From Candidatus Iainarchaeum sp. (GTDB taxonomy: Archaea > Iainarchaeota > Iainarchaeia > Iainarchaeales > 1-14-0-10-31-34), in assembly GCA_040755695.1 (NCBI GenBank), contig JBFMAK010000003.1, positions 101,879 through 165,878 on the forward strand: 64,000 bases of DNA. The letters are read 5' to 3'. The translations under genes and the position numbers were made by a program. Below the pieces are notes generated by a model, which searched no databases, had not been told where the DNA came from, and was given only the letters and a program-made list of their open reading frames with translations. How positions within the stretch are numbered: position 1 is the stretch's first letter; each line of letters opens with the position of its first letter. Positions 1 to 64,000 of the stretch are shown here, piece after piece.

Positions 1-459
1 GCAACAAGAGAAGTGGCTGAGGAAATTGGATTTAAAGTCCCTGGAAAAATAAAACAATTCCCGTGGTTTAAAGTACAGAGCGCAGCAAAAGAGATTGGAA
101 TTGCAAAAAGAAAGTTCTCTTTTTACGGAGCCAAATTTAAGACTGTTCCAAAAGAAAAAGCGCCTGCTCTTGCAATAGTAAGGGATGTTGTCAATGGAAC
201 AATTGAACCATTATATGCGATTGATATAAAAACAAAAGAGCCAGACAAGCTTTTGAAAGAAAAATTTAGTGAGCTTCCAAACGGAATGCTAAGAGTAAAA
301 GAAGCAGAAGACGCGTGGGAAATGAAGTACGCCGCCAAAATTCCAAGAAATTCAAGAAGCATAAAAGAATTCATTGAAAAAAACAAAAAGAGCCTAACCC
401 AAACAGCACTCATATGCCTTTCAATCTATGCCGAAGAACTTGAAAAAACAGGAAAATAA
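1..459 (+). CDS. Hypothetical protein, 5' end truncated by window edge
   Basis: Frame 1 is open from nt 1 with no in-frame stop upstream of the GTG at 13. The product is Lys-rich. No family recognised. Confidence 0.45.
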   Translation, partial: ATREVAEEIGFKVPGKIKQFPWFKVQSAAKEIGIAKRKFSFYGAKFKTVPKEKAPALAIVRDVVNGTIEPLYAIDIKTKEPDKLLKEKFSELPNGMLRVKEAEDAWEMKYAAKIPRNSRSIKEFIEKNKKSLTQTALICLSIYAEELEKTGK

Positions 460-461
460 AA

Positions 462-1298
462 TTAATTCTTTTCCATCCAGTTTTCCACAAGCCTTTTTTC
501 TTTTAGTATTTCTTCTTCCTTCACGTTGCTGAAGTGCTCGAGGATAATTGGAATTTTCTTTATGCGCTTTATGCTTTTTAGTTTGGACAAAAATTTTGAA
601 TTTATTGGAGCGTGAACATCCTGGCCTTTCCTGTTTGAATGCAAGTGCACTTCAAAAATCTTTTCCTGCAATTTCAAAAGCCCACTTAAGGTGCCGTCGC
701 ACTGCGCGTGGCCAGTGTCAAAAAGCAGGCCTAATTCAGGGAATTCCTTAAAGACTTTTTTGAATCCCTGAAAGCCTGAAACTAATGCCCCGTCCTGGCT
801 CTTGATGTTCTCAATCGCAATCCTTGTTCCAGATGAATTTTTCTTGAAAAAGAAATCTATTACCTCAAACAAATTTTCAAATGACTCTGCTTTGTTTAAT
901 TCCCTCAATTTTACTGCTTCAGCATAACCTTCCTTCTTCCATTCAAGGCCCATTTCATACAAAAAGCCTGGGTGAAAGCCTATTGCTTCGGCTTCAACAA
1001 TCCTTGCTGCCTTAAGCATGTCCCCTGCAATCAATTTGTTTTCTTTTGTGAGGCCCAGAGAAGGATTAAACCACACCTGCTTTGCTAGGGGAGGAAAAAG
1101 GCCATGAATAGTGAAAGCTTTTTCAGGGAACCCCTTTCTAATTTTTTTAATTACTGCAAAAGGGCTTCCTTCGCTTACAGAATACTTGTGCGCTGCACCC
1201 AATTCAATTAAACTGAAACCCAATTCAGAGCAATTGATAATTGAATCCCTCAACCCAAAGCCTTTTGTGGCAAAATAACTAGAGCTCAATCCAATCAA
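462..1298 (-). CDS. Sugar phosphate isomerase/epimerase (xylose-isomerase-like TIM barrel)
   Basis: 278 aa. The LGLLFDTGHA motif and overall pattern fit TIM-barrel AP-endonuclease-2/xylose-isomerase-like enzymes. Confidence 0.55.
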   Translation of the reverse strand: MIGLSSSYFATKGFGLRDSIINCSELGFSLIELGAAHKYSVSEGSPFAVIKKIRKGFPEKAFTIHGLFPPLAKQVWFNPSLGLTKENKLIAGDMLKAARIVEAEAIGFHPGFLYEMGLEWKKEGYAEAVKLRELNKAESFENLFEVIDFFFKKNSSGTRIAIENIKSQDGALVSGFQGFKKVFKEFPELGLLFDTGHAQCDGTLSGLLKLQEKIFEVHLHSNRKGQDVHAPINSKFLSKLKSIKRIKKIPIILEHFSNVKEEEILKEKRLVENWMEKN

Positions 1299-1369
1299 TC
1301 AAAGCACCTGAGAAAGAAATACTTCATTAAATTTAAAAATTAATGCACTCAAAATATTTATGAAAAATT

Positions 1370-2212
1370 ATGAAAAAAGAGGAAAAGGAAAGGGTCACAG
1401 TAAACATTGACTCTGCACTGCTCTTAAGAGTGGATAAAATCATAAATGGGAGAGAGATAAGGAACAGGAGCCATGCATTCGAGTCCCTCATAACAAAGGC
1501 ATTGAACCTGAATTCCATTAATACTGCCTTCGTCCTTGCCGGAGGCAAGGGCACAAGGCTTAAGCCTTTTACTGATGAAATACCCAAACCCATGATTCCA
1601 GTGAAAGGCAGGCCCATAATAGATTACCTGGTTGAACTGCTCAGAAAACATGAAGTGAGAAACATAATATTCGCTTTGGGCCACAAGACCGACTCAATAA
1701 AAGAATATTTCGGCAATGGAACAAAATTCGGCGTAAAAATTACTTACATTGAAGAAGAAAAGCCTTTAGGCACAGGAGGACCGTTAAAATTAGCAAAAGA
1801 CCTGCTTAAAGAAGAATTTCTAATGTTTAATGGAGACAACCTCACAAACATCAATCTTGGGGAAATGATTTCATTCCACAAAAAGCACAATGCTCTCGCT
1901 ACAATTGCATTAAAGGCTGTTGAAGACCCGTCAAATTTCGGTGTAATGGAACTAGAGGGAGACAAAGTAATAGAATTTTTAGAGAAGCCAAAAAACCCTA
2001 AATCCAACTTAGTGAATGCTGGGGCCTATATACTCAAGCCTGAAATAATTGACATGCTGCCAAAAGGCTTTTCCCAGATAGAGAAAGCAGTCTTCCCAAA
2101 ACTTGCAGCTCAAGGAAAGCTTTATGGCTACATCTACAAAGGCCAATGGTTCCCCACAGACACCTTCGAAAGATACGAGAAAGCACTAAAGGAATGGAAA
2201 GGAATAAATTAG
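1370..2212 (+). CDS. Sugar-1-phosphate nucleotidyltransferase with N-terminal ribbon-helix-helix domain
   Basis: LAGGKGTRLKPFT (GxGTRL) NTP_transferase signature. The N-terminal ~45 aa (RVTVNIDSALLLRVDKII...NRSHAFESLITKAL) looks like a CopG/RHH fold. Confidence 0.75.
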   Translation: MKKEEKERVTVNIDSALLLRVDKIINGREIRNRSHAFESLITKALNLNSINTAFVLAGGKGTRLKPFTDEIPKPMIPVKGRPIIDYLVELLRKHEVRNIIFALGHKTDSIKEYFGNGTKFGVKITYIEEEKPLGTGGPLKLAKDLLKEEFLMFNGDNLTNINLGEMISFHKKHNALATIALKAVEDPSNFGVMELEGDKVIEFLEKPKNPKSNLVNAGAYILKPEIIDMLPKGFSQIEKAVFPKLAAQGKLYGYIYKGQWFPTDTFERYEKALKEWKGIN

Positions 2213-2223
2213 GAGGTAAAAAA

Positions 2224-3186
2224 ATGAAAAGAATTTTAATTACCGGGGTCAATGGTTTTGTTGGAAGCCATCTAAGCGAATTTTTATTGAACAACAATTT
2301 AGGAGAAGTGAATGGAGTTTTAAGAAACAAACATGAATCACTAAAAAATTTATCCAATATAAAAGAAAAAATTAAATTAATTGAAGCAGATATTAATGAT
2401 TTAAATGCAATCTCTGAAACAATAAAAGAAGTTCAGCCAGAGGTAATATTCCATCTTGCAGCACAGGCTTTTGTGCCAAGCTCATGGAATTCTCCTTTCG
2501 AGACATTAAACACAAACATCATGGGTTCACTGAACTTGTTTGAAGCAGTAAGGAAAAGCAATTCCAACCCGGTAATCCAAATAGCAGGAAGCAGCGAAGA
2601 ATACGGCCTGGTTAAAGAGGACGAAATCCCAATAAAAGAAAGCAACCCGCTAAGACCATTAAGCCCCTACGGAGTCAGCAAAGTAGCAATGGACATGCTC
2701 GGCTATCAATACTTCAAAAGCTACGGAATGAAAATTGTCAGGACAAGAGCATTCAACCACACGGGCCCAAGAAGAGGCGAAGTATACGCCACAAGCAATT
2801 TTGCGCACCAGATAGCAGAAATCGAAGCAAAAAAGAAAGAGCCAATATTATATGTTGGAAACCTTGAAGCAAAAAGAGACTTCACTGATGTTAGAGACAT
2901 GGTGAGGGCTTACTGGCTTGCAACGCAAAAATGCAAACCAGGAGAAGTATACAATATCTGTTCAGGCAAAAGCTACGCAATAAAGGAAATCATAGACAGA
3001 TTGATCAACCTGAGCAAAAACAAAAAAATCAAAATAGAGCAAGACCCAAAAAGAATGAGACCAAGCGATGTGCTAAATCTTCTGGGAGACAGCAACAAAT
3101 TCAGAAAAGAAACAGGCTGGAAGCCTGAAATAACATTCGAGCAAACCTTGAAAGACCTGCTTGACTACTGGAGAGCAAACATTTAG
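2224..3186 (+). CDS. NAD-dependent epimerase/dehydratase (GDP-mannose 4,6-dehydratase/reductase family)
   Basis: MKRILITGVNGFVGSHL Rossmann GxxGxxG, YGVSKV catalytic YxxxK, and FNHTGPRRGE motif. GGAGGT RBS lies 8 nt upstream of the ATG at 2224. The longer track ORF from 2146 overlaps the upstream gene. Confidence 0.75.
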   Translation: MKRILITGVNGFVGSHLSEFLLNNNLGEVNGVLRNKHESLKNLSNIKEKIKLIEADINDLNAISETIKEVQPEVIFHLAAQAFVPSSWNSPFETLNTNIMGSLNLFEAVRKSNSNPVIQIAGSSEEYGLVKEDEIPIKESNPLRPLSPYGVSKVAMDMLGYQYFKSYGMKIVRTRAFNHTGPRRGEVYATSNFAHQIAEIEAKKKEPILYVGNLEAKRDFTDVRDMVRAYWLATQKCKPGEVYNICSGKSYAIKEIIDRLINLSKNKKIKIEQDPKRMRPSDVLNLLGDSNKFRKETGWKPEITFEQTLKDLLDYWRANI

Positions 3187-4010
3187 GAAAGCCTTCTTTT
3201 CCTGAATTCCCTGAATGCCTCAATTGTTCCCTCAAACAATTTTCTTTTTGTTAAATGAATCCTTTTAATTTCTTTCATTTTCTCAGTTTTAATTTTGCTT
3301 TTATCCCCTACAAAATAGAATTCATAACTTAATTTCCTTTTCCTTAAAGGCTCAATCATTCTCAAGTCAGAAGGGCTGTCCCCGAAAAGCCTGTAAAACC
3401 TTACTCTCCTTCTTTGAGGCCCAAGCATTCCGAGAGCCTGGTCTGCAGCAAAAGCCTTGCTCACAGCAAAAGGCAAAAGGTCAACGGCATAAAGGCTTCT
3501 CACTACATGAAATCCTTTGTGTTTTAAAGAAATTTCTCTCATTAATTTTTCTGTTTTCTTAAGTCCTTGTTCAACAAGCACTGGATTCTTTCTTTTGATT
3601 TCATGAATGGCCTCAATTGTCACAACAGCTTGTTTTGTTTTATCATAAAACACGCCAGGAATTAATTTCACTTGCCTTCTAACCTTTTCCATTATATTTT
3701 TTGGAACACTAATTCTTCTGTTAATTTCCCTGATTAATTTTCCGCCAGAAATTCTTGCTGTAACAAGGCCGTGCTCGCCGACAAAAGAAATGTTATTCAC
3801 CGCATTAGGAAATTTTGCTTCAAAAGAATTGATTACCGGCAGCAGGTTTTTTTGAACCCAGTCAATCGAACGCCCTGAAACAAAGAAAACCTTGTGGCCC
3901 TCATTTGCTTTTTTCATGAACTCAAGTACTGCTTTTGGCTTTACATTGGCAAAGGCCCCAGTTACAGGCCCATCAATGTCAACCAGAAAACAGTCAATTC
4001 CATTTTGCAT
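3183..4010 (-). CDS. HAD-superfamily hydrolase (sugar-phosphate phosphatase-like, HAD-IIB)
   Basis: N-terminal FLVDIDGPV (DxD motif I), 275 aa. It sits in the sugar-nucleotide gene cluster. Confidence 0.6.
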   Translation of the reverse strand: MQNGIDCFLVDIDGPVTGAFANVKPKAVLEFMKKANEGHKVFFVSGRSIDWVQKNLLPVINSFEAKFPNAVNNISFVGEHGLVTARISGGKLIREINRRISVPKNIMEKVRRQVKLIPGVFYDKTKQAVVTIEAIHEIKRKNPVLVEQGLKKTEKLMREISLKHKGFHVVRSLYAVDLLPFAVSKAFAADQALGMLGPQRRRVRFYRLFGDSPSDLRMIEPLRKRKLSYEFYFVGDKSKIKTEKMKEIKRIHLTKRKLFEGTIEAFREFRKRRLS

Positions 4011-4079
4011 AACAGAAAACTAATTTATCTGAAAAGCTTTTTAATACATTCCTGGAACAAAAAATTACTGGAGCAGAGA

Positions 4080-4616
4080 ATGAAAGAAAAATTTCTGAAA
4101 GAGAAAATAAGGGCTGTGCCGGATTTCCCGAAAAAAGGAATAATGTTCAGGGACATTACCACCCTGCTGCAGGACGCGCAGGCATTCAGGACAGTAATAA
4201 ACGAATTTAAAGAGTATTACACCAAAAAAGGGATTGCTATAGACAAGGTTGCAAGCGCTGAATCAAGGGGCTTCATATTCGGAGCAGTGCTAGCGCATGA
4301 ACTTAACGCAGGATTCGTGCCGGTGAGAAAGCCAGGGAAACTTCCATGGAAGACAATAAAGCAGGAATTCAAGACAGAATACTCAACAGACGCATTCGAA
4401 CTGCACATGGACTCAATAAAAAAAGGCGACAGGGTGCTCATAGCAGATGATCTTCTTGCAACAGGAGGAACAATAGAGGCAATAATAAAATTAGTCGAAA
4501 AATTAGGGGGAAAAGTTGCAGGCATATGCTGCCTTGTAGAATTAAGCTTTCTTAAAGGCAGAAAAAAACTGAAGGGATACGATGTATTCTCTCTTGTAGA
4601 CTATGAAAGCGAATGA
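4080..4616 (+). CDS. apt: Adenine phosphoribosyltransferase
   Basis: VPDFPKKGIMFRDITTLLQD and VLIADDLLATGGT PRPP-binding motifs. Start was chosen at the internal ATG (MKEKFLKEK) to avoid overlap with the convergent HAD gene. Confidence 0.8.
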   Translation: MKEKFLKEKIRAVPDFPKKGIMFRDITTLLQDAQAFRTVINEFKEYYTKKGIAIDKVASAESRGFIFGAVLAHELNAGFVPVRKPGKLPWKTIKQEFKTEYSTDAFELHMDSIKKGDRVLIADDLLATGGTIEAIIKLVEKLGGKVAGICCLVELSFLKGRKKLKGYDVFSLVDYESE

Positions 4617-4640
4617 TTGATAAAAATAGGAGGAAAAAAA

Positions 4641-5417
4641 ATGATTGGATTGATTGGAGGCTCAGGATTTTATGACACGGCAATGCTCAAGAAAACAGAG
4701 CAGAAAAAAGTGCACACGCCATTCGGTGCGACAAGCGATTTGGTTACAACGGGAGAATTTGAAGAAAAAAAGATTGCATTCATTCCAAGGCACGGGGCAA
4801 AACACTCAATCAACCCATCGCAAGTGAATTACAGGGCGAATATCCAGGCAATGAAAGAATTAGGCGTCCAAAGAATAATTGCAGCAAACGCTGTAGGCTC
4901 ACTAAAAGAAGAAATGAAGCCAGGCGAGCTTGTAATAGTTGACCAATTCATTGATTTAACGAAAGGCAGAAAAAACACTTTCTATGAAGGCACGCAAGTA
5001 TGCCATATTTCTACTGCAGAGCCCTTCTGCAAAGAACTGAGAAAAATACTGATTGAATCAGCACAAAAACTAAGCCTGCCATTCCACGAGAAAGGAACAT
5101 GCATTGTAATTGAAGGCCCAAGGTTCTCAACAAAAGCAGAATCCATTCTCTTCAAATCATGGGGTGCAGACATAATAAACATGACCTTGTGCCCTGAAGC
5201 AGTCCTTGCAAGAGAAGCAGAAATATGCTATGCAGCAATAGCAATGGTAACAGACTACGACTGCTGGAAGGACAGCCATGCCACAGGAGCAGAAGTAGTG
5301 AAAATAATGAAAGAGAACGTCCACAAAATGCAAATGCTTGTAAAAGAAGCAATTCCACTTATCCCAGAGCAAAGGAAATGCGAATGCAAGGACGCATTAA
5401 AAAGCGCAATACAATAA
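4641..5417 (+). CDS. mtnP: 5'-methylthioadenosine / purine nucleoside phosphorylase
   Basis: MIGLIGGSGFYD start and overall PNP/MTAP family pattern. AGGAGG RBS before the ATG at 4641. Confidence 0.8.
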   Translation: MIGLIGGSGFYDTAMLKKTEQKKVHTPFGATSDLVTTGEFEEKKIAFIPRHGAKHSINPSQVNYRANIQAMKELGVQRIIAANAVGSLKEEMKPGELVIVDQFIDLTKGRKNTFYEGTQVCHISTAEPFCKELRKILIESAQKLSLPFHEKGTCIVIEGPRFSTKAESILFKSWGADIINMTLCPEAVLAREAEICYAAIAMVTDYDCWKDSHATGAEVVKIMKENVHKMQMLVKEAIPLIPEQRKCECKDALKSAIQ

Positions 5418-5436
5418 GGCATAAGTTTATATCATG

Positions 5437-5469
5437 TTATTAACATAATTATTTGATTAACATAATTAT
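5437..5469 (+). promoter_or_regulatory. Direct repeats (attaacataattat x2) plus TATA-like tttatat upstream of the TA operon; putative operator/promoter
   Basis: Two 14-nt direct repeats at 5439-5452 and 5456-5469, with tttatat at 5425-5431, immediately upstream of the RHH gene start at 5481. Confidence 0.4.
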
Positions 5470-5480
5470 GTGGTGGTCAG

Positions 5481-5786
5481 ATGAATGTGACTATGTCTGT
5501 TAGCGGTGTTTTGGAAAAAGAGATAAGAAGGAACCCGCAAATAAAATGGACTGAAATTGCAAGAAGGGCAATGATTGAAGAGGCGACTAAAATGAGAAAA
5601 CTTGAAATAATGCAAAAGTATATGGAAAAAAAAGAAATTGCTGACGAGGACTGGAAATGGATGGACTCCATTGATTGGCACCCAGTAGATGAAATGAATT
5701 ACAAGAAATCTTTTATTGAAAGAATAAAGAAAGCACAAAAAGAAAAAGCGATAAAAGTAGGTTCTGTTGATAAATTATTCAAGTGA
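5481..5786 (+). CDS. Putative RHH (CopG-like) antitoxin
   Basis: 101 aa. The N-terminal VSGVLEKEIRRNPQIKWTEIARRAMIEEA resembles a ribbon-helix-helix. It sits directly upstream of a RelE/ParE-like gene. Confidence 0.45.
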   Translation: MNVTMSVSGVLEKEIRRNPQIKWTEIARRAMIEEATKMRKLEIMQKYMEKKEIADEDWKWMDSIDWHPVDEMNYKKSFIERIKKAQKEKAIKVGSVDKLFK

Positions 5787-5790
5787 TTCA

Positions 5791-6060
5791 ATGGCTTATT
5801 CTCTTGAATCTGAGCCTTCATGCAAGAAAGCAATAAAGAAAGCATGCAAGAAAAACAAAGAACTGGAAAAAGCCTTAAAAAACAAGATTTCAGAAATCCT
5901 TGAAAACCCGCAGAGATTCAAGCCACTAAAATATAATCTTGCAGGCCAGCACAGAGTTCACATCCTTAAAAGCTTTGTTTTAACTTATGAAATCAATGAA
6001 AATTTAAAAACAGTAAAAATGCTTATTTTTGACCATCACGACAATATATATGAAAAATAA
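5791..6060 (+). CDS. RelE/ParE-family toxin
   Basis: C-terminal pattern NLAGQHRVHILKSFVLTYEINENLKTVKMLIFDHHDNIY is typical of RelE/ParE. The gene is small and sits 4 nt after the putative antitoxin. Confidence 0.55.
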   Translation: MAYSLESEPSCKKAIKKACKKNKELEKALKNKISEILENPQRFKPLKYNLAGQHRVHILKSFVLTYEINENLKTVKMLIFDHHDNIYEK

Positions 6061-6065
6061 TTTTT

Positions 6066-6962
6066 TTACATTGCTTCCAATGCCTTGATTCTTTCCTGTA
6101 TTGGCGGGTGAGTGCTGAACAGGTTGTCAAGCCAGCCGCCGTGGGCCTTTAACGGATTGGAGATGTACAAGTGCTCTGTTGCCTTGTTCGCTGCCTCTAA
6201 CGGTTCCTTGTCTGCATTAATCTTCTTTAATGCGTCAGCAAGGCCTTGAGGGTAACGCGTCAGCAAAGCGCCGTCAGCGTCCGCAAGGAACTCCCTCTTC
6301 CTGGAGATAGCGAACTTGACTAACTGGGCAATAATTGGAGTTAAAATTGCAAGCACAATTCCAATTATTACTAGAACAAACCAGCCTTTTTCTGCCTCCC
6401 TCCTTGAGCCTCTTGAACCCCAGAACATTGACCTTAAAATCAAGTCAGAGACAAGGGCAGCAATTCCCACAAGAACAACAACTATTGTCATGAACCTGAC
6501 ATCATAATTCTTTATGTGGCTCATCTCATGGGCTATAACTCCCTCTAATTCCAGTCTCTTGAGCCTCTGCACTGCGCCCGTGGTAACTACAATAACTGAA
6601 TGTTCTGGATCCCTTCCAGAAGCAAAGGCATTGATTGCTGTATCATCAATAACATAAATTTTAGGCATTGGAATTCCTGCTGCAATTGCAAGGCCTTCAA
6701 CGCTGTTGTAAAGGAAAGGAAACTCTTTTGGGTCAGCAGGCCTTGCCTTGCTTATTGCCAGAACAATTGAATCAGAATTATAGTAGGAAATCAAAACAAA
6801 AATTATTGAAACAACAATTGCAATTCCTGCTCCTAAAAATATGTCTCCCCACACTGCCCCGAGGACAACGCCAAGAAAAGCAATTAATACAACAAAGAGA
6901 ACGAAAAGGATTACTGAATTCCTCTTGTTTGAGGAAATCCTGCCGTAAACATTTTCTGCCAT
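6066..6962 (-). CDS. htpX: Zinc metalloprotease HtpX (M48)
   Basis: HEMSH (HExxH) motif, C-terminal STHPP motif and multiple TM segments. Start was set at the third ATG (MAENVYGR); the ORF could extend to 6998. Confidence 0.85.
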   Translation of the reverse strand: MAENVYGRISSNKRNSVILFVLFVVLIAFLGVVLGAVWGDIFLGAGIAIVVSIIFVLISYYNSDSIVLAISKARPADPKEFPFLYNSVEGLAIAAGIPMPKIYVIDDTAINAFASGRDPEHSVIVVTTGAVQRLKRLELEGVIAHEMSHIKNYDVRFMTIVVVLVGIAALVSDLILRSMFWGSRGSRREAEKGWFVLVIIGIVLAILTPIIAQLVKFAISRKREFLADADGALLTRYPQGLADALKKINADKEPLEAANKATEHLYISNPLKAHGGWLDNLFSTHPPIQERIKALEAM

Positions 6963-7038
6963 AAAAAAACACTTGAACTGCATTAAACCGTAATTCAATT
7001 AATAATTAAAAAACAAAAAAAAGAAAAAGGGAGAGGAA

Positions 7039-7608
7039 TTAAAATGAAACCTTGACTGGCTCCCTTGAACCTGCTTCGACCTCAAAGAATTCCTTTTGAG
7101 TGAACTGGAACATTCCTGCAACAATGTTTGAAGGAAAAGTCTGAATAGAATTATTGTAATCCAAAACTGAATCATTGTAGAACTGCCTTGCGTAAGCAAT
7201 CTTTGACTCAATGCCATCCAACTGCTCTTGAAGAAGCTTGAAGTTCTCGTTTGCCTTCAATTGAGGATAGGCTTCAGCCACAGCAAACAAAGTCTTCAAT
7301 GCCCCAGTAAGAAAGTTCTCTGCCGCAGCCTTGTCCTTCATTCCCTGGGCGTTAGCAACCTGAGACCTTGCCTGGGTCACCTTCTCAAATACTTCCCTTT
7401 CATGCTTTGCATAGCCCTTCACTGTTTCTACAAGATTAGGCACTAAATCAAACCTTTTCTTCAATTGGACGTCAATCTGGCTCCAGGAATTGTTCACCCT
7501 GTTCCTTTTCACTATAAGGCCGTTGAAGATTGCTATTAGCACTAGAACTACAATTACTATTATGACCAGTATTACAATTGAAATCAATGAAACAAAATCA
7601 AAAGCCAT
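7039..7608 (-). CDS. lemA: LemA family protein
   Basis: N-terminal TM then LemA-like helical domain ([20 protein letters not shown]...). HtpX-LemA adjacency is a recurrent pairing. Confidence 0.8.
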
Positions 7609-7681
7609 TAAACAAAACCTCCGTTATACCTATTGCTCACGAATATAATAAAAAGCTTTTCATAACCAGAAAATAAATCCA

Positions 7682-8314
7682 ATGAGCACAATAACAGCAT
7701 TCGCAGGAATAGGAATAGGCACATTCACAGAAATAATTGCAATGGCAGGATACTGGGGGGTATTCCTTTTAATGCTTTTAGAGAGCACTGCAGCACCAGT
7801 GCCATCAGAATTGGTCATGCCCTTTGCCGGATTCCTTGTGAGCGCAGGAAGAATGGACTTACTCACAGTAATACTAATTGCCTCTGCAGGGTCAATTATT
7901 GGCTCACTTATATCTTACTGGATTGGAAGAGAATTAGGAAAGCCCTTCATCAAAAAATACGGGAAATATGTACTGCTGAATTTGCACCATCTTGAGCTCA
8001 CAGAAAAATTCTTTTCCAGGCACGGCACAAAAACAATATTCTTCAGCAGATTCATTCCAGTAATAAGGCACCTCATATCAATTCCAGCAGGAGCAGCAAA
8101 AATGAATTTACTGAAATTCAGCTTCTACACATTCCTTGGCGCCCTCGGATGGAATTCAATCCTAGTGTTTGCAGGCATCAAACTTAAAGAGAATTGGGTG
8201 CAGTTAACCAAATTCACTGAAGCAGTGGACATGATAATAATAATAATCATAATTGCAGCAGCAACCGCCTTCTTCTGGAGCGCAAAAAAACACAGGCAAA
8301 GAAAACACAAATAG
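7682..8314 (+). CDS. DedA/SNARE-associated (VTT domain) membrane protein
   Basis: ESTAAPVPSELVMPFAGFLV and FFSRFIPVIRHLISIPAG motifs typical of the DedA family. Confidence 0.75.
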   Translation: MSTITAFAGIGIGTFTEIIAMAGYWGVFLLMLLESTAAPVPSELVMPFAGFLVSAGRMDLLTVILIASAGSIIGSLISYWIGRELGKPFIKKYGKYVLLNLHHLELTEKFFSRHGTKTIFFSRFIPVIRHLISIPAGAAKMNLLKFSFYTFLGALGWNSILVFAGIKLKENWVQLTKFTEAVDMIIIIIIIAAATAFFWSAKKHRQRKHK

Positions 8315-8387
8315 CCCAAGAATTGGCAACAAATAAAAAGCTTTCTTCACCTAAAATATAACATTTAATTCTCAAGCGTGAAAAAAA

Positions 8388-10622
8388 TTGAACAAAGTCT
8401 TCCTTGCACTATGCATTCTAACACTAACCCAATTAATAGGCACTGCAAGCGCCTTAAGCGTAACAATATCAATTAATTCAGGCGCACAATACACAAACAA
8501 CAACACAGTAACTTTAACCCTAACATCAGACGATCAAAGCGTAAACTGCGATTACGCAAACGACTCAAATTCAAATTACAGCGGAAGCCCAACGCCCTTC
8601 ACTGCAACAAAAAGCTGGACATTAAGCGCAGGAGACGGCGCAAAAACTGTTTATTATAAATGCACTGATGTGAACTTAAACACAGCAGAAGCAAACAATT
8701 CAATAACACTGGACACAAGCGCTCCAACAGTGAATATTTTGCAGCCAAATGGAGCTACAACCTCAAACACTGTGTCCTTTGACTTGAACGAAACAGGAAG
8801 CGAAATAAACTTAAGCACAGTAACAGTGCTGCTCAACGGAGCAGAATCATCCTTCAATTCCTCAAACTGCACCTTAGACGGAGGGCTTAACTACCACTGC
8901 TCTTACACCGAAACAAAAATAGACAAAAACGGAAATTACACAATTGACGTTAATGCCCAAGACAACGCAGGAAATTTGGGCACTGCAACATCCACTTTCA
9001 CTTACACTGACTCAACTCCTCCAAGTGCTCCCACAAATTTTACTGCAACAGGGGGACACCTTCAAATAAGCCTTAATTGGACTGCAAACACTGAATACGA
9101 CCTAAACGGATACAATATTTATTTCAGTACAACACAAAACTTTGACACTAATGCTCAAACACTTTTGATTTTTACAACCTCAAACTCTTATCCCCACATA
9201 TACCTTCAGGCAAGCACAACATACTACTACAAAATAAAAGCAAAAGACAAGACAGGCAATGAATCAACAGCAAGCAATGCAAACGCAACAACAAATGCTC
9301 CTGATGGAACGGCCCCAACAACAGCCTATTCAGGGCCTGATGACGCATGGCATAATTCAAATGCAAGCATCACATTAACATGCAGCGACACAGGAGGAGC
9401 AGGATGCAAATTAATCAGCTACAGAATTAATTCAGGTTCATGGAATTATGTAAGCGGCCCAAGCTCGGCCTTCACCATAAGCAATGAAGCAGACAACCTG
9501 CTTGAATTCTATTCAACAGACAATTCAGACAACAATGAATCAATGCAATCAAAGCACGTGAAAATAGACAAGACAGTTCCAAAGCCTTCACTTACAGCAA
9601 CAGGCTACAGCTCAAGAATAGAATTAACCTGGAGCGCTATAACGGACTCCCTTTCAGGGTTAAAAGAATATTTCGTGAAAAAGAATGATGAGGCATGGAT
9701 AAGCAATGCCAGAAGCACAACATACAATTTTGCTGGCTTAACAAACGGCACATTGTACAACTTCAAATTAAAGGTTGTAGACAACGCAGGAAATGAAACA
9801 GAAAGCGACCCTGTCTCTGCAACGCCAACTTCATCCTCAACTTCAGGCAGTTCAGGCGGGGGCTCAAGCGATACAACTGCCCCTAATTTAAGCTGGACCT
9901 TCCCAGCAGACGCAAACTATGAATTGAAAGATTATAATATTACATTAAAAGTCAATGCATCAGACTATGACAGCGGGCTAGCAATAATAATTTTATCATA
10001 CAGGAAGACAGACCAGAACACTTACACTAGAATCACAAATATTACTGAGCCAACAAACGGAACAAACTCCTATAAATGGGAGCTTTCCTCAGACATGAAT
10101 TCAGGAACACACGAATTAAAGGCCGTAGCAAGAGACGAGGCAGGAAACATTGCAACAAAAACAATTACAATAAAAATTACTTTGCCAGCAGCAGTAAATC
10201 CAGCAAAGCCAGCAGACCAAAATAAGGTTGAAGACAAAAACAAGACAACAGGAACAGAAGACAAAAATAAAAGCAAAGAAACAGTAGGCACAGCAGTGGG
10301 AACAGAAAACCAGCTTGAAGGCACTGCAGGGAAAGGAGAAGAAACAACAAATCCCTTCACAGGCCTTGCTTCAGGATTAATGAAAAACATAATCCCAGTA
10401 ATTGGAATAATTGTAGTGCTTGTAGTAATAGCATTCGTTGCAGTAAAAGCAAAGAACAGGGTAGGGCGCCTTGGAAGGGACGACTTGGTCGGAGTCAATG
10501 CAAGAATAGAAACAGGATTTCATGGAATAAGCTCAAAGCCAAGCCCGCCAGGAAGCAAGACATTAGAAATAATCAAGAGAGAAATAGAGGCAGAGCACAC
10601 AGGAAAATTCGCAAGAAAATAA
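8388..10622 (+). CDS. Secreted cell-surface protein with FN3/Ig-like repeats, N-glycosylation sequons and a C-terminal TM anchor
   Basis: Signal peptide MNKVFLALCILTLTQLIGTASALS. The protein is Thr/Ser/Asn-rich, with repeated DNAGN-type Ig-like motifs and an FN3-like segment. A TM helix (IIPVIGIIVVLVVIAFVAV) lies near the C-terminus. Confidence 0.7.
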   Translation: MNKVFLALCILTLTQLIGTASALSVTISINSGAQYTNNNTVTLTLTSDDQSVNCDYANDSNSNYSGSPTPFTATKSWTLSAGDGAKTVYYKCTDVNLNTAEANNSITLDTSAPTVNILQPNGATTSNTVSFDLNETGSEINLSTVTVLLNGAESSFNSSNCTLDGGLNYHCSYTETKIDKNGNYTIDVNAQDNAGNLGTATSTFTYTDSTPPSAPTNFTATGGHLQISLNWTANTEYDLNGYNIYFSTTQNFDTNAQTLLIFTTSNSYPHIYLQASTTYYYKIKAKDKTGNESTASNANATTNAPDGTAPTTAYSGPDDAWHNSNASITLTCSDTGGAGCKLISYRINSGSWNYVSGPSSAFTISNEADNLLEFYSTDNSDNNESMQSKHVKIDKTVPKPSLTATGYSSRIELTWSAITDSLSGLKEYFVKKNDEAWISNARSTTYNFAGLTNGTLYNFKLKVVDNAGNETESDPVSATPTSSSTSGSSGGGSSDTTAPNLSWTFPADANYELKDYNITLKVNASDYDSGLAIIILSYRKTDQNTYTRITNITEPTNGTNSYKWELSSDMNSGTHELKAVARDEAGNIATKTITIKITLPAAVNPAKPADQNKVEDKNKTTGTEDKNKSKETVGTAVGTENQLEGTAGKGEETTNPFTGLASGLMKNIIPVIGIIVVLVVIAFVAVKAKNRVGRLGRDDLVGVNARIETGFHGISSKPSPPGSKTLEIIKREIEAEHTGKFARK

Positions 10623-10652
10623 TTTTAATTAAAGCCCCTAATTTTATAGAAA

Positions 10653-10985
10653 TTATTTTTTAATGAAAGGCCTGAAAAAAATTATGTCTACCACTTCATC
10701 CTTTTTCATTTTCCTTATTCTGACCCAATAAACAATCAAGCCAATTATAATCAGGAAAAGCAGTGTGCCAAAAACTGAAGTGAAGTCAATTGGAATTGAA
10801 AGCAGAAGGTTTTCAATTAATATAAGCAAGGGAAGAAAGGCAATCGAGAAAACCATAGAGAAAGTGAACCTTTCAATTTCGTCTATTTCATTTTTCTTTG
10901 GAAAAAAAGCCAAGGAAAGGAAATAGCCAGGAATTGTAAGAACCAAAGCCAGAGAAATCAGTGGAATAATTAAATCATAAAGCAT
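10653..10985 (-). CDS. Small hypothetical membrane protein
   Basis: 110 aa with three predicted TM helices. No recognisable family. Confidence 0.4.
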   Translation of the reverse strand: MLYDLIIPLISLALVLTIPGYFLSLAFFPKKNEIDEIERFTFSMVFSIAFLPLLILIENLLLSIPIDFTSVFGTLLFLIIIGLIVYWVRIRKMKKDEVVDIIFFRPFIKK

Positions 10986-11061
10986 ACAATATTTTTTTGA
11001 AGCAAAAAGAATATTAAAAGAAACGCTTAAATTATTAACAGGAAAAAATTAAGGTGCAGGA

Positions 11062-13833
11062 ATGGCTTTGAATGCAATAACAATTATAGGCGCAGGACCT
11101 GTTGGGTTAAAGACAGCAATAGAGTTAAAGAAGGAAGGCTGGGACCCAAAAGTAATAGAAGAACACACTGAAATTGGGGTTCCAGAAAACTGTTCAGGCC
11201 TCATAAGCGTTTCAGGAGTAAAAGAAACAAAATTAGACGTAGAAGACATTACAGTCAACAAAGTCAAAGGCGCAATAATCAAAGCGCCTAATGGAATTGA
11301 ATTAAAAATAGAGAGAAGCAGACCAGTGGCATATGTTATAGAAAGAAAGAAGTTAGACAAAAAGTTTTATGCCGAAGCCCTCAAAAAAGGAATTGAGGTA
11401 AGGACAGAGACAAGGCTCATAGACCTAAGGAAAGACACCTTATTCCTGCAGTTCAGGCAGAGAGGCGAAATGATGAAAACAGAGCTTCTCATAGGAGCAG
11501 ACGGCGTGAACTCAAAAATAAGAAAATTAATGAATTTAGGCGCGAACCCAGAGCACTTTGTCCTCACAACGCAAGTGAGAGCAAAAGGCTCATTCAACAA
11601 AGACTTCGTGGAATTAAGTTTTGGAGAACAGTACAAAGGATTCTTTGCGTGGACAATTCCAGAGAGCAGTACAACAGCAAGGATTGGGGTTGGAGTAAAG
11701 CCAGGCATGAACCCAAAAACTGCCCTTCAGAAATACATGAATGGAATGAAAGTAGAAGTATTAAGCGAAAGCTCTTCACTGATTCCAATAGGAAAGCCCC
11801 TGAGAGAAATTTCAACAGAAAAAATTCTTTTACTGGGAGACGCTGCCTTTCAAACAAAAGCAACAAGCATTGACTATGAAGAGCCAATAATAATATTAGA
11901 AAACGGTCTGATTAAGACTGTTAGGATAGGAGAATTAATAAATAATGAAATGAAAAAAAACGAGAACAATATAAAAACTATCACTGGAAGCCCTGAAATA
12001 AAGCTATTGGAACTAAAAAAAGAAATTAATTCTTTTTCTCCAATGAAAAATGGCTCAGAACCCAAATTTAGAAAAATAGCAAACATTCTAAAACATTCAA
12101 TAAAAGAAGACTTGTATGAAATTATTCTCGAAAAAGGCTATAGAATAAAAGCAACTGAATCACACAGCATAATTACTTTGGGGCAAAAACAACTTGAAGA
12201 AAAGAAGGTTTCAGAACTAAAAGCAAACAAAGACCATTTATTAATGTGCACACGCCTGCCAAACAATGAAATACTAAAAGAAATAAACATCATTGAATTT
12301 ATTTTAAGAGAAAAACCAGAATTAATCCCCTTAATTAGAGTTAAAGGGGGAAGAAAATACATTTTTTCAAAACAAAGTGAAGTACCCAAAAATTTGTTGA
12401 CAGCTTACTGGTATGAAGATTCAATTCCATTAAAAGTTTTTGTTGAAAAAGGTATAATACCAAAAGATGCAAGAATAAGTTACTTAAAATCAGGTTTAAA
12501 AATAAAAAACGGGCTTCAAATCACGCCGGAATTATGTAGGCTGTTAGGGTATTATGTTGCAGAAGGCAGTTGTAAAAAAGGAAAAAATATTAGTTTGACT
12601 TTCGGCAAACAAGATATTGAGAACGGAATAGTAGAAGACACAATTAAATGTATTCAATATGTTTTTGAATTTAAACCAACAAAATATCAGTACAAAAAAA
12701 ACCCTTTAACCAAAAAGATTTCAGCTGTAACAATAACCTTTGGTGGTTCATTACTTTCAGAACTTTTCTCTAATATTTTGAAAGGCGGAAGAAGCGCCAA
12801 AACAAAAGAAGTACCTTTCATTATTTTTAATGTGCTAGAACACCTTAAAATTGAATTCTTAAAGGGTTATCTCAACGGCGATGGAACAATAAGAATAAGA
12901 GAATCAAGTAAAAGAAAGAACTGGAATGCAGAAATTTCTTGCAAGACGGTAAGCAGAAAACTTGCAAGTGACTTAATAACCCTTTCTCTTCAGATGGGAA
13001 TGCTTCCAAGTATAGAAGAGTTTTCTGCTAAAGAAAGAAAAATCTATGGCAAAAAAATTGTTGAAAGCAATGGTTACAAAGTGGCTTTCTCAAAAAAAGA
13101 GGACTTACTGAGACTTTCAGAAGTTTTCCCAAAAAAAACAAGTGAGTTAATTGGTTTTCTTAATGAAATTAAATCAAAATCAACTTCGGGCATACCAAAA
13201 GAATATTTTGCCTTCACTTCAAACCAAAAATATGCTACAGAACTAATAGAAGAATTTGGGCCATCAATATATACAGCTTACAATAAACTTGATTCTAAAA
13301 GAGTTTCCTTTGCAATGCAAAAAATGATAACAAAAAACGAAAGAATTCAATTAATACAAAATTTAATTCAATCAAATATTGCAGTATTTAAAATAAAAGA
13401 AATAAGAAAAGTTAAACCAACCAATAACGAAGTTTTTGATGTTCACATCCCAGAAACAAACATGTTTGTTGGAGGGCTTGGAGCAATACTCCTTCATAAT
13501 ACAGGCGGGGGCATTATTACAGGAATGATGGCAGCAGAAGCAGCAGTAAAGACAATAAGCAATTACTACAAGAAAAAAAAGCCTTTAACTGAATACAGCA
13601 AACACTTAAGCCATTTAAACAAGGAATTAGAATTGCACTGGAGGATAAGAAAATACTTGAATTCACTGAACGACAAGCAATTGAACGAACTGTTCATCAA
13701 ACTAAAGAAAGCAAGAATTGAAGAATTCCTTGCAGAGCACGGCGACATGGACAGGCCCTCAAAATTCATGGGCAAAATCCTTACAACCCCAAGGCTGTGG
13801 AGCCTGGCACCATTAGCATTAAAGCTCAGGTGA
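11062..13833 (+). CDS. Geranylgeranyl reductase (FAD-dependent, archaeal lipid saturation) interrupted by an intein
   Basis: IIGAGPVG FAD dinucleotide motif and ELLIGADGVNSKIR motif. The GGR signature GDAAxxxxPxTGGGI is split as GDAAFQTKAT | intein | TGGGI. Confidence 0.85.
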   Translation: MALNAITIIGAGPVGLKTAIELKKEGWDPKVIEEHTEIGVPENCSGLISVSGVKETKLDVEDITVNKVKGAIIKAPNGIELKIERSRPVAYVIERKKLDKKFYAEALKKGIEVRTETRLIDLRKDTLFLQFRQRGEMMKTELLIGADGVNSKIRKLMNLGANPEHFVLTTQVRAKGSFNKDFVELSFGEQYKGFFAWTIPESSTTARIGVGVKPGMNPKTALQKYMNGMKVEVLSESSSLIPIGKPLREISTEKILLLGDAAFQTKATSIDYEEPIIILENGLIKTVRIGELINNEMKKNENNIKTITGSPEIKLLELKKEINSFSPMKNGSEPKFRKIANILKHSIKEDLYEIILEKGYRIKATESHSIITLGQKQLEEKKVSELKANKDHLLMCTRLPNNEILKEINIIEFILREKPELIPLIRVKGGRKYIFSKQSEVPKNLLTAYWYEDSIPLKVFVEKGIIPKDARISYLKSGLKIKNGLQITPELCRLLGYYVAEGSCKKGKNISLTFGKQDIENGIVEDTIKCIQYVFEFKPTKYQYKKNPLTKKISAVTITFGGSLLSELFSNILKGGRSAKTKEVPFIIFNVLEHLKIEFLKGYLNGDGTIRIRESSKRKNWNAEISCKTVSRKLASDLITLSLQMGMLPSIEEFSAKERKIYGKKIVESNGYKVAFSKKEDLLRLSEVFPKKTSELIGFLNEIKSKSTSGIPKEYFAFTSNQKYATELIEEFGPSIYTAYNKLDSKRVSFAMQKMITKNERIQLIQNLIQSNIAVFKIKEIRKVKPTNNEVFDVHIPETNMFVGGLGAILLHNTGGGIITGMMAAEAAVKTISNYYKKKKPLTEYSKHLSHLNKELELHWRIRKYLNSLNDKQLNELFIKLKKARIEEFLAEHGDMDRPSKFMGKILTTPRLWSLAPLALKLR
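11866..13500 (+). other. Intein (545 aa) with LAGLIDADG homing-endonuclease domain, inserted in GGR
   Basis: Starts with Ser (SIDYEE...). Block B TESHSIIT, LAGLIDADG blocks LLGYYVAEGS and LKGYLNGDGT, and terminal ...VFDVHIPETNMFVGGLGAILLHN followed by +1 Thr (TGGGI). Confidence 0.8.
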
Positions 13834-13861
13834 AAAAGGAAATTTTTTAGTTACTTACAAT

Positions 13862-13945
13862 TGAATTTGCAGAGCAAATTCCTTTTTTTCTTTTAGTTAA
13901 ATTTTTCAAGCTTTGCTTGAAAATTTTCAAAGCCCTGCTTTGAAA
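13862..13945. terminator. Three consecutive hairpins plus T-runs between convergent GGR and tRNA genes
   Basis: gaatttgc-agag-gcaaattc followed by cttttttt; ttttcaagc-ttt-gcttgaaaa; tttcaaagc-cct-gctttgaaa followed by tattttctttttt. Confidence 0.4.
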
Positions 13946-13974
13946 TATTTTCTTTTTTGTAAAAAGAAAAAGTT

Positions 13975-14070
13975 AGCCCCGAGGAAATTTGAATCTGCGG
14001 ATTCAAAAACCTCGTGTCTGATAGCCCCGAGGAAATTTGAATCTGCGGATTCAAAAACCTCGTGTCTGAT
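13975..14070. repeat. Two tandem 48-bp direct repeats, each carrying a degenerate copy of the tRNA-Gln 3' end
   Basis: agccccgaggaaatttgaatctgcggattcaaaaacctcgtgtctgat occurs at 13975-14022 and 14023-14070. Its reverse complement ends ...TTCAAATTTCCTCGGGGCT, versus ...GTTCGAATCTCCTCGGGGCT in the tRNA. Confidence 0.8.
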
Positions 14071-14142
14071 AGCCCCGAGGAGATTCGAACTCCTGTCATC
14101 TCCTCCAGAGGGAGACATCCTTGACCGCTAGACTACGGGGCT
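14070..14142 (-). tRNA. tRNA-Gln (anticodon CUG)
   Basis: Minus-strand sequence AGCCCCG-TA-GTCT-AGCGGTCAA-GGAT-G-TCTCC-CTCTGGA-GGAGA-TGAC-AGGAG-TTCGAAT-CTCCT-CGGGGCT-A folds as a cloverleaf with all four stems paired. Anticodon loop is CT-CTG-GA. A1:U72 is typical of archaeal tRNA-Gln. CCA is not encoded. Confidence 0.85.
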
Positions 14143-14217
14143 GGATTAAAACAAATTAGTGGAAATAAAATTAAAAATTGTTGTTTAAGAAACACTGAAT
14201 AAATTAGTGACTAAATG

Positions 14218-14694
14218 TTAAGTGACAACGCATATGGCTCCATTTTTTTGTTTGTCACTGAATACTTGATTAGGCGTAAAATATTTAAGGCTTGAGTGCG
14301 GAGTGTTGTTGTACTCGCGCTGGAAGCGCGAGAGTAAGCGGTTAGCGTGTTTGAGGTTTTGAACCTCGAACTCATTCAAGAATCGTTTTATTTTTTTGAT
14401 GACTGCTTCTGCTTTTCCGTTGCATTTGGGATTGTGAATGCGTGTGTGAATGTGTTTGATGCCTAATAGACTGGCATCAAAGTTTTTGTGGTATTGTCTA
14501 CCATTGTCAGATAACAAGGCTTTGAATCCCCCCGTTTCTCGGATTGCTTGTTGTAGGTTGTCTATTGTGTTTGCAAGCGTTGCATGAGAATATGCTTGCA
14601 GTGCAAACAGTTTTCTGGATGCATCATCTTCATAGAATGAGAAGCAACAGTGTACTCCATCCAAAATGCGTTTTCTGCCCCAATCCGTATGCAT
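14218..14694 (-). CDS. Transposase C-terminal part (integrase core rve domain, DDE)
   Basis: HTDWG ... LLSDNGRQY ... NPKCNGKAEAVIKK match the D, D, E regions of rve transposases. The reading frame probably continues upstream of the first Met. Confidence 0.65.
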   Translation of the reverse strand: MHTDWGRKRILDGVHCCFSFYEDDASRKLFALQAYSHATLANTIDNLQQAIRETGGFKALLSDNGRQYHKNFDASLLGIKHIHTRIHNPKCNGKAEAVIKKIKRFLNEFEVQNLKHANRLLSRFQREYNNTPHSSLKYFTPNQVFSDKQKNGAICVVT

Positions 14695-14778
14695 TAATGA
14701 TAAAGCGTGCCTGCGCTCGTAACGCTTGCATTTTGTCTTTGGTTTGGGTTTTGGAGGAAACCAACGCTTCTTATAGCG

Positions 14779-15111
14779 TTATACTGTCCTCAAGCAAACC
14801 TTTCCCAAAGCTATCCATGCAAGCGTGCTGGACTTTCCTTGCACCAGCAAGGCTCTTAACCTGTTCAAGACAGGTTGCACTGTTTTGTTCCAGATTCTTT
14901 TGGCCTTTCTCTTAAACCTGATTGGTTGACCAGACAATGTGCGGTTCAACCAACGCGAAAGAGTCTTTCGCGGAATCCGCAAGACTCTATCTAACTCTCT
15001 CTGGCTAACCTGGCCAGAAACAAGTCTGGCGACTGCTTTTTCAACAATATCATTGCTATATTTTATAGTGGGAACCTCCATTCCGTTACTCAAAAAATGG
15101 AGTTCCCACAA
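14779..15111 (-). CDS. Transposase N-terminal HTH part (orfA)
   Basis: VSQRELDRVLRIPRKTLSRWLNR is a helix-turn-helix. It is in a different frame from the rve ORF, so a frameshift, programmed or pseudogenising, is implied. Confidence 0.5.
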   Translation of the reverse strand: MWELHFLSNGMEVPTIKYSNDIVEKAVARLVSGQVSQRELDRVLRIPRKTLSRWLNRTLSGQPIRFKRKAKRIWNKTVQPVLNRLRALLVQGKSSTLAWIALGKVCLRTV

Positions 15112-15222
15112 CTTTAAAACCCGCGTCTTAAAGTGGGGGCATATCCGCTGTCATGCAACAACTAAAGAGATTTATTAATAATTTGCTATCAATATAATTT
15201 AACAAGTGTAAAAAGGCTGTTT

Positions 15223-15681
15223 ATGGATAAATCAAAAATTGATGAACTTATACGCAAGGCAGGGTATGAGATTAAAGTAGACAAAATACCAGAAGGATAT
15301 ACGCCCGGAATTATTATTAGAATTCAAAAAGGAAAAACCCATGCTTTTATTGATATTCATATTGAAAATAATAAGGCGTATTTTGGAAAACTCCACATAG
15401 GAAATGTAGAAAAAGGAGTGTGGCACAAGCCTGGGCATATATCAGCTGCAAAAGCTATTGATCTCATGCTCTATACAACAGAAAGAGAACTAAAAAAAGA
15501 ACGGGTTAAAATAATTCAAGGATGGCCTGGCCCACAGCTTGAGAGATTGTTAAGGAGAAGAGGTTACAATTTAAAAAAACAAGAGTATTATGGTTTTGAT
15601 ATAAAAAAAAGGATTGGAAGAAAAAATCCGCTTCCACTTATATTACAGAGCAAAGTTAAAAAAGCGATTAAAAAAATTTAA
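15223..15681 (+). CDS. Hypothetical basic protein
   Basis: 152 aa, Lys/Arg-rich, no recognised family. Lies immediately beside the IS. Confidence 0.4.
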   Translation: MDKSKIDELIRKAGYEIKVDKIPEGYTPGIIIRIQKGKTHAFIDIHIENNKAYFGKLHIGNVEKGVWHKPGHISAAKAIDLMLYTTERELKKERVKIIQGWPGPQLERLLRRRGYNLKKQEYYGFDIKKRIGRKNPLPLILQSKVKKAIKKI

Positions 15682-15713
15682 TAATTAATTAATTCTCCGA
15701 AAATTTAGGTTTT

Positions 15714-16418
15714 TTATTTGCCGAACCTTCTCTGCCTGTCGTTGAATTCGTTTATTGCTGTCGCCAAGTCTTCTTCCGAGAATTCAGGCCAGTATTTTTC
15801 AATGAAGTAGAGTTCAGAGTAAGAGGACTGGTATGTCAGGAAACCGCTCAATCTTTTCGTGCCTGATGTTCTTATTATGAGGTCAGGGTCAGGGAAAGCC
15901 GAATAAAGATAGTTCTTGAATTTTTTTTCTGTGAGCGAAGCCAGGCTGATTGCGTTGTGCTTGAAGTCCCAGGCAAGCCTTTTTGCTGCGTCAATTATTT
16001 CTGCCTGGCCGTTGTAGCCTAAAGCCATGTTGATTACCTTCTTCCTGTAGTTTTCAGTGAACTCTTCTGCCCTCCTCATTTTATTCTGGAGTTTCTGCGG
16101 CAAGAGATGAGTCCTTCCAATGAACTTCAATCTTAACTGGTTTGCAGTGAACTTGTTTGTGCTCCACACCTTGTCTAATTCTTTCTCGAAGATCTTGAAC
16201 AAAATTTTTAGTTCAGCTTTATTTCTCTGCAAATTCTCCAGTGAAAGCGTGTAAAAAGTGCCTGCCTTGATTTTAGGGTAAGAATTAAGCCAGTCTAATA
16301 CATGCCATGCTTTTTCTGTTCCCATCCTGTAGGATTCAAGTAATGAAACTCCGGCCTTGATTGCGTAACGCCTGTTTCCGTCAGGAATAAAAGCAATAGA
16401 CTTCAATTGCATTAGCAC
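15714..16418 (-). CDS. uppS: Undecaprenyl/polyprenyl diphosphate synthase (cis-prenyltransferase)
   Basis: IPDGNRRYA, DLIIRTSGTKRLSGFL, YSELYF and WPEF ... RRFG signatures. Confidence 0.85.
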   Translation of the reverse strand: MLMQLKSIAFIPDGNRRYAIKAGVSLLESYRMGTEKAWHVLDWLNSYPKIKAGTFYTLSLENLQRNKAELKILFKIFEKELDKVWSTNKFTANQLRLKFIGRTHLLPQKLQNKMRRAEEFTENYRKKVINMALGYNGQAEIIDAAKRLAWDFKHNAISLASLTEKKFKNYLYSAFPDPDLIIRTSGTKRLSGFLTYQSSYSELYFIEKYWPEFSEEDLATAINEFNDRQRRFGK

Positions 16419-16537
16419 ACCAATTATTGTCCTTTTTTATTTATTTTTGCAGCTAAAAATATTTAAAATCAATTATAATCATACTATTTACATTAATTTA
16501 AACCTATGCCTTTAAATGCTTTAAAAACCAATTTTTA

Positions 16538-16738
16538 ATGGTGCAGGAAATGAAGGAAGAAATCAGGTTCATTAAGGCCCAGGAACTGATTCAGGGAATG
16601 CTTGAAAGAACAGAAAAAGAAATAATTGAATTAAAGGAAACAAGAATCAGGGAAGGCCAGGCGTCAAACCCGACAGAAAAGGCAAGAGCAAAAATAGAGG
16701 AACTTCTCGTGCCATCAATTGAGTCCTTGAGAGAATAA
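16538..16738 (+). CDS. Small hypothetical coiled-coil protein
   Basis: 66 aa, Glu/Lys-rich helical. Weak call. Confidence 0.3.
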   Translation: MVQEMKEEIRFIKAQELIQGMLERTEKEIIELKETRIREGQASNPTEKARAKIEELLVPSIESLRE

Positions 16739-16747
16739 AAAAAAGGC

Positions 16748-17116
16748 TTGAAAAGAATGCTTTACAATAAAACCAGAAGAAAAGAGATAATTGGAAGAAT
16801 AAAAAAAGCTGGTTCTTTCTGGGGGAAATTCAAAGGCCTGATGCTCGAAAGAAAAGAGAAGTTCAATTACGGCCTTGTCTTTGATTTCAGGGCAGAGAAG
16901 AGGATTGAGGCAAGCATCCACATGCTCTTTGTCTTCTTCCCAATAGACTTGGTTTACTTGAACAAGGAAAAGAAGGTAATTGAATTAAAACACGGAATAA
17001 AGCCCTGGAGCCTGAACTACACCCCAAAAAGAAAGGCTCATTACCTTATAGAACTGCCTGAAGGCACAATCAAAAAGAAGAAGATTGGCCTGAAAGACGA
17101 ATTGAAATGGAATTGA
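16748..17116 (+). CDS. DUF192-family protein (COG1430-like)
   Basis: Pattern HMLFVFFPIDLVYLNKEKKVIELKHGIKPW ... AHYLIELPEG resembles DUF192. Confidence 0.5.
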   Translation: MKRMLYNKTRRKEIIGRIKKAGSFWGKFKGLMLERKEKFNYGLVFDFRAEKRIEASIHMLFVFFPIDLVYLNKEKKVIELKHGIKPWSLNYTPKRKAHYLIELPEGTIKKKKIGLKDELKWN

Positions 17117-17123
17117 AAAGAAA

Positions 17124-17711
17124 TTAAATGAGCTCTTTCTCTAATTCAATTAAATTATATAATACGCCATATTTTCTGCCTTTGATTTTTTTTCCTGTTT
17201 CCTGCCATTTAAGGTATTTTAGTGCCTTAAGTTTTCTGGGGTCTGTTATGTTCACATATGTTTTGGCTTTTTTGTGGCCTAAGTTACTAAGAATTATTTC
17301 AGCAGTCTTTAGAGCATTGTTGGCGTCAAAAGCAGTTCTATGCTCAGGAAGAATTGAAAATCCCCCTATTTCTCCTGTGCTTGGGCGAATTGAAATTGTT
17401 CCAATCTTTTCCCCTGCTTTATTTATAACAAAATACCATCTTCTACTGTCTTTGATTAATTCTTTTGGGGTTCTCGGGATAGCAAGGAAGCGATTTTTTG
17501 ATTTCTTCATTAATTCAATGGCTTGAAATGCATCTCCTAATTGAAGCTTGAAACCCTTTCTCACAGGAATAAGATTATAAAAGCCGGTAATCTTTCTTTT
17601 CATAACAAAAAAGTAAAGGTTATAATTAATAAGCTTAATCACTATCCAAACAAAAAAGGGTTTATAGTAACTAATTTCTTTCCTGCCTTTTGCGAGCCAC
17701 TTGAGGGACAT
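17124..17711 (-). CDS. Hypothetical protein (possible acyl/acetyltransferase-like)
   Basis: 195 aa. Weak GNAT-like segment GTISIRPSTGEIGGFSILPEHR. Low confidence. Confidence 0.3.
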   Translation of the reverse strand: MSLKWLAKGRKEISYYKPFFVWIVIKLINYNLYFFVMKRKITGFYNLIPVRKGFKLQLGDAFQAIELMKKSKNRFLAIPRTPKELIKDSRRWYFVINKAGEKIGTISIRPSTGEIGGFSILPEHRTAFDANNALKTAEIILSNLGHKKAKTYVNITDPRKLKALKYLKWQETGKKIKGRKYGVLYNLIELEKELI

Positions 17712-17815
17712 TTTTGGTTATTGCGGGGCATTTACTAGGAAAGCATGCATATTTGAATCGTTAACCAATCGTTTAATTTTTCATTCAATCGTTTAATTAA
17801 ATAAAAAAAGTTTTT

Positions 17816-18829
17816 TTATTGTTTTAAGAAATAGTTGGTGGCTTTGCCTTTTCCGTTTCTCGCAATAAAATTGAGTTTAATTAATTCATTTAAATCAAAA
17901 GTAGCGGTTGCCTTCGTAACATTAAACATTTTACAGAATTGACTGGAATTAATTCTATTCATTTTCTGACTCAAGAAATTCAGCGCCTTAATCTGCCTTT
18001 CATTCAATCCTAGTTCTCTTAAATCAATTATTCTGGAGTCCTTAATTAAGTCCAAAATTTTTTCTTTCGGGCCAGGAAAGGTTACTTGAAAGGAAGCTCT
18101 TCTTGCTTCAAAGACAGGTTCTTTCAGTCCATGCTCTTTCATTAATTTTTTCATTTTGTTTAATCCTGAGCCAAGTCTTTCGACTTCATTTATTTTATTG
18201 AATAATTTAAGCAATAACTTGTTTCGAGGAAAACTCTTGTTCATTACTTCTTTTAGGGTTAAACCGAATGGAATGCTTCCGGGTGAAACAACCTCAATTC
18301 TGTCGTCAAAAATGTTAACGAAAACAAGAGTTGAATTAAAGTAGTAGTTTCTGTGGCATACTGCGTTAATGATTGCTTCTCTTATGGCAGTATAAGGATA
18401 TTCTTCTTTGTCAATTCTTTGAAATCCAATAAACTTTGAAGCAATCCTTGTATTCTTTTTAACAAATGTTTCGGCTTCGTTAACCAAATACAATAAATCG
18501 CCGGACAAGTCAGCTCTATCCAAAATATTGAATTTGTCTGTTCCTTGATAGCGAACGCAAGTAATGCAGGATTGCTCAACAAATTTTTCAGGTTCTAAAG
18601 CAAAAAATAAGACGCCAGCATTATTAACTGCCAAAACATTATCGGTCAATCTTGCAACACCAAGCTTCCATAAAGCATCTTCAATATTTAACTCTTCATT
18701 TATTCCTGCTTTATGCAAAAAATCATGCAATTTGTTTCTATCTAAATCTATTTCAATAGAAAAGTTTTCGCACAATAATTCGTCAAAGCCTTCCCCGTTA
18801 CTTAATTCCTCTCTTAAACCAACCGCCAA
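17816..18829 (-). CDS. COG2865-like putative transcriptional regulator (Schlafen/HATPase_c_4-like domain plus C-terminal HTH)
   Basis: YTAIREAIINAVCHRNY motif typical of HATPase_c_4/RecG-C-terminal-like regulators. C-terminal HTH-like LNERQIKALNFLSQKMNRINSSQFCKMFNVTKATATFDL. Confidence 0.5.
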   Translation of the reverse strand: MAVGLREELSNGEGFDELLCENFSIEIDLDRNKLHDFLHKAGINEELNIEDALWKLGVARLTDNVLAVNNAGVLFFALEPEKFVEQSCITCVRYQGTDKFNILDRADLSGDLLYLVNEAETFVKKNTRIASKFIGFQRIDKEEYPYTAIREAIINAVCHRNYYFNSTLVFVNIFDDRIEVVSPGSIPFGLTLKEVMNKSFPRNKLLLKLFNKINEVERLGSGLNKMKKLMKEHGLKEPVFEARRASFQVTFPGPKEKILDLIKDSRIIDLRELGLNERQIKALNFLSQKMNRINSSQFCKMFNVTKATATFDLNELIKLNFIARNGKGKATNYFLKQ

Positions 18830-18963
18830 AAAAACAATTCATGCAACATAAAGGAGGAGGAAACGAAAACAAATAAAAATCATTCCCTTCGTTATGGTAC
18901 GTTATCATACCAAAACAGAAGATTTAAATTTTGTTCTATTCAAGCATTGTTTTGGTGAAAGAA

Positions 18964-19320
18964 ATGAGGGAAAGCGTCTTCTTGGATTTCTTGGGAAACT
19001 CGCCTACAGCGCGGGTTTTGGACTTCCTTATTACTGGAAGAGAATTTGATTACTCTCTGACTGACATAGCCGAAAAATCTGAAATAGGCTGGACGACCTT
19101 GCACAGGATTCTACCATCACTGAAGAAAATGGAAATACTTGTCCCTACAAGGGCAGTAGGGAGGGCAAGGCTGTACAAGCTCAACCAAAAAAACGAGAAC
19201 GTGAAGAAGCTGATTGAATTGTACGACAGCCTGCTCAAAAGAGAGTTGGGCAAGGCAGAAGAAGAAAGCAGAGTGAAAGCAGTTGCAATTGAAAAGACAA
19301 GAAAAAGAACTAAAAACTAA
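18964..19320 (+). CDS. Winged-helix transcriptional regulator
   Basis: VLDFLITG ... LTDIAEKSEIGWTTLHRILPSLKKMEILVPTRAVGRARLYKLN is a wHTH. Start at internal ATG (MRESVFLDFL). Confidence 0.5.
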   Translation: MRESVFLDFLGNSPTARVLDFLITGREFDYSLTDIAEKSEIGWTTLHRILPSLKKMEILVPTRAVGRARLYKLNQKNENVKKLIELYDSLLKRELGKAEEESRVKAVAIEKTRKRTKN

Positions 19321-19334
19321 TTAAACAGAATTAA

Positions 19335-19502
19335 GGGAGGTATCAGAACCTGTTGGAGGGAGGTATCGGATCCTATCGAAGGGGGGTATCGGAACCGTGG
19401 GTTCTGATAAGTACTACCAAGCGAATGCGAAGGTAGTACTGTGATGTCAACTGGCACTGGCAGTTGTTAAAAATTAGAAGAAGGAAAGCATTGCGCTTTC
19501 CT
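19335..19502. repeat. GC-rich structured region: three direct repeats gGGAGGTATCrGAwCC at 23-nt spacing plus several inverted repeats
   Basis: Direct repeats at 19335-19350, 19358-19373 and 19381-19396. Inverted repeats: tatcagaacc (19341-50) with ggttctgata (19400-09); gtactacc...ggtagtac (19411-39); ggaaagc-attgc-gctttcc (19483-19501). Confidence 0.45.
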
Positions 19503-19712
19503 CCTTTGCCTTTTGTCTTCTTTTGCAGAATTCGGGGTGATATACCCGGTGTATTATTATAGGCGTTGAATTTATTAACCTTTTGGCATCTGAAAAGCTA
19601 ACCTTTGGGCAAGAAAAATTTTGGATTATTTACTTGAATTTATTGCCTTCTTTTAATTAAATATTTAAATTTTTTCTAATGGAGATTAATTTAGCTGAAA
19701 GAGGCAGAAAAA

Positions 19713-19886
19713 ATGGACTTAAGCCATTACATCAAGAAAAACAGGGTTAAAGCAGGAGACTTTGGGGCTCCAGCCAAGAGATGCCTTCAATGCGGCAAAG
19801 AATTAGAGAGAAACGAATCCCATTTATACTACCAAAGCTTCTGCTGCGAATTCTGCAAGCAAAAATACCTAAGCCCGAAATTATAA
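19713..19886 (+). CDS. Small zinc-ribbon protein (57 aa, CxxC...CCxxC)
   Basis: Translates to MDLSHYIKKNRVKAGDFGAPAKRCLQCGKELERNESHLYYQSFCCEFCKQKYLSPKL. Below the ORF-track length cutoff, so not listed there. Confidence 0.4.
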   Translation: MDLSHYIKKNRVKAGDFGAPAKRCLQCGKELERNESHLYYQSFCCEFCKQKYLSPKL

Positions 19887-19953
19887 TTTAAAGCAGGTTT
19901 GGAAAAGTTAAAGCGAAAAGCTTTTAAATAACTTAATTCTATGTTAATTCAAC

Positions 19954-21942
19954 ATGAAAAAAACCCAATACGCCCAAGGTCTTCCACACACCACTCTGAA
20001 GATGCTAGCATTCTCTTTATTCCTGATTTCAGGACTCACATTATTGTCTACCCTTCTTTCACCTTCAGAAGGCTGGAAAGTAAAAACGCCTTACACAATA
20101 TTATTAGAAGGAGAGGAAGGAGCACCACCCTCGCCTCCACCAGAAACAATTTCTCCTCCTCCAGAACAACAAGGGCCTCCACCTGAAGGAATGCCTCCCG
20201 AAGGAGCGCCACCACAAGGAGACCAAGGGCCTCCGCCAGAGGGAATGCCTCCACAAAGAGAACAGCCTCCTCAAATGACTGCAGAGCAGATGTACCAGCA
20301 ATTGCCTGCAGAGGTAATTAATGCTGGAGTCAGCTTATCAGACATTCAATCTTTATACAGCATGGGAATAACAGACCCTGCGACAATGCATGTCCAAATA
20401 GGAAATTTAATTGCAGAAAAAATGGCTCCGCAAGGAGTAAGCGAAGGAATGCAAGGAATGGGGCCTCCGTCAGGAGAGGGAGGGCAAGCGCCTCCATGTA
20501 ATAGCCCTGAAGAATGCCAGGCTTACTGTTCTGATCCAGCTCACGCGCAAGAATGCCAGGGAATGGGCCCAGGAGGACAACAAGGAGAACCATTTGGACA
20601 AGGAATGGAGCCACAGCAAGGAGAACAAGGAGGAGAAATGAGGGAAGGCCCAGGAGGCTGCAAGAGCATGAGCGAATGCATTGCTTATTGTAAAGATCCA
20701 GCGCACAGAGAGGAATGCGGAAGAAAAGGGCCACCTGAAAAGAAAAAAGGCGGGCCACCTGAAGGAATGATTCCAGACAGAGTGCCTCAAGAAGTAGTTG
20801 ACGCAGGAGCAACACAAGAATTCCTTGAAGTAATTTGCTCTAACATGAAATGGCACATGGAATGCGATTTTTTGGGCGCAGTGGATGCAGCAAAAGAAAA
20901 CTTCTCTCAGGCAGGAACAGAAATAGGAATGACCTTTGATTTCAGCAATTTAGAAGCATTAAAGGCATTGGTTAGAACAAGAATTGACGCCATGTGCAAT
21001 TCAACTCAAGACAATTTTGGAACAAACATGAAAACATTCATGGAGTTTGTTAACAGCGGTATAATGGACTCTGCAATGGAAGGGATTGGAGGGCAGGTTG
21101 AAGATTTCATGATGCAGAAAGCCCAAATCATTGAAAGCCAAATGGGCAATCCAGAAGAGATTGGAAGGCAAATGCAGGCTTTAGGCGACCAAATGAGGCA
21201 AACACAAGATCCAGTTCAACAGCAGGCACTGCAAGCACAAATGAATGAACTGCAGCAGAAAGCACAGCAAATGCAGAGCACTGGACAGGAAATGCAGGCT
21301 TTAGGAAACAAGATGGAGCAGATTTTCGGCAACATGGAGCAGAAAATGGAGGCATCAATGCAGGCAAACAAGTTAAAACCTGAATGCCAGGAGATGGAGA
21401 AGAGGGCAGTTGAAGCCGAATTGGCTCTTAACTATAAAATGTTGGATTTTGGTTTAAAGATGGTTGAAGAACAGGAAATAGAATTAAGAAAGTATGGCAT
21501 TGAAGTAGAAGAATTAGCTGAATTAAAGGCTTGGTTAATGCAACAGCGAGAGAAAATAAAGACTGTGTTTGCTGTTGGAGCGACAGATGAAGCAAAGTTT
21601 GCTTTCGTTAAAGAAATGCAGGATGGAATGGCTAAATGGGAGAGAGAAATACCTAAAGCAATAATAAAGGAGTTAGCTGGCACTTTTGTTCCAAGAGCAA
21701 AAGAAAACATTGAGAAGTACAGGCTGGCAGCAAAATACGCTAAATCAATTGGAAAGAATAATGAAGCAAAGCTATTGAATGAATTGGCAAACGAAATTGA
21801 AGATTATGTGGTGGCAGTGCAAGAAAAACTCAAGACAGCATTCACACAAAAAGACCTTGAAGACCTGAAATTATATTTCATAAAAATATTTAATGCAGAC
21901 AAGGAAGCAAGAGAAATCTATGACGCTTTAAAAGAAGCTTAA
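19954..21942 (+). CDS. Secreted/membrane-anchored protein with Pro-rich repeats, duplicated Cys motif and Gln-rich coiled-coil region
   Basis: N-terminal hydrophobic anchor (LAFSLFLISGLTLLSTLL). PPEGMPPEGAPPQG repeats. Two copies of CxxxEC(Q/I)AYC(S/K)DPAHxxEC. MQALGDQMRQ.../MQALGNKMEQ... heptad-like Q-rich repeats. Confidence 0.6.
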   Translation: MKKTQYAQGLPHTTLKMLAFSLFLISGLTLLSTLLSPSEGWKVKTPYTILLEGEEGAPPSPPPETISPPPEQQGPPPEGMPPEGAPPQGDQGPPPEGMPPQREQPPQMTAEQMYQQLPAEVINAGVSLSDIQSLYSMGITDPATMHVQIGNLIAEKMAPQGVSEGMQGMGPPSGEGGQAPPCNSPEECQAYCSDPAHAQECQGMGPGGQQGEPFGQGMEPQQGEQGGEMREGPGGCKSMSECIAYCKDPAHREECGRKGPPEKKKGGPPEGMIPDRVPQEVVDAGATQEFLEVICSNMKWHMECDFLGAVDAAKENFSQAGTEIGMTFDFSNLEALKALVRTRIDAMCNSTQDNFGTNMKTFMEFVNSGIMDSAMEGIGGQVEDFMMQKAQIIESQMGNPEEIGRQMQALGDQMRQTQDPVQQQALQAQMNELQQKAQQMQSTGQEMQALGNKMEQIFGNMEQKMEASMQANKLKPECQEMEKRAVEAELALNYKMLDFGLKMVEEQEIELRKYGIEVEELAELKAWLMQQREKIKTVFAVGATDEAKFAFVKEMQDGMAKWEREIPKAIIKELAGTFVPRAKENIEKYRLAAKYAKSIGKNNEAKLLNELANEIEDYVVAVQEKLKTAFTQKDLEDLKLYFIKIFNADKEAREIYDALKEA

Positions 21943-21957
21943 AAGAAGTGAATTGAA

Positions 21958-22221
21958 ATGAATAAATTAAAACAAAAAATTTTGGTTTTGGGATTAATTG
22001 CACTAATTCTGCTAATGATAGGTTGCACTCAACCAAGCGCTCAGGGCGGCACAGGAAAAACAACAGGAGAAACCCTGAAAAGCGGTGCAGAATTAGAGAA
22101 CTTAAGCGACTTGCCTAACCCTGCATTAGGGGAAACTGACTACTTGGACGCAATTGGGGCAGCAGGAGACACAACAAACGCAATTCCAACAAAGCCCAAG
22201 ACCCCAACAACAGGCAAGTAA
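21958..22221 (+). CDS. Small secreted/lipoprotein-like protein
   Basis: Signal-like N-terminus LVLGLIALILLMIGC followed by a Gly/Thr-rich tail. Confidence 0.45.
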   Translation: MNKLKQKILVLGLIALILLMIGCTQPSAQGGTGKTTGETLKSGAELENLSDLPNPALGETDYLDAIGAAGDTTNAIPTKPKTPTTGK

Positions 22222-22303
22222 AAAAAAAAAATTCTTTCGTTTTCTGTCGTATGAAAAAATTTTTAATTAGTGCCCTCTATTTTTTTGGTTAGAGGGAGCT
22301 GGA

Positions 22304-23779
22304 TTGCACGCAAAGGAAAGAATTGAAGAAAGAGAGAAAAGAGAAACTGAAAGGCTTTTAGGCTTCAGGACAAGAAAAATAAAGAAAGAATTAATCCGCA
22401 AATTTCTGCTTAAAACTGATTCTATTGAATTGATTGAATTAAAAAACAGGCAGAAAATATACTTCCTCAAAGAATTCCCGGAGCTCTCGCTCGAAGAAGC
22501 AGAACTAGTGAAAGAGACAGTGGAAGAATTCCAGGCAAAAGAAGGCAGAGGAGAAGAAAAGAACTTGGCAAAAGAATTCAATTCCTACTGCAGGAGAAAC
22601 CTAATTGAATTAGACAGGGAACAAAAGAACTACCTGTACAAGCTGATAGAATCAATTGCATTCGGTTTCGGGCCATTAAACGCAATTCTTGCAGACGACA
22701 GCATAGAAGAAGTAAGCCTGGCAGGCTTAAGCGCAAGAAATCCAGTGCGCGTGTTCGAGAAAAGCCAAGGATGGATTGAAACCAACTTATATTACTCATC
22801 AGAGCAGACAGTCAAGGACTTAGTGAACAAGATGGCTAGAAAGATAGGGAGAAGGCTTTCAATGCAGACACCAAAAATAAATGCTGTCCTGCCAGACGGC
22901 TCAAGATTGAATGCAACAATAAAGCCTGTATCTTTTACCGGTCCAAGCTTTACTATAAGAAAATTCAGGGAAGAGCCTTTCACCCCATTAGACCTCATAA
23001 GAAACAATACCTTTACAGCAGAATTAATGGCCTTTACCTGGCTGGCACTGGAATCAGATGCAAGCATTGTGGTTGCAGGAAACACAGGCTCAGGAAAAAC
23101 TACCACATTGAATTCCCTCTTCAGTTTTGTTCCAAAAAACGAGAGAATAATTGCAGTAGAAGAAACCCCAGAAATAAAACTGCCTCACAGGCACTTAATC
23201 AAATTAAATACAATTGAAAGCCTTGGAATAGGAATGCAGGAACTTATAACAGACACACTGAGAATGAGGCCTGACAGGATAATTGTAGGGGAAATAAGAA
23301 GCAGGGAAGAAATAAACGCATTCATTGACACAATGCTCGCAGGACAAGGAAAGGGAAGCTATGCAACATTTCACGCGCAAAGCTCGCAGGAAGCAGTAAC
23401 AAGAATGAAAAATTACGGGATAATAGACCTAGACCTCCAATCAATTGACCTCATGCTAATACAGAAGAGATGGACTCAAGTAAACCTGAAGAAAAAACAG
23501 AGAAAGGAGACAAGGAAAATAATTGAAGCAAGCGAAATTCTATTGCAGGAGGGCAAGCTGAAGCTCAACAAATTATACGAATTCAATTACAAGAAAAACG
23601 AATTAGAGAAAAAAAGCCACGGCATTAAAGCAATGCAGAAGATAATGAACTGCTTGGGCTTAAGCAAAAGGAAAGCAGAAAAAGAAATAAAAAGAAGGGA
23701 AAAAATGCTCAAAAAAATGCTTGCAGAAAAATACAGCTTGAAGGAATTCTTTGAAAGAATAAACCAAGAAATGCAGTGA
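22304..23779 (+). CDS. Type IV pilus/Tad-like secretion ATPase (FlaI/TadA/CpaF, VirB11 superfamily)
   Basis: Walker A VVAGNTGSGKTT, Asp box and His box (RIIVGEIRS...ATFHA). TTG start preceded by AGAGGGAG RBS. Confidence 0.85.
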   Translation: MHAKERIEEREKRETERLLGFRTRKIKKELIRKFLLKTDSIELIELKNRQKIYFLKEFPELSLEEAELVKETVEEFQAKEGRGEEKNLAKEFNSYCRRNLIELDREQKNYLYKLIESIAFGFGPLNAILADDSIEEVSLAGLSARNPVRVFEKSQGWIETNLYYSSEQTVKDLVNKMARKIGRRLSMQTPKINAVLPDGSRLNATIKPVSFTGPSFTIRKFREEPFTPLDLIRNNTFTAELMAFTWLALESDASIVVAGNTGSGKTTTLNSLFSFVPKNERIIAVEETPEIKLPHRHLIKLNTIESLGIGMQELITDTLRMRPDRIIVGEIRSREEINAFIDTMLAGQGKGSYATFHAQSSQEAVTRMKNYGIIDLDLQSIDLMLIQKRWTQVNLKKKQRKETRKIIEASEILLQEGKLKLNKLYEFNYKKNELEKKSHGIKAMQKIMNCLGLSKRKAEKEIKRREKMLKKMLAEKYSLKEFFERINQEMQ

Positions 23780-23785
23780 GAAAAA

Positions 23786-24601
23786 ATGAAAATTGAAGAA
23801 GAAAAAGAAAAAATTTTGCTTGAAACACAAAAAAACCTTGAGAAAGCAAGGATAAACAAAAACGCAGAAAAATACTGGAAGGAAATTATTGCTTATTCTT
23901 CAATTGCAACAATAATTGCCTGGATTACTGCAGCGCTTTTAACACAGGAAATAATATTGAGCGCAATCCTTGCATTCACGCTTCTTGTTCTCGGAATCGC
24001 CTTGGGATACTATTATCCCTTGCACAAAAAGAATTCGATTGCAGGAGAAATAGAGAAGGAACTGCCTTTCGCCTTAATGTCAATGGCTGTAGAATTGAAC
24101 ATGAACCTGCCCTTCGAGAAGGCATTGAAGAATGCATCAAAAAGGAATTATGGAATTCTTTCAAAAGAATTGGAGAGGGCAACAAGAGAGATTTCATTGA
24201 AAGGAGCAAGCATACAGGAAGCCTTACTGCACTTGAGCGAGAGAATTGACTCAAGAAACTTGAAGAGGAGCATTGCACACTTGGTGAGCGTGAACGAACA
24301 GGGAAGCAAGAACGAGAGAGGAGAGCCAATAAAAAGGATTGCAAAAGAGCTTCTCTCAAAGCAGAGGGCAGAAGCAAAAGAATTTTCTGGAAAATTGATA
24401 ATCCTCTCACTGCTCTTCATTGCAGTCTCAGCAATAATCCCTGCAATGTTCCTGGCATTTGTCTCAATAGGCTCAATGTTCCTTGCAATAGAATTCACTC
24501 CAATCCAGGTAATAATAATTTCAGTAGTAGTCTTCCCTGCAATAGACTTGGCAATACTCTACCTAGTAAAACTCAAGACTCCAGTCTTTCTGAGGGAATA
24601 A
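23786..24601 (+). CDS. T2SS-F domain membrane protein (TadB-like half of FlaJ)
   Basis: Polytopic membrane protein. The cytoplasmic helical domain ELPFALMSMAVELNMNLPFEKALKNA resembles T2SSF. Confidence 0.7.
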   Translation: MKIEEEKEKILLETQKNLEKARINKNAEKYWKEIIAYSSIATIIAWITAALLTQEIILSAILAFTLLVLGIALGYYYPLHKKNSIAGEIEKELPFALMSMAVELNMNLPFEKALKNASKRNYGILSKELERATREISLKGASIQEALLHLSERIDSRNLKRSIAHLVSVNEQGSKNERGEPIKRIAKELLSKQRAEAKEFSGKLIILSLLFIAVSAIIPAMFLAFVSIGSMFLAIEFTPIQVIIISVVVFPAIDLAILYLVKLKTPVFLRE

Positions 24602-24604
24602 AAA

Positions 24605-25540
24605 ATGAAAATCATTCCTTCATTCAATTCAATAATAGAATATTTTTTTGGGAAAAAAAGCAGGATAGAATTCGAGGAAATGCTGAAAGAGAATGAGTGC
24701 AAGAAAAATTTGGAAGGAATAATAAAAGAAAGCCTCTTGCACGGCGCAGTTGCAGCGACAATTCTTTTCTCAATTCTTATATTCCTTGAATTCCCTTTTT
24801 TTTACTCAATAATTTTCTCATTAACTGCATTCTTCGCGCCTTTAATCCTCCAATACTCTTTTCAACTGCTATTGTTTGAGAAAAGAAAAAGAGAAAAAGA
24901 AAGAATGGTTCCTGACCTGCTACTGCAGGCAAGCCTTTTTCCGAGAGGTACAGCAACAACAAAAATAATAAGCTACATGGCCAAAACAGAATTCGGCCTG
25001 CTCAGCAAGGAATTCAAAAAAGTCAATTCAGAGATAAGGAAAGGAGCATCAATAGAAAAAGCGCTTTCAAGGATGCAGCAGAGATGCAAGAGCAAGATCG
25101 TAGAGAGGGCAGCAGACCTTTTAATTCAAGGCCACTCAAGCGGGGCAGAAATGCACTCTGTGTTCAAGGAGACAGCAGAAGACGTCCTTGAAACGCAATC
25201 AATTATAAGGGAAAGGAATGCAACAACAACAATAGAAAAATACACTGTACTAATGGCAGCCGCAATAATAGTACCATTAATTTTAGGGTTGATTGTAGGG
25301 CTGATAGAAGGACTGAATTTCCAGGGCATTGCAGAGCTGAGCCTTGGATTGAGTTCAAAAGAGAGAAAGGCACTGCTTGAAGCAGCACTCACAGCAAACT
25401 TCTCATACATAATTGAATATTCCTTGATTGCCTCCATCTTCATTTCACACCATGAAGGCAACAAAAAGAAAGCAATAATTTACTCCCTTATACTAATCCC
25501 TGCAAGCATAATCACTTACACGATTGCAAGGGCATTGTGA
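24605..25540 (+). CDS. T2SS-F domain membrane protein (TadC-like half of FlaJ)
   Basis: Second T2SSF-like protein. It follows the first after a 4-nt gap, consistent with a split platform protein. Confidence 0.7.
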   Translation: MKIIPSFNSIIEYFFGKKSRIEFEEMLKENECKKNLEGIIKESLLHGAVAATILFSILIFLEFPFFYSIIFSLTAFFAPLILQYSFQLLLFEKRKREKERMVPDLLLQASLFPRGTATTKIISYMAKTEFGLLSKEFKKVNSEIRKGASIEKALSRMQQRCKSKIVERAADLLIQGHSSGAEMHSVFKETAEDVLETQSIIRERNATTTIEKYTVLMAAAIIVPLILGLIVGLIEGLNFQGIAELSLGLSSKERKALLEAALTANFSYIIEYSLIASIFISHHEGNKKKAIIYSLILIPASIITYTIARAL

Positions 25541-25595
25541 GAATAAAAGCAAAAAAATTTATTTTGTTCTATTATAAATATAAATGTGATAAAAA

Positions 25596-25760
25596 ATGAG
25601 CATGAAATGCATTCACTGCAATACGCCGACAAAAAAAGTTTCAGCAAAAAGGAAATACTTCAACAGATGCTTAATTGAAAATGTGCAGATACTAAAATGC
25701 ACTAAATGCGGAGAAAAATATTTAGATGAAAACGAATACGAAAAAATAAAAATAATTTGA
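25596..25760 (+). CDS. Small zinc-ribbon protein (54 aa, CxxC...CxxC; YgiT/MqsA-type zinc finger-like)
   Basis: MSMKCIHCNTPTKKVSAKRKYFNRCLIENVQILKCTKCGEKYLDENEYEKIKII. Unlisted in the ORF track because it is under 60 aa. Confidence 0.4.
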   Translation: MSMKCIHCNTPTKKVSAKRKYFNRCLIENVQILKCTKCGEKYLDENEYEKIKII

Positions 25761-25774
25761 GAGGTGGTAAAAAA

Positions 25775-26056
25775 ATGAACTGGCGGAAGGCATTGCTTGG
25801 GGATTCAACCAAATACAGCTGGTACAATAAAGACGAATTGGAGGACAACAGGTTCACGTATTACCTGATTGTAGCAAATTATTTCCTTGTATGGGTTTTT
25901 TTCGGCGCATTGTTCCTGATGAAATTTGAGTTCAAGTACTGGATGAGCTTCCTAATACTGGGCCATTTATACATAATTGCCTTGTTGTTGATGAAGCTGA
26001 ACAACTTCGCTTTCATTTACCTGAATTCCCAGCTCAAAAAAGAGAAAAGGAAATAA
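25775..26056 (+). CDS. Hypothetical membrane protein
   Basis: Start at internal ATG after GAGGTGG RBS. Two TM helices. Confidence 0.4.
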   Translation: MNWRKALLGDSTKYSWYNKDELEDNRFTYYLIVANYFLVWVFFGALFLMKFEFKYWMSFLILGHLYIIALLLMKLNNFAFIYLNSQLKKEKRK

Positions 26057-26134
26057 ATAAGGAAAAATAGCGCAAGAGTTTTAAATATTAAGGACATAAT
26101 GTTAATAGAAAAAATAAAAGGGGCGCAATAAAAA

Positions 26135-26884
26135 ATGCCTGAAGAAATAAAAGTGAATTTTATTGAATATGAAAAAATGGATTTCTCTGACTACACACTG
26201 ATCGAAGGATTCCCGGGAATGGGCCTTGTAGGCACAATAGGAGCAAAATACCTGGCTGAAAGAATGAACTTCAGGGAAATAGGCTACATTGATGCTAATG
26301 TATTCATCCCAATAATAAGAATTCATCAAGGCATTCCAGTAAACCCCTCAAGGATTTATGCAAACGATAAATTGAAGCTGGCAATAATAATCTCCGAGCA
26401 AATAATCCCAAGATATTATACGGACAAACTGGCAAAAGCCGTAGTTGAATGGATCAAAGAAAAGAAGTTCAAAAGGCTCATATCGCTTGAAGGAATTAAC
26501 GCCGACCCAACGCAAAGCAAGGAAACCATTTACGGCATTGCAGCAAACGAGAAATCAAAGAAACTCTTGGACCAGTACGGCATAAAAATTGTAAGCGAAG
26601 GAATAACAACAGGCATAACCTCCCTCATGCTGTTAGAACTAAAGAAAACCAACATGGAGGCATTCAGCATTCTGGGGAATGTCAATATCCAGGCAGACTA
26701 CAAGGCAGCAGCAGCTCTCCTGGAAAAACTAAACCTGATATTAGGCTTGAACATAAGCATTGAGCCTTTAATGAAAGAAGCAAAAGAAACAGAGAAAGAA
26801 TTATTGAAGCATTTGGAGAACATAAAGAGAACCCACGGCGCAGTACAGAAACTCGAAGAAGACCAACCTCCAATGTACACGTGA
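26135..26884 (+). CDS. PAC2-family proteasome assembly chaperone
   Basis: LIEGFPGMGLVGTIGAKYL is the hallmark N-terminal motif of the PAC2 family (archaeal PbaA/B-like). Confidence 0.7.
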   Translation: MPEEIKVNFIEYEKMDFSDYTLIEGFPGMGLVGTIGAKYLAERMNFREIGYIDANVFIPIIRIHQGIPVNPSRIYANDKLKLAIIISEQIIPRYYTDKLAKAVVEWIKEKKFKRLISLEGINADPTQSKETIYGIAANEKSKKLLDQYGIKIVSEGITTGITSLMLLELKKTNMEAFSILGNVNIQADYKAAAALLEKLNLILGLNISIEPLMKEAKETEKELLKHLENIKRTHGAVQKLEEDQPPMYT

Positions 26885-26958
26885 TTGCATCTTCGCGCAA
26901 AATTTATATACTGCCTTACACCTAATTCTATTAAAGAAAAAAACGGAGGTAAAAAATC

Positions 26959-27135
26959 ATGCCAGCAAAAAGACCGGCTCCAAAAATCAAAAAAAAGAAG
27001 CCAGCAAGTTGTAGGATAGTAAGAAGAAAAAGTGGCGCTAGAGACGTATATCCAAAAGGCGGTAAAAGAAGAACAATATTTCACGGGGCAGATGAAGAGA
27101 TTTCCTACAGAGAAGGCAAAGTCAGAGCAGTATAA
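26959..27135 (+). CDS. Small basic protein (58 aa), hypothetical
   Basis: Strong GGAGGT RBS 8 nt upstream. Product MPAKRPAPKIKKKKPASCRIVRRKSGARDVYPKGGKRRTIFHGADEEISYREGKVRAV. Unlisted in the ORF track. Confidence 0.4.
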   Translation: MPAKRPAPKIKKKKPASCRIVRRKSGARDVYPKGGKRRTIFHGADEEISYREGKVRAV

Positions 27136-27185
27136 TTTTTTAAGCAAAATTTATTGTTTGATTCACAAGTAATAGATTTAATTAA

Positions 27186-27800
27186 ATGAAAGCAGGTTTT
27201 TTGATGAGGCCAGGGCACCACCGCATTGGAAAAAAAAGCTGTAGAATAAAAAAGAGTAAAGACGGAAGAACAGTTACTGTAACCCCTATCCCCTCAAAAA
27301 GGAAAATAATATTCAAAGAAAGAGACCTTGATATAAGTGTTGAAAGAGGCAAAACAAAAACTGAAAAAGAAAAAAGGAGAGAAAATGAGAAAACCCCTGC
27401 CGAGTCTTTTGAGAAAGCAAGAGAAGAAGAAATAAAGAAAAGAACAGAAGAGCTTAAGAGGGCTTTGGAGGAGGCTGAAAAGACCTACGTAATCTTGTGG
27501 GTGCACAAGCAGAAGTACAGCCAAAAAAAGCTTTTGGAAATACAGAGAATGGATGTTAACTCAAGAGAATTCAAATATTTGCTTGGGCAGGTGAATGCAA
27601 GCCGGGAAATACACGGCAGAAAAGCAAAAGCAGAAGAAGACTTTAACAAAGAAGTTTTAGGCTTCTACAAAAACATTTCAGGTATTGTCACAATGTTTAA
27701 GAGGAGAGGAATGCCAAAATTCAAGCCTTATAACTATGAGCAAGTAATTAAAATAATACAGGACAAAATAAATAAATTAGAAGATAAAAAGAAAAAATAA
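27186..27800 (+). CDS. Hypothetical basic/charged protein
   Basis: 204 aa, Lys/Glu-rich. No family recognised. Confidence 0.4.
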   Translation: MKAGFLMRPGHHRIGKKSCRIKKSKDGRTVTVTPIPSKRKIIFKERDLDISVERGKTKTEKEKRRENEKTPAESFEKAREEEIKKRTEELKRALEEAEKTYVILWVHKQKYSQKKLLEIQRMDVNSREFKYLLGQVNASREIHGRKAKAEEDFNKEVLGFYKNISGIVTMFKRRGMPKFKPYNYEQVIKIIQDKINKLEDKKKK

Positions 27801-27802
27801 TT

Positions 27803-30800
27803 CTATTTCCTTTTTCTGTTTTTCCTGTAATGGCCATTAGAGAACTTCGATTGAATTAAAGAGAAAGAGAACAGTAAAAGGGAAATGAACAAAATTAACA
27901 TGATTGGGTTTTCTGGAAGCGAGGGCAGAGAGAAAGGCTGGTTCTGGCCTGTGCCAATGTTTACATTCATGTAATTTCCTCCTGCAGTGGATTTGACTTC
28001 CCCGTCAGGGCCAACCATTGTCTGTATGCCTTTCTGCCTGAATTCGTCGCTTAAAGGAAGCAGTTGAGCGTTCTCTGCATAATACAGTCCTTTTGTGGGG
28101 TCATACCAGAAAGCCCCATTCGCTCCCTGCATGCTGTTGAGCTGTTCTTTAGAGCCATTATATTCTAGGTAAGGCCTGCCATTCTCTGCACCGAAAGCAA
28201 AGTCGTGTGTTTTCCCGTCACTTGTTGCGACCTGGAATCCGTTAGGCGTAGACTTTATTGCATCAATTGGTTGGTCGTAAACCTTTCCTGTCTCCTTGTC
28301 AATTATTCTCATGTGTGGTATGCAGTCAGGAGGCAAGGCATAGAAAATATAACGCCTTTTGTCTGTGTCGAAAACCTGGTAAGGCCCGAATTTGGCCAGA
28401 GATTTATTGAATTGGGCTGCATCAAACTGCAGGGCAGGAGAATTAGGGTCTCCTAAAATATTTAGGTCAAATGCTGGCTCATCGCAGTCAGTCACAGGAT
28501 TCTTGTATGTTGTGGGCGTAACCTTTATTCCTTGAACGTCATTCTGGCTTAAAATGCCTTTCTCGTTGTGCTTGAGCCAGAAAATCAATTCATTTGTCTC
28601 AAGCTTGAATACTATTACCCCGTTCTTTAATTGAATGGATTCAAGCTTTCCTACATCAGGGTCGTTGTCAGCAGAGCCCAAAAGAAGAACCTGCCTGTTC
28701 GCGTAAATTTCAATTTTTGGGGCATTTTCTGAAACTTTTCTCGGAAGGCCGTCTGCAATAATTTTGTTTCCTGAAATAAAAATGTCCGGGTGAGAGTTAG
28801 TTATAACAGAAAGAACTGGTCCAAAAGCATCGCTCAAATTCTCTCCTGTCAATTCAATTCCTGTCTGCTCTTTTACTCCTTCCTTAATACAGTCTAATAC
28901 CTCATTGTTCTTTGCAATCAATTCGCTGTCCAATCCAATGCCAAAAATCAGAATGTTTGAATCATAAGGCAGCCCAAGCCTTGTGAGCGTGTTAGGAATT
29001 TCAATTGCAGGAATATTAGTGTTAATGGAAGAAAGCCTCACGTTATCCTCTGAGGTAATAACTGGCTGGCCGTTAGCTGAAAGCACTCCTGTTTCTTTAT
29101 TTAATTCAACTGAAAGATTCTTGTCCTTAACTACAGTCTTGCCTGAGGTAATATAGCTTGCAACAGAACTGTCTCCAGGGGCAATCCATAAATAGAAAAG
29201 CTTTGAGCCCGCAACAGCCCCATCATTATTTCCTGAAACATCCAATGTCGCCTGCACTAAATCATTATCTGCTGCACTCTTAGTTAATTGTCCGATTTGG
29301 TCTTTCACATTATTCATTGCATCCTGTGTTATGCCCCCAGCCCCATTAAAGAGAGCTTCAGCCTTGTCTTTAGCGCCTGCAACAAAGTCTGAAACCTTTT
29401 CAGTTGAAAGCTTCTGCACATCCTTGTCTGAAGCCTTCTGCTCTTCTTTGGGGGGAATAGAAAATTGGACGTAATAGCCTTCCTCTGTATCAATGCAGTC
29501 CTGAAGCCTTGAAGCAACCACAATCTGCTGCACTGCACTGGTGAAAATCCCTGTCATTCCAAATATAGCATAACTCAAGTTCTCAGTAATGCCTAATGCA
29601 GCGGCAGCGCCTGAAGGACCCAATTTTTTTGCCAAGCCAATACCAAAGAATGCTTCTTCTAATTTGTCAGTGCAGGTCGTCTTCTCTTTTATTGCTTTCT
29701 CCAAATCTACTGGCTCGGTTGTTGTGCTGTCCTCAGTCTTTCCATCCAAATTCATGTGATGGGCATAGCTTATAAGCATTGAGCCTTTCTTTTTTTCTTT
29801 TTCCGGGGTGTCCTCTAAAATGATTGATTTTTGGTCTCCAATAGACCTGAAGTTTGCATTAAAGAAGCCAGTCTTTGAGGTTACAGTTATACTGCAGGAG
29901 GCCCCGCAATCATCTTTTCCGTAAGAATAGAACGCAATGCTTCCAACTTTTGTCCTTAAACCTGCTTCTGGTTTTGTTAATTTATCGTAAGTTTCTTTTG
30001 CAGGATTGAATTTATCTGAAACAGTATTCAAAACCCATTTCCAGGGAAGACTGTTAATTATTCTGACAAACATGTCTCCTGTGTCTGATCCTTCATTGGC
30101 AAAAAAGTCAATGAAAGCGTCATCAAAGATTTTTCCTTCTTTTGTGCTGAACAGAACATAACGCCAGCTTGAAGGAAGCTGGTAAGCACTCAATTCCTTG
30201 AAGCCTGCTCCTTTTTTAGCCCACCAGTAAAGATAAGGATAGGCAGTCCATTTTAATGCCCCGCCCTTTGTAGAAAAATATGCCTTGAAGAGCTTTTCCT
30301 CTTCTTTCTGGAATTTGTCCAAAACAGAATAATATTTTTTGTTAGCCCAGTTATGCTCTATAAAGTCCTCGTAAAGCCAGTTAGTCATCTTGCTTGTCTT
30401 CTTTATCCTGTCCTGGATGTAGTCGCCTGAAATTTCCCCCATTCTCTTTGGCGTAAGGACGTCTTCAACCTCTCTCCCTGTTTCATCAAGATAGGTTGCA
30501 GGGCCCCATGTGCCGGACTTGTAAATCTTAATGTTTGCTGGATTCCTTGAAACAATGTAATCCACAGTGCTTTTGTCTACAGGAATGTACTTGTTGGGTT
30601 CAATTTCTGCTACAACCTGCCTTGAAAACTTTCCTTTCATCACAGACTCTTTTAACCCTGCACCATCCATTGTAACTTCAAGCGGACCAACATCTTTTAT
30701 CTGGTATAATTGAATGCCGTCTCCTTTCATCCTGTATCTCTTCCATCCCTGGAAACTTCCTGCAAAATCTTTTCCAAGACCACCATATTTTGGGTCTCCT

Positions 30801-32296
30801 TTAAAAGTGTACATTATGTTGTTGTAAACGCTTGGGTCTGAAGAAATCGGAATAAATGTTTTTGTTTCTTCATTGAAGACAGCCTTGTAAGTCATTCCTG
30901 TTCTCTCCTGGTTGGCTAAATAAACAGGAAAGTCAGAGCCTATAATGTCATCGTAATTCACTGCAAGCTTTGTAAGGCCTGTTCCCCTTTCAGCATAAGC
31001 CTGGGCAACCAGCTTTTCCTTCAATGCCCTCTGCTCTGCAGTGAGAGCTCCAGGAAATTGGTCGTCAATTTGCTTTAATGCATGCTTGAAGTCATCATCT
31101 ATTTGTTTTGCAGCGAACTCTTCGGCATTATTGAATCTTTTCAAGTACTTGAAGGTATTCATTGCGTGCTTTCTTTCTTCTAAGGTTTTCATTCTTTCAA
31201 ATAATCCTCCTGGAGCCCAGGCCTTGTTCCTGAAGTCAAAGGACCTGCTAGTGGAATACATTGACATGTCTCCTGTAGCCCACTTCCATTCTATTTCTCC
31301 TAAATCCCATCTCCTTATCTCTTTGGCAAAGGTGTATGCGTTTGCCTTGCCAAACCATTGCTCTGGGTCATAAAGCTTTCCCCTAATCTTTTTTGTTACA
31401 GCCCAGTTGTCCCAGTTGCCTCCTTCAGAGAGGAATGGAATCATGCCCCTTCTTCCGGCCATCCCAAAGAGTTTGAATGCCCTTCCAAGCAGGACAGGGC
31501 CTACATTGGAAATTACAATGTCCAAGGAAAACCAGGTGTTGAAGTGCTTGTCAAACATGGAGTAAACTGAAATGACGCAGGAAGAATTATTGCAGGTTGT
31601 GCCCATTGAAGCCTTTAAGGAATCAGTGGAAATATAATTGCTGATGAAGTTTCCTGGAATCCTTGAGGCAGTGACGAACTCAATTCCGTTCTGGTCTGCT
31701 TCAGGCGATTCAATGTAGTCCTTTAGCATCTGCTTTTTCTCTGCGTCCATGTTCAATTGCTGGTCGCCCTTGTTTGAAAACAATTCCTTCAGGTCATTCC
31801 AGGCGCTTTTTGTAGCGCCCTTAATGCCTTCGCCTGAATTCCTTAAGGAAAGCTTGTTTCCATTAAGGGCGCAGGAATTGGTGTCCTTGCATCTTGCAGC
31901 TCGCAGGGTGTCATCCAATAAAATTCCAATAGAAAATCCTCCGGTGTACCTGTAATCCATCAAATACTTTAATTCGGGTACATCCATTTTCTGGTTCGGC
32001 AATTCAATTTTTGCTGCCTGGTTAGAGTCAAGGTCTGTGAGCACAGCAGTATTATTATCCAGTTTATCCCTGTCAGCGATTGGAGGCATGCCAGAGCTTA
32101 ATTCTTGTCCTTGGAAGCCCTCCTTTAAAATCTTGTCCTTGAATAAGGCGACCTCCTCTGGAGTCAAAGAAGAGGTATTACAGGAAAAGCCTGTCATTCC
32201 CTCTTCAGGCGCAGCTGCCTCCTGCGCGTAAGAATAATAAGAGAACTGGGTTGAAAGCAGGAGAATTACAACCATCAAAACAAATTCTTTTTTCAT
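27803..32296 (-). CDS. Large secreted surface protein (1497 aa) with C-terminal TM anchor and basic tail
   Basis: Signal peptide MKKEFVLMVVILLLSTQFSYYSYA|QE. C-terminus ...PSLPENPIMLILFISLLLFSFSLIQSKFSNGHYRKNRKRK (motif, TM, then basic tail). Confidence 0.7.
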   Translation of the reverse strand: MKKEFVLMVVILLLSTQFSYYSYAQEAAAPEEGMTGFSCNTSSLTPEEVALFKDKILKEGFQGQELSSGMPPIADRDKLDNNTAVLTDLDSNQAAKIELPNQKMDVPELKYLMDYRYTGGFSIGILLDDTLRAARCKDTNSCALNGNKLSLRNSGEGIKGATKSAWNDLKELFSNKGDQQLNMDAEKKQMLKDYIESPEADQNGIEFVTASRIPGNFISNYISTDSLKASMGTTCNNSSCVISVYSMFDKHFNTWFSLDIVISNVGPVLLGRAFKLFGMAGRRGMIPFLSEGGNWDNWAVTKKIRGKLYDPEQWFGKANAYTFAKEIRRWDLGEIEWKWATGDMSMYSTSRSFDFRNKAWAPGGLFERMKTLEERKHAMNTFKYLKRFNNAEEFAAKQIDDDFKHALKQIDDQFPGALTAEQRALKEKLVAQAYAERGTGLTKLAVNYDDIIGSDFPVYLANQERTGMTYKAVFNEETKTFIPISSDPSVYNNIMYTFKGDPKYGGLGKDFAGSFQGWKRYRMKGDGIQLYQIKDVGPLEVTMDGAGLKESVMKGKFSRQVVAEIEPNKYIPVDKSTVDYIVSRNPANIKIYKSGTWGPATYLDETGREVEDVLTPKRMGEISGDYIQDRIKKTSKMTNWLYEDFIEHNWANKKYYSVLDKFQKEEEKLFKAYFSTKGGALKWTAYPYLYWWAKKGAGFKELSAYQLPSSWRYVLFSTKEGKIFDDAFIDFFANEGSDTGDMFVRIINSLPWKWVLNTVSDKFNPAKETYDKLTKPEAGLRTKVGSIAFYSYGKDDCGASCSITVTSKTGFFNANFRSIGDQKSIILEDTPEKEKKKGSMLISYAHHMNLDGKTEDSTTTEPVDLEKAIKEKTTCTDKLEEAFFGIGLAKKLGPSGAAAALGITENLSYAIFGMTGIFTSAVQQIVVASRLQDCIDTEEGYYVQFSIPPKEEQKASDKDVQKLSTEKVSDFVAGAKDKAEALFNGAGGITQDAMNNVKDQIGQLTKSAADNDLVQATLDVSGNNDGAVAGSKLFYLWIAPGDSSVASYITSGKTVVKDKNLSVELNKETGVLSANGQPVITSEDNVRLSSINTNIPAIEIPNTLTRLGLPYDSNILIFGIGLDSELIAKNNEVLDCIKEGVKEQTGIELTGENLSDAFGPVLSVITNSHPDIFISGNKIIADGLPRKVSENAPKIEIYANRQVLLLGSADNDPDVGKLESIQLKNGVIVFKLETNELIFWLKHNEKGILSQNDVQGIKVTPTTYKNPVTDCDEPAFDLNILGDPNSPALQFDAAQFNKSLAKFGPYQVFDTDKRRYIFYALPPDCIPHMRIIDKETGKVYDQPIDAIKSTPNGFQVATSDGKTHDFAFGAENGRPYLEYNGSKEQLNSMQGANGAFWYDPTKGLYYAENAQLLPLSDEFRQKGIQTMVGPDGEVKSTAGGNYMNVNIGTGQNQPFSLPSLPENPIMLILFISLLLFSFSLIQSKFSNGHYRKNRKRK

Positions 32297-32305
32297 TCAA
32301 TCATC

Positions 32306-32839
32306 TCATGCAAAATAAATCAAGTAAATCAATCCAGTCAAGGTCCAAGGAAAGAGGAACAATAACACAATCACTGCAACCAGTGAAGCTGAAAAAACCC
32401 CTAAAAACAATTCAGCGAAATAATTAAACTTGTATTTTTTTTGAATCCATTCAAAAACATACAATCCAACAAATTCCAGCGGAATTAAAAGCACTGCAAT
32501 CACAAAAGCCGAAAAAACTACCTTAACAACAGACCAGAAGAAAGCAATAATTGAGTCTGCCAGAGTAGGATTCAGCTCTTCAGGAACTCCTGCAGTATCA
32601 ACCTCCCCCAAAGCGCTCATCAAAGGAAACACATACAAGAAGGCAACAATTATAAGGCAAAAAACATAAGTCACAATAAAAGAATTCCTGAGCCAGGAGC
32701 CCTTGAATTTTTCTTCCAGCATTTCCTTTAATTTCTTTCCGAGAATTACTGCAATAAAAGCTGGAATGCTTGCAAAGAAAGCTATCTTAATTAAGTCAAT
32801 AACTGAAAGAAAGGCATTGGAAGCCAAATCTAAAACCAT
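32306..32839 (-). CDS. Hypothetical polytopic membrane protein
   Basis: Start placed at internal Met (MVLDLASN) to leave a divergent promoter region. Four or more TM helices. Confidence 0.4.
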   Translation of the reverse strand: MVLDLASNAFLSVIDLIKIAFFASIPAFIAVILGKKLKEMLEEKFKGSWLRNSFIVTYVFCLIIVAFLYVFPLMSALGEVDTAGVPEELNPTLADSIIAFFWSVVKVVFSAFVIAVLLIPLEFVGLYVFEWIQKKYKFNYFAELFLGVFSASLVAVIVLLFLFPWTLTGLIYLIYFA

Positions 32840-32917
32840 GCAAAAAATAAGAGGGCAACTAATATAAATAACTTTATGGAACAAATATATGGTAATACAA
32901 TAAAACGGCGAAAAAAA

Positions 32918-33643
32918 ATGGGAGAAGAAATCCCGAGGAGAATGAGAAGGTTCCACAGGGAAAAAAAAGGGGAGAAGAAGATTTCAGGCACTGGAAGCGC
33001 AGAAATAGAAAAAGAGAAAAGAAAGTTAATGGAAAGCGCAAAAAAACTGACTGAAGAAATCAAGGAAGACGAAACAGAAGCATTAGTCGAAGCAGCGCCA
33101 AAAGAAGAAACAGAAGAAAAAGGGGAAAGGCCAAGGCAGATACCTGAAAAAAGAGAAGAGGGGAAAGAGCCTCACATGACGCTTTACAGGAGAATGAGGG
33201 AAGAAAAAACAGAAGAGAAGAAAGAGGAACCAGAAAAAAGCAGACTGGAATTAAGAAGGGAAAAAGCTGGAATCCCAAAAGAAGAATTCAAAGAAGAAAA
33301 AAAAGGCCTTGACGTAAAAGAAGAACTAAAGAAGGCTTTCCTTGAAGAAGAAAAAGAAAAGAAGACAGAAGAAGAATTAGACTTAAGCAAGGAATTCAGC
33401 CTTGAAGAAGAAACCGAAGGCAAAGAAGAAGGGAAAGAAGCTGAACCTGAATTGGAAGAAGAATTAGGTGAAGAAGAAATTGAAGAAGAAAAATGCCCTA
33501 ACTGCAAAAAAGAGGCAACACAAATAATCTTCTGCCCTGAATGCGGCAATGCTTACTGCCAGAAATGCGCTAGGTCAGTCAAAACATTTGAGGGCAAAAA
33601 GAAAACAGTCTGCCCTAAATGCGGAAAAGAAAATACCATATAA
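32918..33643 (+). CDS. Glu/Lys-rich protein with C-terminal double zinc ribbon
   Basis: Highly charged KEE repeats. C-terminal CPNCKKE...CPECGNAYCQKCA...CPKCGKE. Confidence 0.45.
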   Translation: MGEEIPRRMRRFHREKKGEKKISGTGSAEIEKEKRKLMESAKKLTEEIKEDETEALVEAAPKEETEEKGERPRQIPEKREEGKEPHMTLYRRMREEKTEEKKEEPEKSRLELRREKAGIPKEEFKEEKKGLDVKEELKKAFLEEEKEKKTEEELDLSKEFSLEEETEGKEEGKEAEPELEEELGEEEIEEEKCPNCKKEATQIIFCPECGNAYCQKCARSVKTFEGKKKTVCPKCGKENTI

Positions 33644-34309
33644 TTAAGCACAATTCAAATATTCCTGGCTGGCCAGAAAGCTTTTGTAGTCTGGGCTCGG
33701 CGTCCACATTATCAAGCCGACGACTGCCTCCACTGTTTCTAACGAGTCATCTTCCTTGATTTTAATTAATTTTATTTTAGAAAAAGAATTTGCGTTGGCG
33801 GAAACAGCCAGGGCAAAATCATTTATTCTACCCCTTGACTCAGGGCTGCAGGAATACTGAATTTTTTTCTTTTGGTCGAAATCAGTTGCATAAACAAAAA
33901 CAAAAGGAACTGAGGTAAGACCTTCCTCTTCAGGGGAAATAAAAAACAAGTAATCATAAGATTTTTCGACAGGCTTCATTGCAAACAATATATTCTTCTC
34001 TAACTGCTCTCTAGTGAAATCAAACTCCATGTCATCGGCATAATCCTCTTTCACTTCAGCCATAAGGAAATCAACCTCCTTTGAGGTAGAAAGGTCCTCT
34101 GCAGGATTTCTTGGAATGCTGCTGAAGAGGATTGACTTCATTGCAGCAGAAGCATAATCTGAAGTATAAGCAGAAGCAGCATAAGCGCTCACAGTCCTGC
34201 CGTACTGGCCTGAAAAATAGAATAGAAAAGTAACCAGCCCAGTCACAATAAGCAGGAAATACAATGCATCAGTAATTGCGGCCTGGCCTTTCCTGTTTCT
34301 TAACTCCAT
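33644..34309 (-). CDS. Pilin-like protein with class III signal peptide
   Basis: N-terminus MELRNRKGQ|AAITDALYFLLIVTGLVTFLFYF: a charged head, KGQ cleavage-like motif, then a hydrophobic helix. Confidence 0.55.
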   Translation of the reverse strand: MELRNRKGQAAITDALYFLLIVTGLVTFLFYFSGQYGRTVSAYAASAYTSDYASAAMKSILFSSIPRNPAEDLSTSKEVDFLMAEVKEDYADDMEFDFTREQLEKNILFAMKPVEKSYDYLFFISPEEEGLTSVPFVFVYATDFDQKKKIQYSCSPESRGRINDFALAVSANANSFSKIKLIKIKEDDSLETVEAVVGLIMWTPSPDYKSFLASQEYLNCA

Positions 34310-34821
34310 GCAATCACCACAAGAAACTTTTGCTCAATGACAGAGTCCTTGTCCAATGCAATGGGAAAAACCCTTGAAACAATCCTTGCAGAAGGGCTCT
34401 CTGACTCTTTTTTTAATTCAGAAATGCTCTCGCTCAAGCTCTTTGAAGTATTAGAGCACTCGAACTTGTTTGAAGGACCGGAAGAATTTTCTTCTGATTC
34501 AATGCTTGGTTCCAGTTCACCCAAATCAAGGTTGGCGTCCTTTATTATCAATGCAATATATTTAGGCGTCTTTACGTTAAGTGAAGCGCATAATTCCCTG
34601 AGAGAGGAATGACCTGACACAAGGCCTGTGCCCCTCAATGCATTGCTTATCTGCACTACAGCAACATCATTGTCGAAAGAGTCTGCCTTATTTGTGAATT
34701 CAGTCAAGGCAAAATAGAATACAGAAAAGAAGATTGTGAGGGCGAAAAGCAGTGGGATCAATGAAGGAAGGTCGTCCCCTATTGGCCCAAGAAAGCCTTT
34801 CTGCATTCTGTTTTTTTTCAT
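34300..34821 (-). CDS. Pilin-like protein (atypical class III signal)
   Basis: MKKNRMQKGF|LGPIGDDLPSLIPLLFALTIFFSVFYF. Confidence 0.4.
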   Translation of the reverse strand: MKKNRMQKGFLGPIGDDLPSLIPLLFALTIFFSVFYFALTEFTNKADSFDNDVAVVQISNALRGTGLVSGHSSLRELCASLNVKTPKYIALIIKDANLDLGELEPSIESEENSSGPSNKFECSNTSKSLSESISELKKESESPSARIVSRVFPIALDKDSVIEQKFLVVIAWS

Positions 34822-34828
34822 TTCAACA

Positions 34829-35437
34829 TCAGCTCACGGAATATAATTCGCAGTTAAAAGGCCCTGCCTTTCCGAAATTTGCAAGGCAGACTTTTCCTTG
34901 TGTACTGCAAGGAATAAAGTAAAGGATTTTCTTTCCTCCCACAACCTCTTTCACTAAAACAAAAGCATTAATGCGATGATTTTCTGAATCAATGTCTTGG
35001 GGGTCCAGTTTAATTTGGCTTGCCTCTGAGCAAGTGCCTGTAGTGCAGTCAAAAAATCTTATTTCTGCATTAACATCAAAAGAGTCCGCTGCAATCAAGT
35101 GAGTTAAATCAGTTCGAGGAAAGATCTGGAATATAATCCTGTTCAATCCAGAATCCAGGGGAAGGCTTTTGATTACCATTGCATAATACAGGCCCCTGCT
35201 GAATGCATTGGAGGGATTGGTTTCAATTGAATTCTGCAAGTAAAAAGTGTTTGTTTCGCATAAAGACTGGCTTACTACGGCAATATTGTATACGTCCTTT
35301 TCCTTCTGCTTGATGTAGCTTGAGGCAACGCTTTCAAGCATTACATTGCTCAAGCTTATCATGAAGAAAGATATAATTACGAATACAGCCGAAACAAGAA
35401 TCAATAAATTCATTTTGCTTAAAGTAAAGCCCAACAT
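34829..35437 (-). CDS. Putative pilin-like/membrane-anchored protein
   Basis: N-terminal hydrophobic anchor MNLLILVSAVFVIISFFMI. Located inside the pilin gene array. Confidence 0.35.
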   Translation of the reverse strand: MLGFTLSKMNLLILVSAVFVIISFFMISLSNVMLESVASSYIKQKEKDVYNIAVVSQSLCETNTFYLQNSIETNPSNAFSRGLYYAMVIKSLPLDSGLNRIIFQIFPRTDLTHLIAADSFDVNAEIRFFDCTTGTCSEASQIKLDPQDIDSENHRINAFVLVKEVVGGKKILYFIPCSTQGKVCLANFGKAGPFNCELYSVS

Positions 35438-35446
35438 TAAAAAAAC

Positions 35447-35986
35447 TCACCCTTTCTTGTAGTAAGCGCAAATTACCGGAAAGTTTTCTGTCGACTTCTG
35501 GTTGAATTCCAATTTATACAGGCCTCTCTCAATCTCATTCTCCGGATTCAAGTCAACCAAATCATAATCGCCAATTTTTGCAGGGCAGCCTTTATCCCCT
35601 GAATCAAAATATGTTGCCTGGCTTATGTTCAAGCACTTGTTTTCAATGTATCCTGCATCGCTCCTGTAATTCAATAGCAAGCATGACTTTAATGAGCCAG
35701 GGCAGACCCTGCATTGTATGGCCTCAATTGAACTGATGATTTTGATTTCTTCATTTTTTCCGCACTGGGACGCAATAAAAGAGAGTGGAGCAGCAGCAAT
35801 GGTTTCATTGTTTGCTACCTCCTGGATTTTCGCTGCAAGGTTGTCCAAGTCCTTGTTTTTCTCTTGCAGGCACTTCCTGTTTGATGCTTCAGTCATTGCA
35901 TACAATCCAATCAATATAACAAAAGTCATGAGGATTACTGCAACAAGAAGTTCAAAAGGGGCTTCCTCCTGCCCACTGCAATTCAT
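35447..35986 (-). CDS. Pilin-like protein with class III signal peptide
   Basis: MNCSGQ|EEAPFELLVAVILMTFVILIGL. The ATG overlaps the stop of the upstream small ORF as ATGA. Confidence 0.55.
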   Translation of the reverse strand: MNCSGQEEAPFELLVAVILMTFVILIGLYAMTEASNRKCLQEKNKDLDNLAAKIQEVANNETIAAAPLSFIASQCGKNEEIKIISSIEAIQCRVCPGSLKSCLLLNYRSDAGYIENKCLNISQATYFDSGDKGCPAKIGDYDLVDLNPENEIERGLYKLEFNQKSTENFPVICAYYKKG

Positions 35987-35988
35987 TT

Positions 35989-36150
35989 CACGTTCCCCCA
36001 AGAGTCTTCCTTGAAGTATTCATTGCGTTCTGGAACATTGGCTTAATTACTGCGATCAGCAAAAGGGCAGCAATAATAAGGATTACAAGCATGTAAACAG
36101 AATTCCACTCGCTCTGCGCTCTCTCCTCAGAAAAAAATTTTGATTCCATT
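35989..36150 (-). CDS. Small membrane protein (53 aa), possible minor pilin
   Basis: MESKFFSEERAQSEWNSVYMLVILIIAALLLIAVIKPMFQNAMNTSRKTLGGT. Stop/start ATGA overlap with the next pilin gene. Not in the ORF track because it is under 60 aa. Confidence 0.35.
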
Positions 36151-36227
36151 CAAAACATCACTAAAATAAGAACAGAAGAAATATATAAAACATTAGGCAA
36201 AAAAAGAGAAAAAGAGAGGGAAAGAAA

Positions 36228-36752
36228 TTATTTAACTAATCCCACAATGCAGCAGGTATCAGTATTATCTGGAGTAGCGCAATTGCAACCTGATACATCA
36301 ACGTCTTTTAGGAATGAGGTGTCTTCAAGGGAAGTTGATAATGCGTTGCCTTTGTCACAGTATGCTGCAAGGTATGCCTGCTTCTGGCCGCCGCCTGTAT
36401 ACATTATTGATTTTGCTGTTATAGTCCAATTAGGGGGCCCAAATGAACTTTCCCCAACCATACATAATTGGTCGGCAGTAATTAAACCTGATGCCTCTGC
36501 AGTTGCTTTTACATTTATTTGATCATTATTTGAAAACGTTACAGCCTTTGTCCTGTAATCATTATACCTGTTATTGTAAGCCTGCTTTAGTATTTCAACT
36601 GACTCCTTTTTCGGGTCGCCCTGACCTATAGGGCCAATCAATCCAAGGATGTTTAAAAGCAGGGTGAGAATTACGACTGCAATTACTGCAGAAATCAATA
36701 ACTTAAATACAGAGAATTCCTGCCCTTTAGAATTCATTTTTGATTTCACCAT
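36228..36752 (-). CDS. Pilin-like protein with class III signal peptide
   Basis: MNSKGQ|EFSVFKLLISAVIAVVILTLLLNILG. Confidence 0.6.
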   Translation of the reverse strand: MVKSKMNSKGQEFSVFKLLISAVIAVVILTLLLNILGLIGPIGQGDPKKESVEILKQAYNNRYNDYRTKAVTFSNNDQINVKATAEASGLITADQLCMVGESSFGPPNWTITAKSIMYTGGGQKQAYLAAYCDKGNALSTSLEDTSFLKDVDVSGCNCATPDNTDTCCIVGLVK

Positions 36753-36789
36753 TAATTAGAATGCTGTTATAATATTTAAATATATAAGT

Positions 36790-37239
36790 TTAGTCCTTGG
36801 GGAAGTCCATGCCGTACAATGCAATGCAGCAGAATTCAGGGCAGGCACTGCTCTCGCAGGAGACAGAGCCCTGGGAGTAGGCGCTGTAAGAGAAACTGAT
36901 TGCACTAATTATGTCTGGGTCATCGCATTTCACGAAGACATTTGTTTTGATTGCCTGGTTTATTTGAATTGACGAAACTTCACTGGAATTGCTTACAGTG
37001 AATGCACTGCTTTTAGAGGAATTGAATTTAATGCATTTCTCGTCAATGTTTGCTTTTGAGCCTAACTGCTTTGAATTGAAAGAACCTTTAGGAATTGAAA
37101 TTCCTGCGATTGCTTTTGTTGTGCCGTCAGGGCTCTTTGATGCGTGCCCTATTCCTTCAGTGATCCTCTGAAGGCTTATATCATAGTTCACTTGTTCGAG
37201 GTAATTAATGATTCCGACAATAATGAAGAGCACAGCCAA
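36790..37239 (-). CDS. Pilin-like protein; the class III signal peptide is encoded upstream of the annotated TTG start with no canonical start codon
   Basis: The in-frame upstream extension (to 37311) reads FRIKINSSGQ|EFEVFKVLIWGIIALAVLFIIVG, which sits immediately after the TGA stop of the platform gene in the same frame. Confidence 0.5.
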   Translation of the reverse strand: MAVLFIIVGIINYLEQVNYDISLQRITEGIGHASKSPDGTTKAIAGISIPKGSFNSKQLGSKANIDEKCIKFNSSKSSAFTVSNSSEVSSIQINQAIKTNVFVKCDDPDIISAISFSYSAYSQGSVSCESSACPEFCCIALYGMDFPKD

Positions 37240-37311
37240 AGCTATAATACCCCAAATAAGGACTTTGAAGACCTCGAATTCCTGGCCACTTGAATTAATC
37301 TTAATTCTAAA

Positions 37312-39687
37312 TCACCCTGTGAAAGTTCCTACAACGCTGTTCGCAACAATGATTGAGACAACAAAGATTACTGTGGCAATAGGCAGGGCTTTTCCAATAT
37401 TAATTTTTGCCAGAAGCCAGTTGTCCTCCTCGATTTTTGTGGTATAATAAGTCAAAATAATTACAATTTCAATGATGTATACTGCAACAATCAAGGTGAA
37501 CTGCGCTGGAGTTACAAGCTGGGCGAAAGACTCTGCAGTGAACTTCAAGGAAGAAAGCCCTGCAGTGAAATTGCCTACGCCTGAAGCAGTAACACCCGGA
37601 GAGGTAACAGAAGGCATTTCAGAAAACCTCTCGAAAGTGCCTTGCGAAATAATTGACCCTAAAGTCATTATCACAATCTTCTGGAGTGCAGTGGTAATCC
37701 CCAAAACAATTGGCGCAACAAATACAGCCATTGTCTTCATTGTTGAGGTTATCTCCTGCACTAAAATTGAAAGCATCTTGCTGACCTTCTCTGAATTATT
37801 CAATTGAAGGGAAAGGGAGATCAAAGTCCGAGCAGAAACCTCTGCGCCTAATTGAACAGAATCAACCAACAGCCTCATGGAAGAACGAATTATGGCAGAA
37901 GGATTATTCTTGAGTGAACCGTAATTCGGGTCAAATACAGCTAATTCCAAAGGCATTCCAAGCATGTTAATATTATCTATCGTCCTCCCAAACAAGGTGT
38001 TGGAAATCTTGTATGAAGGAAGGAATTCCTTTGCATGCCTCAAGGCTTCCTCTACAGGCTTGTTTTCTCCAAGCCTTGAAGCAAGAACATACAATGAGTC
38101 CTTGAACTCTGACTCCATTTGAATTGCATCCAACTGCACCTTCCTCTTATAGATATTGCTGTAATACAAGAAAACAAAACAGAGCAAACTGAAAGTAATC
38201 AATGAACCGAAAATTAAATTGTAGGGTGTAACATCATTCTTGGGCTCGCTGAAAAACTGTGTTCTCTCCAATGCAACCCTTGCAGAAGCCTTTTCACTGG
38301 ACTCACCTGAATTAATTAATTGCTGGTATAAAACCCCATTTTCGCCATAGTAATTGTTTTCCTTTCCTGCCTCTAAGTAAACGCACTCTTCGGTCTTGTC
38401 CAGGGCAAGGAAAACCATTATCCCCTCAGATTTAATATTTACAGTCTTGCAGTCATAGGAAATGACAGGGCCCCAGAAGCCTGTGCCGGCATTCTTCTGA
38501 ATTACAATCCCGTTCAAGTGAAGAAAGAAACTTGTTCCAGCGCCTAATAAAAGAACCAAAAACAGTACTGCCCTTACGTCCAAAAAAGAATTACCTAATT
38601 TCATCTTCCATTTAGGTGGCACAAGAGGGCTTCCTTCAGGAATAATTGGAGGCTCATAAGTAGGGGGCCTGCTCTTCAACACATTCCTGGCGAAAATGAA
38701 TGCAGCAGCAGGAATTATGATATTGTAAATCAAAATAATTATCTCAGGCCTTGCAAGGGCCTGCCCAGAAAAAGCACTTCCAACAGGAAGAATAATAATT
38801 AAAGTTAAAGGGAGAAGGACGCCCAAATAGAACAACATTACAGTAGGCTGGCTTAATTCGCGGGCATACTGCTCCATCTTGTTCCTGATTGATTCAAGAG
38901 TATTATCCATTGTCTTGTCAAGCAACTGATACCTTTTTGCCTCTGTGTCCTCTAACACTGAAGCCCTAATCATCATCAAAGATGTCTTGAATTCCTCGCT
39001 GAACTTACCCCACTTGTAAGCCATGTCATCCAATGCCTCGCTCAAGGTATTAAAGATGCCTAACTGGACATCCCAGATGATCTTCTTAAAGTCTTCTGCT
39101 ATTTTCCCCCTTCCGTGCTCTGCAGCAAACTCAACGCTCTTCTCCAGGTTGGGGACAAGCTTCATTGACATTATCATGTAGCCCATTATTTCAGGCACAT
39201 AAGTCAAAGCCTTCACCTGTTCTGTCTTTGCTACATTCAAAGCATACTTCTGCATGAAATTCACTATAGCGTAAACCATGAGAATTATTGGAATGAAAAT
39301 ATAAGCAATAGCCAGCTCCTGCATTCCAGTGAAAGAAGCAACATAAGAAGGCAAAGGAGACATCAATGCAACCACAATTAAAATGAAGCCAAAAATTATT
39401 GCTGCAAGTAATGTGAGCTTGAATGCAGCAGCCAGTTCCTCTGCACTCAAATTCCATCCCAAAAAATCGATTGCCTCCTTGTACTTCTGAGAGAATTTAG
39501 CTCCCTTTCCAAGAGAAGGAAAACTCTTATGGCAGGACTTGCAGAACCTCACATATCCAGGGTCAACCTTCCTTACAAGCCTTGTCTCCCCTCTTTCGCC
39601 GAACTCCTTTGAATAAGTTATGCCCTTATACAATTCCCCTGGAGAGACATCCTTTCCTTGCGCCTCATAAACAAATTTTCTTGGCAT
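37312..39687 (-). CDS. Type IV pilus/archaellum-like platform membrane protein (FlaJ/TadC/PilC family, two T2SSF-like repeats) with N-terminal zinc ribbon
   Basis: 791 aa, many TM helices, two T2SSF-like cytoplasmic domains and an N-terminal CKSCHKSF Cys cluster. Confidence 0.7.
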   Translation of the reverse strand: MPRKFVYEAQGKDVSPGELYKGITYSKEFGERGETRLVRKVDPGYVRFCKSCHKSFPSLGKGAKFSQKYKEAIDFLGWNLSAEELAAAFKLTLLAAIIFGFILIVVALMSPLPSYVASFTGMQELAIAYIFIPIILMVYAIVNFMQKYALNVAKTEQVKALTYVPEIMGYMIMSMKLVPNLEKSVEFAAEHGRGKIAEDFKKIIWDVQLGIFNTLSEALDDMAYKWGKFSEEFKTSLMMIRASVLEDTEAKRYQLLDKTMDNTLESIRNKMEQYARELSQPTVMLFYLGVLLPLTLIIILPVGSAFSGQALARPEIIILIYNIIIPAAAFIFARNVLKSRPPTYEPPIIPEGSPLVPPKWKMKLGNSFLDVRAVLFLVLLLGAGTSFFLHLNGIVIQKNAGTGFWGPVISYDCKTVNIKSEGIMVFLALDKTEECVYLEAGKENNYYGENGVLYQQLINSGESSEKASARVALERTQFFSEPKNDVTPYNLIFGSLITFSLLCFVFLYYSNIYKRKVQLDAIQMESEFKDSLYVLASRLGENKPVEEALRHAKEFLPSYKISNTLFGRTIDNINMLGMPLELAVFDPNYGSLKNNPSAIIRSSMRLLVDSVQLGAEVSARTLISLSLQLNNSEKVSKMLSILVQEITSTMKTMAVFVAPIVLGITTALQKIVIMTLGSIISQGTFERFSEMPSVTSPGVTASGVGNFTAGLSSLKFTAESFAQLVTPAQFTLIVAVYIIEIVIILTYYTTKIEEDNWLLAKINIGKALPIATVIFVVSIIVANSVVGTFTG

Positions 39688-39732
39688 GCAATTACCGTTC
39701 CCAAACTTTTTACAATTACCCCAAAATTCAAA

Positions 39733-42018
39733 TTATTTCTTTTTTCTTGCAAGCAGTCTCTTCAGGAAGTCGTTCTGCATCCAGTACTTCCATTTCCCTA
39801 AAACCTCATTATAGTCAACGCTTCCATGTTCTTCCAATTGCTCTTCCTTGAGCAGTAAGAGTTTATTGTTTGCTGCAACAGAATTCTCTGCCTCAAGCAA
39901 TTCCTTCAAGCCCAATTTATTTTTTGCTTCAACAAGGAAGGCTTTGGCGTTAGCATTCATTTTAATGTTATCCCAAATAGAATTCATTGACATTCCAGTA
40001 TTCCTTTGAATCCTGTCAAAGAGCTCTGAGTCCTTCAAGTTGTCTTCAAGCAATTCCATTTTATCCTTTTTTGCGTCAAACACCATTAAATCCAGGAGGC
40101 CTCCTTCCCTTTCAGGGTCTTCAACCCAATGCTTTTTCACTTCAGTTATCTGGGTAACCCTCCTGTGCTTTTGGAGCGAGCCGCCAAACCTTATGGGCCT
40201 AGCAACCACAATAATGTCTGTTGCCTTGAACGAGGTAGTAGGAACCTGCAGGTCATTCACCACCCTGTCCCAGACACTGTAAGCTGAGTCCCCATGAATT
40301 GTTCCAATAACAATGTTTCCTGCTGCACCAACCCTCATTGCCTCATACAATGTTTTGGCTTCCAATGATCTAACCTCCCCTATCACTAAAGCGCTGTCAC
40401 CCAACCTCAATGCAGTCCTCAAGGACTCTTCTGGGGCAACCTCTGTTTCAGTCTTGCTCACGCTGATTGGAGACCTTGTTTTCAGCCTTTGAATATTGAA
40501 GCCTATCTCCTTCATGTAAGGCACAGGGATTTCCAATGTATCTTCCTGCACTATAATCCTAATGTTCTGGAGGATTTCCAGCATTAAAGCTCCAATAAGG
40601 GAAGTCTTGCCTGAACCCCTTGAGCCTGTAACAAGCATTGTTGATTGAGTGTCAATAAAAAAAGAAAGCATGCCTGCTGCGAGAGGATTCAAGAATTTCA
40701 CGTCAATGAATTGAGCCAGAGTCCAAGGAGTAACCTTATGCAGCCTGAAAGCAAAGGCTGTACCGTCTGCAGCCAAAGGCTTTCCGATTACAGCAACCCT
40801 TGTCTCCAATTCCTCCAAGTCAAAGTCCAGCACAGGATGCATTTCATCGAATGGACGGCCTGACATTGCCCTCATCTTTGAAACTAGGGCTGAAGCCTCC
40901 TCTTCAGTGTAAATAATGTTTGTCTGGCATTGACCATAATCCGAATGAACAACATATAATGCCTTCATTCCGATTGGCGAGTCAAGAAAAATGTCTGTGA
41001 GCTTCCTGTCATTCAATAAAATTTCTAGGATGCCATATCCGACTGTGTATCTTGCAACAATTTCAGCTAATTCCTTTACCTCATCTTTATCCAATTTAAT
41101 GTTGTTGTGCTGTGCTATCTCCATTATAGTGCTCTCATAGACTCTCTCAAAGTATTTCCTTGACTTTGCAATTGTTGTGAGGGATGTTCTACCCGGCTTG
41201 TAGGAGGCAACAATCTCTTTTGTCTTAGACAAAACAAAATATTTTTCTGGAGGCAGGGAATATTCCGGTGGATTAATGAAGTACAATTTTTCTGCCTTGC
41301 TAGGGTGCTTGAATATCTGCACATTGGACTTAAGGACATTGTATTCATCCAATAACTCCAGTGCCTCGGGCCTCTCGAACATTAGCCTTGAGGCAATGAA
41401 TGAAGGCTTTACTTCAGCCTCAAAGAAGGCATGATATAATTCCAGGGTGTCAGGCACTTTGTCCAATTTTACTACAATGTCCCTGACCTTTGAAATCAAT
41501 TGAGTTGAATCAAATATTTCTTTTATTTTCAGGAGGGTTCCCAAATAAACTTTTGTTGATTCTGCTGTCTTTGCTTCAAGGCCTGGAACCAAATTTTTTA
41601 TTCTGTTGATTTCCTGTATTAATTCTAAGTACGCTGCAATAGGGTCAAAGGAAATGCCTTCTCTTGTAACCCTGAGGACAAGGTCATGCCTTACCCCGAA
41701 ATCCTTTTCATCTAATGCCCCAGGCTTTCCCAAATGGCTGTAACCCCAAATGTTCTCCAGCTCAAATTTTGGAATTAAGGCAGCAATCTCTGCAAGCATT
41801 TTAGTCTGCGCTTCATTGTAGACCCTTTCATATATTTCCCCGCAGACAATAATTTGCGCTTCAAGCTCTTGAAGCAGAGAAATGGCGTGGAACCTGCAGT
41901 GCAGGTCATCAGACATGGATGCTCCATACACACAATTCCTGCAGTCAAAGATGAGGTGCCTTTTGCCTCCCTCCTCTTTTACTACGTAATCCCCAACCTC
42001 AAAATTCCCTATCTTCAA
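39733..42018 (-). CDS. Type II/IV secretion-family ATPase (FlaI/PilB/GspE-like) with extended N-terminal domain
   Basis: Walker A MLVTGSRGSGKTS, Asp/His boxes (ALVIGEVRS...IGTIHGDSA) and an N-terminal Cys cluster (CRNCVYG...HCRFH). Confidence 0.85.
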   Translation of the reverse strand: MKIGNFEVGDYVVKEEGGKRHLIFDCRNCVYGASMSDDLHCRFHAISLLQELEAQIIVCGEIYERVYNEAQTKMLAEIAALIPKFELENIWGYSHLGKPGALDEKDFGVRHDLVLRVTREGISFDPIAAYLELIQEINRIKNLVPGLEAKTAESTKVYLGTLLKIKEIFDSTQLISKVRDIVVKLDKVPDTLELYHAFFEAEVKPSFIASRLMFERPEALELLDEYNVLKSNVQIFKHPSKAEKLYFINPPEYSLPPEKYFVLSKTKEIVASYKPGRTSLTTIAKSRKYFERVYESTIMEIAQHNNIKLDKDEVKELAEIVARYTVGYGILEILLNDRKLTDIFLDSPIGMKALYVVHSDYGQCQTNIIYTEEEASALVSKMRAMSGRPFDEMHPVLDFDLEELETRVAVIGKPLAADGTAFAFRLHKVTPWTLAQFIDVKFLNPLAAGMLSFFIDTQSTMLVTGSRGSGKTSLIGALMLEILQNIRIIVQEDTLEIPVPYMKEIGFNIQRLKTRSPISVSKTETEVAPEESLRTALRLGDSALVIGEVRSLEAKTLYEAMRVGAAGNIVIGTIHGDSAYSVWDRVVNDLQVPTTSFKATDIIVVARPIRFGGSLQKHRRVTQITEVKKHWVEDPEREGGLLDLMVFDAKKDKMELLEDNLKDSELFDRIQRNTGMSMNSIWDNIKMNANAKAFLVEAKNKLGLKELLEAENSVAANNKLLLLKEEQLEEHGSVDYNEVLGKWKYWMQNDFLKRLLARKKK

Positions 42019-42109
42019 TTAAACGCCACCTTTCTGGAATTCTATAGAAAAAGAATAAAACTTCTTAATAATGTTTATCTTTTTTAGAATAAGTTTTCAA
42101 AGAATAACA

Positions 42110-42631
42110 TCACATAATGTAATGTCTTCTTTTCAATTCCGACTTAATTATTCTATATTTATCCGATGCTTTCTCAAGTCTTGCCTCCAATCTGTATTCT
42201 GACAGTCCGCTGACATGAGAAGGGTCCTCTCGAAACTTGCTAATATTACGGAAAGCATGTCTCAAATAATCGTCTGCAAATAACAATAATTCTTTTAGTT
42301 CAGTGCCTTTCATTTTCTTAACCTTTTCAGCTAAACGCTCTTCAGGCAAACTAAGTATCCTTGATTTAGGCATTTCTTCGGGCTCAACTTTCTCCCTCAC
42401 TATTTTTTTAATTTCCTTGGATATGGCTTCATCCATCATCTTTTTTTGTTTTTCTCTGGGCAAATTCAAATAGGCAGGGTCATACGCAAATCTATCTAAT
42501 AATTTATTTCTTATATTGCTTAACACAAAGTCATCTATTCCATGCATTTTCATCAAAGCAAAAAATTTTCTACTCTTACGTTGGTTTACCCTTCTTGCTC
42601 TTACCCTTACTGATTTTAGTGGCATAATCAA
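42110..42631 (-). CDS. Hypothetical basic protein
   Basis: 173 aa. N-terminus MPLKSVRVRARRVNQRKSRK. Confidence 0.4.
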   Translation of the reverse strand: MIMPLKSVRVRARRVNQRKSRKFFALMKMHGIDDFVLSNIRNKLLDRFAYDPAYLNLPREKQKKMMDEAISKEIKKIVREKVEPEEMPKSRILSLPEERLAEKVKKMKGTELKELLLFADDYLRHAFRNISKFREDPSHVSGLSEYRLEARLEKASDKYRIIKSELKRRHYIM

Positions 42632-42657
42632 ACAATTAGGGTAAGTTATTATTAATT

Positions 42658-43218
42658 TTACTTGTTAGAGGAAGTTCTGCTGAAAGCTTTTGGAAGAATA
42701 TATATCCTTTTTTGTTTCAGGGCTTCCCTTCTCTTGGCGAGCTCCCCCTCAAAGAAAAAGCGCTCAAGCAGCAAGTGCTCTATTATTGTATTCTTTTCTG
42801 CATTAAATTTAGCCATAAGCCTTTTGGCTTCCTTGTTTGAGATAGCGCCTTTAGTCTGCTTGCCCCACAAAATTTTTTCTGCAGTCCTCTTTTCTTTTTC
42901 TGCATTGCGGATGCCTAAATTAATTTTCTTTATTGCAGAAAAAAGCGGCGGGGTAGGCATAGAAGAAATTTTTGAGTAAAAATACTCCGGCTCTTTAAGT
43001 TTTCCCCTGCGCTCCTTCAAAACCTCTTTTTCTGTGAGGCCTGCAATCAATTTATGCTTTAATTCTTTTTTCAATTCAGGAAGTAAAGCATCAACCAATT
43101 CAGCGCTTGACTCAAAAATCCTGTTTGTTTTATTAAAGGACAGTTCAGGCAAGAGCTTACTTTTTTGTTTTGCCCTTCTTGCCCTTGGAGTGCTCATTTT
43201 TCTTTTCGCAAAAGGCAT
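42658..43218 (-). CDS. Hypothetical basic protein (possible paralogue of 42110..42631)
   Basis: 186 aa. N-terminus MPFAKRKMSTPRARRAKQKSK, with similar architecture to its neighbour. Confidence 0.4.
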   Translation of the reverse strand: MPFAKRKMSTPRARRAKQKSKLLPELSFNKTNRIFESSAELVDALLPELKKELKHKLIAGLTEKEVLKERRGKLKEPEYFYSKISSMPTPPLFSAIKKINLGIRNAEKEKRTAEKILWGKQTKGAISNKEAKRLMAKFNAEKNTIIEHLLLERFFFEGELAKRREALKQKRIYILPKAFSRTSSNK

Positions 43219-43223
43219 AAAAA

Positions 43224-44219
43224 CTATTTTCTGGCTTTAGGCCTTGCCTTTCTTTTCACTGGCTTTTTTGCAGGCTTTAAGGCAGGCTTTTTTGCGCTTG
43301 AATCAAAGGCATAGACATTCAAAAAGAACAGGCTTCCATAGCCTTGGGCCCAGACGCCGAATAATACATTTATTATGAACCTGATGATGGCAGCGATGGC
43401 AACTGCCAGTAAAAAGAACGAGAAAACAAAAGAAACCAAATTCAGGATGCCCCCCACTATTAAGAGAACAATTACTGCAGCAAGGCTGAAGATGAAATAA
43501 GCTACTGCAAAAAAGTAATTCTTGAAGTAATTCTTTCTTCCAAGCCAGTAAGCCCTCTTGAAGGAATCAATTATTCCAATGTCCTCAAAGTACGGAACAG
43601 CATTCAGTACGATGAGGAAAGGAAGCAGAACAAGATAAATTACCCCGAAAATTATTGCCCCAAGCAAGAGCCAGGCAAAAACCTTAAGGAAGAGAAGCAA
43701 AAATGCAGGGAAAAGAACCGAGAGAGCAAAAGCAGTCTGGGCAGAAGTGAATGGGAGAGCAGAAAACAAAAAAGAGAATTCCTTTATTGCATTAAGGAAG
43801 TATATTGCAACAGGAATCAGCCATAAGATAACTGCAATTGCAACAACAAGGTTCACAACCAATTTTACGCCGAAGGCAGTTACAAGCCTTGGCTTCAATG
43901 CCTTCCATGCGCTTCCCAATTCAATTTTTTTTCCTGAGGCAAGGGCCCTAGAAAAATTCAGCTTGAAGCCCAAGAAAAGGGCTTCAGCGAAAGCCATTAT
44001 CACAATGAAAACAAAGAAAAGCAGGAGATAAATCCAGAGGGCTGCAACCGAAAACTTAAAGGAAAGAAAGGTTGCCACCGCAGGAAGCACAACAAAAACC
44101 GCAATCAAAAAAATTGAAAGGACAGAAACAATAATTCCTGCCAGGAAATTATAGCCAAGGAACCTTGGACTAAAAGAGCGCCTGAAATTGTTCAATGCAT
44201 AATCAATATAGAAGCCCAT
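43224..44219 (-). CDS. Polytopic membrane protein with Lys/Pro-rich C-terminal tail
   Basis: Eight or more TM helices. C-terminus KKPALKPAKKPVKRKARPKARK. Confidence 0.5.
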   Translation of the reverse strand: MGFYIDYALNNFRRSFSPRFLGYNFLAGIIVSVLSIFLIAVFVVLPAVATFLSFKFSVAALWIYLLLFFVFIVIMAFAEALFLGFKLNFSRALASGKKIELGSAWKALKPRLVTAFGVKLVVNLVVAIAVILWLIPVAIYFLNAIKEFSFLFSALPFTSAQTAFALSVLFPAFLLLFLKVFAWLLLGAIIFGVIYLVLLPFLIVLNAVPYFEDIGIIDSFKRAYWLGRKNYFKNYFFAVAYFIFSLAAVIVLLIVGGILNLVSFVFSFFLLAVAIAAIIRFIINVLFGVWAQGYGSLFFLNVYAFDSSAKKPALKPAKKPVKRKARPKARK

Positions 44220-44283
44220 TGCCCCTCACAAAATAAAGAGAGTGTAAAGTAATATAAAAGCCTTTGCATTAATTCTCTTTTAT

Positions 44284-44853
44284 ATGCCCAAAAAAATCAA
44301 AATTAAAAAGGAAAAAAAAAGGGGAAAAAAGAAAGGTTTTTTCAGCATTGAAAGAGAGGACGCACTCAAGGGCGGAAAATTTGTTTTACGAATCCTGCTC
44401 TTTTATTTGATACTGCTCGCGCTCTCATATTTTCTTGTTCCATTAGGTTTACTGGAAGAAACAATTGCTTCTCACACTAATTATTTTTTGGGCCTTGCAG
44501 GAATCAAAGGCGAAGTAATAAAAGCAGTGAATGAAAGCCCTGCTGGAATTGAATTCCAGAAATTCAATGTAGAAATAAATTACCTGTGCACTGGCCTCCT
44601 CGAGCTCACAGTGCTCTTGGCTGCAATAATTGCAACGCCTTACATAAGTTCAAGGAAAAAAATTTTTGGTGTGATGGGAGCCATAATTGTCTCCTATATA
44701 TTCAATTTAGCCAGAATTGTCTTCACGATAACTGCAATAAGCTCTTACAGCATAAAGACAGCAGAACTGACCCATGACGTGCTTTTCAGGATTTCGCTCT
44801 TCATTATAGTGGCAGGCTACTATTTCGTTTGGCTCAAAATTGTCTCACATTGA
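44284..44853 (+). CDS. Small polytopic membrane protein, possibly exosortase/archaeosortase-family
   Basis: Conserved Cys in YLCTG and Arg residues in NLARIV and FRISLF at a spacing reminiscent of exosortase/archaeosortase catalytic residues. Weak. Confidence 0.3.
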   Translation: MPKKIKIKKEKKRGKKKGFFSIEREDALKGGKFVLRILLFYLILLALSYFLVPLGLLEETIASHTNYFLGLAGIKGEVIKAVNESPAGIEFQKFNVEINYLCTGLLELTVLLAAIIATPYISSRKKIFGVMGAIIVSYIFNLARIVFTITAISSYSIKTAELTHDVLFRISLFIIVAGYYFVWLKIVSH

Positions 44854-44858
44854 AAAGA

Positions 44859-45467
44859 TTATTTCTGCAGCAACAGGAAGGCCTTGGCATTGTATAAAAT
44901 AATCCTTTCCTTTTGAACTTGCACAGCAAAAGAGGCGGCTTTAATTAATTGCCTTTTGAATTCGTTTTCTTCGATAATTAAAGGGGTTGCCTCCCTTCCA
45001 ATATTCAAGCTGATTGTCTGAAACAACCTGATTATTCTGTTTTTTTGGGTTGAATCTGCTTTTTTGACAATAAATAAAATATCAATGTCCGATGCTCTGG
45101 TTAAATGCCCTCTCGCAATTGACCCAAACAAAACAATTGAAACAAGATTGCTTCCAAAAATTTTTTTGAAGGAGTCAATTCTATCAATCAATTCTTTAAC
45201 TACTGCAAACTTTGAGGTAGCAGATAATTTTTCCTGCTCTTCAACCAACTCAAAAGCAGATATACTCAAAGGATTGTCTAGCACTGGAAAAAGCTGCCTA
45301 ATGTTCCCAACCTGCTTTGAATAAATAAGGTTTGCTTCCTCCAATTCATTCAAGATGCCTTTAATATCTCTAAGTGAACCAACCAATTTCATTAAAGCGT
45401 TAACGTGAATTTCGGGGTTCCTGGCAACCTCCGCAAGAATTCTTTGCCTTGACTTTAAAATCAACAT
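44859..45467 (-). CDS. Minimal nucleotidyltransferase (MNT) with N-terminal wHTH, HEPN-MNT module component
   Basis: LFGSIARGHLTRASDIDILFIV is a pol-beta-type NTase motif (GS...DxD). Confidence 0.7.
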   Translation of the reverse strand: MLILKSRQRILAEVARNPEIHVNALMKLVGSLRDIKGILNELEEANLIYSKQVGNIRQLFPVLDNPLSISAFELVEEQEKLSATSKFAVVKELIDRIDSFKKIFGSNLVSIVLFGSIARGHLTRASDIDILFIVKKADSTQKNRIIRLFQTISLNIGREATPLIIEENEFKRQLIKAASFAVQVQKERIILYNAKAFLLLQK

Positions 45468-45473
45468 ATTTAA

Positions 45474-46055
45474 TCACTTCAACAATTCATCAATTTCTTT
45501 AACGAAATTAAAAGCATTTCTCCCAATTGTTCTGACATCATCTTCCTTGACCTTAGTCACAGTATACAAAACACTGTTCCTGAACTGCCTGACTTTTCCA
45601 AGCAGATCTATTTCTTCATCAAAACTTTTTCTTGCGCTGCCAAACCCTTTAACAAACCTTTCGCCATGCAGTATCTCAAGCATCAAGGCAATAGTACAGA
45701 CGTGGTCCTTGGCGGCTTGACCCAAAAAATGAGAAGTAAAAGCCTTGGCTGCCATGTACATGCCAGCATAATAAGCGATAATTGCCCAATCAAGAAAATT
45801 GTCTGATTCAAAAGATTCTGCAGTCTGCAAATGATAATGCGCTTTAGCCAAAAAGGTTTTAGCGTCTTCCTTGGTGAATCTCTGAATTCTCTTTCTTTTA
45901 AAACATTCACTCAAAACCCTTTTCACTGCCCTTAAAGATTTAGGAATCTTTGAGTCCACGTCAACAAAACCCATAAAAACAACACCGCCTGCAAAAATAC
46001 ATATAATCATATGCAAAAATACATATAAAAGATTTTCGGGTGCCTTAAAAAGCAT
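45474..46055 (-). CDS. HEPN-domain protein (partner of MNT)
   Basis: All-helical protein next to the MNT gene, with a C-terminal RQFRNSVLYT-type segment. The pairing is typical of HEPN/MNT toxin-antitoxin-like modules. Confidence 0.55.
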   Translation of the reverse strand: MLFKAPENLLYVFLHMIICIFAGGVVFMGFVDVDSKIPKSLRAVKRVLSECFKRKRIQRFTKEDAKTFLAKAHYHLQTAESFESDNFLDWAIIAYYAGMYMAAKAFTSHFLGQAAKDHVCTIALMLEILHGERFVKGFGSARKSFDEEIDLLGKVRQFRNSVLYTVTKVKEDDVRTIGRNAFNFVKEIDELLK

Positions 46056-46154
46056 AAACCGGCTTAGTGTACTACGGGAAAAACAAAAACAGTGAAAACC
46101 TTTAAATAAACGTAAAACAATTATTTAATTGAAATTTGAATTTTTCGGGGTTGA

Positions 46155-49100
46155 ATGCAATTGATTGCAGAAAAGCTTGGGGCAATCTACGGTAAAGTAG
46201 AGAATGCCTTTTACGGGGTATTAGACTTCCTTGACTCAAAAGGCATTCCAGTTTACGCACTCGTAGACCCGCTGGAAGAGAGGGGCATTCCGTTCTTCCC
46301 GCTCTTTATTGCATTAATTGTAATTCTGATTGGAGGATTTGCTGCATTCACATTAATTGGAACAGGCATTGAGACAACCCTCCAGTTAAGCATTCACGAC
46401 ATACAAAACAAGCCATTGAATGAAGTGAACCTTACAGTGTATGACGACCAAGGGAACACGCTCTTAAGCCAGCCTAACGCAGAAGACAGCACTTCAATAA
46501 AACTTCCAAAAGTAAAGCCTGGAGCAAAGATAAGCCTTTCTGCCTCAAAGCAAGGCTATGAGACAGTGCAGCAGGAGCTTGAAGTGAAAGGCAACCTAAT
46601 TGACGTTTCAATTGCAATGCAGGAAGCGGCTTCAACTATAACCCCAAAAATAAGGTTCATTGATGCCCAAACAAAAACTGCTGTGCCTTATGTTCAGGCT
46701 CACTGGAGCTTCAATGACAACTCACAGGAGGGAAGCTCGGACGAAAATGGTCTAATAGAATTAACAGGAATTCCATTGAATGAAGACATCCTCCTTGAAG
46801 CAATAGCAGACGGATACGAGGATTACTCTGATACAATACAATTCACTTCAGATACAACAAAAGTAATTGAATTAATTCCAGTTGAAGGCTCGCTCACAGG
46901 CCAAAGCACACTAATAGTAAAAGTGATTGACGCAGAAACAAAACAGCCTTTGGACAAAGCAATAGTGCAGGTGTTCGACGAAGACAGTGGCTCCAAGTTA
47001 TATGAAATAATAACAGAACAAGGCGTATTCTCGGAGAAAATAGACAAAGGAACAGTTGTGAGGGTGACAGCAGAAAAAGACGGGTATGTTAAATATGATT
47101 CAAGCGAGGAAAAAAAATTCCTTACCCTGAGAAATGACACAGAAGACTTTGGAACCATAGAATTAGAGAAAGGGGGCAGCAGGATTCAAGTGAATGTATA
47201 CGACAAAGACTCAAAAATGCTTGTAATTGACGCTCAGGTAGCATTATTCAATGACAAAGGAGAAATCATTGACTTCAATGCAACAGAATTCGGGGGCTTT
47301 GTAGAATTCAAGAACCTGGACCCGAATTCCACTTACTACATTGGAACAAGCGCAGAAAACTATCTGACAGACAGAACCAAGCTCATACCAAAAGCACTGC
47401 AGTCAATAAACATTGAATTAGAGAAGATTACAGCAGACAATTCAGGCAAACTGAATGTGTACGTAAACAATTCCCTTGGAAAGCCTGCGGGAAACGCAAT
47501 CCTGAACTTCTATGAAGAAAAAGAAGGAGAAATGCTTTTATTGGGAATTCCAGCACAAAAAACAAGCTCTGATGGAGCCTACAGCACGACAGTAAAAATG
47601 AACCAAAACATTACAGTGAGAGCAACAAAAGAAGGAGAGGAAGGCCAAGCCCAAATAACAATAGAAAAGAAATCAAACGATGTCCTCATAGAAATGCAGA
47701 AAGCAAAGACAGCAAAGACAATAAAATTCTTTGACGAAAAAGGAATTCCAATAATTGAAGGATTGCTTACAATAAAAAGCCAGGCTGGCGAAGTTCTGTA
47801 TGACGGAAATTTGAATGCAGAAGTAATATTTGACACAGCAGGAAATGATTTTGTTTTAGTTCAAGCGCAAACCCCGGACGGAAAAACATTTGAGGAATTG
47901 GTTGACACAAGAAACAAGGATGAACTGTCAATAGAATTCAATAAGGCCCCAATGAACGAATTAGCTCCAAAAATAGAATTCTTGGGCATATTCGACTTAG
48001 AGGAGAATGAAATTGAAGGCCTGACAAAAGGAGAAGAAGCAATACTGAAATTTGAAACCCAATGGATTAAAGGAAACTATTCAGGCGGAGTGCACATTAG
48101 GGTAGGGCCAGACAACATCAAATACATTGACTCGCAGTATGCAGGAATAACAGGCTTTGAGGCCCCAACACAAAAATACTTTTTGGGCAGAACCTACAGC
48201 CCAACCCCTGCTCCAGGAGCAGAAGGCCTAGATTACAGCAACAGAGGCCAAACAGGAGCAATGAACAAATTCTTGGAGTTATATTTCAACAACCCTGAAG
48301 GAACAAAAATAATCAAAGTGAAAGTCCAGGCAAGAGAAACAATAAAAGAAGACAAAATTAATTTAAGTTACAGGGCATGGAGCAAAATTAATGGGCAATA
48401 CAACAGGAATCCAGCTGACACAATATTAAACGAAGAGGAATTCAATGAATCAAAGCAAGGCTTATACGCAGAAACAACAAGCAAAGAAATAAAAGTATTC
48501 ACCACAAAACCTTCATGCTCTGAAGACCTCTGCGCAAACTACTTATTTTACGACGCAAGCGGCAGGTCCTACAGCACAAAAGAATTCATTGCACTCAAAG
48601 ACAATGCTTATGCACTGGAAATAGAATTGAATGCAAGAAAAACAGTCAATGCAATAATCAAGGCTTCAACCAATCCTTCAGCGCCAAAGATTGCATTCAC
48701 AGGAAAAGAGGAAGGAGAATTCACTGAAATAGCAGACAACAATAACTCAGACACCTCAATTGAAACAACAGAAAATGTCACGAGAGCAGAAGCAAAAAAG
48801 ATAAGATTCTACTTTAAGGCAAAAGAGTTAGGAACTTCTTCTATAAAAGTCCAAGCAATAGCAGGAAGCTCTTCAACTGAAGAAGACTTATACTTCAAGG
48901 TGTTCCAAGAAAAAGAAATGAGCCTGACAACAATCCCCTCAGAGCTCAGCTTCGGGAAAGACTTTGAAATACAATTAAAAGGAAAGAATGAAAACGAGCC
49001 CGTAAAGGACGCAGAAATAAAAATCTTTAATTCAGAAGAAAAATTGGTTGAACACATAGTTGGAGACGGAAAAAATGGAACGGGAGCAAACGGAAGATAT

Positions 49101-52100
49101 AAAGTAAATAATAATTTGGGATTAGGAAGCTACAGGATTGAAGCAACTTCCCCTTATTATACCCCAATAAGCTCTGAAATCACAATAGGAAAAGAAGACG
49201 CATTCACTTTAGCAGAAAAAATTTCCTTGTTTATTCCAGCGCAGGAGACAAGCACTGCAGCAACAGAATCTTTGAGTAATAATTCAGGCGAAGACATAGA
49301 TAATATCTCAATTGAAATCATTAAAGAAAAGAATTTCCCTTCAACGCTTGAGGTTACAGCAGAAACAAACCCTTTCATGAATAAGGGAGAGAAAGCAGGC
49401 ATTGAATTGAAAGCAGACTATTCAGGCGACCCAGCAGTAACCGTGCACGGGGAAGCAGACTTAATAATAACAGGAGAAATTAAAGGAAAATTTACTGCAA
49501 AGGCAAAATCCAAAATCATAATAGAATACAACAAGAAATTAGATGGAAGCTGCCTGCAATTAGACAAAACAGAATTAAAGGAATACCTGATAGGCCAAGA
49601 AGGAAACTCAAAAGACTTAGAGCTCACAATAAAAAACAACTGCGGAATGCCCTTAACACTAAAAAGCGAAATAACACCAAAAACAACAAGAGAAGAAAGC
49701 ATTGAATTCATCCTGCCTGAAGTAAGGCTGAAAAAAGATGAAACACAAACAATAAAGATTGGAGTACAGAACAGGATAAGAAGGACATTTGACGCGCAGG
49801 AAAACAAGGACTACACCTTCTTCCTGAAATCCTTCCAGATAACCAAAAGCCTCCCACTCACAATAATTTTATGGGACGAAAAATTCTCTTTAAGCGCCCC
49901 AGCACAGTTAGTATTCTTCCTCACTCAATCAAAAGCAAACCAGAAAGCAGTAAGCTTCCCGCAATTTGTCTATGTAAGAAACACAGGCTTTGCAGACATA
50001 AAAAATTTAACATTAGGAATTGACAGGGTTGACTGGCAGAATGTAGGCATAAGAATCCTGCCAGAACAGGCAGTGCCCTTACTGGCAAAAAGCCAAAACC
50101 TAAACCCCCCTTACATCTTAGTGGCAGAAGGGGACTCAGCAAAAAACAAGTTCGTGAAAGGAAGGCTGCTCTTAAACGGATTCATTGAAGGAAAAAGCTA
50201 TTTGCTCAGAACAATCGATGTATTCGTTTACGTGAGCGCAGGAATGAGCTGCCTTGAAGCATGGAGCGATGAGGACTTACTCTTTATTTCAAGCGAAACA
50301 GGCCCTGTAGTAATACAGAAGCCAATAAAAATATTCAATCATTGTCTTGAGCCAGTGCAGATAACAGGCTTAATGGCTCCAGGGGGAAGCATCCCGAACA
50401 CAGGGAACAATCAATTGTACACTAATGCAAGCAATACAACCTTAATGCCTGACACCCTGGGCGAATTCACTCTCACTTTATCTGCTGACAGGGACTGGCA
50501 GGGAGAATCAACAGTAATACTTAAAGGATTCGGGGTTAACAGCCTGCAGGAGATTGACTCCAGCCCATTAAAGATTTCAATAAAGAAAGGAGAGAATGTA
50601 AGCACGTGCAATGCAGGAGCTGATCAGCCGTGCCTTTCATCTGACTCACAGACCATAGACGTGTGCGGTGAAGGCGAAGGCTCAAAAACAATATTCTGGC
50701 CTAAAATATCACAGAACAACGACTGCACCCAAGGCTACTGCGACGCAAAACAATTATCTGTATTCCTTGCAGAAAAACTGCAGCAGAAAATAAAAGAAGC
50801 AAAATCAAGAATCCTCACTCTAAGCAGTTCATCCCTCAATTTAGGAGGGAAATGCATTGAAGGATACTGCACTTTCGGAGCCTTAGGAGTAAAGCCTGAA
50901 TCATTTGAATTCTACTTCCAGGGAGACAGGCTTGGCACAGGAATATTCGAGAACGAGATAAGGCAAGGGAAATACGATGAATTATTGAATCCTTACATAA
51001 GGGAAAGCGACGAAGACATTACAGACATTGCAAGGTCAGGCTTTACTGGAAGAACAATAATAATTCCAATGCAATTGAAAGGCTGTGGAAGATATACAAC
51101 AAAAATTCTTGGGGCAGTGCAGGAATACAATACAGAATTAAAGCCAGAGAACATTGCAATCCAAGTAAAATTGGACGGGAGAAGGGAGACAACACCAGAA
51201 TGCAATAACAGGATACAGAATGTAATGAACTTCCTTCCAGTAGACAAAGGCTATGATGCAGGAACAAAAGATGCAAGCTGGGCTGCCCTCATAAGAAGCA
51301 ATTCAGACCTGAAAGACATAGCAGAAGACTTCGGGAAAGCATTGTTTGAAACAGAAAAAGGAAGGGTTGTAAGCAGTCCATCAGACAACTACATTGAATT
51401 CGCAGTTGCAGACTTAGGGCAATACATACTCAAAATAGAAATTGAAAGGAAAGGCGCAGCAGACGAGCCAAAAAAAGTTTTAGTAACAATTAATTCAAAT
51501 TACAATGAAGCAAGCGATGAAGTCACAAGAAAAAGCATTGCAACAGAAGCAGGAAACATTATAAGAAGGTTAAAGAACAACAAGATAGACAAGGGCTGCA
51601 TCTCAAAAAACGAAGACTACTTCCTCATAAGCTCAGTGAAAGACTTCAAGGAAGAGGCTGCATTGAAATTAGAAGGACCAAAGGAACTGAAATTATACAT
51701 CAACAAGGAAAGCTGCATTGACCTGAATATTACAACAAAAATTAAGACTGCATTAGACATTGCATTCAATTCCTCTGACTTCAAAAGCAAGGCAGGCATT
51801 ACAAGCATTGGCCTCAAAAAAGAAAAAAAGGATTCAATTGAAGAAAAAATAAGCTTTGAGGCAGGGCAATTGAAATTAAAAGGAAAAGACGAGAAGAATA
51901 AAATTTATTCTGCTTCCTTCCAGTTGTGCGCCACAGCAGACAATGAAGTGCAATACGCAGACTTAAGCGAGGTAACAGTGAACATAGAAGGAATAGACAT
52001 TGAAGACCACAAAATTACACTAAAAATCTGCGGCATAACACCGCAAGACTTGTACGCAGAAGTAAGAAACAACATCAATAACAATGCCTTCAAAGTCGGA

Positions 52101-54050
52101 GAAAAACCTTATTTTGCCACAGTAGGCTGGAACGACAATGGAGATACTTTGAGTCTGGCTGACATAGAGAAAGACTACTACGACAAGCACAAAGACCAAG
52201 ACCCGCAGAATGTGCTAAAGAAAGAAATCAAAACAAAGAGATTAACTGGGATAGGCGCTTATACGGCGGGTTGTGTTGCTGGCGTTTTTGCAACCAATGC
52301 TGCATATACAGTAGTTGGGTTAGGATTTGGAAAAATTTTTTGGGATCTTATATTTGATTGCGGATTGCCCGCAGGAGTGGGAGCGGCAAATGAGTTTGGC
52401 GCATTTGAAGGCAACAGCCCATTAAAGCCTCTGAAAGGAATAATAAACTTTATTGGAGGCGGCATGAACATTGCAGGAAAAGTTGCAGGGGTTGGAGGCA
52501 CAGAAACACCCCCAACCTCTTCAGGGTATAACTTGGAAAACCAGAAATTGGATGACGGCACAGGAACAGAAAACTTAAGTGAACAAGATTTAAGCCTAAT
52601 ATATGGAACAACAGCTATAGATCTATTAGGGAGAGGAATAGCCGGTGGAGCAAAGAAATTAGTAACAAAAGCAGAAGTACCCCAGGCTCCAGCACCAGCA
52701 GTACAAGATTTTGCTAGTCTGGAGAAAAAAATAAACGACTTAGGTTTCTCTATACAAAAGCACAACAATGCAGTAATAAGTGCAAGAAAAGATTATGGAA
52801 AAACTTTATCCAGTAGTCTCCGCCCAGAAGAAGCTGTTGAAATAAGAAAAGCATCTAATCATTTCATAGAAGGAATTTTGAAAGAAGGGCAGGAAATTGA
52901 CGGCATGTTCAGCAAGATGGATAGAACAACGCTTGCAGCACATCAAAACGATTTATTAAAGTTTAAGAAAATGCTGGCTAACATAGAAATTGAGGAAGCA
53001 AAAGGTGGCTCAATAAGAATAATAAGCAAAAGTTCAATAACCAGAGTTCAGACAAGTGTATTAAGTGACCCTGCAGTCGTATCAGACATAGAAAATATAA
53101 TTAAAGCAGGGGGAAAACCCAAAGTCACAGCACTCAAAGAAGTATTATCTGTAATTAAAAGCCCTATTACAAGAGGGATCCTAAAATTTTTAGGTGGGCA
53201 GTTAGGAGGAAAGATTGTGTGGAACTGGTACTGGAAATCGCAAGGCCCAGTTTCTCCTTATGAAGTTACATCTGGAATAGTGAAGACTGAAAGAGGGGTA
53301 ACCTCAAATGTGGATGGAGGCGTTTTCGAGAAAAACCAGACATACAAAGTGTCTTTAAAGAAAGACGAGAAAACAGGCAAACCATTAATGCAATTCGAGA
53401 AAGTGGTAGACTTAAAAGATGTTGACAATGAAAGAAGGCTTGATGACTGCGACGGAAAGTTCCTGGAGCAAAAGCCCCCTGAAGCTAAGACTGCTTTATC
53501 ACAGGCATGTAATATCACAAAAGAAAGTGTAACACCCCAAAGCCTGAGCAGATGCGAGCCATTAAAGACGCCAATAGAAACATTTTCCAGTTCATTCACT
53601 GTTGACCCGCTAATGATGACATCAATTTACTGGCAGGAATCAAAATGCAATCCAAATGAAGCAGACGGAGGGCTATGCCAGCTTACATCAGAAAACAGGC
53701 AAGGGATTACAACAACAGAACAGCAAATACGGCAGTGCACTAAACTTTATTCTGATTGCCTGCAGAATGCCCGAGGCAAGGGCCTTTCAGGGGAAGAAGC
53801 AACGCAATACGCTTTATTCTGCTTCAACAGAGGCCAGGGAACACAGAATCTGGCACTTGACCTGAAATACAATCAAGGGAAAGACAATTATACTGCAATG
53901 GCTGAAGCGTGTTATACTTATTTCAAGAATGGCTGCGGCAAGCTATCAGCAAAAGACTGCTGTGAAGGGGAAGGATTTGGCGCAAGATATCCTGAAAAAG
54001 TTTTAGGAATTTATAATAAGGCGTGCAGCGAGATTGGAACTCCTGCATAA
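46155..54050 (+). CDS. Giant membrane-anchored surface protein (2631 aa) with repeated prealbumin/Ig-like domains, a Gly-rich hydrophobic segment and a C-terminal lytic-transglycosylase (SLT)-like domain
   Basis: N-terminal conserved motif plus TM (…GIPVYALVDPLEERGIPFFPLFIALIVILIGGFAAF). Repeated CarbopepD_reg-like units (VKVIDAETKQPLDKAIVQVFDEDSG...). C-terminal YWQESKCNPNEADGGLCQLT resembles the ES..NP.A...G.GLMQ motif of family-23 lytic transglycosylases. Confidence 0.8.
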   Translation: MQLIAEKLGAIYGKVENAFYGVLDFLDSKGIPVYALVDPLEERGIPFFPLFIALIVILIGGFAAFTLIGTGIETTLQLSIHDIQNKPLNEVNLTVYDDQGNTLLSQPNAEDSTSIKLPKVKPGAKISLSASKQGYETVQQELEVKGNLIDVSIAMQEAASTITPKIRFIDAQTKTAVPYVQAHWSFNDNSQEGSSDENGLIELTGIPLNEDILLEAIADGYEDYSDTIQFTSDTTKVIELIPVEGSLTGQSTLIVKVIDAETKQPLDKAIVQVFDEDSGSKLYEIITEQGVFSEKIDKGTVVRVTAEKDGYVKYDSSEEKKFLTLRNDTEDFGTIELEKGGSRIQVNVYDKDSKMLVIDAQVALFNDKGEIIDFNATEFGGFVEFKNLDPNSTYYIGTSAENYLTDRTKLIPKALQSINIELEKITADNSGKLNVYVNNSLGKPAGNAILNFYEEKEGEMLLLGIPAQKTSSDGAYSTTVKMNQNITVRATKEGEEGQAQITIEKKSNDVLIEMQKAKTAKTIKFFDEKGIPIIEGLLTIKSQAGEVLYDGNLNAEVIFDTAGNDFVLVQAQTPDGKTFEELVDTRNKDELSIEFNKAPMNELAPKIEFLGIFDLEENEIEGLTKGEEAILKFETQWIKGNYSGGVHIRVGPDNIKYIDSQYAGITGFEAPTQKYFLGRTYSPTPAPGAEGLDYSNRGQTGAMNKFLELYFNNPEGTKIIKVKVQARETIKEDKINLSYRAWSKINGQYNRNPADTILNEEEFNESKQGLYAETTSKEIKVFTTKPSCSEDLCANYLFYDASGRSYSTKEFIALKDNAYALEIELNARKTVNAIIKASTNPSAPKIAFTGKEEGEFTEIADNNNSDTSIETTENVTRAEAKKIRFYFKAKELGTSSIKVQAIAGSSSTEEDLYFKVFQEKEMSLTTIPSELSFGKDFEIQLKGKNENEPVKDAEIKIFNSEEKLVEHIVGDGKNGTGANGRYKVNNNLGLGSYRIEATSPYYTPISSEITIGKEDAFTLAEKISLFIPAQETSTAATESLSNNSGEDIDNISIEIIKEKNFPSTLEVTAETNPFMNKGEKAGIELKADYSGDPAVTVHGEADLIITGEIKGKFTAKAKSKIIIEYNKKLDGSCLQLDKTELKEYLIGQEGNSKDLELTIKNNCGMPLTLKSEITPKTTREESIEFILPEVRLKKDETQTIKIGVQNRIRRTFDAQENKDYTFFLKSFQITKSLPLTIILWDEKFSLSAPAQLVFFLTQSKANQKAVSFPQFVYVRNTGFADIKNLTLGIDRVDWQNVGIRILPEQAVPLLAKSQNLNPPYILVAEGDSAKNKFVKGRLLLNGFIEGKSYLLRTIDVFVYVSAGMSCLEAWSDEDLLFISSETGPVVIQKPIKIFNHCLEPVQITGLMAPGGSIPNTGNNQLYTNASNTTLMPDTLGEFTLTLSADRDWQGESTVILKGFGVNSLQEIDSSPLKISIKKGENVSTCNAGADQPCLSSDSQTIDVCGEGEGSKTIFWPKISQNNDCTQGYCDAKQLSVFLAEKLQQKIKEAKSRILTLSSSSLNLGGKCIEGYCTFGALGVKPESFEFYFQGDRLGTGIFENEIRQGKYDELLNPYIRESDEDITDIARSGFTGRTIIIPMQLKGCGRYTTKILGAVQEYNTELKPENIAIQVKLDGRRETTPECNNRIQNVMNFLPVDKGYDAGTKDASWAALIRSNSDLKDIAEDFGKALFETEKGRVVSSPSDNYIEFAVADLGQYILKIEIERKGAADEPKKVLVTINSNYNEASDEVTRKSIATEAGNIIRRLKNNKIDKGCISKNEDYFLISSVKDFKEEAALKLEGPKELKLYINKESCIDLNITTKIKTALDIAFNSSDFKSKAGITSIGLKKEKKDSIEEKISFEAGQLKLKGKDEKNKIYSASFQLCATADNEVQYADLSEVTVNIEGIDIEDHKITLKICGITPQDLYAEVRNNINNNAFKVGEKPYFATVGWNDNGDTLSLADIEKDYYDKHKDQDPQNVLKKEIKTKRLTGIGAYTAGCVAGVFATNAAYTVVGLGFGKIFWDLIFDCGLPAGVGAANEFGAFEGNSPLKPLKGIINFIGGGMNIAGKVAGVGGTETPPTSSGYNLENQKLDDGTGTENLSEQDLSLIYGTTAIDLLGRGIAGGAKKLVTKAEVPQAPAPAVQDFASLEKKINDLGFSIQKHNNAVISARKDYGKTLSSSLRPEEAVEIRKASNHFIEGILKEGQEIDGMFSKMDRTTLAAHQNDLLKFKKMLANIEIEEAKGGSIRIISKSSITRVQTSVLSDPAVVSDIENIIKAGGKPKVTALKEVLSVIKSPITRGILKFLGGQLGGKIVWNWYWKSQGPVSPYEVTSGIVKTERGVTSNVDGGVFEKNQTYKVSLKKDEKTGKPLMQFEKVVDLKDVDNERRLDDCDGKFLEQKPPEAKTALSQACNITKESVTPQSLSRCEPLKTPIETFSSSFTVDPLMMTSIYWQESKCNPNEADGGLCQLTSENRQGITTTEQQIRQCTKLYSDCLQNARGKGLSGEEATQYALFCFNRGQGTQNLALDLKYNQGKDNYTAMAEACYTYFKNGCGKLSAKDCCEGEGFGARYPEKVLGIYNKACSEIGTPA

Positions 54051-54071
54051 ATTTTGTTTTGGTGTTATTCA

Positions 54072-55721
54072 ATGAAAAGCAAAGGCTTTACATTATTCAC
54101 TGCTCTGGTTTCTTTTGTGCTGATTGTGCTAAGCATTCTTTTAGTGCAGGGAATGATTAATGCAGAGAGGGCGAGAATTGACACTATAACTGCAATAGAA
54201 GAGCAGGCTAAAATGCAGGAGATCGCAGACCATGAAAGAAACGATGCGCTGCAATTGCTTGTGTACGACATCAGGTTTGAGCTGGAGGACTACTTCAACA
54301 GGGAAGACAAGATAGGCCCTTTATGCTATAATTGCAGCTTTGATGAATTAGTCCAGCAGTTTGCTGAAAGCAAGTTCGGCGCCTGCTCCAGAGAAATGCC
54401 TGCAGAAGAATGCAACAGGACAGGGGGGGAACAATTAGCGAATTTTGTTGCAGCAACCTTGTACGGGCAATTAAGCTCGACAAAAACAATAGGCTCTTAT
54501 TACATTAAAACTGACCTGGGAGATGAAACAGAGCTCAAGTCAAGCCTGAAAAACTTGATTAATAAAAGTGCAGGGCAAGGATCTTTTTTTAAAGTAATTG
54601 AATGCGAGAACGGAGACCCTAAAAACTGCACTGGAACATTCTATCTTTCCTTGAGGGTAGGAGACCTTTCAAACGAAGAATACGAGAAGCTGCCCAGAAT
54701 TTCAGTCACAAACACGCAGACAGGCAGAGTGCTTCAAGTTGCAGTCCTTCCAAGAAGCAACTTCCAGATTTATGTGCCTTTAAGATTCTTCAAGGCAGTG
54801 GCAGAAGCAAGGGCACTAGTAATGGAGTACGATAAAGAGGATTCTGGAAGCTGGAGCAGTAACATGGGGTTATTCAGCCCGAGAATACACAACGAATTAG
54901 AAGAATTGAAATTAGGAATGTGCGACAAAGACATTTGCAATTATAGAACAAATCCCTATAAGCCCCCAGACAGTGAAACAATGAGCACGGCATGGTGCCC
55001 TAATGAATTGGCCCCCCCGCCACTAGATCAAAGCATAAATTGCGATAGTCTATTATTTTCTTTAGGGTTTTGCGATGGCAGAATTACAAAATATAACCCA
55101 TCGAAAAAGAAAGACATAGAAGATGCAGTAATAGAATTGACAAAAAAGAGGTTGTATAATTTAATTGACAATAAACTTAACATTTACCTAAATAATGACC
55201 CTAATTTTAAATATGTTGGTAGCGAAATTACCCCTGCTGTCGAAGTAAAAAATTCAAAGATTATTTTTTCGAGCGGAAGCTTAGCATCAGTATCTGGAAA
55301 TAAAGATTGGTCTTACAGGGACCCTTGCTCTTACACTAATACTGGAGTTTGGCTTGAAAATAATAAAATAAAAGGAGAAAAAATTTCTGGTGAATGCGAA
55401 GGAGATCAATCAGGCACTTTAGGTCACGGTTTTTGCGGGGAACTCTCATCAATTGATGTTGTATTTAAGTTCAATGAATTAAATCCGCTTTATGCAGTAA
55501 ACAAAAAAAAACCTGAACACAAATATTCAATCTGGTTTGAAGACAATCTTTATTCATCTTTTACAGCAAAATATGAAAGAAAAGCAACAAACAGTGACTG
55601 TGCACTTAATGGAGAACCTCAGCCTATTTCAGGCGGATGCAATTATGTTGCTGGGTGGAGTTGTTTTGTTGAAATTCCAATGAGTGGCTCATACGAAGGA
55701 TGCCAACCAAAAGCCCCTTAA
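54072..55721 (+). CDS. Cys-rich pilin-like secreted protein (550 aa) with class III/type IV-pilin-type signal peptide
   Basis: MKSKG|FTLFTALVSFVLIVLSILL (a G|FTL-type prepilin motif). Many Cys residues. GGTG RBS upstream of the ATG at 54072. Confidence 0.6.
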   Translation: MKSKGFTLFTALVSFVLIVLSILLVQGMINAERARIDTITAIEEQAKMQEIADHERNDALQLLVYDIRFELEDYFNREDKIGPLCYNCSFDELVQQFAESKFGACSREMPAEECNRTGGEQLANFVAATLYGQLSSTKTIGSYYIKTDLGDETELKSSLKNLINKSAGQGSFFKVIECENGDPKNCTGTFYLSLRVGDLSNEEYEKLPRISVTNTQTGRVLQVAVLPRSNFQIYVPLRFFKAVAEARALVMEYDKEDSGSWSSNMGLFSPRIHNELEELKLGMCDKDICNYRTNPYKPPDSETMSTAWCPNELAPPPLDQSINCDSLLFSLGFCDGRITKYNPSKKKDIEDAVIELTKKRLYNLIDNKLNIYLNNDPNFKYVGSEITPAVEVKNSKIIFSSGSLASVSGNKDWSYRDPCSYTNTGVWLENNKIKGEKISGECEGDQSGTLGHGFCGELSSIDVVFKFNELNPLYAVNKKKPEHKYSIWFEDNLYSSFTAKYERKATNSDCALNGEPQPISGGCNYVAGWSCFVEIPMSGSYEGCQPKAP

Positions 55722-55817
55722 AAATAAATTAAACTAAAATTTATGCAATTGCCTTTGTTCTTTTGCTAATTGACTTTTTTTGGTTGTTTTTAAGGTTTTT
55801 GCGCCTGGACTGGAGTT

Positions 55818-55828
55818 AATTATATAAA
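55818..55828 (+). promoter_or_regulatory. TATA-box-like element upstream of giant gene 2
   Basis: aattatataaa lies ~80 nt upstream of the ATG at 55907. A similar ctttaaataaac lies upstream of giant gene 1 (around 46095). Confidence 0.3.
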
Positions 55829-55906
55829 GAAATAAATACATTATTTCAATTGGAAATTAATTTATTCAGGAATTAATGCAGTTTTCGGGAATGTGAGGAA
55901 TAAGCA

Positions 55907-58900
55907 ATGGGGTTGAAGGAATTCTACCACAGCATTGAAGACGCTTACTATGGGTTAATGGACCAACTGGACAGGGCGGGAATTCCAGTATACAAAATAA
56001 TTGACGCAATCGAAGCAAAAAACATTCCGTCATTTCCGTTCTTCTTATTGTTTGTAATAATAGTGCTGTGCGGCCTCTACTTCTTTGTTGCAGTCCCAAT
56101 GCTTGGGCCTTCAATGAATTCTTTTTCCTTGGTTGTGGCAAGCGACAAAGGCCCAATAGAAAATGCTGTAGTGAAACTCCAGGTTGACGACAACATTACA
56201 ACCTATGTTACTGACGACAAAGGAAAGGTCTCCCTCACAATAACCAAAGGCAAAGGATTCCAGCTGACAATATCAAAAGAAGGATTTGAAGAAAAAACGC
56301 AGACCTTCAGCGCAAACGAATCAGGAGCAACAATCACATTAAAGGGCCAGACAAAAACAGTTACTGTAAGGCTGCTCAAGGCAGGGACAAGCGAAATAAT
56401 AAGCCAGGACGTAAGCGTTTCATTCTATTGTTCAGGCAACTCCGATTATTATAAAACTGAAACATCAAGCGACGGAGTAATAGAATTAGCTGATGTTCCA
56501 TATGACTGCGGGACAATCACAGCAGACTCAAGGGAGTTAAGCTGTACAGACTGCAGTTTTGACTCAAGTGACAGCAGTTCCTCAATCTACTTGCAAGAGG
56601 AAGAGCAAGGAAAAGGCACTGTAACATTAAGCGTGCAGGACGAAAACCTGGAGCCAATAGCAGGAATTATTGCAAGGATTATTCCAAACAATGGGAGCAC
56701 AACAGAGGAAACGAGGTGTACAACAACAGGAACAGGCGCGTGCACTGCAAGCAATGTGCCTTTCGGGGAATACTATTTCACTCTGACAGACAGCAGCGAA
56801 AAATATGAGTTCTATGATTCTTCTCTGAAAAACAATTTCATTACAGTCAATTCTTCAAACACTAACGCTTACTTAAGCACCATAACATTAGGCGAAAAGG
56901 TTGTAGGCCAAATAAAAGTAAAAATAATTGATGATTCAACAAAAGAAGCAGTTAATGGAGCTGAAGTGAAATTATTCAAGGACGGAAAAGAGCTGTACAC
57001 AAAAAATTCAGGTGAAGACGGGATTGTAGTATTTAATGTAAGCGAAAATGTTTCCTACTTCCTTACAGTGAATCATGTTGATTACTTGATTCCTGGCCCG
57101 TTGGCAGGAATAAAGCCGAGCGATGAAACAAGAGAAATAGAATTAAGCAGGGCTGACTCAACAAACAGCCAGCGGATTGAAGTTCAAGTATTGGACGAAA
57201 AAGAAGAGCCAGTAGAGAACGCAAAAGTATTCCTGAAGGACGCTGACAGGCCTTCAGTGATAATAGGCCAAATGCTTGTAACAGGGGTAGATGGAAGAAC
57301 CCAATTCGAGAGAGTGAAAGAAGGAAGGTATTTAGTTTACGCGGAAAAAACAGGGTTCAAAGGAAAAAATTCCGATGAAATAGTTACAGTAAAACCAAGG
57401 CAGCCTGCCTCTACAATAGTTAACTTGACAATAGGCCAGGGCACAATAGAATTAAAGGTATTGAACGAAGAACAGCAGGGCATTCAGGGGGCAACAATCA
57501 AAGTAATGGACTACTTTACAGGCACAGAAATTGCAACAGAGCTTACAGACACGCAGGGAGAAAAAACATTGACTTTAAGGGCAGACAAGAAAGTTTACTT
57601 GATTGCAAGCGAAAGCACCAAAGCAGATTATACTACAACCCCAATCCAGTTATTCCAGGGCGCCCAAAGCAATACGATAACCATGGTGGACCAAAGCAAT
57701 GCAAAAAACTTCAAGGTATTATTGAACGGAATTTATGGTATGGATGAACAGGCAGTAAGCGAAGGACAGGGAGAAACAGCAACAGTGCTTGACTCAGGCC
57801 AAAGCTTTAAAGTGAAATTGCAATTAATCCTGCCTAATGCATCCTACTCAAGCGCTGGAATACATTTAAGGACTGGAGCAGACACAGAAAACCAGGATAA
57901 CATAATGGAGCAGGACGACTTATACTTAAAGGATATTACTGCACCAAATGCAAGGATAATTAAAGGAACTTCCTTCAATCCTTCAAACGGTTACTCGATA
58001 GACTCGCAGCATTTAACTTCAGGGAACTCTAAATGGGCTAATGTAATTTTTTCTAATCCGAGAGCAGGCGTAATTGAAGCAGAAGGCGTAATTCAATTAA
58101 GGGGAAGCCCTGCAAGCACTCAAATGAATCTGGCTTACAGGGGCTGGGCAGTATCAGGCGGAACATACTTAAGGGACCCTTACGATTCAGAACTAAAAGA
58201 ATCTGAAAGCACTGCAACAAAACAGTCCTTGTACGCAAAAGCAAAATACGAGCCAATAAGAACTGGAAGCTCTTCACTCTGCACTGAGAAGTTCTGCTAC
58301 TGGTTCAGGATAACAGACCAGAGCACTGGAGTGCAGACAACTGTATCGGACAGCATGCCTGCAGAAATGTCCAATTCCTATCAACTTGAATTCAATTTAA
58401 TAAGCTTGAGCGAACAGAAATTCTATGAAGTCTCATTAAGCATTGCAAATGACAGCCAAGGAATTGAGTTTAAGAATTTTAATATCGCGGGAGAAAACAA
58501 GAATTTAAAGGCATCAAAGATTTTGAAGCCTTTGGGTGAAATAAGCAAAGGAGAAAAGATTTCAGGGACAATAGAATTCACTACAAAAAAAGAAGGGGTA
58601 AACAAGATAGACTTCGGCTTGAGCGCCAAAACCTCTCTTGGAACAGAAAAAGCATTCTTTAAGTCAATCAAAATTGACGTGCAGGCAGCAGGGGAATTCG
58701 AATTACAGGTTGTGCCTGCAGTACTAGTTTCATTAATACAGAATGATATAATAGTGAAGGCAGTTGATTTGTTAGACGGAAGCCCTGTAAGCGATGCCAC
58801 CATAAAAGTAATGAAAAACAATAATAATTTGTTTTCAGGGACAACAAATTCGGATGGAATTTACTCTTTCTCTCTTGAGCCAATGAGCACGGGAACAAAG

Positions 58901-61900
58901 GTTTCAATAACTGGAAACAAGATAGGATTCAAGGAAGCGGAAAAAGAGCTTACGACAACAGAACAGGTCCTGCTTGTAAGCCCTGAAAGCATTAGCGAGA
59001 GCTTCAATGCAGCAAAAGATGTAACCATAAAAAGAGACCTTATATTAAGGAACACAACTGAAGTGCCTTTGACTGTAAGGGCAATTGAATTCAGCGACGA
59101 CTTCAGGAAAATGGTGAACTTAAATTTAAGCGACGGAATAATAGGCCAGGAAATGACAAGCAGCGTGGATTACAACACATTGCTCTCAATGAGGATGACC
59201 CCTGCAGGAAGAAATATTGAAGAATTAACTGAATTGAACGGAAAAATAATTATCACGCTGGAAAGCATCCAGATTGGAAGGCAGTGGGCGCAGGAAATCC
59301 CATTAAACATTACAATAGGATTAGGGAATGAAGTAGATGACCCTTCATGTTTAAGCATAAGCCCTAATGAATGGAGCATTTCAATTGAAGGAGGAAAAAT
59401 TAAAACAAAATCTTTTGCCCTGGCAAACAACTGCAAGGTTGAAGGAAAACCCCTTGAATTAAAGAGGCTGCAGGCAAGGATTGCATGGGAGAACGGCAAT
59501 GAGACAGGAACATTCACTTCAAAGCTTGAGGGAAGCTCACTGCAGTTAGGCACAAGCTGGAAACAAATTTCAGGAACATTAAAGCCTTCAAGAGGGGACG
59601 GAACAGGAATAGAAATCCAGTTCAAGGCAGACGACATAAGCTCTGGAACTGGAGAACCAAAAATTGAATTCAAGGCAGAGAACAGGACACAGCAAGGCAT
59701 TGAAGAATTAAGCACTTCAATTAAAACAAGCCTTAACGTAAGCAAATTAACAGAATGCGTGCAGGTAATTCCCACAGGGCAGCTGAGAGTAGAATTAGGG
59801 CCATACAATTTAGGTTACGGCCTTTACCCGCAGCAATTCGGGTACAATCCTTATCAGCAAGCACCATACTATTACCAGCAATACAATTCATTTTATCCGG
59901 GCACATCATACGGAGGATACGGAAACAACCCTAATGTAGTAATGTACCCAGAGCAATTAAACCAAAGATATCCTTACTCTTATTTCTCAGAGCCATTAAC
60001 CAATTCATTCTATTACGACAACCAGTACAATTATGCTTTCCTGCCGCCGAATTCTGGAAGAAACAATTTCAGAGTGCAGAACAACTGCTCTAATACAGTG
60101 CAGGTAAGCATTGAGCCAGACCAGGCACTAGGAGTATCAAAGAATACCTTGACATTAGAGCCAGGCAAAGACGAGCAAATAAATGTTTACTCGACATTAT
60201 ACGCAGGAAATTACGGCATAATAGTAAGAGCGCAATTAAAGGATTCAACAGAAGGCAAAGCAGACATCACAAGAATTCCAGTACTGGTGGAATCAGAATA
60301 CTTCAGGGATTACAGGGATTGCATCTTCCTCAACAAAAGAACATTCCAATTCAATGACTTCATAGCAAAGCCCGACACAGGAATAATATTCAACAAATGC
60401 TATGACGTGGGAGTAAGGCTGAATTATGACTCAATTGGAATCACTTGGGGCTGGAACTACAGCAATACTCCAGGCAACACTGGCAGCAACCAGCCATCGC
60501 AGCAATCAATATCTGTAACGCCAGGAATAATAAAAGACATAAGAGTGCTTGAACTCCTTGAAAAGCCAGGGCCAGACAACAAGATAATACAGCAATTAGA
60601 ATTCGAAATGATTAAAGACATAGAAAAAAGCTACAGGAATGACATACTGGAAAAATTCAAGGCAATAGATGCAACAAAAACGCCTATTACAGAAATAGGA
60701 ATATACAGGGCAAAAATAACAGCAGGATACTATGAGGTTGAAGCACCTGCCAATCTCTCAGTGAAATTCATCAACAGGGTAGGCGCAAGCGATTCATTAA
60801 ATTTTAACATAACAATAGAAGACAAGTGGGCTGCCCTTCCATTGATATCAGAAGAAATTAATTTCGGTGACCCAGCCATAACAAAATTCCAGAGCTGCAT
60901 TAACGGCGATGCCTTAAATGTAAAAAATTACTGGGCGGGAAGAGGAAACGAAGGCTGCCTTGAAGAAAACCAATTCATTAATGATATTTACGAGCACGAA
61001 TCGGACACTAAAGTAATGAAAATTGCCAAGCAAGGAGGCTGCGGGAGCGTTGACAGTTTAAGCCAGATAAGCCCGCAGACCTACACCGACTCTGCAAGCG
61101 GGCTAAAATTAACATTCCAGACAGTAGACGGAGGCCACAACATAAAGCTTAGAGTGGACAAAAGCAATATGACAACACAAGAAGCAACAATTAACACTAC
61201 AATCTACGCAAACCTTACAAGAATGACCCCTTCAGGAAACCAGAAAGTATATATTCCAGTCAACGTGTGCGTGAAATTGAAGGAAGCCCCTCCAATTGCC
61301 TTGACGCCTGAAGAAAAGATATGCAAGGCAAAAATAGTGAGCCCGGAAGGGCTTTCATTGGAAGAATTGAAAAAGAAGATAGAGGAATTGTGCGCCAGCC
61401 TTCCGGCAGAAGGAAAGCAGAAAGTGGAGGACGCATTGAAAGCACTCTTATCCAAAGAAGAGAAATGCGATGAAGGCACTACAGGAAAAGGCGCTTCAAT
61501 AAAATACGGTTTCGACAAATTAAGCTTTACGTGGAATCCGGAAAAGATAGACGGGCAGTTCTGTTACGGCAGCTTCTGCGATGCAGCGCAGAACTCCATT
61601 GCCTCAGTGAAGAAACTAGAGGAAATCAAGAAATTCATTTCAGGAAAAGAAACAGAATTAACTGCAGCATGCGAAAAAGAAAAAACGTTCTTGCCAATTG
61701 GGGGAACTATTCATATTGAAAGCACGGCATGCAATAATAAGGATGCAGCCAATCTTTACAGGTTCGCAGTAAGCCAGGCAAGAGTTGTTGATAAAATCAC
61801 GGCAAACGAATTGGTGTTCTTTACAGGAGAAGACGGAATAATTGAGGGAAGCAAAATTGATTCCTCCGACGAGTACATCAAGACAATGGCAAGCAATGTA

Positions 61901-63544
61901 CTTAAATTTGACACTATGGCAAATGTCATTGAATCAACGCAGAATATCCTGAACGTCCTAAAAGATAAAACTGGCGGAAAAACGGACAGCATTGTAATGG
62001 AAATAAATTATAACGATGCAACAAAGCAGTACTACGCCAGCCACTTCGTGCCATTGGGAATAGAAGACCTGCAAGGGTTCACGCAAAAGAAGTATGTGAT
62101 GACATTCAATGAATTCTCTGCATTCCACAAGGCATTAAAGGCAGTAATTGACGGAAAAATAGCGTGCAACAGCACAACAACCACAAACTGCTACAGTCCA
62201 GACAAAAAGAATTATTATATTTCAGGTCTGACAGCGCCAGTAACAGCAGAATTCCTGAGGTCATTGTACAACAACCTTTCATTCAAGAACGGAATAAGGA
62301 ATGCGCCTGAATTAAGCAGTGAAGAAATACAGACAATACTGAAGGAAGGAAAATTGAAGGTCACAACAAGCGAAATTAATTCAATTGACAAGTTTGAAAA
62401 AATGTACAAAGAAAACATTGACTCAAATGTCCTGCTGATGAAGGACTCTTACACCAATGACTTCAAGGAAGACTTCTTGATTTCTTACTCAAAAATTGGG
62501 ACAGAAAAATTAGACCAGTTCGACAGCGATTGGAGCTTTATTTTAGGGAACAACATGCAGGCAAGCGTTGAAGCAGGAAGATACGAGCAGGTGATAAATT
62601 ATAATTGGGAGACAAAGAAAGTGAGTGTAAAACTTACTCAGCAAGAAAATCTTGAACAGATGGATAAGAGGACAGGAAACAGCTACAAAGACAATTACTT
62701 CTTCTCATTGCCATTCGACGGAAAACTTGGGTTAGTAAACACCACTTACTCAAGAGACGGCTACGGAGTAGGCTATGGCACATTGAATGCCTCATTCTAT
62801 GTAAACAAAGATGAGGGCAATGTGAACACCTACAATGTAACAGCAGAAAAAACAACAGGAAGCAGCAATGGATTAATGAAGTTTAATGCGGATTTAAGGC
62901 AGAAATTCGAGCAGACAAGAAATGGAACAGTGCTTTCAGTTGACGGCACTGCAGGCAAATTTGAATTCACTCCCTCTACTCCAATCATTGTTTCAGCAGA
63001 ATTAAATGCTTCAACAGCAGAAAAGAGGGGAATGCTGTATGAATTGGAAATGAATTCAAAGGAATTAGGCATAGCAGACGAAACTAATCTGACAAACATT
63101 TTCAGCTGGACTTCATGCTCCGGAAGTCCAAAGAATGACTCAAAAACAAAAATGAATGCACTGGAATCAAAAGCAGGCACTGTAGAGCATTACGGCTTGA
63201 TTGAAAACCCGGGCAGTGCAATAACTTATGCTTCTTTATCATTCATGCCTTCAAGCTCGAATTACTTCATGGTGTACCAGTTGTTCAAGAACGTGAAGAA
63301 CTTCACTGTATTCCACTCCTATAATGAAAGCACTGGGAAATTCACTGAATCTGTTTTAAGCGAGTCAAGCAAGAGGGTTGGAAAAAGCGATGTAACAGGC
63401 GCTACAATCCAGGGAGAAAACATAAAAGAATGGGTTAACAGAATAGAAAAAAGCCATGTGTGCGTCAAGCCTTTGAGCCAAGGAATTGAATTAAGCTGGA
63501 ATAAAGCAAAACTGCTGGAGGAAGCAGGAACACAGTGCAAGTGA
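55907..63544 (+). CDS. Giant membrane-anchored surface protein (2545 aa), paralogue of 46155..54050
   Basis: N-terminus MGLKEFYHSIEDAYYGLMDQLDRAGIPVYKIIDAIEAKNIPSFPFFLLFVIIVLCGLYFFVA matches the N-termini of the other two giants. Repeated prealbumin-like domains. Internal Q/Y/N-rich low-complexity segment. Confidence 0.8.
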   Translation: MGLKEFYHSIEDAYYGLMDQLDRAGIPVYKIIDAIEAKNIPSFPFFLLFVIIVLCGLYFFVAVPMLGPSMNSFSLVVASDKGPIENAVVKLQVDDNITTYVTDDKGKVSLTITKGKGFQLTISKEGFEEKTQTFSANESGATITLKGQTKTVTVRLLKAGTSEIISQDVSVSFYCSGNSDYYKTETSSDGVIELADVPYDCGTITADSRELSCTDCSFDSSDSSSSIYLQEEEQGKGTVTLSVQDENLEPIAGIIARIIPNNGSTTEETRCTTTGTGACTASNVPFGEYYFTLTDSSEKYEFYDSSLKNNFITVNSSNTNAYLSTITLGEKVVGQIKVKIIDDSTKEAVNGAEVKLFKDGKELYTKNSGEDGIVVFNVSENVSYFLTVNHVDYLIPGPLAGIKPSDETREIELSRADSTNSQRIEVQVLDEKEEPVENAKVFLKDADRPSVIIGQMLVTGVDGRTQFERVKEGRYLVYAEKTGFKGKNSDEIVTVKPRQPASTIVNLTIGQGTIELKVLNEEQQGIQGATIKVMDYFTGTEIATELTDTQGEKTLTLRADKKVYLIASESTKADYTTTPIQLFQGAQSNTITMVDQSNAKNFKVLLNGIYGMDEQAVSEGQGETATVLDSGQSFKVKLQLILPNASYSSAGIHLRTGADTENQDNIMEQDDLYLKDITAPNARIIKGTSFNPSNGYSIDSQHLTSGNSKWANVIFSNPRAGVIEAEGVIQLRGSPASTQMNLAYRGWAVSGGTYLRDPYDSELKESESTATKQSLYAKAKYEPIRTGSSSLCTEKFCYWFRITDQSTGVQTTVSDSMPAEMSNSYQLEFNLISLSEQKFYEVSLSIANDSQGIEFKNFNIAGENKNLKASKILKPLGEISKGEKISGTIEFTTKKEGVNKIDFGLSAKTSLGTEKAFFKSIKIDVQAAGEFELQVVPAVLVSLIQNDIIVKAVDLLDGSPVSDATIKVMKNNNNLFSGTTNSDGIYSFSLEPMSTGTKVSITGNKIGFKEAEKELTTTEQVLLVSPESISESFNAAKDVTIKRDLILRNTTEVPLTVRAIEFSDDFRKMVNLNLSDGIIGQEMTSSVDYNTLLSMRMTPAGRNIEELTELNGKIIITLESIQIGRQWAQEIPLNITIGLGNEVDDPSCLSISPNEWSISIEGGKIKTKSFALANNCKVEGKPLELKRLQARIAWENGNETGTFTSKLEGSSLQLGTSWKQISGTLKPSRGDGTGIEIQFKADDISSGTGEPKIEFKAENRTQQGIEELSTSIKTSLNVSKLTECVQVIPTGQLRVELGPYNLGYGLYPQQFGYNPYQQAPYYYQQYNSFYPGTSYGGYGNNPNVVMYPEQLNQRYPYSYFSEPLTNSFYYDNQYNYAFLPPNSGRNNFRVQNNCSNTVQVSIEPDQALGVSKNTLTLEPGKDEQINVYSTLYAGNYGIIVRAQLKDSTEGKADITRIPVLVESEYFRDYRDCIFLNKRTFQFNDFIAKPDTGIIFNKCYDVGVRLNYDSIGITWGWNYSNTPGNTGSNQPSQQSISVTPGIIKDIRVLELLEKPGPDNKIIQQLEFEMIKDIEKSYRNDILEKFKAIDATKTPITEIGIYRAKITAGYYEVEAPANLSVKFINRVGASDSLNFNITIEDKWAALPLISEEINFGDPAITKFQSCINGDALNVKNYWAGRGNEGCLEENQFINDIYEHESDTKVMKIAKQGGCGSVDSLSQISPQTYTDSASGLKLTFQTVDGGHNIKLRVDKSNMTTQEATINTTIYANLTRMTPSGNQKVYIPVNVCVKLKEAPPIALTPEEKICKAKIVSPEGLSLEELKKKIEELCASLPAEGKQKVEDALKALLSKEEKCDEGTTGKGASIKYGFDKLSFTWNPEKIDGQFCYGSFCDAAQNSIASVKKLEEIKKFISGKETELTAACEKEKTFLPIGGTIHIESTACNNKDAANLYRFAVSQARVVDKITANELVFFTGEDGIIEGSKIDSSDEYIKTMASNVLKFDTMANVIESTQNILNVLKDKTGGKTDSIVMEINYNDATKQYYASHFVPLGIEDLQGFTQKKYVMTFNEFSAFHKALKAVIDGKIACNSTTTTNCYSPDKKNYYISGLTAPVTAEFLRSLYNNLSFKNGIRNAPELSSEEIQTILKEGKLKVTTSEINSIDKFEKMYKENIDSNVLLMKDSYTNDFKEDFLISYSKIGTEKLDQFDSDWSFILGNNMQASVEAGRYEQVINYNWETKKVSVKLTQQENLEQMDKRTGNSYKDNYFFSLPFDGKLGLVNTTYSRDGYGVGYGTLNASFYVNKDEGNVNTYNVTAEKTTGSSNGLMKFNADLRQKFEQTRNGTVLSVDGTAGKFEFTPSTPIIVSAELNASTAEKRGMLYELEMNSKELGIADETNLTNIFSWTSCSGSPKNDSKTKMNALESKAGTVEHYGLIENPGSAITYASLSFMPSSSNYFMVYQLFKNVKNFTVFHSYNESTGKFTESVLSESSKRVGKSDVTGATIQGENIKEWVNRIEKSHVCVKPLSQGIELSWNKAKLLEEAGTQCK

Positions 63545-63558
63545 ACGGTGAAAGAAAA

Positions 63559-64000
63559 TGGGAGTAACAGACTTTTATTACGCGCTCGAAGACAAATACT
63601 ATGATTTAATGGACAGGATTGACCGGGTCATCCCAATACACAAGATAATTGAGCCAATAGACAAGGTCTTCCCCTCATTCATTCTGTTCATTATAATTAT
63701 CCTGCTTCTCATAGGCTCAGGGATTTACTTGGCATTAGGAGGACTGCCAGGAAAAGACGTGCAATTAACATTCCATGTAACAGACCAGAGCAGAAGCAGC
63801 CTGAACGCAATAAGCATTAGCGCAACACATGATTCAAAAACCGAAAGCCTTACAACAGACATGACAGGAAAAACAATGCCCTTGACAGTGAAAGCAGACA
63901 CAATTGTTTCATACGAGATAGATGAAAGCTCCTACGAAAAATTAAGCGATTCAATTAAAGTCGAAGAAAACAAGACATTAACGCTCACCCTTTCGCCGAA
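63559..64000 (+). CDS. Third giant-protein paralogue, 3' truncated by window edge
   Basis: MGVTDFYYALEDKYYDLMDRIDRVIPIHKIIEPIDKVFPSFILFIIIILLLIGSGIYLALGG has the same N-terminal motif plus TM. A prealbumin-like domain starts (LTFHVTDQSRSS...). Confidence 0.6.

Follow-up and report, generated by a model that had tools for sequence, protein, structure and literature searches.

A candidate archaeal type IV pilus-like assembly motor with a two-gene platform in a DPANN-type archaeon

The window, that is, the whole 64-kb stretch of Candidatus Iainarchaeum sp. DNA analysed here, carries at positions 22304-25540 three consecutive genes on the plus strand, hereafter set 1. Specifically, a secretion/assembly ATPase gene with a TTG start (22304-23779, 491 aa, Pfam T2SSE) is followed by a first half-platform gene (ORF2; 23786-24601, 271 aa, Pfam T2SSF) and by a second one (ORF3; 24605-25540, 311 aa, Pfam T2SSF), and both coordinates and Pfam matches agree with the original prediction of a 491-aa secretion ATPase followed by two T2SSF membrane proteins. 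Reading of the upstream sequence points to a putative archaeal TATA-like box, TTTTTAATTA (22260-22269, plus strand), about 35-44 nt 5' of the ATPase start codon, and to a Shine-Dalgarno-like GAGGGAG (22292-22298, plus strand), which supports the TTG start since it lies 5 nt ahead of it; the called length of P0004, a 92%-identical ATPase ortholog, is also 491 aa. At the ORF2/ORF3 junction (24592-24607, plus strand), the order is GAGGG, the stop TAA, an AAA spacer, and the start ATG, with both genes in one frame. The stretch from 22304 to 25540 is probably one operon with its own promoter, and the region resembles the rest of the window in GC content.

The set-1 ATPase matches PF00437 (T2SSE) with E=1.7e-37 and 129.4 bits, against a gathering cut-off of 24.9, and its motifs are intact, including the Walker A (GNTGSGKTT), the Asp box (EETPE), the Walker B (RPDRIIVGEIR), and the His box (TFHA). 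Judging from its sequence, the protein is a member of the T2SSE/VirB11-like superfamily, of the archaeal type IV pilus (T4P) type. The top NCBIfam model is the archaeal FlaI (234.7 bits, cut-off 550), followed by TadA TIGR03819 (173 bits, cut-off 373), neither cut-off being reached, while the search against the PDB ranks the A. fulgidus GspE 2OAP first (205 bits), ahead of CpaF (147) and FlaI (139). In bootstrapped neighbour-joining (NJ) trees with few references and no EpdL of Methanococcus among them, in which support is given as split frequencies, the set-1 ATPase family is monophyletic in 100% of bootstraps and groups with the archaeal T4P ATPases (FlaI/afGspE/halo-PilB) in 79%, and with CpaF/TadA in only 0.4%. 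The phylogeny against references that had been proposed as a check leaves a Tad affinity unsupported within this limited set of taxa, even if the automated PGAP annotation names several members of the family 'TadA' or 'CpaF family'. The family is widespread in DPANN, and about half of its members carry an N-terminal 4Fe-4S ferredoxin (Fer4) domain that the copy in the window lacks; a literature search on Fer4-fused secretion ATPases, and on a link between DUF192 and pili, found nothing relevant.

Both half-platforms exceed the gathering cut-off of PF00482 T2SSF (25.2 bits), ORF2 with E=4.4e-8 (33.6 bits) and ORF3 with E=3.1e-11 (43.7 bits); like that of the ATPase, these matches are too strong for ORFs arisen by chance. 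On the NCBIfam profiles, ORF2 covers positions 8-244 of 484 of UpsF and 6-248 of 555 of FlaJ, and ORF3 covers positions 257-537 of 555 of FlaJ, with FlaJ scores of 26.2 and 21.9 bits against a cut-off of 550. The two proteins jointly cover the FlaJ profile end to end and the top NCBIfam models of the three set-1 proteins are FlaI and FlaJ/UpsF, which is a likeness to the archaellum proteins FlaI/FlaJ (ArlI/ArlJ); in contrast to the archaellum, none of the scores comes near its equivalog cut-off, and FlaJ is a single fused protein. By hhalign, the match of ORF2 to a fused haloarchaeal platform lies in the N-half of the latter, and ORF2 scores higher with TadC (85.7) than with TadB (67.1), and ORF3 matches the C-half of the haloarchaeal platform (456-598 of 701), its scores for TadB and TadC (52.3 vs 53.9) being non-discriminating. 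These profile matches indicate that ORF2 is the N-terminal-repeat half of an archaeal FlaJ/TadC/PilC-type platform and the TadC-equivalent, and that ORF3 is the C-terminal-repeat half, which can only be assigned as TadB-equivalent by position. TadB itself maps to the haloarchaeal C-half and TadC to the N-half by hhalign, in agreement with Denise et al. 2019 (PMC6668835), so that the order of the halves in set 1, N-half first, is the reverse of the bacterial tadB-tadC. Of the TadB-like and TadC-like labels originally attached to the pair, the two-gene layout and the TadC equivalence of ORF2 hold, whereas the order is reversed and the TadB label fits ORF3 by position alone.

Structure prediction is in line with these assignments. 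The AF2 model of ORF2 has a pLDDT of 95.9 and its top 12 PDB folds are all EpsF/OutF/TcpE/PilC cytoplasmic domains; that of ORF3 has a pLDDT of 91.5 and finds its best fold matches in the OutF/EpsF/PilC cytoplasmic domains. The Foldseek E-values of the half-platform folds are weak (0.14-0.6) with probabilities of about 1, and platform domains alone head the lists. In both proteins, predicted transmembrane (TM) segments flank the cytoplasmic bundle on both sides, and each half is confidently modelled as one platform module. A PDB sequence search with ORF2 and ORF3 returned spurious matches only, with no solved TadB/TadC/FlaJ relative detectable.

The arrangement of an ATPase and a two-gene platform is found at 8 loci (the window and seven other archaeal loci) in independent assemblies, at 41-58% identity. 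The stop codon that ends the N-half gene varies between the split loci (TAA, TGA, or TAG); a GAGGG/GGGGG motif with an in-frame junction of 0-1 codons is also present in L002, L003, L004, and L008, a 27-nt gap separates the platform halves in L006, and the junctions of L001 and L007 are overlapping and out of frame. Moreover, the dN/dS ratios of all three set-1 genes fall within 0.08-0.16 (0.11 for the ATPase, measured against L008, 0.08 for ORF2, and 0.16 for ORF3), indicating purifying selection on all of them. The split that had been predicted is conserved and under selection, and the two-gene platform is, on this comparative evidence, a genuine and functional arrangement and not an error. 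Neither programmed read-through of the junction nor a variant genetic code is accepted as the main explanation because three different stop codons are used across the loci and two junctions are out-of-frame overlaps.

The family also includes fused platforms. An exhaustive HMMER search of the library, with ORF3 alone as query, gave among the 150 best library representatives 87 half-size and 38 fused proteins (458-599 aa). ORF3 aligns to the C-part in all 38 fused relatives, all of which are colinear with ORF2-ORF3, and ORF2 shares 30-43% identity with their N-part. The fused relatives, of about 560 aa, occur in the same DPANN phyla and adjoin the orthologous ATPase, and in the junction alignment they read through at the exact linker position of the stop present in the window. 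At the locus L016, the fused platform P0158 lies directly 3' of a set-1-family ATPase, which nests within that family in 99.7% of bootstraps. In the C-half tree, parsimony gives an ambiguous root state, split or fused, and the fused L016/P0158 lineage branches from within split ones, as if re-fusion had occurred at least once.

Denise et al. 2019 (PMC6668835) trace TadB/TadC and the Epd platforms to a proposed fission of the platform. In the DPANN family, the split was probably born by interruption of the inter-repeat linker in a FlaJ/TadC-type gene of about 560-580 aa, and the fused and split states have probably interconverted; at an in-frame stop-start junction, one base change could toggle between a fused protomer and a heterodimer. 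It is tentatively suggested, at somewhat less than even odds, that the family is a 'living' case of platform fission, independent of Tad/Epd, in which a two-repeat platform gene has been cut, and in certain lineages re-joined, at one inter-repeat linker. If so, split and fused platforms would be functionally interchangeable, and the permuted bacterial order (tadB, the C-half, first) would be a later rearrangement.

A second ATPase/platform set (set 2) is encoded on the minus strand about 12 kb from set 1. Its ATPase (39733-42018, 761 aa, T2SSE E=1.8e-16) has an N-terminal extension of about 300 aa, and its platform (37312-39687, minus strand) is a single long protein of 791 aa with a T2SSF match at residues 179-301 (E=4.8e-6) and multiple predicted TM segments. 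Pfam detects no second T2SSF in the C-terminal part, where the hhalign match is weak, and the label of a fused two-repeat platform rests on length, number of TM segments, and this weak match. A cluster of pilin-like genes adjoins set 2 (33644-36752, minus strand); their products have class III signal-peptide-like N-termini (e.g., MNSKG followed by QEFSVFKLLISAVIAVVILTLLL and MELRNRKG followed by QAAITDALYFLLIVTGL) and no Pfam match. They are candidate filament subunits, and set 1 might use them in trans. Further pilin-like genes are located at 54072-55721, between giant ORFs. The two ATPases share 25% identity over 352 aa, and that of set 2 forms a separate long branch in the ATPase tree. The sets together span 19.7 kb, as expected from the original prediction of two sets within 20 kb, and its view that they are distinct machines is borne out by the divergence of the ATPases, by the contrast between a split platform of 271+311 aa and a fused one of 791 aa, and by the pilin-like genes found only beside set 2. 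Recent duplication with identical partner genes is contradicted by the same ATPase divergence and by partner genes that differ.

The surroundings of set 1 are poor in pilus genes. No pilin with a class III signal peptide adjoins it in the window, as had been noted before, according to a screen by a FlaFind-like regular expression and by eye that an atypical very short pilin could escape; likewise, none lies beside the core at the corresponding place of those related loci that were examined. Short ORFs in the vicinity were rejected as pilins, each of them being devoid of a class III signal peptide: the 87-aa ORF at 21958-22221 is lipoprotein-like (LLMIGC), the 99-aa ORF at 25757-26056 is a 2-TM membrane protein, and the 54-aa ORF at 25596-25760 and the 57-aa ORF at 19713-19886 are zinc ribbons. 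A 662-aa upstream protein was discarded as a component of the locus, being conserved only in the closest relative, L008. Pfam scans of the 64-kb window detect no Peptidase_A24 prepilin peptidase, FlaH/KaiC-like, or MinD/TadZ-like ATPase, and no Flp pilin, CpaB/RcpC, secretin, TadZ/CpaE, or CpaA/TadV among its ORFs, nor are archaellum genes (archaellins, FlaH/FlaG/FlaF/FlaX-type) detected among them. Conserved next to the set-1 family are a homolog of the PAC2 proteasome chaperone and, in convergent orientation, a surface protein of about 1500 aa, which are not classical pilus genes. This giant protein (27803-32296) carries a signal peptide of the ordinary Sec type, no class III signal, and an anchor at its C-terminus, and homologs of it are found downstream of the ATPase-B-C block in 7/7 related loci.

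Set 1 is best interpreted, with a probability of about three in four, as the motor at the core of an assembly machine for archaeal type IV pilus-like filaments in a DPANN-type archaeon, equipped with a two-subunit platform. The motor would combine a secretion ATPase, as a hexamer, with a membrane platform made from two half-size subunits, with ORF2 giving the first repeat and ORF3 the second, and the heterodimer probably corresponding to one fused protomer. Translational coupling is probable because the last codons of ORF2 contain a Shine-Dalgarno-like motif and 3 nt separate its stop from the start of ORF3, and the two subunits are probably made in equal amounts by this means. With three heterodimers (3+3), the ATPase hexamer would face six cytoplasmic bundles and would power the insertion of prepilin-derived subunits into a putative surface filament, with pilin subunits and prepilin peptidase presumably encoded elsewhere and used in trans. 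Proposals in the literature (PMC10790770) have the platform as a trimer, and TadB/TadC as a trimer of heterodimers; the latter, placed under an ATPase hexamer, is the likely working principle of set 1 as well as of bacterial Tad.

The closest known systems are the archaeal T4P ATPase/TadC modules, in particular the euryarchaeal 'Clade 2' loci, e.g., Haloferax PilB3/PilC3, which have two tadC-like genes and whose pilins are encoded in trans (PMC4858521). Archaeal T4P loci with two tadC-like genes and pilins in trans were reported by Makarova, Koonin & Albers 2016 (PMC4858521), split tadC pairs are a described archaeal feature (PMC4858521, PMC6668835, PMC6393860), and DPANN T4P islands have previously been drawn with TadC/TadB (PMC6393860). 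Set 1 shares with the archaeal T4P modules a VirB11/FlaI-like ATPase gene upstream of T2SSF platform gene(s), two of them being tadC-like in many such loci, and, as is often the case there, has no adjacent pilins; its ATPase clusters with afGspE/halo-PilB/FlaI and not with bacterial TadA. Unlike them, it belongs to an ATPase clade of its own in DPANN, with the Fer4 domain in about half of the members, and a single DPANN family holds split and fused platforms with the same linker position.

An unlikely alternative is that set 1 is a member of the Epd-like/Tad clade and inherited the one ancient platform fission put forward by Denise et al., the fused DPANN forms being secondary re-fusions. What marks out Epd-like and Tad systems is a pair of platform genes with a single T2SSF each (PMC6668835), and the Epd system of Methanococcus maripaludis likewise combines one ATPase (EpdL) with two such genes (EpdJ and EpdK), both essential for the Epd pilus (PMC4371748), the major pilins often being encoded apart from the motor genes (PMC4858521). 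The PGAP names of the ATPases, the ambiguous root of the C-half tree, and the nested position of the fused L016/P0158 are all compatible with this history; re-fusion would also be easy since the halves are colinear and in frame, and one base change in the stop codon suffices. Conversely, the ATPase falls with FlaI/afGspE/halo-PilB rather than CpaF/TadA in a tree that contains no EpdL, which is indirect evidence in that Tad is the reported sister of the Epd-like systems, and it scores higher with FlaI than with TadA, under the cut-off for both. The gene order (ATPase, N-half, C-half) is also opposite, as regards the halves, to tadA-tadB-tadC and differs from that of Epd (platform, platform, ATPase, FlaH-like; PMC6668835), and the window has no FlaH-like gene, TadZ-like gene, or EppA-type (9-TM) prepilin peptidase.

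It is improbable that set 1 is not a pilus motor and serves instead as an export or surface-assembly device, e.g., for the surface protein of about 1500 aa, or as a DNA-uptake or host-interaction apparatus. Secretion and DNA uptake are known secondary uses of type IV filament machines (PMC6668835), no locus examined has an adjacent pilin, and the giant protein is invariably syntenic. However, its synteny may reflect nothing but the conserved gene order of one lineage, because the housekeeping PAC2 gene is syntenic as well, and its Sec-type signal and anchor are not those of a class III substrate. Moreover, pilin-less ATPase/TadC modules of Haloferax and Halobacterium assemble pilins encoded in trans (PMC4858521), and the secretion and DNA-uptake variants also polymerise pilin-like subunits.

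A bacterial Tad operon gained by horizontal transfer is very improbable. It would account for the single T2SSF of each platform gene, as in TadB and TadC, for CpaF as the second-best PDB match, and for the automated 'TadA/CpaF' names of some relatives, and set 1 indeed resembles bacterial Tad/Flp (type IVc) in having a single ATPase and a platform of two single-domain paralogs. In contrast to Tad, the ATPase lies outside the TadA clade of the NJ tree and below the TIGR03819 cut-off, the halves are in reverse order, and TadZ, Flp, CpaB, secretin, and TadE/F/G are missing from the set-1 locus when compared with the reference tad loci L009 and L011-L013; in addition, the family is found widely in DPANN, where it is monophyletic, and the GC content of the region does not stand out in the window. 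The original view that the split is like that of bacterial Tad and unlike a fused archaeal FlaJ is not supported, given the archaeal affinity of the ATPase, the reversed halves, and the fused platform of close DPANN relatives. Least credible of all, a fused gene broken by a nonsense mutation, pseudogenisation, or an assembly error would explain why ORF2 and ORF3 share a frame with just TAA and one codon between them while full-length fused relatives exist, but it is contradicted by the split in 8 independent assemblies with differing stops and two out-of-frame overlaps, by the Shine-Dalgarno-like motif conserved ahead of the second start, by the low dN/dS of both halves, and by the 87 half-size proteins among the 150 best representatives.

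The analysis corrects the annotation of the locus, in that a split platform does not equate with bacterial Tad ancestry. Two tadC-like genes and trans pilins in archaeal T4P are already published, and to this extent the significance is incremental. One orthologous platform that exists both split and fused, in colinear forms that differ at one linker, constitutes a tractable natural experiment on the origin of the TadB/TadC-like heterodimeric platforms and on their equivalence to the fused PilC/FlaJ protomers. Lastly, two unrelated type IV filament motors occur in this DPANN-type genome, and this bears on how archaea that are small and probably depend on a host attach themselves to surfaces or to partner cells.

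The motor locus (set 1) consists of a 491-aa secretion ATPase with a TTG start (22304-23779, +; Pfam T2SSE, E=1.7e-37) that retains the Walker A, Asp box, Walker B, and His box motifs, followed by ORF2 (23786-24601, +; 271 aa) and ORF3 (24605-25540, +; 311 aa), which score 33.6 and 43.7 bits with Pfam T2SSF, both above the gathering score of 25.2 bits. The original prediction of an ATPase with two T2SSF membrane proteins is therefore exact in its coordinates and confirmed in its domains. The second set, on the opposite strand, comprises a 761-aa ATPase (39733-42018, -) and a 791-aa platform (37312-39687, -), after which come five or six small ORFs with N-termini resembling class III (pilin-type) signal peptides; together the two sets span 19.7 kb, in agreement with the predicted distance of less than 20 kb. 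The possibility that the two ATPases are recent duplicates, raised with that prediction, is discarded because they are 25% identical. The window is archaeal, with an intein-bearing geranylgeranyl reductase, a PAC2 proteasome chaperone, and ~39% GC throughout, and the named nearest homologs belong to Ca. Diapherotrites/Iainarchaeota and Ca. Micrarchaeota (DPANN phyla).

ORF2 and ORF3 lie in one frame, separated by a TAA stop and one codon (GAGGGAA TAA AAA ATG), so that a nonsense mutation or a sequencing error needed to be excluded as the origin of the split. A genome-collection scan with contig look-ups recovered seven further archaeal loci (L001-L004 and L006-L008); in each, two separate genes of about 252-271 aa and 305-311 aa come after an orthologous ATPase (45-92% identity). 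Across the loci, the junctions carry TAA, TGA, or TAG stops and gaps of 0, 3, or 27 nt, two of them overlap out of frame (-8 and -31 nt), and a GAGGG/GGGGG Shine-Dalgarno-like motif directly ahead of the second start is kept in most. Compared with the 92% relative L008, the ATPase has a dN/dS of 0.11, ORF2 one of 0.08, and ORF3 one of 0.16; the value for the housekeeping neighbour PAC2 is 0.05. This recurrence, the varied stops and junctions, and the dN/dS values effectively rule out a nonsense mutation or a sequencing error. Moreover, the AlphaFold2 models of the two halves are confident (pLDDT 95.9 and 91.5), and the PDB folds closest to them are without exception cytoplasmic helical bundles of EpsF/OutF/PilC/TcpE (probability about 1, target-normalised TM 0.55-0.77), although at weak Foldseek E-values. 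Given the conservation with differing junctions, the low dN/dS, and the platform-like models, the split platform is an old, selected two-gene arrangement.

The two genes correspond to the successive repeats (N-half and C-half) of the FlaJ/TadC-type platform. Specifically, on the 555-position NCBIfam FlaJ model, ORF2 aligns to positions 6-248 and ORF3 to 257-537; ORF2 also covers 8-244 of the UpsF model, and in profile-profile alignments to the fused 701-aa haloarchaeal platform (L010), the ORF2 family falls on residues 44-259 and the ORF3 family on 456-598. The same comparison, with references from four bacterial tad loci (L009, L011-L013), places TadB on the C-half and TadC on the N-half, reproducing the correspondence of Denise et al. 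2019 (PMC6668835). ORF2 scores higher with TadC (85.7) than with TadB (67.1), and ORF3 does not discriminate (52.3 with TadB, 53.9 with TadC). Since bacterial Tad has tadB (C-half) ahead of tadC (N-half), whereas in set 1 the N-half gene comes first, the order deduced from these alignments is colinear with the fused gene and the reverse of tadA-tadB-tadC.

The ATPase also points away from bacterial Tad. Among solved structures, it comes closest to Archaeoglobus GspE (2OAP, 205 bits), with CpaF (147) and FlaI (139) behind. In a bootstrapped NJ tree of 289 core columns with a TrbB/VirB11 outgroup, the DPANN family is monophyletic (100%) and joins CpaF/TadA in 0.4% of bootstraps, while the archaeal ATPases (FlaI, afGspE, halo-PilB, set 2, and the DPANN family) stand together, apart from CpaF and the outgroup, in 79%; this tree is NJ only, with few references and without EpdL. 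Hence, the separate machinery and the split platform of the original prediction stand, and its bacterial-Tad-like character does not, given the 0.4% grouping and the reversed halves: judged from its sequence, set 1 is a type IV filament motor of archaeal (DPANN) type.

Archaeal T4P systems with such an architecture have been described before. Clade 1 (Epd) has two tadC-like genes, as do many loci of Clade 2 (Makarova et al. 2016, PMC4858521), DPANN T4P islands have been annotated with TadC and TadB (PMC6393860), and Epd, like set 1, has two platform genes, EpdJ and EpdK, both essential for piliation (PMC4371748). No pilin gene adjoins the motor core in the window, as the original prediction has it, or in any related locus, and neither a prepilin peptidase nor a FlaH/KaiC-like or MinD/TadZ-like gene turned up when the window's ORFs were scanned with Pfam. 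The lack of a pilin is not unusual, because archaeal ATPase/TadC modules that use pilins encoded in trans have been described (PMC4858521). PulF-type platforms are trimers under a hexameric ATPase, and a trimer of heterodimers has been proposed for TadB/TadC (PMC10790770). From these precedents, set 1 would work as a T4P-type filament motor whose platform is a trimer of ORF2:ORF3 heterodimers, with pilins supplied from elsewhere, possibly those beside set 2; the two platform genes would be translationally coupled.

Several genes accompany the motor. A convergent ~1500-aa surface protein (27803-32296, -), which starts with a Sec-type signal peptide and has basic residues after its C-terminal TM anchor, lies downstream of the ATPase-platform block in 8/8 loci; it has no Pfam match, and the 34-90% identity of its homologs is found mostly in the last third of the protein. 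It could serve as an adhesin or in an S-layer and be functionally tied to the motor, or its position could reflect lineage synteny alone. The PAC2 (proteasome assembly chaperone 2) homolog (26135-26884, +) is just downstream of the platform genes in 7/8 loci (54-96% identity), probably as conserved gene order, a functional link to a filament motor not being obvious. A DUF192 (COG1430) gene is near the motor in the window (16748-17116, +) and in L008 (5847-6224), immediately upstream in L016 (130-486), a relative with a fused platform, and next to tadC in the Moraxella bovis tad locus (L012:7998-8321); it may be an unrecognised accessory of Tad/T4P-like systems, a link for which a literature search found nothing. 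Comparison with L016 suggests that the genes at 17124-19320 (a HATPase_c_4 regulator and an HTH protein) were inserted between DUF192 and the motor. Upstream of the motor lies a conserved Cys-rich zinc-ribbon protein of 49-68 aa (CxxCGK…YYQSFCxExCKxKY; window 19713-19886, +; L008:7406-7612; L016:672-821, directly ahead of the ATPase), which may act as a regulator and is no pilin. Downstream of ORF3, a 54-aa double-CxxC zinc-ribbon ORF (25596-25760, +) matches DUF7479 weakly; in L001 (9167-9663), its homolog is preceded by a 91-aa ORF, absent from the window, which might, as a guess from sequence alone, be the toxin of a toxin-antitoxin pair.

In about half of the nearest homologs of the set-1 ATPase, proteins of 570-623 aa, a 4Fe-4S dicluster ferredoxin domain (CxxCxxCxxxC motifs; PF12838/PF12837/PF00037) is fused to the N-terminus, as in L001:5647-7455, L006:8001-9800, and L016:885-2597 (proteins P0005, P0008, P0010-P0012, P0095, and others). 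The domain is absent from the window ATPase and its 92% relative, and sequences with and without it are mixed in the ATPase tree. The searchable literature yielded no account of a type IV filament ATPase fused to ferredoxin; the fusion could place the motor under redox control. In L004 (3503-4892), the orthologous ATPase shows up as two overlapping ORFs (133 and 377 aa), which suggests a frameshift or assembly error, and the label of this MAG ('Thaumarchaeota archaeon AB_1215_Bin_64') looks doubtful since the other named relatives are all DPANN.

Elsewhere in the window, two giant proteins of 2631 and 2545 aa (46155-54050 and 55907-63544, +; CarboxypepD_reg, SpaA, MG3, and Ig-like domains) have in common an unusual cytoplasmic motif of ~45 aa at the N-terminus (…GIPVY…D..E..GIP.FP…), ahead of a signal-anchor helix. 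Between them is a 549-aa protein (54072-55721, +) whose class III signal peptide is of textbook form (MKSKG|FTLFTALVSFVLIVL), and just upstream is an exosortase/archaeosortase-like gene (44284-44853, +; PF09721, E=3e-6); these genes may be a third surface-structure locus. Adjacent NTP_transf_2 minimal nucleotidyltransferase and HEPN genes (44859-45467 and 45474-46055, -) form a typical MNT-HEPN toxin-antitoxin pair. The geranylgeranyl reductase family gene (11062-13833, +; TIGR02032, E=6e-50) is interrupted by an intein, with N-terminal splicing region and large-intein-type matches over residues ~270-815. A tRNA-Gln(CTG) (14070-14142, -) adjoins an apparently truncated 158-aa rve-type integrase core-domain ORF (14218-14694, -), and the two may be the remnant of an integrated element.

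The split platform has fused counterparts within the same family. An exhaustive HMMER search of 1.84 billion representatives returned 1691 relatives of ORF3, and among the best 150 of these, 87 are half-size and 38 are fused (458-599 aa, median 562; ORF2 plus ORF3 amount to 582 aa). All 38, from Ca. Diapherotrites and Ca. Micrarchaeota, match ORF2 in their N-part (30-43% identity) and ORF3 in their C-part (33-37%). In L016, a fused 567-aa platform (P0158) lies directly 3' of an ATPase nested within the set-1 family in 99.7% of bootstraps. The inter-repeat linker (…FLREGNG…) is read through in the fused proteins, and the split forms have …FLRE-stop-Met at the same position. Most split junctions are in frame, with 0-1 codons from stop to start, so that a single substitution can re-fuse the genes, which explains the toggling between the two states. 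Split and fused forms interleave, with at least 14 changes, when the C-half is placed on a rough NJ tree; tree error and perhaps contig-truncated genes inflate this count, and the state at the root is ambiguous. The DPANN split may be an independent fission of a fused platform or an ancient split with later re-fusions. In either case, split and fused versions of one orthologous platform exist side by side, with the cut at one and the same linker, which offers a natural example of the fission model proposed for TadB/TadC-like platforms.

Follow-up and report, generated by a model that had tools for sequence, protein, structure and literature searches.

A conserved gene cluster of an Iainarchaeota archaeon that probably encodes a type IV filament system

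Results

Gene order and conservation

The 64-kb stretch of DNA analysed here, referred to as the window, is part of a Candidatus Diapherotrites/Iainarchaeota MAG (DPANN). ORF calls and Pfam searches placed a secretion ATPase, a platform protein and seven small ORFs (designated p1 to p7) on the minus strand between positions 33644 and 42018; the original prediction of a minus-strand ATPase and platform gene with about seven pilin-like genes was thus borne out, with the ORFs at the expected positions and matches to Pfam T2SSE and T2SSF. The locus tags run from AB1467_05885 to AB1467_05910 and are annotated as "hypothetical protein" throughout. The order ATPase-platform-p1 to p7 is fixed within the phylum and was found again in approximately 20 related genomes; it is complete in about a dozen of 55 related loci and partial in several more, and it also recurs in the closest relative (L056). 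Overall identity among the orthologues is only ~30%, and the motifs at the leader/helix junction of the small proteins (see below) are nevertheless kept.

The spacer between p3 and p4 is 1 nt; measured from motif-defined starts, the spacers are 9 nt before p5 and 22 nt before p6, so that none within p4-p7 exceeds 22 nt, and p6 and p7 overlap by 10 nt. The tight packing that had been described is therefore present in the form of short spacers and an overlap, but no literal ATGA overlap was seen in the window; such an overlap occurs at the platform/p1 junction of orthologous loci. TATA-like boxes were found 5' of p2 and p3 and none 5' of p5-p7.

Assembly ATPase and platform protein

The assembly ATPase (positions 39733..42018, minus strand; 761 aa, TTG start) consists of a lineage-specific N-terminal extension of ~295 aa followed by a GspE/FlaI/TadA-type core, which matched Pfam T2SSE at 1.8e-16 (aa 375-606) and, among PDB sequences, afGspE (2oap; 3e-26), CpaF (3.8e-22) and FlaI (7.7e-19). 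It carries the four boxes of a GspE/PilB/FlaI/TadA-family ATPase, all of which are kept in an alignment of 19 orthologues: Walker A (GSGKT, aa 468-472, read from the sequence at 40603..40617, minus strand), the Asp box (QEDT, aa 491), Walker B (IGEVR, aa 546) and the His box (IHG, aa 574). An archaellum was considered and rejected, as the NCBIfam FlaI equivalog model scored 132.7 bits against a cut-off of 550; no match to Arch_flagellin, FlaH, FlaF or FlaG was found in the locus or its orthologues with Pfam and NCBIfam profiles.

The platform protein (37312..39687, minus strand; 791 aa) is encoded by one fused gene and is polytopic, with approximately 9 predicted TM helices (9 segments by hydropathy) and a loop of ~100 aa between TM5 and TM6. 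One T2SSF domain lies above the Pfam cut-off (aa 179-301; 4.8e-6, 27.0 bits against 25.2). The N-terminal half was related by hhalign to the TadB-like protein of the window (75% probability, E 2.6e-5); the match of the C-terminal half was weak (27.6%), which leaves a second T2SSF domain unconfirmed.

The TadB-like protein belongs to a second ATPase/TadB/TadC module with a split platform, at 22304-25540, 10 kb away. Compared with afGspE, the ATPase of the p1-p7 locus scored 95 bits and the second ATPase of the window 205 bits. The presence of this second motor module was counted as a point against the interpretation favoured in the Discussion.

The seven small proteins

All seven small ORFs lie on the minus strand; in the N-termini given below, an arrow marks the junction between leader and helix. 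The p1 gene (36790..37311; INSSG↓QEFEVFKVLIWGIIALAVLF...), given here as its open frame, has orthologues in 29 loci. Its frame is open from the codon right after the platform TGA, and the window sequence holds no ATG, GTG or TTG ahead of the SSGQ motif; an ATT at 37297-37299 occupies the position of the ATG in the orthologues. It appears that synthesis of p1, right after the platform UGA, does not use a canonical start codon; it could involve termination-reinitiation, or read-through followed by release by a peptidase. This unusual start fits the host-attachment organelle considered at the end of the Discussion.

The pilin-like p2 (36228..36752; MNSKG↓QEFSVFKLLISAV..., 169 aa from that start) aligned with p1 at 99.3% probability (E 3.4e-20) and is a candidate for the major subunit, with a disulfide-rich head. 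A third paralogue by hhalign is p4 (35447..35986; MNCSG↓QEEAPFELLVAVILM..., 179 aa, 9 Cys), a pilin-like protein whose N-terminal ~70 residues are related to p1 (96%) and p2 (94%) and whose family has the consensus kgQE.APFelliavi.M.FV (18 sequences, the window and 17 orthologous copies). Between them lies p3 (35988..36149; ERA↓QSEWNSVYMLVILIIAALLLIAVIKPMF...), pilin-like, headless and only 53 aa long, with the consensus eerAQsEwss.Y..IAAlllIa.iKPMF (19 sequences, the window and 18 orthologues); lengths in this family range from ~48 to 81 aa, as derived from ORFs of which some starts are probably over-extended. A T-rich tract after p2 precedes p3, and 12 of 20 loci have a separate TATA-like box for p3. 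This protein is a candidate Flp/EpdE-like shaft subunit.

The N-terminally anchored p5 (34829..35437; MLG↓FTLSKMNLLILV...) has an uncharged leader of 3 residues; M1, S7, K8, N10, L11, L12 and three Cys do not vary among 17 aligned sequences. The protein showed no relation to the other p families by hhalign and may be an atypical pilin or else an accessory protein. In p6 (34300..34821; MKKNRMQKG↓FLGPIGDDLPSLIPLLFAL..., 173 aa), which is likewise atypical, the GPIGDDLPSLIPL motif is invariant in the family alignment, and the AlphaFold model shows a long helix leading to a head of alpha/beta type after it; an acidic, proline-rich stretch lies ahead of the helix. Finally, p7 (33644..34309; MELRNRKG↓QAAITDALYFLLIVTG..., 221 aa) has a canonical archaeal class III N-terminus by a FlaFind-type pattern, and G8, Q9, A10, D14 and two Cys are invariant among 20 homologues.

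None of the p1-p7 families matched Pfam or NCBIfam, and 95 orthologues scanned singly against these collections gave no match to Pilin_N, Class_IIIsignal, TadE, Flp or Arch_flagellin; profile searches against PDB sequences likewise returned no relative. The AlphaFold (AF2) models of p2 (pLDDT 90) and p6 (pLDDT 88.5) have an N-terminal helix and a compact head, and that of p6 has the classic 'lollipop' shape of a pilin, with a continuous N-terminal helix of 46 residues running into the head. Both heads were unlike any solved pilin: structure comparison gave no structural neighbour for the p2 head, and the p6 head was closer to PDC/Cache sensor domains than to pilins.

The leader/helix junction

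Each of p1-p7 starts with a short leader, followed by G or A, then Q or F, and a hydrophobic helix of 20-27 residues (in all seven, the highest Kyte-Doolittle value over 19 residues lies at 2.1-3.2, in a segment that starts at residues 11-21). The N-termini quoted in the original prediction (MNSKGQEFSVF for p2, SSGQEFEVF for p1, MNCSGQEEAPF for p4 and RKGQAAITDALYF for p7) were exact. In every family the most conserved residues are those of the junction and not those beyond the hydrophobic stretch, with the consensus GQ.f..f.lli in p1, kGQa.svFklLIAA in p2, rAQsEw in p3, kgQE.APF in p4, MlgF.LSK.NLLI in p5, KGF.GPIGDDLPSLIPL in p6 and kGQAa.TDAlyFL in p7. The form [K/R]-[G/A]↓[Q/F] is kept among orthologues, with Q at +1 in five of the seven. 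Archaeal SPase III cleavage is set by positions -2 (positive), -1 and +1 (PMC3387779), and EppA requires Gln at +1 (PMC4390842, PMC2910488); the p junctions agree with both. Ectodomains contain Cys in all p proteins except p3, and the conserved Cys pairs, as read from the alignments, would fit an extracellular location.

The window has 312 ORFs that are 45 aa or longer, of which 10 matched a loose class-III-like criterion, with p2, p3, p6 and p7 among them inside 3.7 kb; the remaining matches were mostly short antisense ORFs. Given this clustering and the conservation in approximately 20 genomes, the pattern goes beyond chance. The same four proteins satisfy the -2/-1/helix rule in the window; the -2 residue is S in p1 and p4 (mostly K/R in their orthologues) and L in p5. 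A strict test with an approximate re-implementation of the FlaFind core pattern matched p7 alone (1/7). The class III N-termini that had been proposed are thus partly supported, by the conservation of the junction across orthologues but not by the strict pattern in the other six proteins. Failure of class III predictors in favour of ordinary Sec signals had been named as the outcome that would overturn the proposal, and only the first half of it was observed. None of the N-termini has the appearance of a Sec signal: conserved residues fall on the n/h boundary, the hydrophobic stretches have the length given above, and in the AlphaFold model of p6 the helix continues unbroken into the head domain.

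Prepilin peptidase

The original prediction had remarked that a prepilin peptidase was not obvious in the window, and this proved correct: Peptidase_A24 (Pfam) had no match among the scanned ORFs of the 64 kb, and a GxGD[x][KR] motif occurred in no window ORF of at least 100 aa except p2 itself. A crude motif screen of the flanks of the 55 related loci also gave no A24 peptidase. As the window contains no such enzyme, the locus is not the "complete filament system" that it had been called.

Neighbouring genes

Directly after p7, a convergent gene (32876..33643, plus strand) encodes a Glu/Lys-rich protein with a C-terminal double zinc ribbon (weak Pfam zinc-ribbon/RING matches, below curated cut-offs); it is syntenic, and in at least 12 loci a homologue encoded on the other strand comes immediately after p7. 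It is followed by the gene for a conserved membrane protein of ~177 aa (32306..32836, minus strand; MVLDL...) with 4 TM segments by hydropathy and no match in Pfam. This gene is syntenic, follows the zinc-ribbon gene in at least 10 loci (in L013 and L041 it directly follows p1) and lies immediately upstream of a giant ORF. The 4-TM protein was considered as an A24 peptidase and rejected because the GxGD motif is absent.

The giant ORF (27803..32296, minus strand) encodes a surface protein of 1497 aa with a Sec-like N-terminus and a C-terminal PFSLPSLPENP motif followed by a TM segment and a basic tail. From these sequence features it is probably an S-layer-like protein or adhesin and a predicted exosortase substrate. 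Homologues with an identical C-terminal motif are linked to the locus in L013, L041, L025 and L056; the adjacency to giant proteins noted earlier is therefore real and, for the 1497-aa ORF, amounts to conserved synteny. A 555-aa protein with a class III-like N-terminus is also encoded among the giant ORFs. On the other side, divergent and upstream of the ATPase gene, lies a gene for an exosortase/archaeosortase-family protein (44284..44853, plus strand; TIGR04178 1.6e-12, Pfam Exosortase_EpsH 3.2e-6), which is syntenic in approximately 25 loci.

Comparison with known systems

Archaeal 'System 2' has been described (10.64898/2026.04.22.720090) as having an extended ATPase N-terminus, a single platform gene and several pilins, not all of which show a clear SPIII motif; membrane proteins and a large protein of adhesin-like type are also part of it. 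The architecture found here corresponds, with the ~295-aa ATPase extension, the single 791-aa platform protein, p1-p7 and the syntenic 4-TM and 1497-aa proteins; the likeness is to the published description, clade 2 itself being defined by ATPase phylogeny and by PilA (arCOG02416)/arCOG02911 pilins. The same architecture is found in euryarchaeal clade 2 (Haloferax volcanii PilB/PilC with PilA, and Archaeoglobus fulgidus GspE, 2oap; PMC4858521), and afGspE of that clade is the best solved-structure sequence match of the locus ATPase. In contrast to euryarchaeal clade 2, the host belongs to DPANN, the ATPase is much more diverged from afGspE than is the second ATPase of the window, and the pilin-like proteins have no match among Pfam/NCBIfam pilin families.

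The Epd system of Methanococcus maripaludis ('System 1') shares the many pilin genes, the +1 Gln (the EppA signature) and a tiny, headless subunit, p3 being like EpdE in this respect (PMC4390842). Epd, however, has a platform split in two genes and its own EppA, in contrast to the fused platform of the p1-p7 locus, which has no peptidase close by; on these grounds, and with PF04021 (DUF361/Class_IIIsignal) unmatched, membership of 'System 1' was rejected. The Epd-type split platform is shared by the module at 22304-25540 and not by the p1-p7 locus. The seven genes had also been called an unusually large set of pilins. This was overstated, and seven pilins are not exceptional: the epd cluster of M. 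maripaludis comprises 11 genes, several of them for pilins, and six PilA pilins are known from H. volcanii (10.64898/2026.04.22.720090; PMC4858521).

Bacterial Tad/Flp systems resemble the locus in that the ATPase aligns with CpaF (3.8e-22). Presumably p3, as a helix-only subunit of ~40 residues when mature, is like Flp/PilA of Caulobacter, and we take the p7 N-terminus (KGQAAITDALYFLLIV) to resemble the TadE type. Unlike in Tad/Flp, no Flp or TadE Pfam match, secretin, TadZ or TadD was found. The locus also differs in its archaeal context and in its predicted cleavage site, which reads K/R-G↓Q and not G↓xxxxEY.

A general precedent comes from the DPANN 'dark matter' T4P islands (Makarova, Wolf and Koonin 2019, Fig. 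2A; PMC6393860). In these, recognisable ATPase and TadC-like genes precede genes for small proteins that lack annotation, carry signal-like sequences at the N-terminus and have been predicted to be divergent pilins. The p1-p7 locus is the same phenomenon, which the paper illustrates with a general example; the specific Iainarchaeota locus with its seven families in fixed order, its motifs and its models were not found in the literature searched.

Discussion

The locus is a lineage-specific example of a known machine type, the archaeal type IV filament, and probably encodes the main type IV filament system (archaeal T4P/TFF) of this Iainarchaeota archaeon. Cleavage after G/A would be carried out by a class III signal peptidase whose gene lies elsewhere in the genome, an EppA-like enzyme being the likeliest in view of Q at +1 in five of the seven proteins. 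The ATPase and platform would then extract the processed subunits from the membrane and polymerise them via their N-terminal helices into a surface filament. The likely shaft subunits would be p2 and the headless p3, each with its own TATA-like promoter, p3 taking the role of EpdE in Methanococcus and of Flp in bacterial Tad pili. Translation of p1 would be coupled to that of the platform, and p4-p7 would form one tightly packed operon; p1 and p4-p7 are probably low-abundance minor pilins that may act in assembly priming or at the tip. The most probable role of the filament would be adhesion, to surfaces or to host cells, and the archaeosortase-type enzyme and the 1497-aa LPSLPExP-CTERM protein would be part of the same cell-surface island.

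It is possible, if somewhat doubtful, that only p1, p2, p3, p4 and p7 are pilins and that p5 and p6 are uncleaved, anchored accessory proteins like PilN/PilO, ArlF/G or AapX/UpsX. Both proteins, however, have an invariant G followed by F at the mature-like start (MLG↓F and KG↓F), as in bacterial-type prepilins, and the long helix and 'lollipop' outline of the p6 model are those of a pilin.

A short pseudopilus (of the type II secretion, competence or bindosome-like kind) in place of a long adhesive pilus is improbable. Five to seven low-abundance pilin-like proteins would in this case make up a piston or scaffold for the export or display of other proteins, such as the giant surface proteins, or would serve DNA uptake in a genome-reduced DPANN cell. 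A set of distinct pilin-like proteins in fixed order does recall GspG-K, ComGC-GG and BasABC (PMC2910488), conserved synteny extends to giant surface proteins and an exosortase, the p6 head resembles ligand-binding PDC/Cache domains, and the 555-aa class III-like protein is encoded among the giant ORFs. Against this, the window showed no genes for substrate-binding proteins and none of secretin-like, Ced-like or ComEC-like type, the headless p3, which has a promoter of its own, resembles an EpdE/Flp-type shaft subunit, and the giant protein has a Sec-type N-terminus and a sortase-type C-terminus of its own, with which it could be exported without a pilus machine.

That the small ORFs encode ordinary Sec-secreted or anchored proteins, with the real pilins elsewhere as for the H. 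volcanii PilB3/C3 locus, is very unlikely: six of the seven do fail the strict FlaFind-type pattern, pilin-family and fold matches are absent and there are documented cases of ATPase/TadC modules whose pilins are encoded in trans (PMC4858521), but the gene order is fixed in approximately 20 genomes, conservation peaks at the leader/helix junction and not at a Sec cleavage position, the hydrophobic stretches exceed the length of a Sec h-region, and such N-termini are clustered far above the window background.

The type IV filament reading may be carried further, although the following version of it is a long shot: the locus and its conserved neighbours could form one Iainarchaeota-specific host-attachment organelle, with p3 and/or p2 as the shaft and p4-p7 as a tip or priming complex with a functional link to the archaeosortase-anchored LPSLPExP-CTERM protein of 1497 aa and perhaps also to the 555-aa protein. 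If this were true, the p2 head would place a fold without a solved relative in a filament shaft, and the seven families, which have no classification, would amount to a new archaeal TFF subsystem for contact between DPANN archaea and their hosts.

Gene content of the pilus-like locus

Nine ORFs follow one another on the minus strand at 33644-42018; the original prediction of a type IV pilus-like operon at this position was confirmed as an observation and proved correct in the core of its interpretation. The first ORF (39733-42018, minus strand; 761 amino acids) encodes an ATPase with a Pfam T2SSE domain (1.8e-16) which, when compared with solved structures, matched A. fulgidus GspE (3e-26), CpaF (3.8e-22) and FlaI (7.7e-19). 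The Walker A (GSGKT), Asp box (QEDT), Walker B (IGEVR) and His box (IHG) motifs are intact and were retained in 19 orthologues, and the N-terminus carries approximately 295 additional residues of lower conservation. An archaellum motor was rejected, as the ATPase scored 132.7 bits with the FlaI equivalog model (cut-off 550) and archaellins and ArlF/G/H were absent from the locus and from the orthologue scans. The second ORF (37312-39687, minus strand; 791 amino acids) encodes a platform protein with one T2SSF domain over the Pfam threshold and nine hydrophobic segments in the hydropathy profile. A second T2SSF domain in its C-terminal half could not be confirmed with hhalign, and a comparison of the N- and C-terminal halves for internal duplication was negative.

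N-termini of the seven pilin-like proteins

The seven small ORFs downstream (designated p1 to p7 in operon order) matched exactly the N-termini quoted in the original prediction. Each opens with a short leader and continues with G or A, a Q (p1, p2, p3, p4 and p7) or F (p5 and p6) and a strongly hydrophobic stretch (Kyte-Doolittle 19-residue maximum 2.1-3.2). A loose criterion for pilin-like N-termini was matched by 10 of the 312 ORFs in the window, four of them within the 3.7-kb stretch of p genes; the remaining matches were mostly short antisense ORFs.

Overall identity among orthologues was approximately 30%, and the junction of leader and helix was the most conserved region in every family. 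The N-terminal patterns derived from the orthologue alignments were [K/R/S]GQxFxxF[K/R]LLI for p1, [K/R]GQ[A/E][F/Y]SVFKLLIAA for p2, E[R/K]AQSEWSS[V/I]Y...IAAL...KPMF for p3, KGQE[E/S]APFELL for p4, MLGF[T/I]LSKxNLLILV for p5, KGF[L/I]GPIGDDLPSLIPL for p6 and [K/R]GQAA[I/V]TDA[L/M]YFLLIV for p7. In a Sec signal, conserved small residues are expected behind an h-region of 7-15 residues; the hydrophobic stretches of p1-p7 span 20-27 residues and no conservation was seen behind them. The conserved junction corresponds to the positions that published work gives as deciding archaeal SPase III cleavage, namely -2 (positive), -1 and +1 (PMC3387779), and a +1 Gln marks the EppA-processed Epd pilins (PMC2910488; PMC4390842).

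Judged from sequence, the N-termini are not textbook class III signals. When the core FlaFind pattern was re-implemented by us, p7 was its sole match among p1-p7. In the window genome Ser occupies position -2 in p1 and p4, the p5 leader is MLG (three residues, uncharged), and p6 has an acidic, proline-rich segment ahead of its helix. Both p5 and p6 may be cleaved subunits or, alternatively, uncleaved accessory proteins.

Relationships among the p families

Comparison of the families with hhalign identified p1 and p2 as paralogues (99.3% probability), with the first ~70 residues of p4 common to both (96% and 94%, respectively); p7 showed no more than weak similarity, at its N-terminus, and p3, p5 and p6 were each unrelated to the remaining families. 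No pilin family in Pfam or NCBIfam was matched by p1-p7, nor any in Pfam by 95 orthologues scanned singly, and no relevant relative was found among PDB sequences with the p2, p6 and p7 profiles. Weak matches to 'midcut-by-XrtH' (E = 0.02) and 'prepilin peptidase-dependent protein' (E = 0.069) were taken as noise. With 267 cluster representatives in a set of 1.84 billion proteins, p6 is a narrow family. The smallest form is p3 (53 amino acids), the predicted mature form of which (~42 residues) is essentially a single helix and parallels the headless Epd major pilin. The bacterial Flp pilin, likewise small and headless, is a further parallel.

Conservation and gene order

A scan of the genome collection with the ATPase identified 55 loci, nearly all in Candidatus Iainarchaeum/Diapherotrites MAGs and including the closed GW2011_AR10. 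The order ATPase-platform-p1-p2-p3-p4-p5-p6-p7 was observed in ~20 loci with enough flanking sequence, complete in about a dozen, and also in the closest relative, L056. Exact matches to p7, p6 and p2 place the window in an NCBI Candidatus Diapherotrites archaeon MAG (AB1467_05885, 05890 and 05910), where the three proteins are annotated as 'hypothetical protein' with no Pfam domain. The p7 gene is followed by a convergent gene for a Glu/Lys-rich zinc-ribbon protein and a gene for a membrane protein with four TM segments, next to which several loci have a homologue of the window's 1497-amino acid ORF; an exosortase-family gene lies upstream of the ATPase on the opposite strand.

The pilus gene set behaves as modules. 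Two loci (L055 and L025) have a p2/p3-p7 block that is detached or inverted; in two others (L013 and L041) the membrane protein and the homologue of the 1497-amino acid ORF come straight after ATPase-platform-p1. It was also observed that L056 has an additional gene between p1 and p2 (7075-7929; a basic protein of 284 amino acids), absent from the window, which marks the p1/p2 boundary as a junction between modules.

Proposed expression units and the start of p1

From p3 to p7 the genes are spaced by -10 to 22 nt. With a loose TATA pattern, by which promoters are only putatively assigned, most orthologous loci showed TTTAAATA/TTTATATA boxes 30-40 nt 5' of the start codons of p2 and p3 and almost none ahead of p5-p7, which lie at most 10 nt behind the gene before them. 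There is a T-rich tract behind p2, p2 is duplicated in three genomes, and in orthologues the p1 start overlaps the platform stop as ATGA. From the boxes, the tract, the duplication and the overlap we infer three expression units: ATPase-platform-p1, p2 and p3-p7. Under such an arrangement p2 and/or p3 would be the abundant shaft subunits and the other p proteins minor pilins.

In the window, the region of the p1 start (37282-37314, minus strand) has no ATG, GTG or TTG ahead of the SSGQ cleavage-type motif; ATT stands at the position of the orthologues' ATG, and the frame runs straight on from the platform TGA (G-TGA-F-R-I-K-I-N-S-S-G-Q). An identical arrangement without a canonical start is present in L056 (6498-6535). 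Across 24 codons at the p1 start, four synonymous and three non-synonymous changes separate the two genomes, which suggests that this 5' stretch is translated. AUU initiation and termination-reinitiation are both candidates for the p1 start, while UGA read-through is less likely; stop-codon reassignment was rejected because TGA ends the platform, p3, p4 and p5 genes in the same operon.

Prepilin peptidase and a second motor

The locus had been described as a complete filament system. This did not hold: no A24 peptidase was found in the 64-kb window or, with a crude motif screen, in the sequence flanking the 55 loci, and the locus is thus not self-sufficient. The possibility that the 4-TM protein (32306-32836) is a concealed prepilin peptidase was rejected, as it lacks an A24 match and a GxGD motif and has just four TM segments.

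A second type IV filament module lies at 22304-25540 (plus strand) and comprises genes for an ATPase (491 amino acids; T2SSE 1.7e-37; afGspE 1.5e-59), a TadB-like protein (271 amino acids) and a TadC-like protein (311 amino acids), the platform being split between two genes as in the Epd pilus ('System 1'). Its ATPase is more conventional than the main ATPase, with which it shares 25% identity. No pilin genes were found beside this module, which in L013, L025, L037 and L056 likewise lies close to the main locus.

Neighbouring genes

The 1497-amino acid ORF (27803-32296, minus strand) ends in PFSLPSLPENP, a TM helix and KNRKRK, and its homologues in four loci (L013, L041, L025 and L056) keep P[F/L][S/N]LPSLP..., the TM helix and a charged tail. 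In ~25 loci the exosortase/archaeosortase-family gene (44284-44853, plus strand; TIGR04178 1.6e-12) keeps its syntenic position upstream of the ATPase. Judging by sequence, the two proteins resemble a sortase and its substrate, the signal being of an undescribed 'LPSLPExP-CTERM' type.

Two giant ORFs (46155-54050 and 55907-63544, plus strand; 2631 and 2545 amino acids) begin alike, with ~45 cytoplasmic residues (...GIPVY..IPxFP) and then one TM helix, and this N-terminus occurs a third time from ~63558, at the window end; they are predicted to be giant surface proteins with an N-terminal anchor that belong to one family of paralogues. Between them, a 555-amino acid ORF (54054-55721, plus strand) with no Pfam match begins MKSKG|FTLFTALVSFVLIVLSILL, which is prepilin-like (class III) and of the G|FTL type, as in p5. 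A nucleotidyltransferase (MNT) and HEPN pair, unusually conserved in DPANN (PMC6393860), separates the exosortase gene from the giant ORFs (44859-46055, minus strand).

A 923-amino acid FAD-binding/geranylgeranyl-reductase-like ORF (11062-13833, plus strand) is interrupted by an intein that has a LAGLIDADG domain. In the window, the pilus ATPase has no intein; its L056 orthologue (1273 amino acids) has one, and matches of ~3.9 kb suggest the same for three further loci (L044, L045 and L048). A truncated integrase-core (rve) ORF (14218-14694, minus strand) beside the window's only tRNA gene, tRNA-Gln (14070-14142, minus strand), may be the remnant of an integrated element.

Relation to known systems and significance

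By architecture, the locus agrees with what has been described for the archaeal 'System 2' (Makarova clade 2), which has an extended ATPase N-terminus, one platform gene, a large adhesin-like protein, membrane proteins and several pilins, some without a clear SPIII motif (10.64898/2026.04.22.720090; PMC4858521). With the Epd pilus it has in common Gln at +1 and a small subunit lacking a head, but neither the split platform nor the linked EppA. Divergent unannotated pilins beside ATPase/TadC genes in DPANN have been noted in general terms (PMC6393860); the searchable literature gave no account of the Iainarchaeota locus itself. Within the archaeal type IV filament family the locus is a lineage-specific member, its seven pilin-like families being unclassified; it is not a new kind of system and reveals no new principle.

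By current understanding, DPANN archaea rely on physical contact with other cells; their surface appendages are, to our knowledge, almost unstudied. The locus provides a phylum-wide, fixed-order parts list for an Iainarchaeota pilus (ATPase, platform and seven pilin-like families, annotated to date as 'hypothetical protein'), together with two confident models (p2 and p6) whose head domains have no solved pilin relative. Its value lies in annotation, in detection models of archaeal TFF systems, which now miss DPANN pilins, in the choice of cryo-ET and proteomics targets, and in a handle on DPANN cell-surface biology.

Follow-up and report, generated by a model that had tools for sequence, protein, structure and literature searches.

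The first pilin gene of a type IV pilus-like operon from an uncultured DPANN archaeon (Iainarchaeia/Diapherotrites) lacks a canonical start codon ahead of its signal peptide, and comparisons with related loci indicate that its translation is probably initiated at an AUU codon, in a process that would be directed by a Shine-Dalgarno (SD) motif and coupled to termination on the upstream platform gene. The sequence studied is a stretch of 64 kb (39% GC), which we will refer to as the window.

Genomic Context and Identity of the Pilin

The gene of interest is located beside genes for a T2SSE-type ATPase and a T2SSF-type platform protein (Table 1), and this synteny is kept in 80 loci. The C-terminus of the platform protein lies at a position that is common to the window protein and its relatives. 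Among the 38 window ORFs that were scanned, none contained a Peptidase_A24 (PibD/FlaK/EppA-type prepilin peptidase) domain and none was found to encode a translation factor.

Table 1. Features of the pilus locus in the window (positions are those of the 64 kb stretch).
Feature	Position	Strand	Remarks
T2SSE-type ATPase gene	39733..42018		PF00437 match
Platform gene (T2SSF / FlaJ-TadC-like)	37312..39687	minus	791 aa; ...GTFTG, then TGA 37314-37312; PF00482, E 4.8e-06
SD-like motif GGTGAT (GGGTGAT with preceding G)	37311..37316	minus	Overlaps platform stop codon; conserved in L001 and L002
Proposed initiation codon ATT (AUU)	37303..37305	minus	5 nt after GGTGAT; 6 nt after TGA
Second in-frame ATT, alternative start	37297..37299	minus	Homologous to Met1 of orthologues, 4 codons before Gly
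Class III signal cleavage motif N-S-S-G|Q	37282..37296	minus	Gly 37287-37285; Gln +1 37284-37282
Hydrophobic N-terminal helix of mature pilin (QEFEVFKVLIWGIIALAVLFIIVGIINYL)	37198..37284	minus	Kyte-Doolittle peak 3.17
Annotated pilin start TTG	37237..37239	minus	149-aa ORF, MAVLF...; annotation judged wrong
Revised first-pilin CDS, assuming initiation at first ATT	36790..37305	minus	171 aa + stop
Paralogous second pilin	36228..36737	minus	Ordinary ATG (MNSKGQEFSVFKLLI); GGTGA 8 nt upstream serves start

The polypeptide encoded by the extended reading frame has a short leader, a Gly at position -1 and then a hydrophobic helix (N-S-S-G|Q-EFEVFKVLIWGIIALAVLFIIVGIINYL), as is characteristic of pilins. 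The original prediction that a class III signal and cleavage motif is encoded in the frame upstream of the annotated start is borne out by its match to the neighbouring paralogue and to about 160 related pilins. The motif x-N-x-x-G|Q is common to all of these, it occurs in the same register in 163 related N-termini, and it reads NSRG|Q in the two close orthologues, L001 and L002. A basic residue at -2 is lacking in the window pilin, which has Ser at this position, while L001 and L002 have Arg and the paralogue Lys; if translation begins at the first ATT, a Lys would be present at -6. As other family members also deviate at -2 (NQSG|Q, NEAG|Q), K/R at this position is a soft feature of the family.

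The revised window pilin could be aligned from end to end with the first pilin of locus L003, whose start codon is ATG (38% identity, E 4e-29). No Pfam match was found for the window pilin. An AlphaFold model of low confidence (mean pLDDT 44.8, with values above 70 in the helix only) consists of a helix (residues 8-56) followed by six strands and is consistent with a pilin fold. The gene is best explained as the conserved first pilin of an Iainarchaeial type IV pilus-like operon made up of ATPase, platform and pilin genes.

Absence of a Canonical Start Codon

Re-reading of the sequence confirmed two observations of the original prediction, namely that the 791-aa platform ORF ends in TGA, after which the pilin frame continues directly in frame, and that no in-frame ATG, GTG or TTG is present between this TGA and the annotated TTG. 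The codons that follow the TGA in the same frame are TTT AGA ATT AAG ATT AAT TCA AGT GGC CAG GAA TTC GAG GTC ..., and the translation of the whole interval up to the annotated TTG (37239) is FRIKINSSGQEFEVFKVLIWGIIA. This open stretch comprises 24 codons (72 nt, 37311..37240) rather than the 19 that had been given earlier, a number that is obtained if the count is begun at the Asn of N-S-S-G-Q and ended immediately before the TTG. The ORF that starts from the TTG is identical to the NCBI protein P0001 (AB1467_05915), and this annotated start splits the hydrophobic helix in half.

The lack of a canonical start in the window pilin is exceptional among related pilin N-termini. In 748 kb of related loci, outside the window clade, a canonical start was present at most 35 codons upstream of the cleavage Gly in 156 of the 163 pilin N-termini, and in 75 N-termini it was located exactly four codons before this residue. 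The window (an NCBI MAG), L001 (ENA and JGI assemblies) and L002 (a different ENA assembly) are all without an in-frame ATG, GTG or TTG. The same ATT...ATT arrangement is present in the window and in L001, the overall DNA identity being 88.7%; L084 is 100% identical to L001 and does not constitute an independent witness. The L002 pilin is 64% identical to that of the window, and L002 carries a 9-nt indel. Between the platform stop and the signal, an ATG is absent in any frame in both the window and L001; the single ATG of L002, which overlaps the TGA, is in another frame and gives an ORF of 8 codons. The use of an out-of-frame ATG in combination with a frameshift, as in the third pilin of L063, was considered and rejected, as the window and L001 have no such codon and that of L002 was judged coincidental. 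A search for further clade members with a C-terminal platform query gave nothing useful, and a scan of JGI data returned only the twin of L001.

The comparison of orthologous loci gave a divided answer to the question raised in the original prediction. The close orthologues likewise lack a start and their signal region is conserved, whereas the more distant ones (at most 65% platform identity) have ordinary ATG, TTG or GTG starts. Because of these ordinary starts, the start loss is regarded as derived and clade-specific, and since it is shared by the whole clade, the start-less state is old. The best explanation of this distribution is that the window clade has lost an ancestral ATG that lay four codons ahead of the G|Q site. 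In relatives, ATGA, TGATG, TTGA and TGA-ATG junctions are found at the same gene pair.

Selection on the Upstream Extension

Over the 19 codons upstream of the TTG, the window and L002 differ by 10 synonymous and 3 non-synonymous changes, corresponding to a pS of 0.83, a pN of 0.067 and a pN/pS ratio of 0.08. This pattern of substitutions indicates that the upstream extension is translated and under purifying selection in the pilin frame. Over the remainder of the pilin gene the synonymous sites are saturated (dS 1.3-1.7), dN/dS is about 0.15-0.2, and the ORF is intact in all three lineages; the N-terminus is more constrained than this remainder. The selected coding sequence thus reaches upstream of every in-frame ATG, GTG or TTG, in a region that is bounded by a stop 24 codons up.

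A Conserved SD-Like Motif and ATT Codon

The arrangement GGGTGAT-N5-ATT is present in the window, L001 and L002, though the flanking codons differ, and the first ATT is the sole in-frame codon position kept as ATT in all three lineages. A conserved in-frame ATT is thus found in three lineages at a proper distance from a putative ribosome-binding site. Its aligned SD spacing is 9, which is inside the range of 7-12 for SD-served starts in the window; the use of SD motifs is indicated by about 12 of the 47 window ORFs, which have an SD of 5-mer or longer at such a spacing. On both strands of the 64 kb, GGTGAT was observed 4 times as compared with 18.4 +/- 4.4 expected (about 4.6-fold depletion). 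Two of these four copies are located at gene junctions of the pilus operon, and the second of them is followed by an ATG after 3 nt. The overlap of an SD motif with the stop codon had been missed in the original prediction.

An identical layout, GGGTGAT-N5-TTG, is present in L034 and L036, where the TTG is the accepted start position. In a scan of 622 strong SD sites from the 748 kb of related loci, the only recurrent combination of a strong SD, a non-canonical codon and a long ORF with no canonical start close by was that of these ATT sites, and no other candidate for an ATT start was detected in the window or the related loci, which argues against a general relaxation of start-codon choice in this organism. 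In L067, which represents an independent lineage, an ATA corresponds to the ATG that forms part of an ATGA overlap in its relative L073, and this suggests that tightly coupled junctions in this pilin family may tolerate AUH starts.

Proposed Mode of Initiation and Alternative Explanations

In the mechanism that we favor, translation would start at the near-cognate AUU at 37305-37303, where ribosomes would be positioned by the strong SD-like GGGUGAU that overlaps the platform UGA, and many of these ribosomes would arrive after terminating on the platform gene 6 nt upstream (translational coupling / termination-reinitiation). The predicted product, Met-K-I-N-S-S-G|Q-E-F-E-V-F-K..., would lose a 7-residue leader to the class III signal peptidase, and the mature pilin would be identical to the product of an ATG start. 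The weak start codon would keep pilin output low and dependent on platform translation. We infer the use of AUU, the coupling and the consequence for expression level from sequence comparisons. The two genes are co-directed, and the TGA is separated from the first ATT by 6 nt and from the second by 12 nt. Termination-reinitiation in archaea occurs only at overlaps or very short distances (up to about 10 nt), a gap of 13 nt costing 40-60% and one of 22 nt abolishing it (PMC10666635). Initiation from ATT can be measured but is weak, amounting in E. coli to about 0.3% of that from ATG (PMC10666635), and in H. volcanii about 30% of the putative alternative initiation sites found by ribosome profiling were near-cognate codons (PMC7261190). 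Initiation at ATT was one of three options raised in the original prediction, and it is the one that best explains the conserved SD-N5-ATT, the purifying selection and the same layout in relatives with TTG or ATG starts. The original prediction did not distinguish between the two in-frame ATT codons, of which it is the first, rather than the one aligned to Met1 of relatives, that fits the SD spacing. Several considerations weigh against initiation at ATT. The three lineages belong to one clade, so that common ancestry, together with the constraint of a Gly codon followed by the stop (GGG TGA), may in part account for the conserved ATT and SD. Moreover, an AUU that is very weak in the systems where it was measured sits oddly with a conserved, and possibly major, first pilin, and the scan for further ATT starts described above gave no sign of a general relaxation of start-codon choice.

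That another non-canonical site or mechanism is used, viz. the second ATT, reinitiation after a mini-ORF overlapping the GTGA or an unknown recoding event, is unlikely but a serious possibility. In alignments, the second ATT (37299-37297) falls on Met1 of most homologues, residue 3 of the extended pilin being matched to their residue 1. However, L002 has CTT here, which means that the two ATT positions cannot both be indispensable, and the distance of 11 nt from GGTGAT corresponds to an aligned spacing of 15, which exceeds the 7-12 found for SD-served starts in the window. In each of the three lineages a mini-ORF of 2 to 9 codons begins at a GTG that overlaps the platform stop and ends just before or on an in-frame ATT, but mini-ORFs so small are expected by chance at 39% GC. 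It is highly improbable that translation truly begins at the annotated internal TTG, which is GTG in the orthologues, and gives a protein without a signal peptide. TTG and GTG are legitimate archaeal starts and three gene callers picked the internal start (P0001-P0003), but their choice carries no weight because L085 and L087, relatives having an upstream TTG start, are truncated by them likewise. A protein started at the window TTG, midway through the helix, would have only about 13 hydrophobic residues left, no conserved SD precedes the internal start (TGGGGT, TGGGGC and TGGGCT in the three lineages), and the 19 codons before the TTG are under strong purifying selection and encode the family's invariant N-x-x-G|Q-x-F motif. 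We likewise give little credence to the gene being a start-less pseudogene that was silenced by the ATG loss, its function having been taken over by the downstream paralogue. The loss of the canonical start, the intrinsic weakness of AUU and the second pilin with an ATG and an SD directly downstream could be explained in this manner, but the ORF is intact in three synonymously saturated lineages with constraint that is tighter still at the N-terminus, and the start-less state is common to the whole clade. The erasure of an ordinary ATG by a sequencing or assembly error, which had also been put forward in the original prediction, is refuted for practical purposes. Such errors are plausible a priori in metagenome-assembled genomes, and the third pilin of L063 provides an example in which a 1-nt shift in a T run has thrown the ATG out of frame; however, the start is missing from the window, L001/L084 and L002 in independent NCBI, ENA and JGI assemblies.

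The remaining option of the original prediction was that the stop codon is occasionally read through to give a platform-pilin fusion. Such readthrough of the platform UGA, whether occasional or programmed, with release of the pilin at G|Q by the prepilin peptidase, is very unlikely. In its favor, the pilin codons of all three lineages are in frame with the platform stop, the 9-nt indel of L002 notwithstanding, this stop is TGA in each of them, and leader length is flexible in this family, with 46-48 aa before G|Q in L066 and L086. The in-frame relation is nonetheless automatic if the SD contains the TGA and the preferred spacing is kept (TGA-T + 5 nt = frame 0), and in relatives the pilin takes all three frames with respect to the platform gene. 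Among the 120 platform homologues listed of 330 matches (721-812 aa), none is long enough for a pilin fusion. TGA is an ordinary stop that ends 13 of the 47 long window ORFs; its global reassignment was also considered and rejected, on this count and on that of ORFs of up to 2631 aa that are open under table 11. A stable RNA structure that could promote readthrough or hide a start was sought at the junction and was not found (MFE z = -0.07). The predicted topology is also unfavorable. Hydropathy analysis gives nine hydrophobic segments in the platform protein, and because both T2SSF domains would be cytoplasmic and the protein has an internal repeat (domain + 3 TM, twice), its C-terminus is predicted to be outside the cell. 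The helix of a fused pilin would then run from outside to inside; its cleavage site would face the exterior, and its globular domain would end up in the cytoplasm. The related proposal, that readthrough at a functional rate delivers the pilin as a peptidase-released C-terminal extension of the platform, i.e., as a covalent platform-substrate precursor, is equally hard to credit.

Comparison with Known Systems

Archaeal type IV pilins with class III signal peptides include the Epd pilins of Methanococcus (KG|Q) and the PibD substrates of Sulfolobus. The window pilin resembles them in its short leader, G|Q site, hydrophobic helix of about 25 residues, ATPase and platform neighbours and paralogous pilins in a row, but it differs in having Ser at -2, where Lys or Arg is usual, and in lacking a canonical start. 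It shares the orthologous position after the platform gene and the N-terminal motif with the first pilins of L003, L010, L034 and L036; however, these have an ATG, TTG or GTG 4-5 codons before the Gly, whereas the window clade has ATT/CTT at this position and 2-5 extra upstream codons.

The E. coli genes infC and pcnB are AUU-initiated bacterial genes that are preceded by an SD, and their weak codon keeps output low or regulatable; the AUU codon of infC is part of the autoregulatory loop of IF3. The putative AUU start described here is similar to these in that a conserved near-cognate AUU replaces AUG after an SD. It is different in being found in a DPANN archaeon with aIF-type initiation, in a pilin gene, and 6 nt after an upstream stop. 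The junction also resembles those of coupled gene pairs (Huber et al., 2019, PMC6728339; 2023, PMC10666635), as the platform and pilin genes are co-directed, the putative start follows the stop after 6 nt, and the SD is contained in the end of the upstream gene. However, the published cases have ATG, GTG or TTG, while ATT is here predicted from sequence data; the use of ATT has merely been suggested as explaining odd -5 overlaps (Huber et al., PMC6728339; PMC10666635).

In the reviews and studies that we found, only AUG, GUG and UUG are named as archaeal starts, and near-cognate sites detected by ribosome profiling were left out of consideration there. If AUU is used, the window gene would provide a conserved, evolutionarily maintained start other than these in an archaeon, in which a very weak start codon is combined with a strong SD and an adjoining stop codon. 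Such an arrangement would suggest a simple way to keep pilin synthesis strictly dependent upon the platform gene and sub-stoichiometric to the platform protein.

Gene callers truncate the window pilin and several relatives with TTG starts inside the N-terminal helix, which constitutes a systematic annotation error, and in these DPANN pilus loci the conserved first pilin will consequently escape signal-peptide-based pilin finders. N-terminally truncated family members were also sought in a library of 1.8 billion proteins, and the candidates P0196, P0204 and P0187 proved to be annotation artefacts rather than further cases; in the first two a TTG start had been missed, while P0187 has an ATG and a leader of 48 aa.

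Organization of the pilus operon and the platform-pilin junction

The window has a GC content of 39% and carries a type IV pilus-like operon on its minus strand, and the encoded proteins match a metagenome-assembled genome of Candidatus Diapherotrites (Iainarchaeia, DPANN). The platform ORF ends in ...GTFTG followed by TGA (37314-37312), after which the same frame reads TTT AGA ATT AAG ATT AAT TCA AGT GGC CAG GAA TTC GAG GTC... (FRIKINSSGQEFEVFKVLIWGIIA). The original prediction that a pilin signal is encoded here in frame, without a canonical start, was correct, as none of the 24 codons between this TGA and the annotated TTG is ATG, GTG, or TTG. The open frame is real, although the 19 codons originally ascribed to it represent the count from Asn onward.

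Positions of the pilus operon and other features in the window
Feature	Position	Strand	Remarks
T2SSE-type ATPase	42018..39733	-	First in operon order
T2SSF-type platform protein, 791 aa	39687..37312	-	Second in operon order
Small proteins with pilin-like N-termini, several in a row	After platform	-	
TTG opening 149-aa ORF	37239	-	NCBI record AB1467_05915
Second type IV filament gene set	22304-25540	+	
T2SSE ATPase, second set	22304..23779	+	
Two short T2SSF platform genes, second set	23786..24601, 24605..25540	+	
Very large ORF, 1497 aa	27803-32296	-	After the pilin row
Very large ORF, 2631 aa	46155-54050	+	
Very large ORF, 2545 aa	55907-63544	+	
Archaeosortase/exosortase-like membrane protein	44284..44853		Within 44284-46055, just upstream of pilus operon
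Nucleotidyltransferase-HEPN pair	44859..45467, 45474..46055		Adjoins archaeosortase/exosortase-like gene

Coding character of the upstream stretch

The gene following the pilin is a paralogue starting MNSKGQEFSVFKLLI with an ordinary ATG, and the window sequence ...INSSGQEFEVFKVLI has the same motif with ATT replacing this ATG. Orthologues were recovered from two lineages, L001 (86% pilin identity to the window; a 212-kb ENA contig with a 100% identical JGI twin, L084) and L002 (64% pilin identity), which together with the window form the window clade. Between the window and L002, the 19 codons that begin at Asn and end just ahead of the annotated start show 10 synonymous and 3 non-synonymous differences (pS 0.83, pN 0.067), in comparison to dS of 1.3-1.7 and dN of 0.24-0.27 for the remainder of the gene. 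Based upon these values, the N-terminal extension is constrained in the pilin frame at least as much as the remaining protein, and the sequence comparison indicates that the stretch upstream of the annotated TTG is translated. A product initiated at this TTG would open mid-way through the hydrophobic helix. The extended pilin could be aligned end-to-end with the ATG-initiated pilin of the related locus L003 (38% identity, E 4e-29), where Met1 faces residue 3 (the second ATT) of the window protein, and the same register was observed in most of the 154 family clusters from a library of 1.8 billion proteins.

Start codons of the first pilins in related loci

The first pilin, i.e., the gene directly after the platform stop, was located in each of 80 species-level loci containing the platform protein. 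Nearly all have a canonical start, and its most frequent site is precisely four codons ahead of the cleavage Gly (M-N-x-x-G|Q). The codon is ATG in most loci, TTG in L011, L012, L026, L034, L035, and L036, and GTG in L023, and overlap or direct contact with the platform stop is frequent (ATGA, TGA-ATG, TAA-ATG). Over 748 kb of sequence, a canonical start was present within 35 codons for 156 of 163 pilin-like N-termini (at -4 in 75), the exceptions being the window clade, L067, and three special cases. Two of these, L066 (6298-6500) and L086 (1330-1480), retain an ATG beside the platform stop and have 46-48-aa leaders, created by an in-frame GC-rich insertion or duplication just before G|Q (a 30-nt repeat at 1337 and 1403 of L086); hence, this family seems to tolerate long leaders. 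In the third special case, the third pilin of L063 (8384-9019), the ATG (ATG GAT TTC...) is one base off the I-S-Q-R-G|Q-E-S-A-V-F... frame, which suggests a 1-nt insertion or deletion within a TTT run, arising from faulty assembly or from a genuine frameshift.

An in-frame canonical start is absent in all three lineages of the window clade, close orthologues included, whereas ATG is found in every one of the nearest outgroups (L083, L003, L005, L006, and L010; 61-65% platform identity). As judged from this distribution, loss of the canonical start is derived and specific for this clade. In L067 (6300-6345), a lineage unrelated to the window clade, the first pilin (I-V-F-E-K-G|Q) also lacks a canonical start and has ATA (gATAGta, ATAG) in place of the ATG that, in its relative L073, belongs to an ATGA stop/start overlap. 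This fits a tolerance of AUH starts at tightly coupled junctions, although it is a single genome and possibly an error.

Candidate ATT codons and the proposed mechanism

Two in-frame ATT codons lie between the platform TGA and the cleavage site. The second (37299-37297) is at the ancestral Met position, where L002 has CTT instead. No in-frame position other than the first (37305-37303) is ATT throughout the three lineages, while the codons around it vary (window TGA TTT AGA ATT; L001 TGA TTT GGA ATT; L002 TGA TGG ATT ATT, with a 9-nt indel). In each lineage this ATT lies exactly 5 nt past GGTGAT, which is built from the last Gly codon, TGA and the following T, and is complementary to the 3' end that archaeal 16S rRNA usually has. 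Two relatives (L034 and L036) have the identical layout GGGTGAT-N5-TTG, where TTG is the -4 start. A Shine-Dalgarno (SD) motif of at least 5 nt at an aligned spacing of 7-12 precedes about 12 of the 47 window ORFs; the aligned spacing is 9 for the first ATT and 15 for the second. GGTGAT occurs four times on both strands of the window, vs. 18.4 +/- 4.4 in dinucleotide-preserving shuffles, and two of these copies are at gene junctions of the pilus operon, the other one being followed by ATG after 3 nt. Due to this rarity and placement, the motif is considered to be avoided elsewhere and meaningful where present. Depletion in the window extends to other sequences that could pair with the 16S 3' end (GTGATC once, AGGTGA 11 times, each with about 27 expected from base composition), which suggests avoidance of stray SD sites. 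When 622 strong SD sites from all loci were scanned, the clade ATT sites were the only recurrent candidates combining an SD, a non-canonical codon and a long ORF.

The best-supported reading of these sequences is a clade-wide, derived swap of the first-pilin start codon to ATT, behind a strong SD overlapping the platform stop; the conserved SD-N5-ATT in three lineages thus favors ATT initiation, one of three options originally suggested, and from it we infer that AUU is used as a start. Ribosomes ending platform translation would stop at the UGA lying inside the SD, and AUU, 6 nt downstream of the UGA, would serve as an SD-directed initiation codon coupled to termination. The precursor M-K-I-N-S-S-G|Q... 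would then lose its leader to class III signal peptidase, and pilin output would likely be low and platform-dependent. This proposal draws upon published work. In Haloferax volcanii and Escherichia coli, termination-reinitiation depends on genes that overlap or are very closely spaced, with gaps of 13-14 nt causing 40-60% loss and those of 22-23 nt abolishing it, and ATT initiates weakly, at about 0.3% of the ATG level in E. coli (PMC10666635). About 30% of the putative alternative initiation sites in archaeal ribosome profiling were near-cognate and were set aside by the authors (PMC7261190), and a review of archaeal initiation lists AUG, GUG, and UUG as sole starts (PMC7531240). AUU starts, translational coupling and archaeal pilins are already known, and their combination here would be a variant, of practical use for mending annotations in which the signal peptide is lost.

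Alternative explanations

Readthrough of UGA would yield a platform-pilin fusion, and the pilin is indeed in frame with the platform TGA in all three lineages. However, this relationship is automatic when the stop lies within the SD and the start is at the preferred spacing, and all three frames occur among the relatives. Among 330 platform matches, none of the 120 listed (721-812 aa) is of fusion length, TGA is an ordinary stop in the window (13 of 47 ORFs), and a search for stable RNA structure at the junction found none. The platform hydropathy profile shows nine hydrophobic segments with an internal repeat of a domain plus three helices; given this repeat and a cytoplasmic placement of both T2SSF domains, its C-terminus is predicted to be extracellular, so that a fused pilin would be inserted upside down.

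A pseudogene, initiation at the internal annotated start and a sequencing error all conflict with the evidence from selection and from orthologues. The constraint on the upstream codons rules out a dead gene, initiation solely at the annotated TTG, and a non-coding spacer, and the error originally entertained would have to account for a start missing in three lineages. A residual alternative to the first ATT is another site or mechanism, either the second ATT or reinitiation after a tiny ORF opened by a GTGA overlap at the platform stop. Such an ORF is present in the window (37306-37316, minus strand), L001 (5918-5932), and L002 (325-354), with 2, 4, and 9 sense codons, respectively, and it ends just before or on an in-frame ATT; however, such ORFs are expected by chance and its presence in all three lineages probably reflects this in AT-rich sequence.

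Pilin assignment and other features

In its sequence and context, the protein shows the characteristics of an archaeal type IV pilin, viz. a leader, G|Q, a hydrophobic helix, and adjoining ATPase and platform genes. Its -2 residue is Ser, not Lys/Arg, and a Pfam search gave no match. The predicted model, of low confidence (pLDDT 44.8), has a long N-terminal helix followed by strands. No Peptidase_A24 gene was present among 38 scanned ORFs of the window.

N-terminal mis-annotation seems common in this family. In L085 (1465-1503) and L087 (1452-1503), gene callers truncated the first pilin, beginning it at a Met inside the hydrophobic helix, although there is a TTG start that overlaps or directly adjoins the platform stop (tTTGAat; GTGATCtgaaaTTG). 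In the window, the longest-ORF starts of pilin 2 (ATG 36752, MVKSKM...) and pilin 3 (TTG 36001, MGEREM...), both on the minus strand, are probably incorrect. Family-typical M-N-x-x-G|Q leaders result from the ATGs at 36737 and 35986 (spans 36735-36752 and 35984-36001), the former with GGTGA 8 nt upstream.

The 1497-aa ORF has no Pfam match. An intein (Intein_splicing plus LAGLIDADG) is present in the pilus ATPase gene of L001 (1-3441) and absent from that of the window (39733-42018, 761 aa), where a FAD-binding protein (11062..13833) carries an intein.
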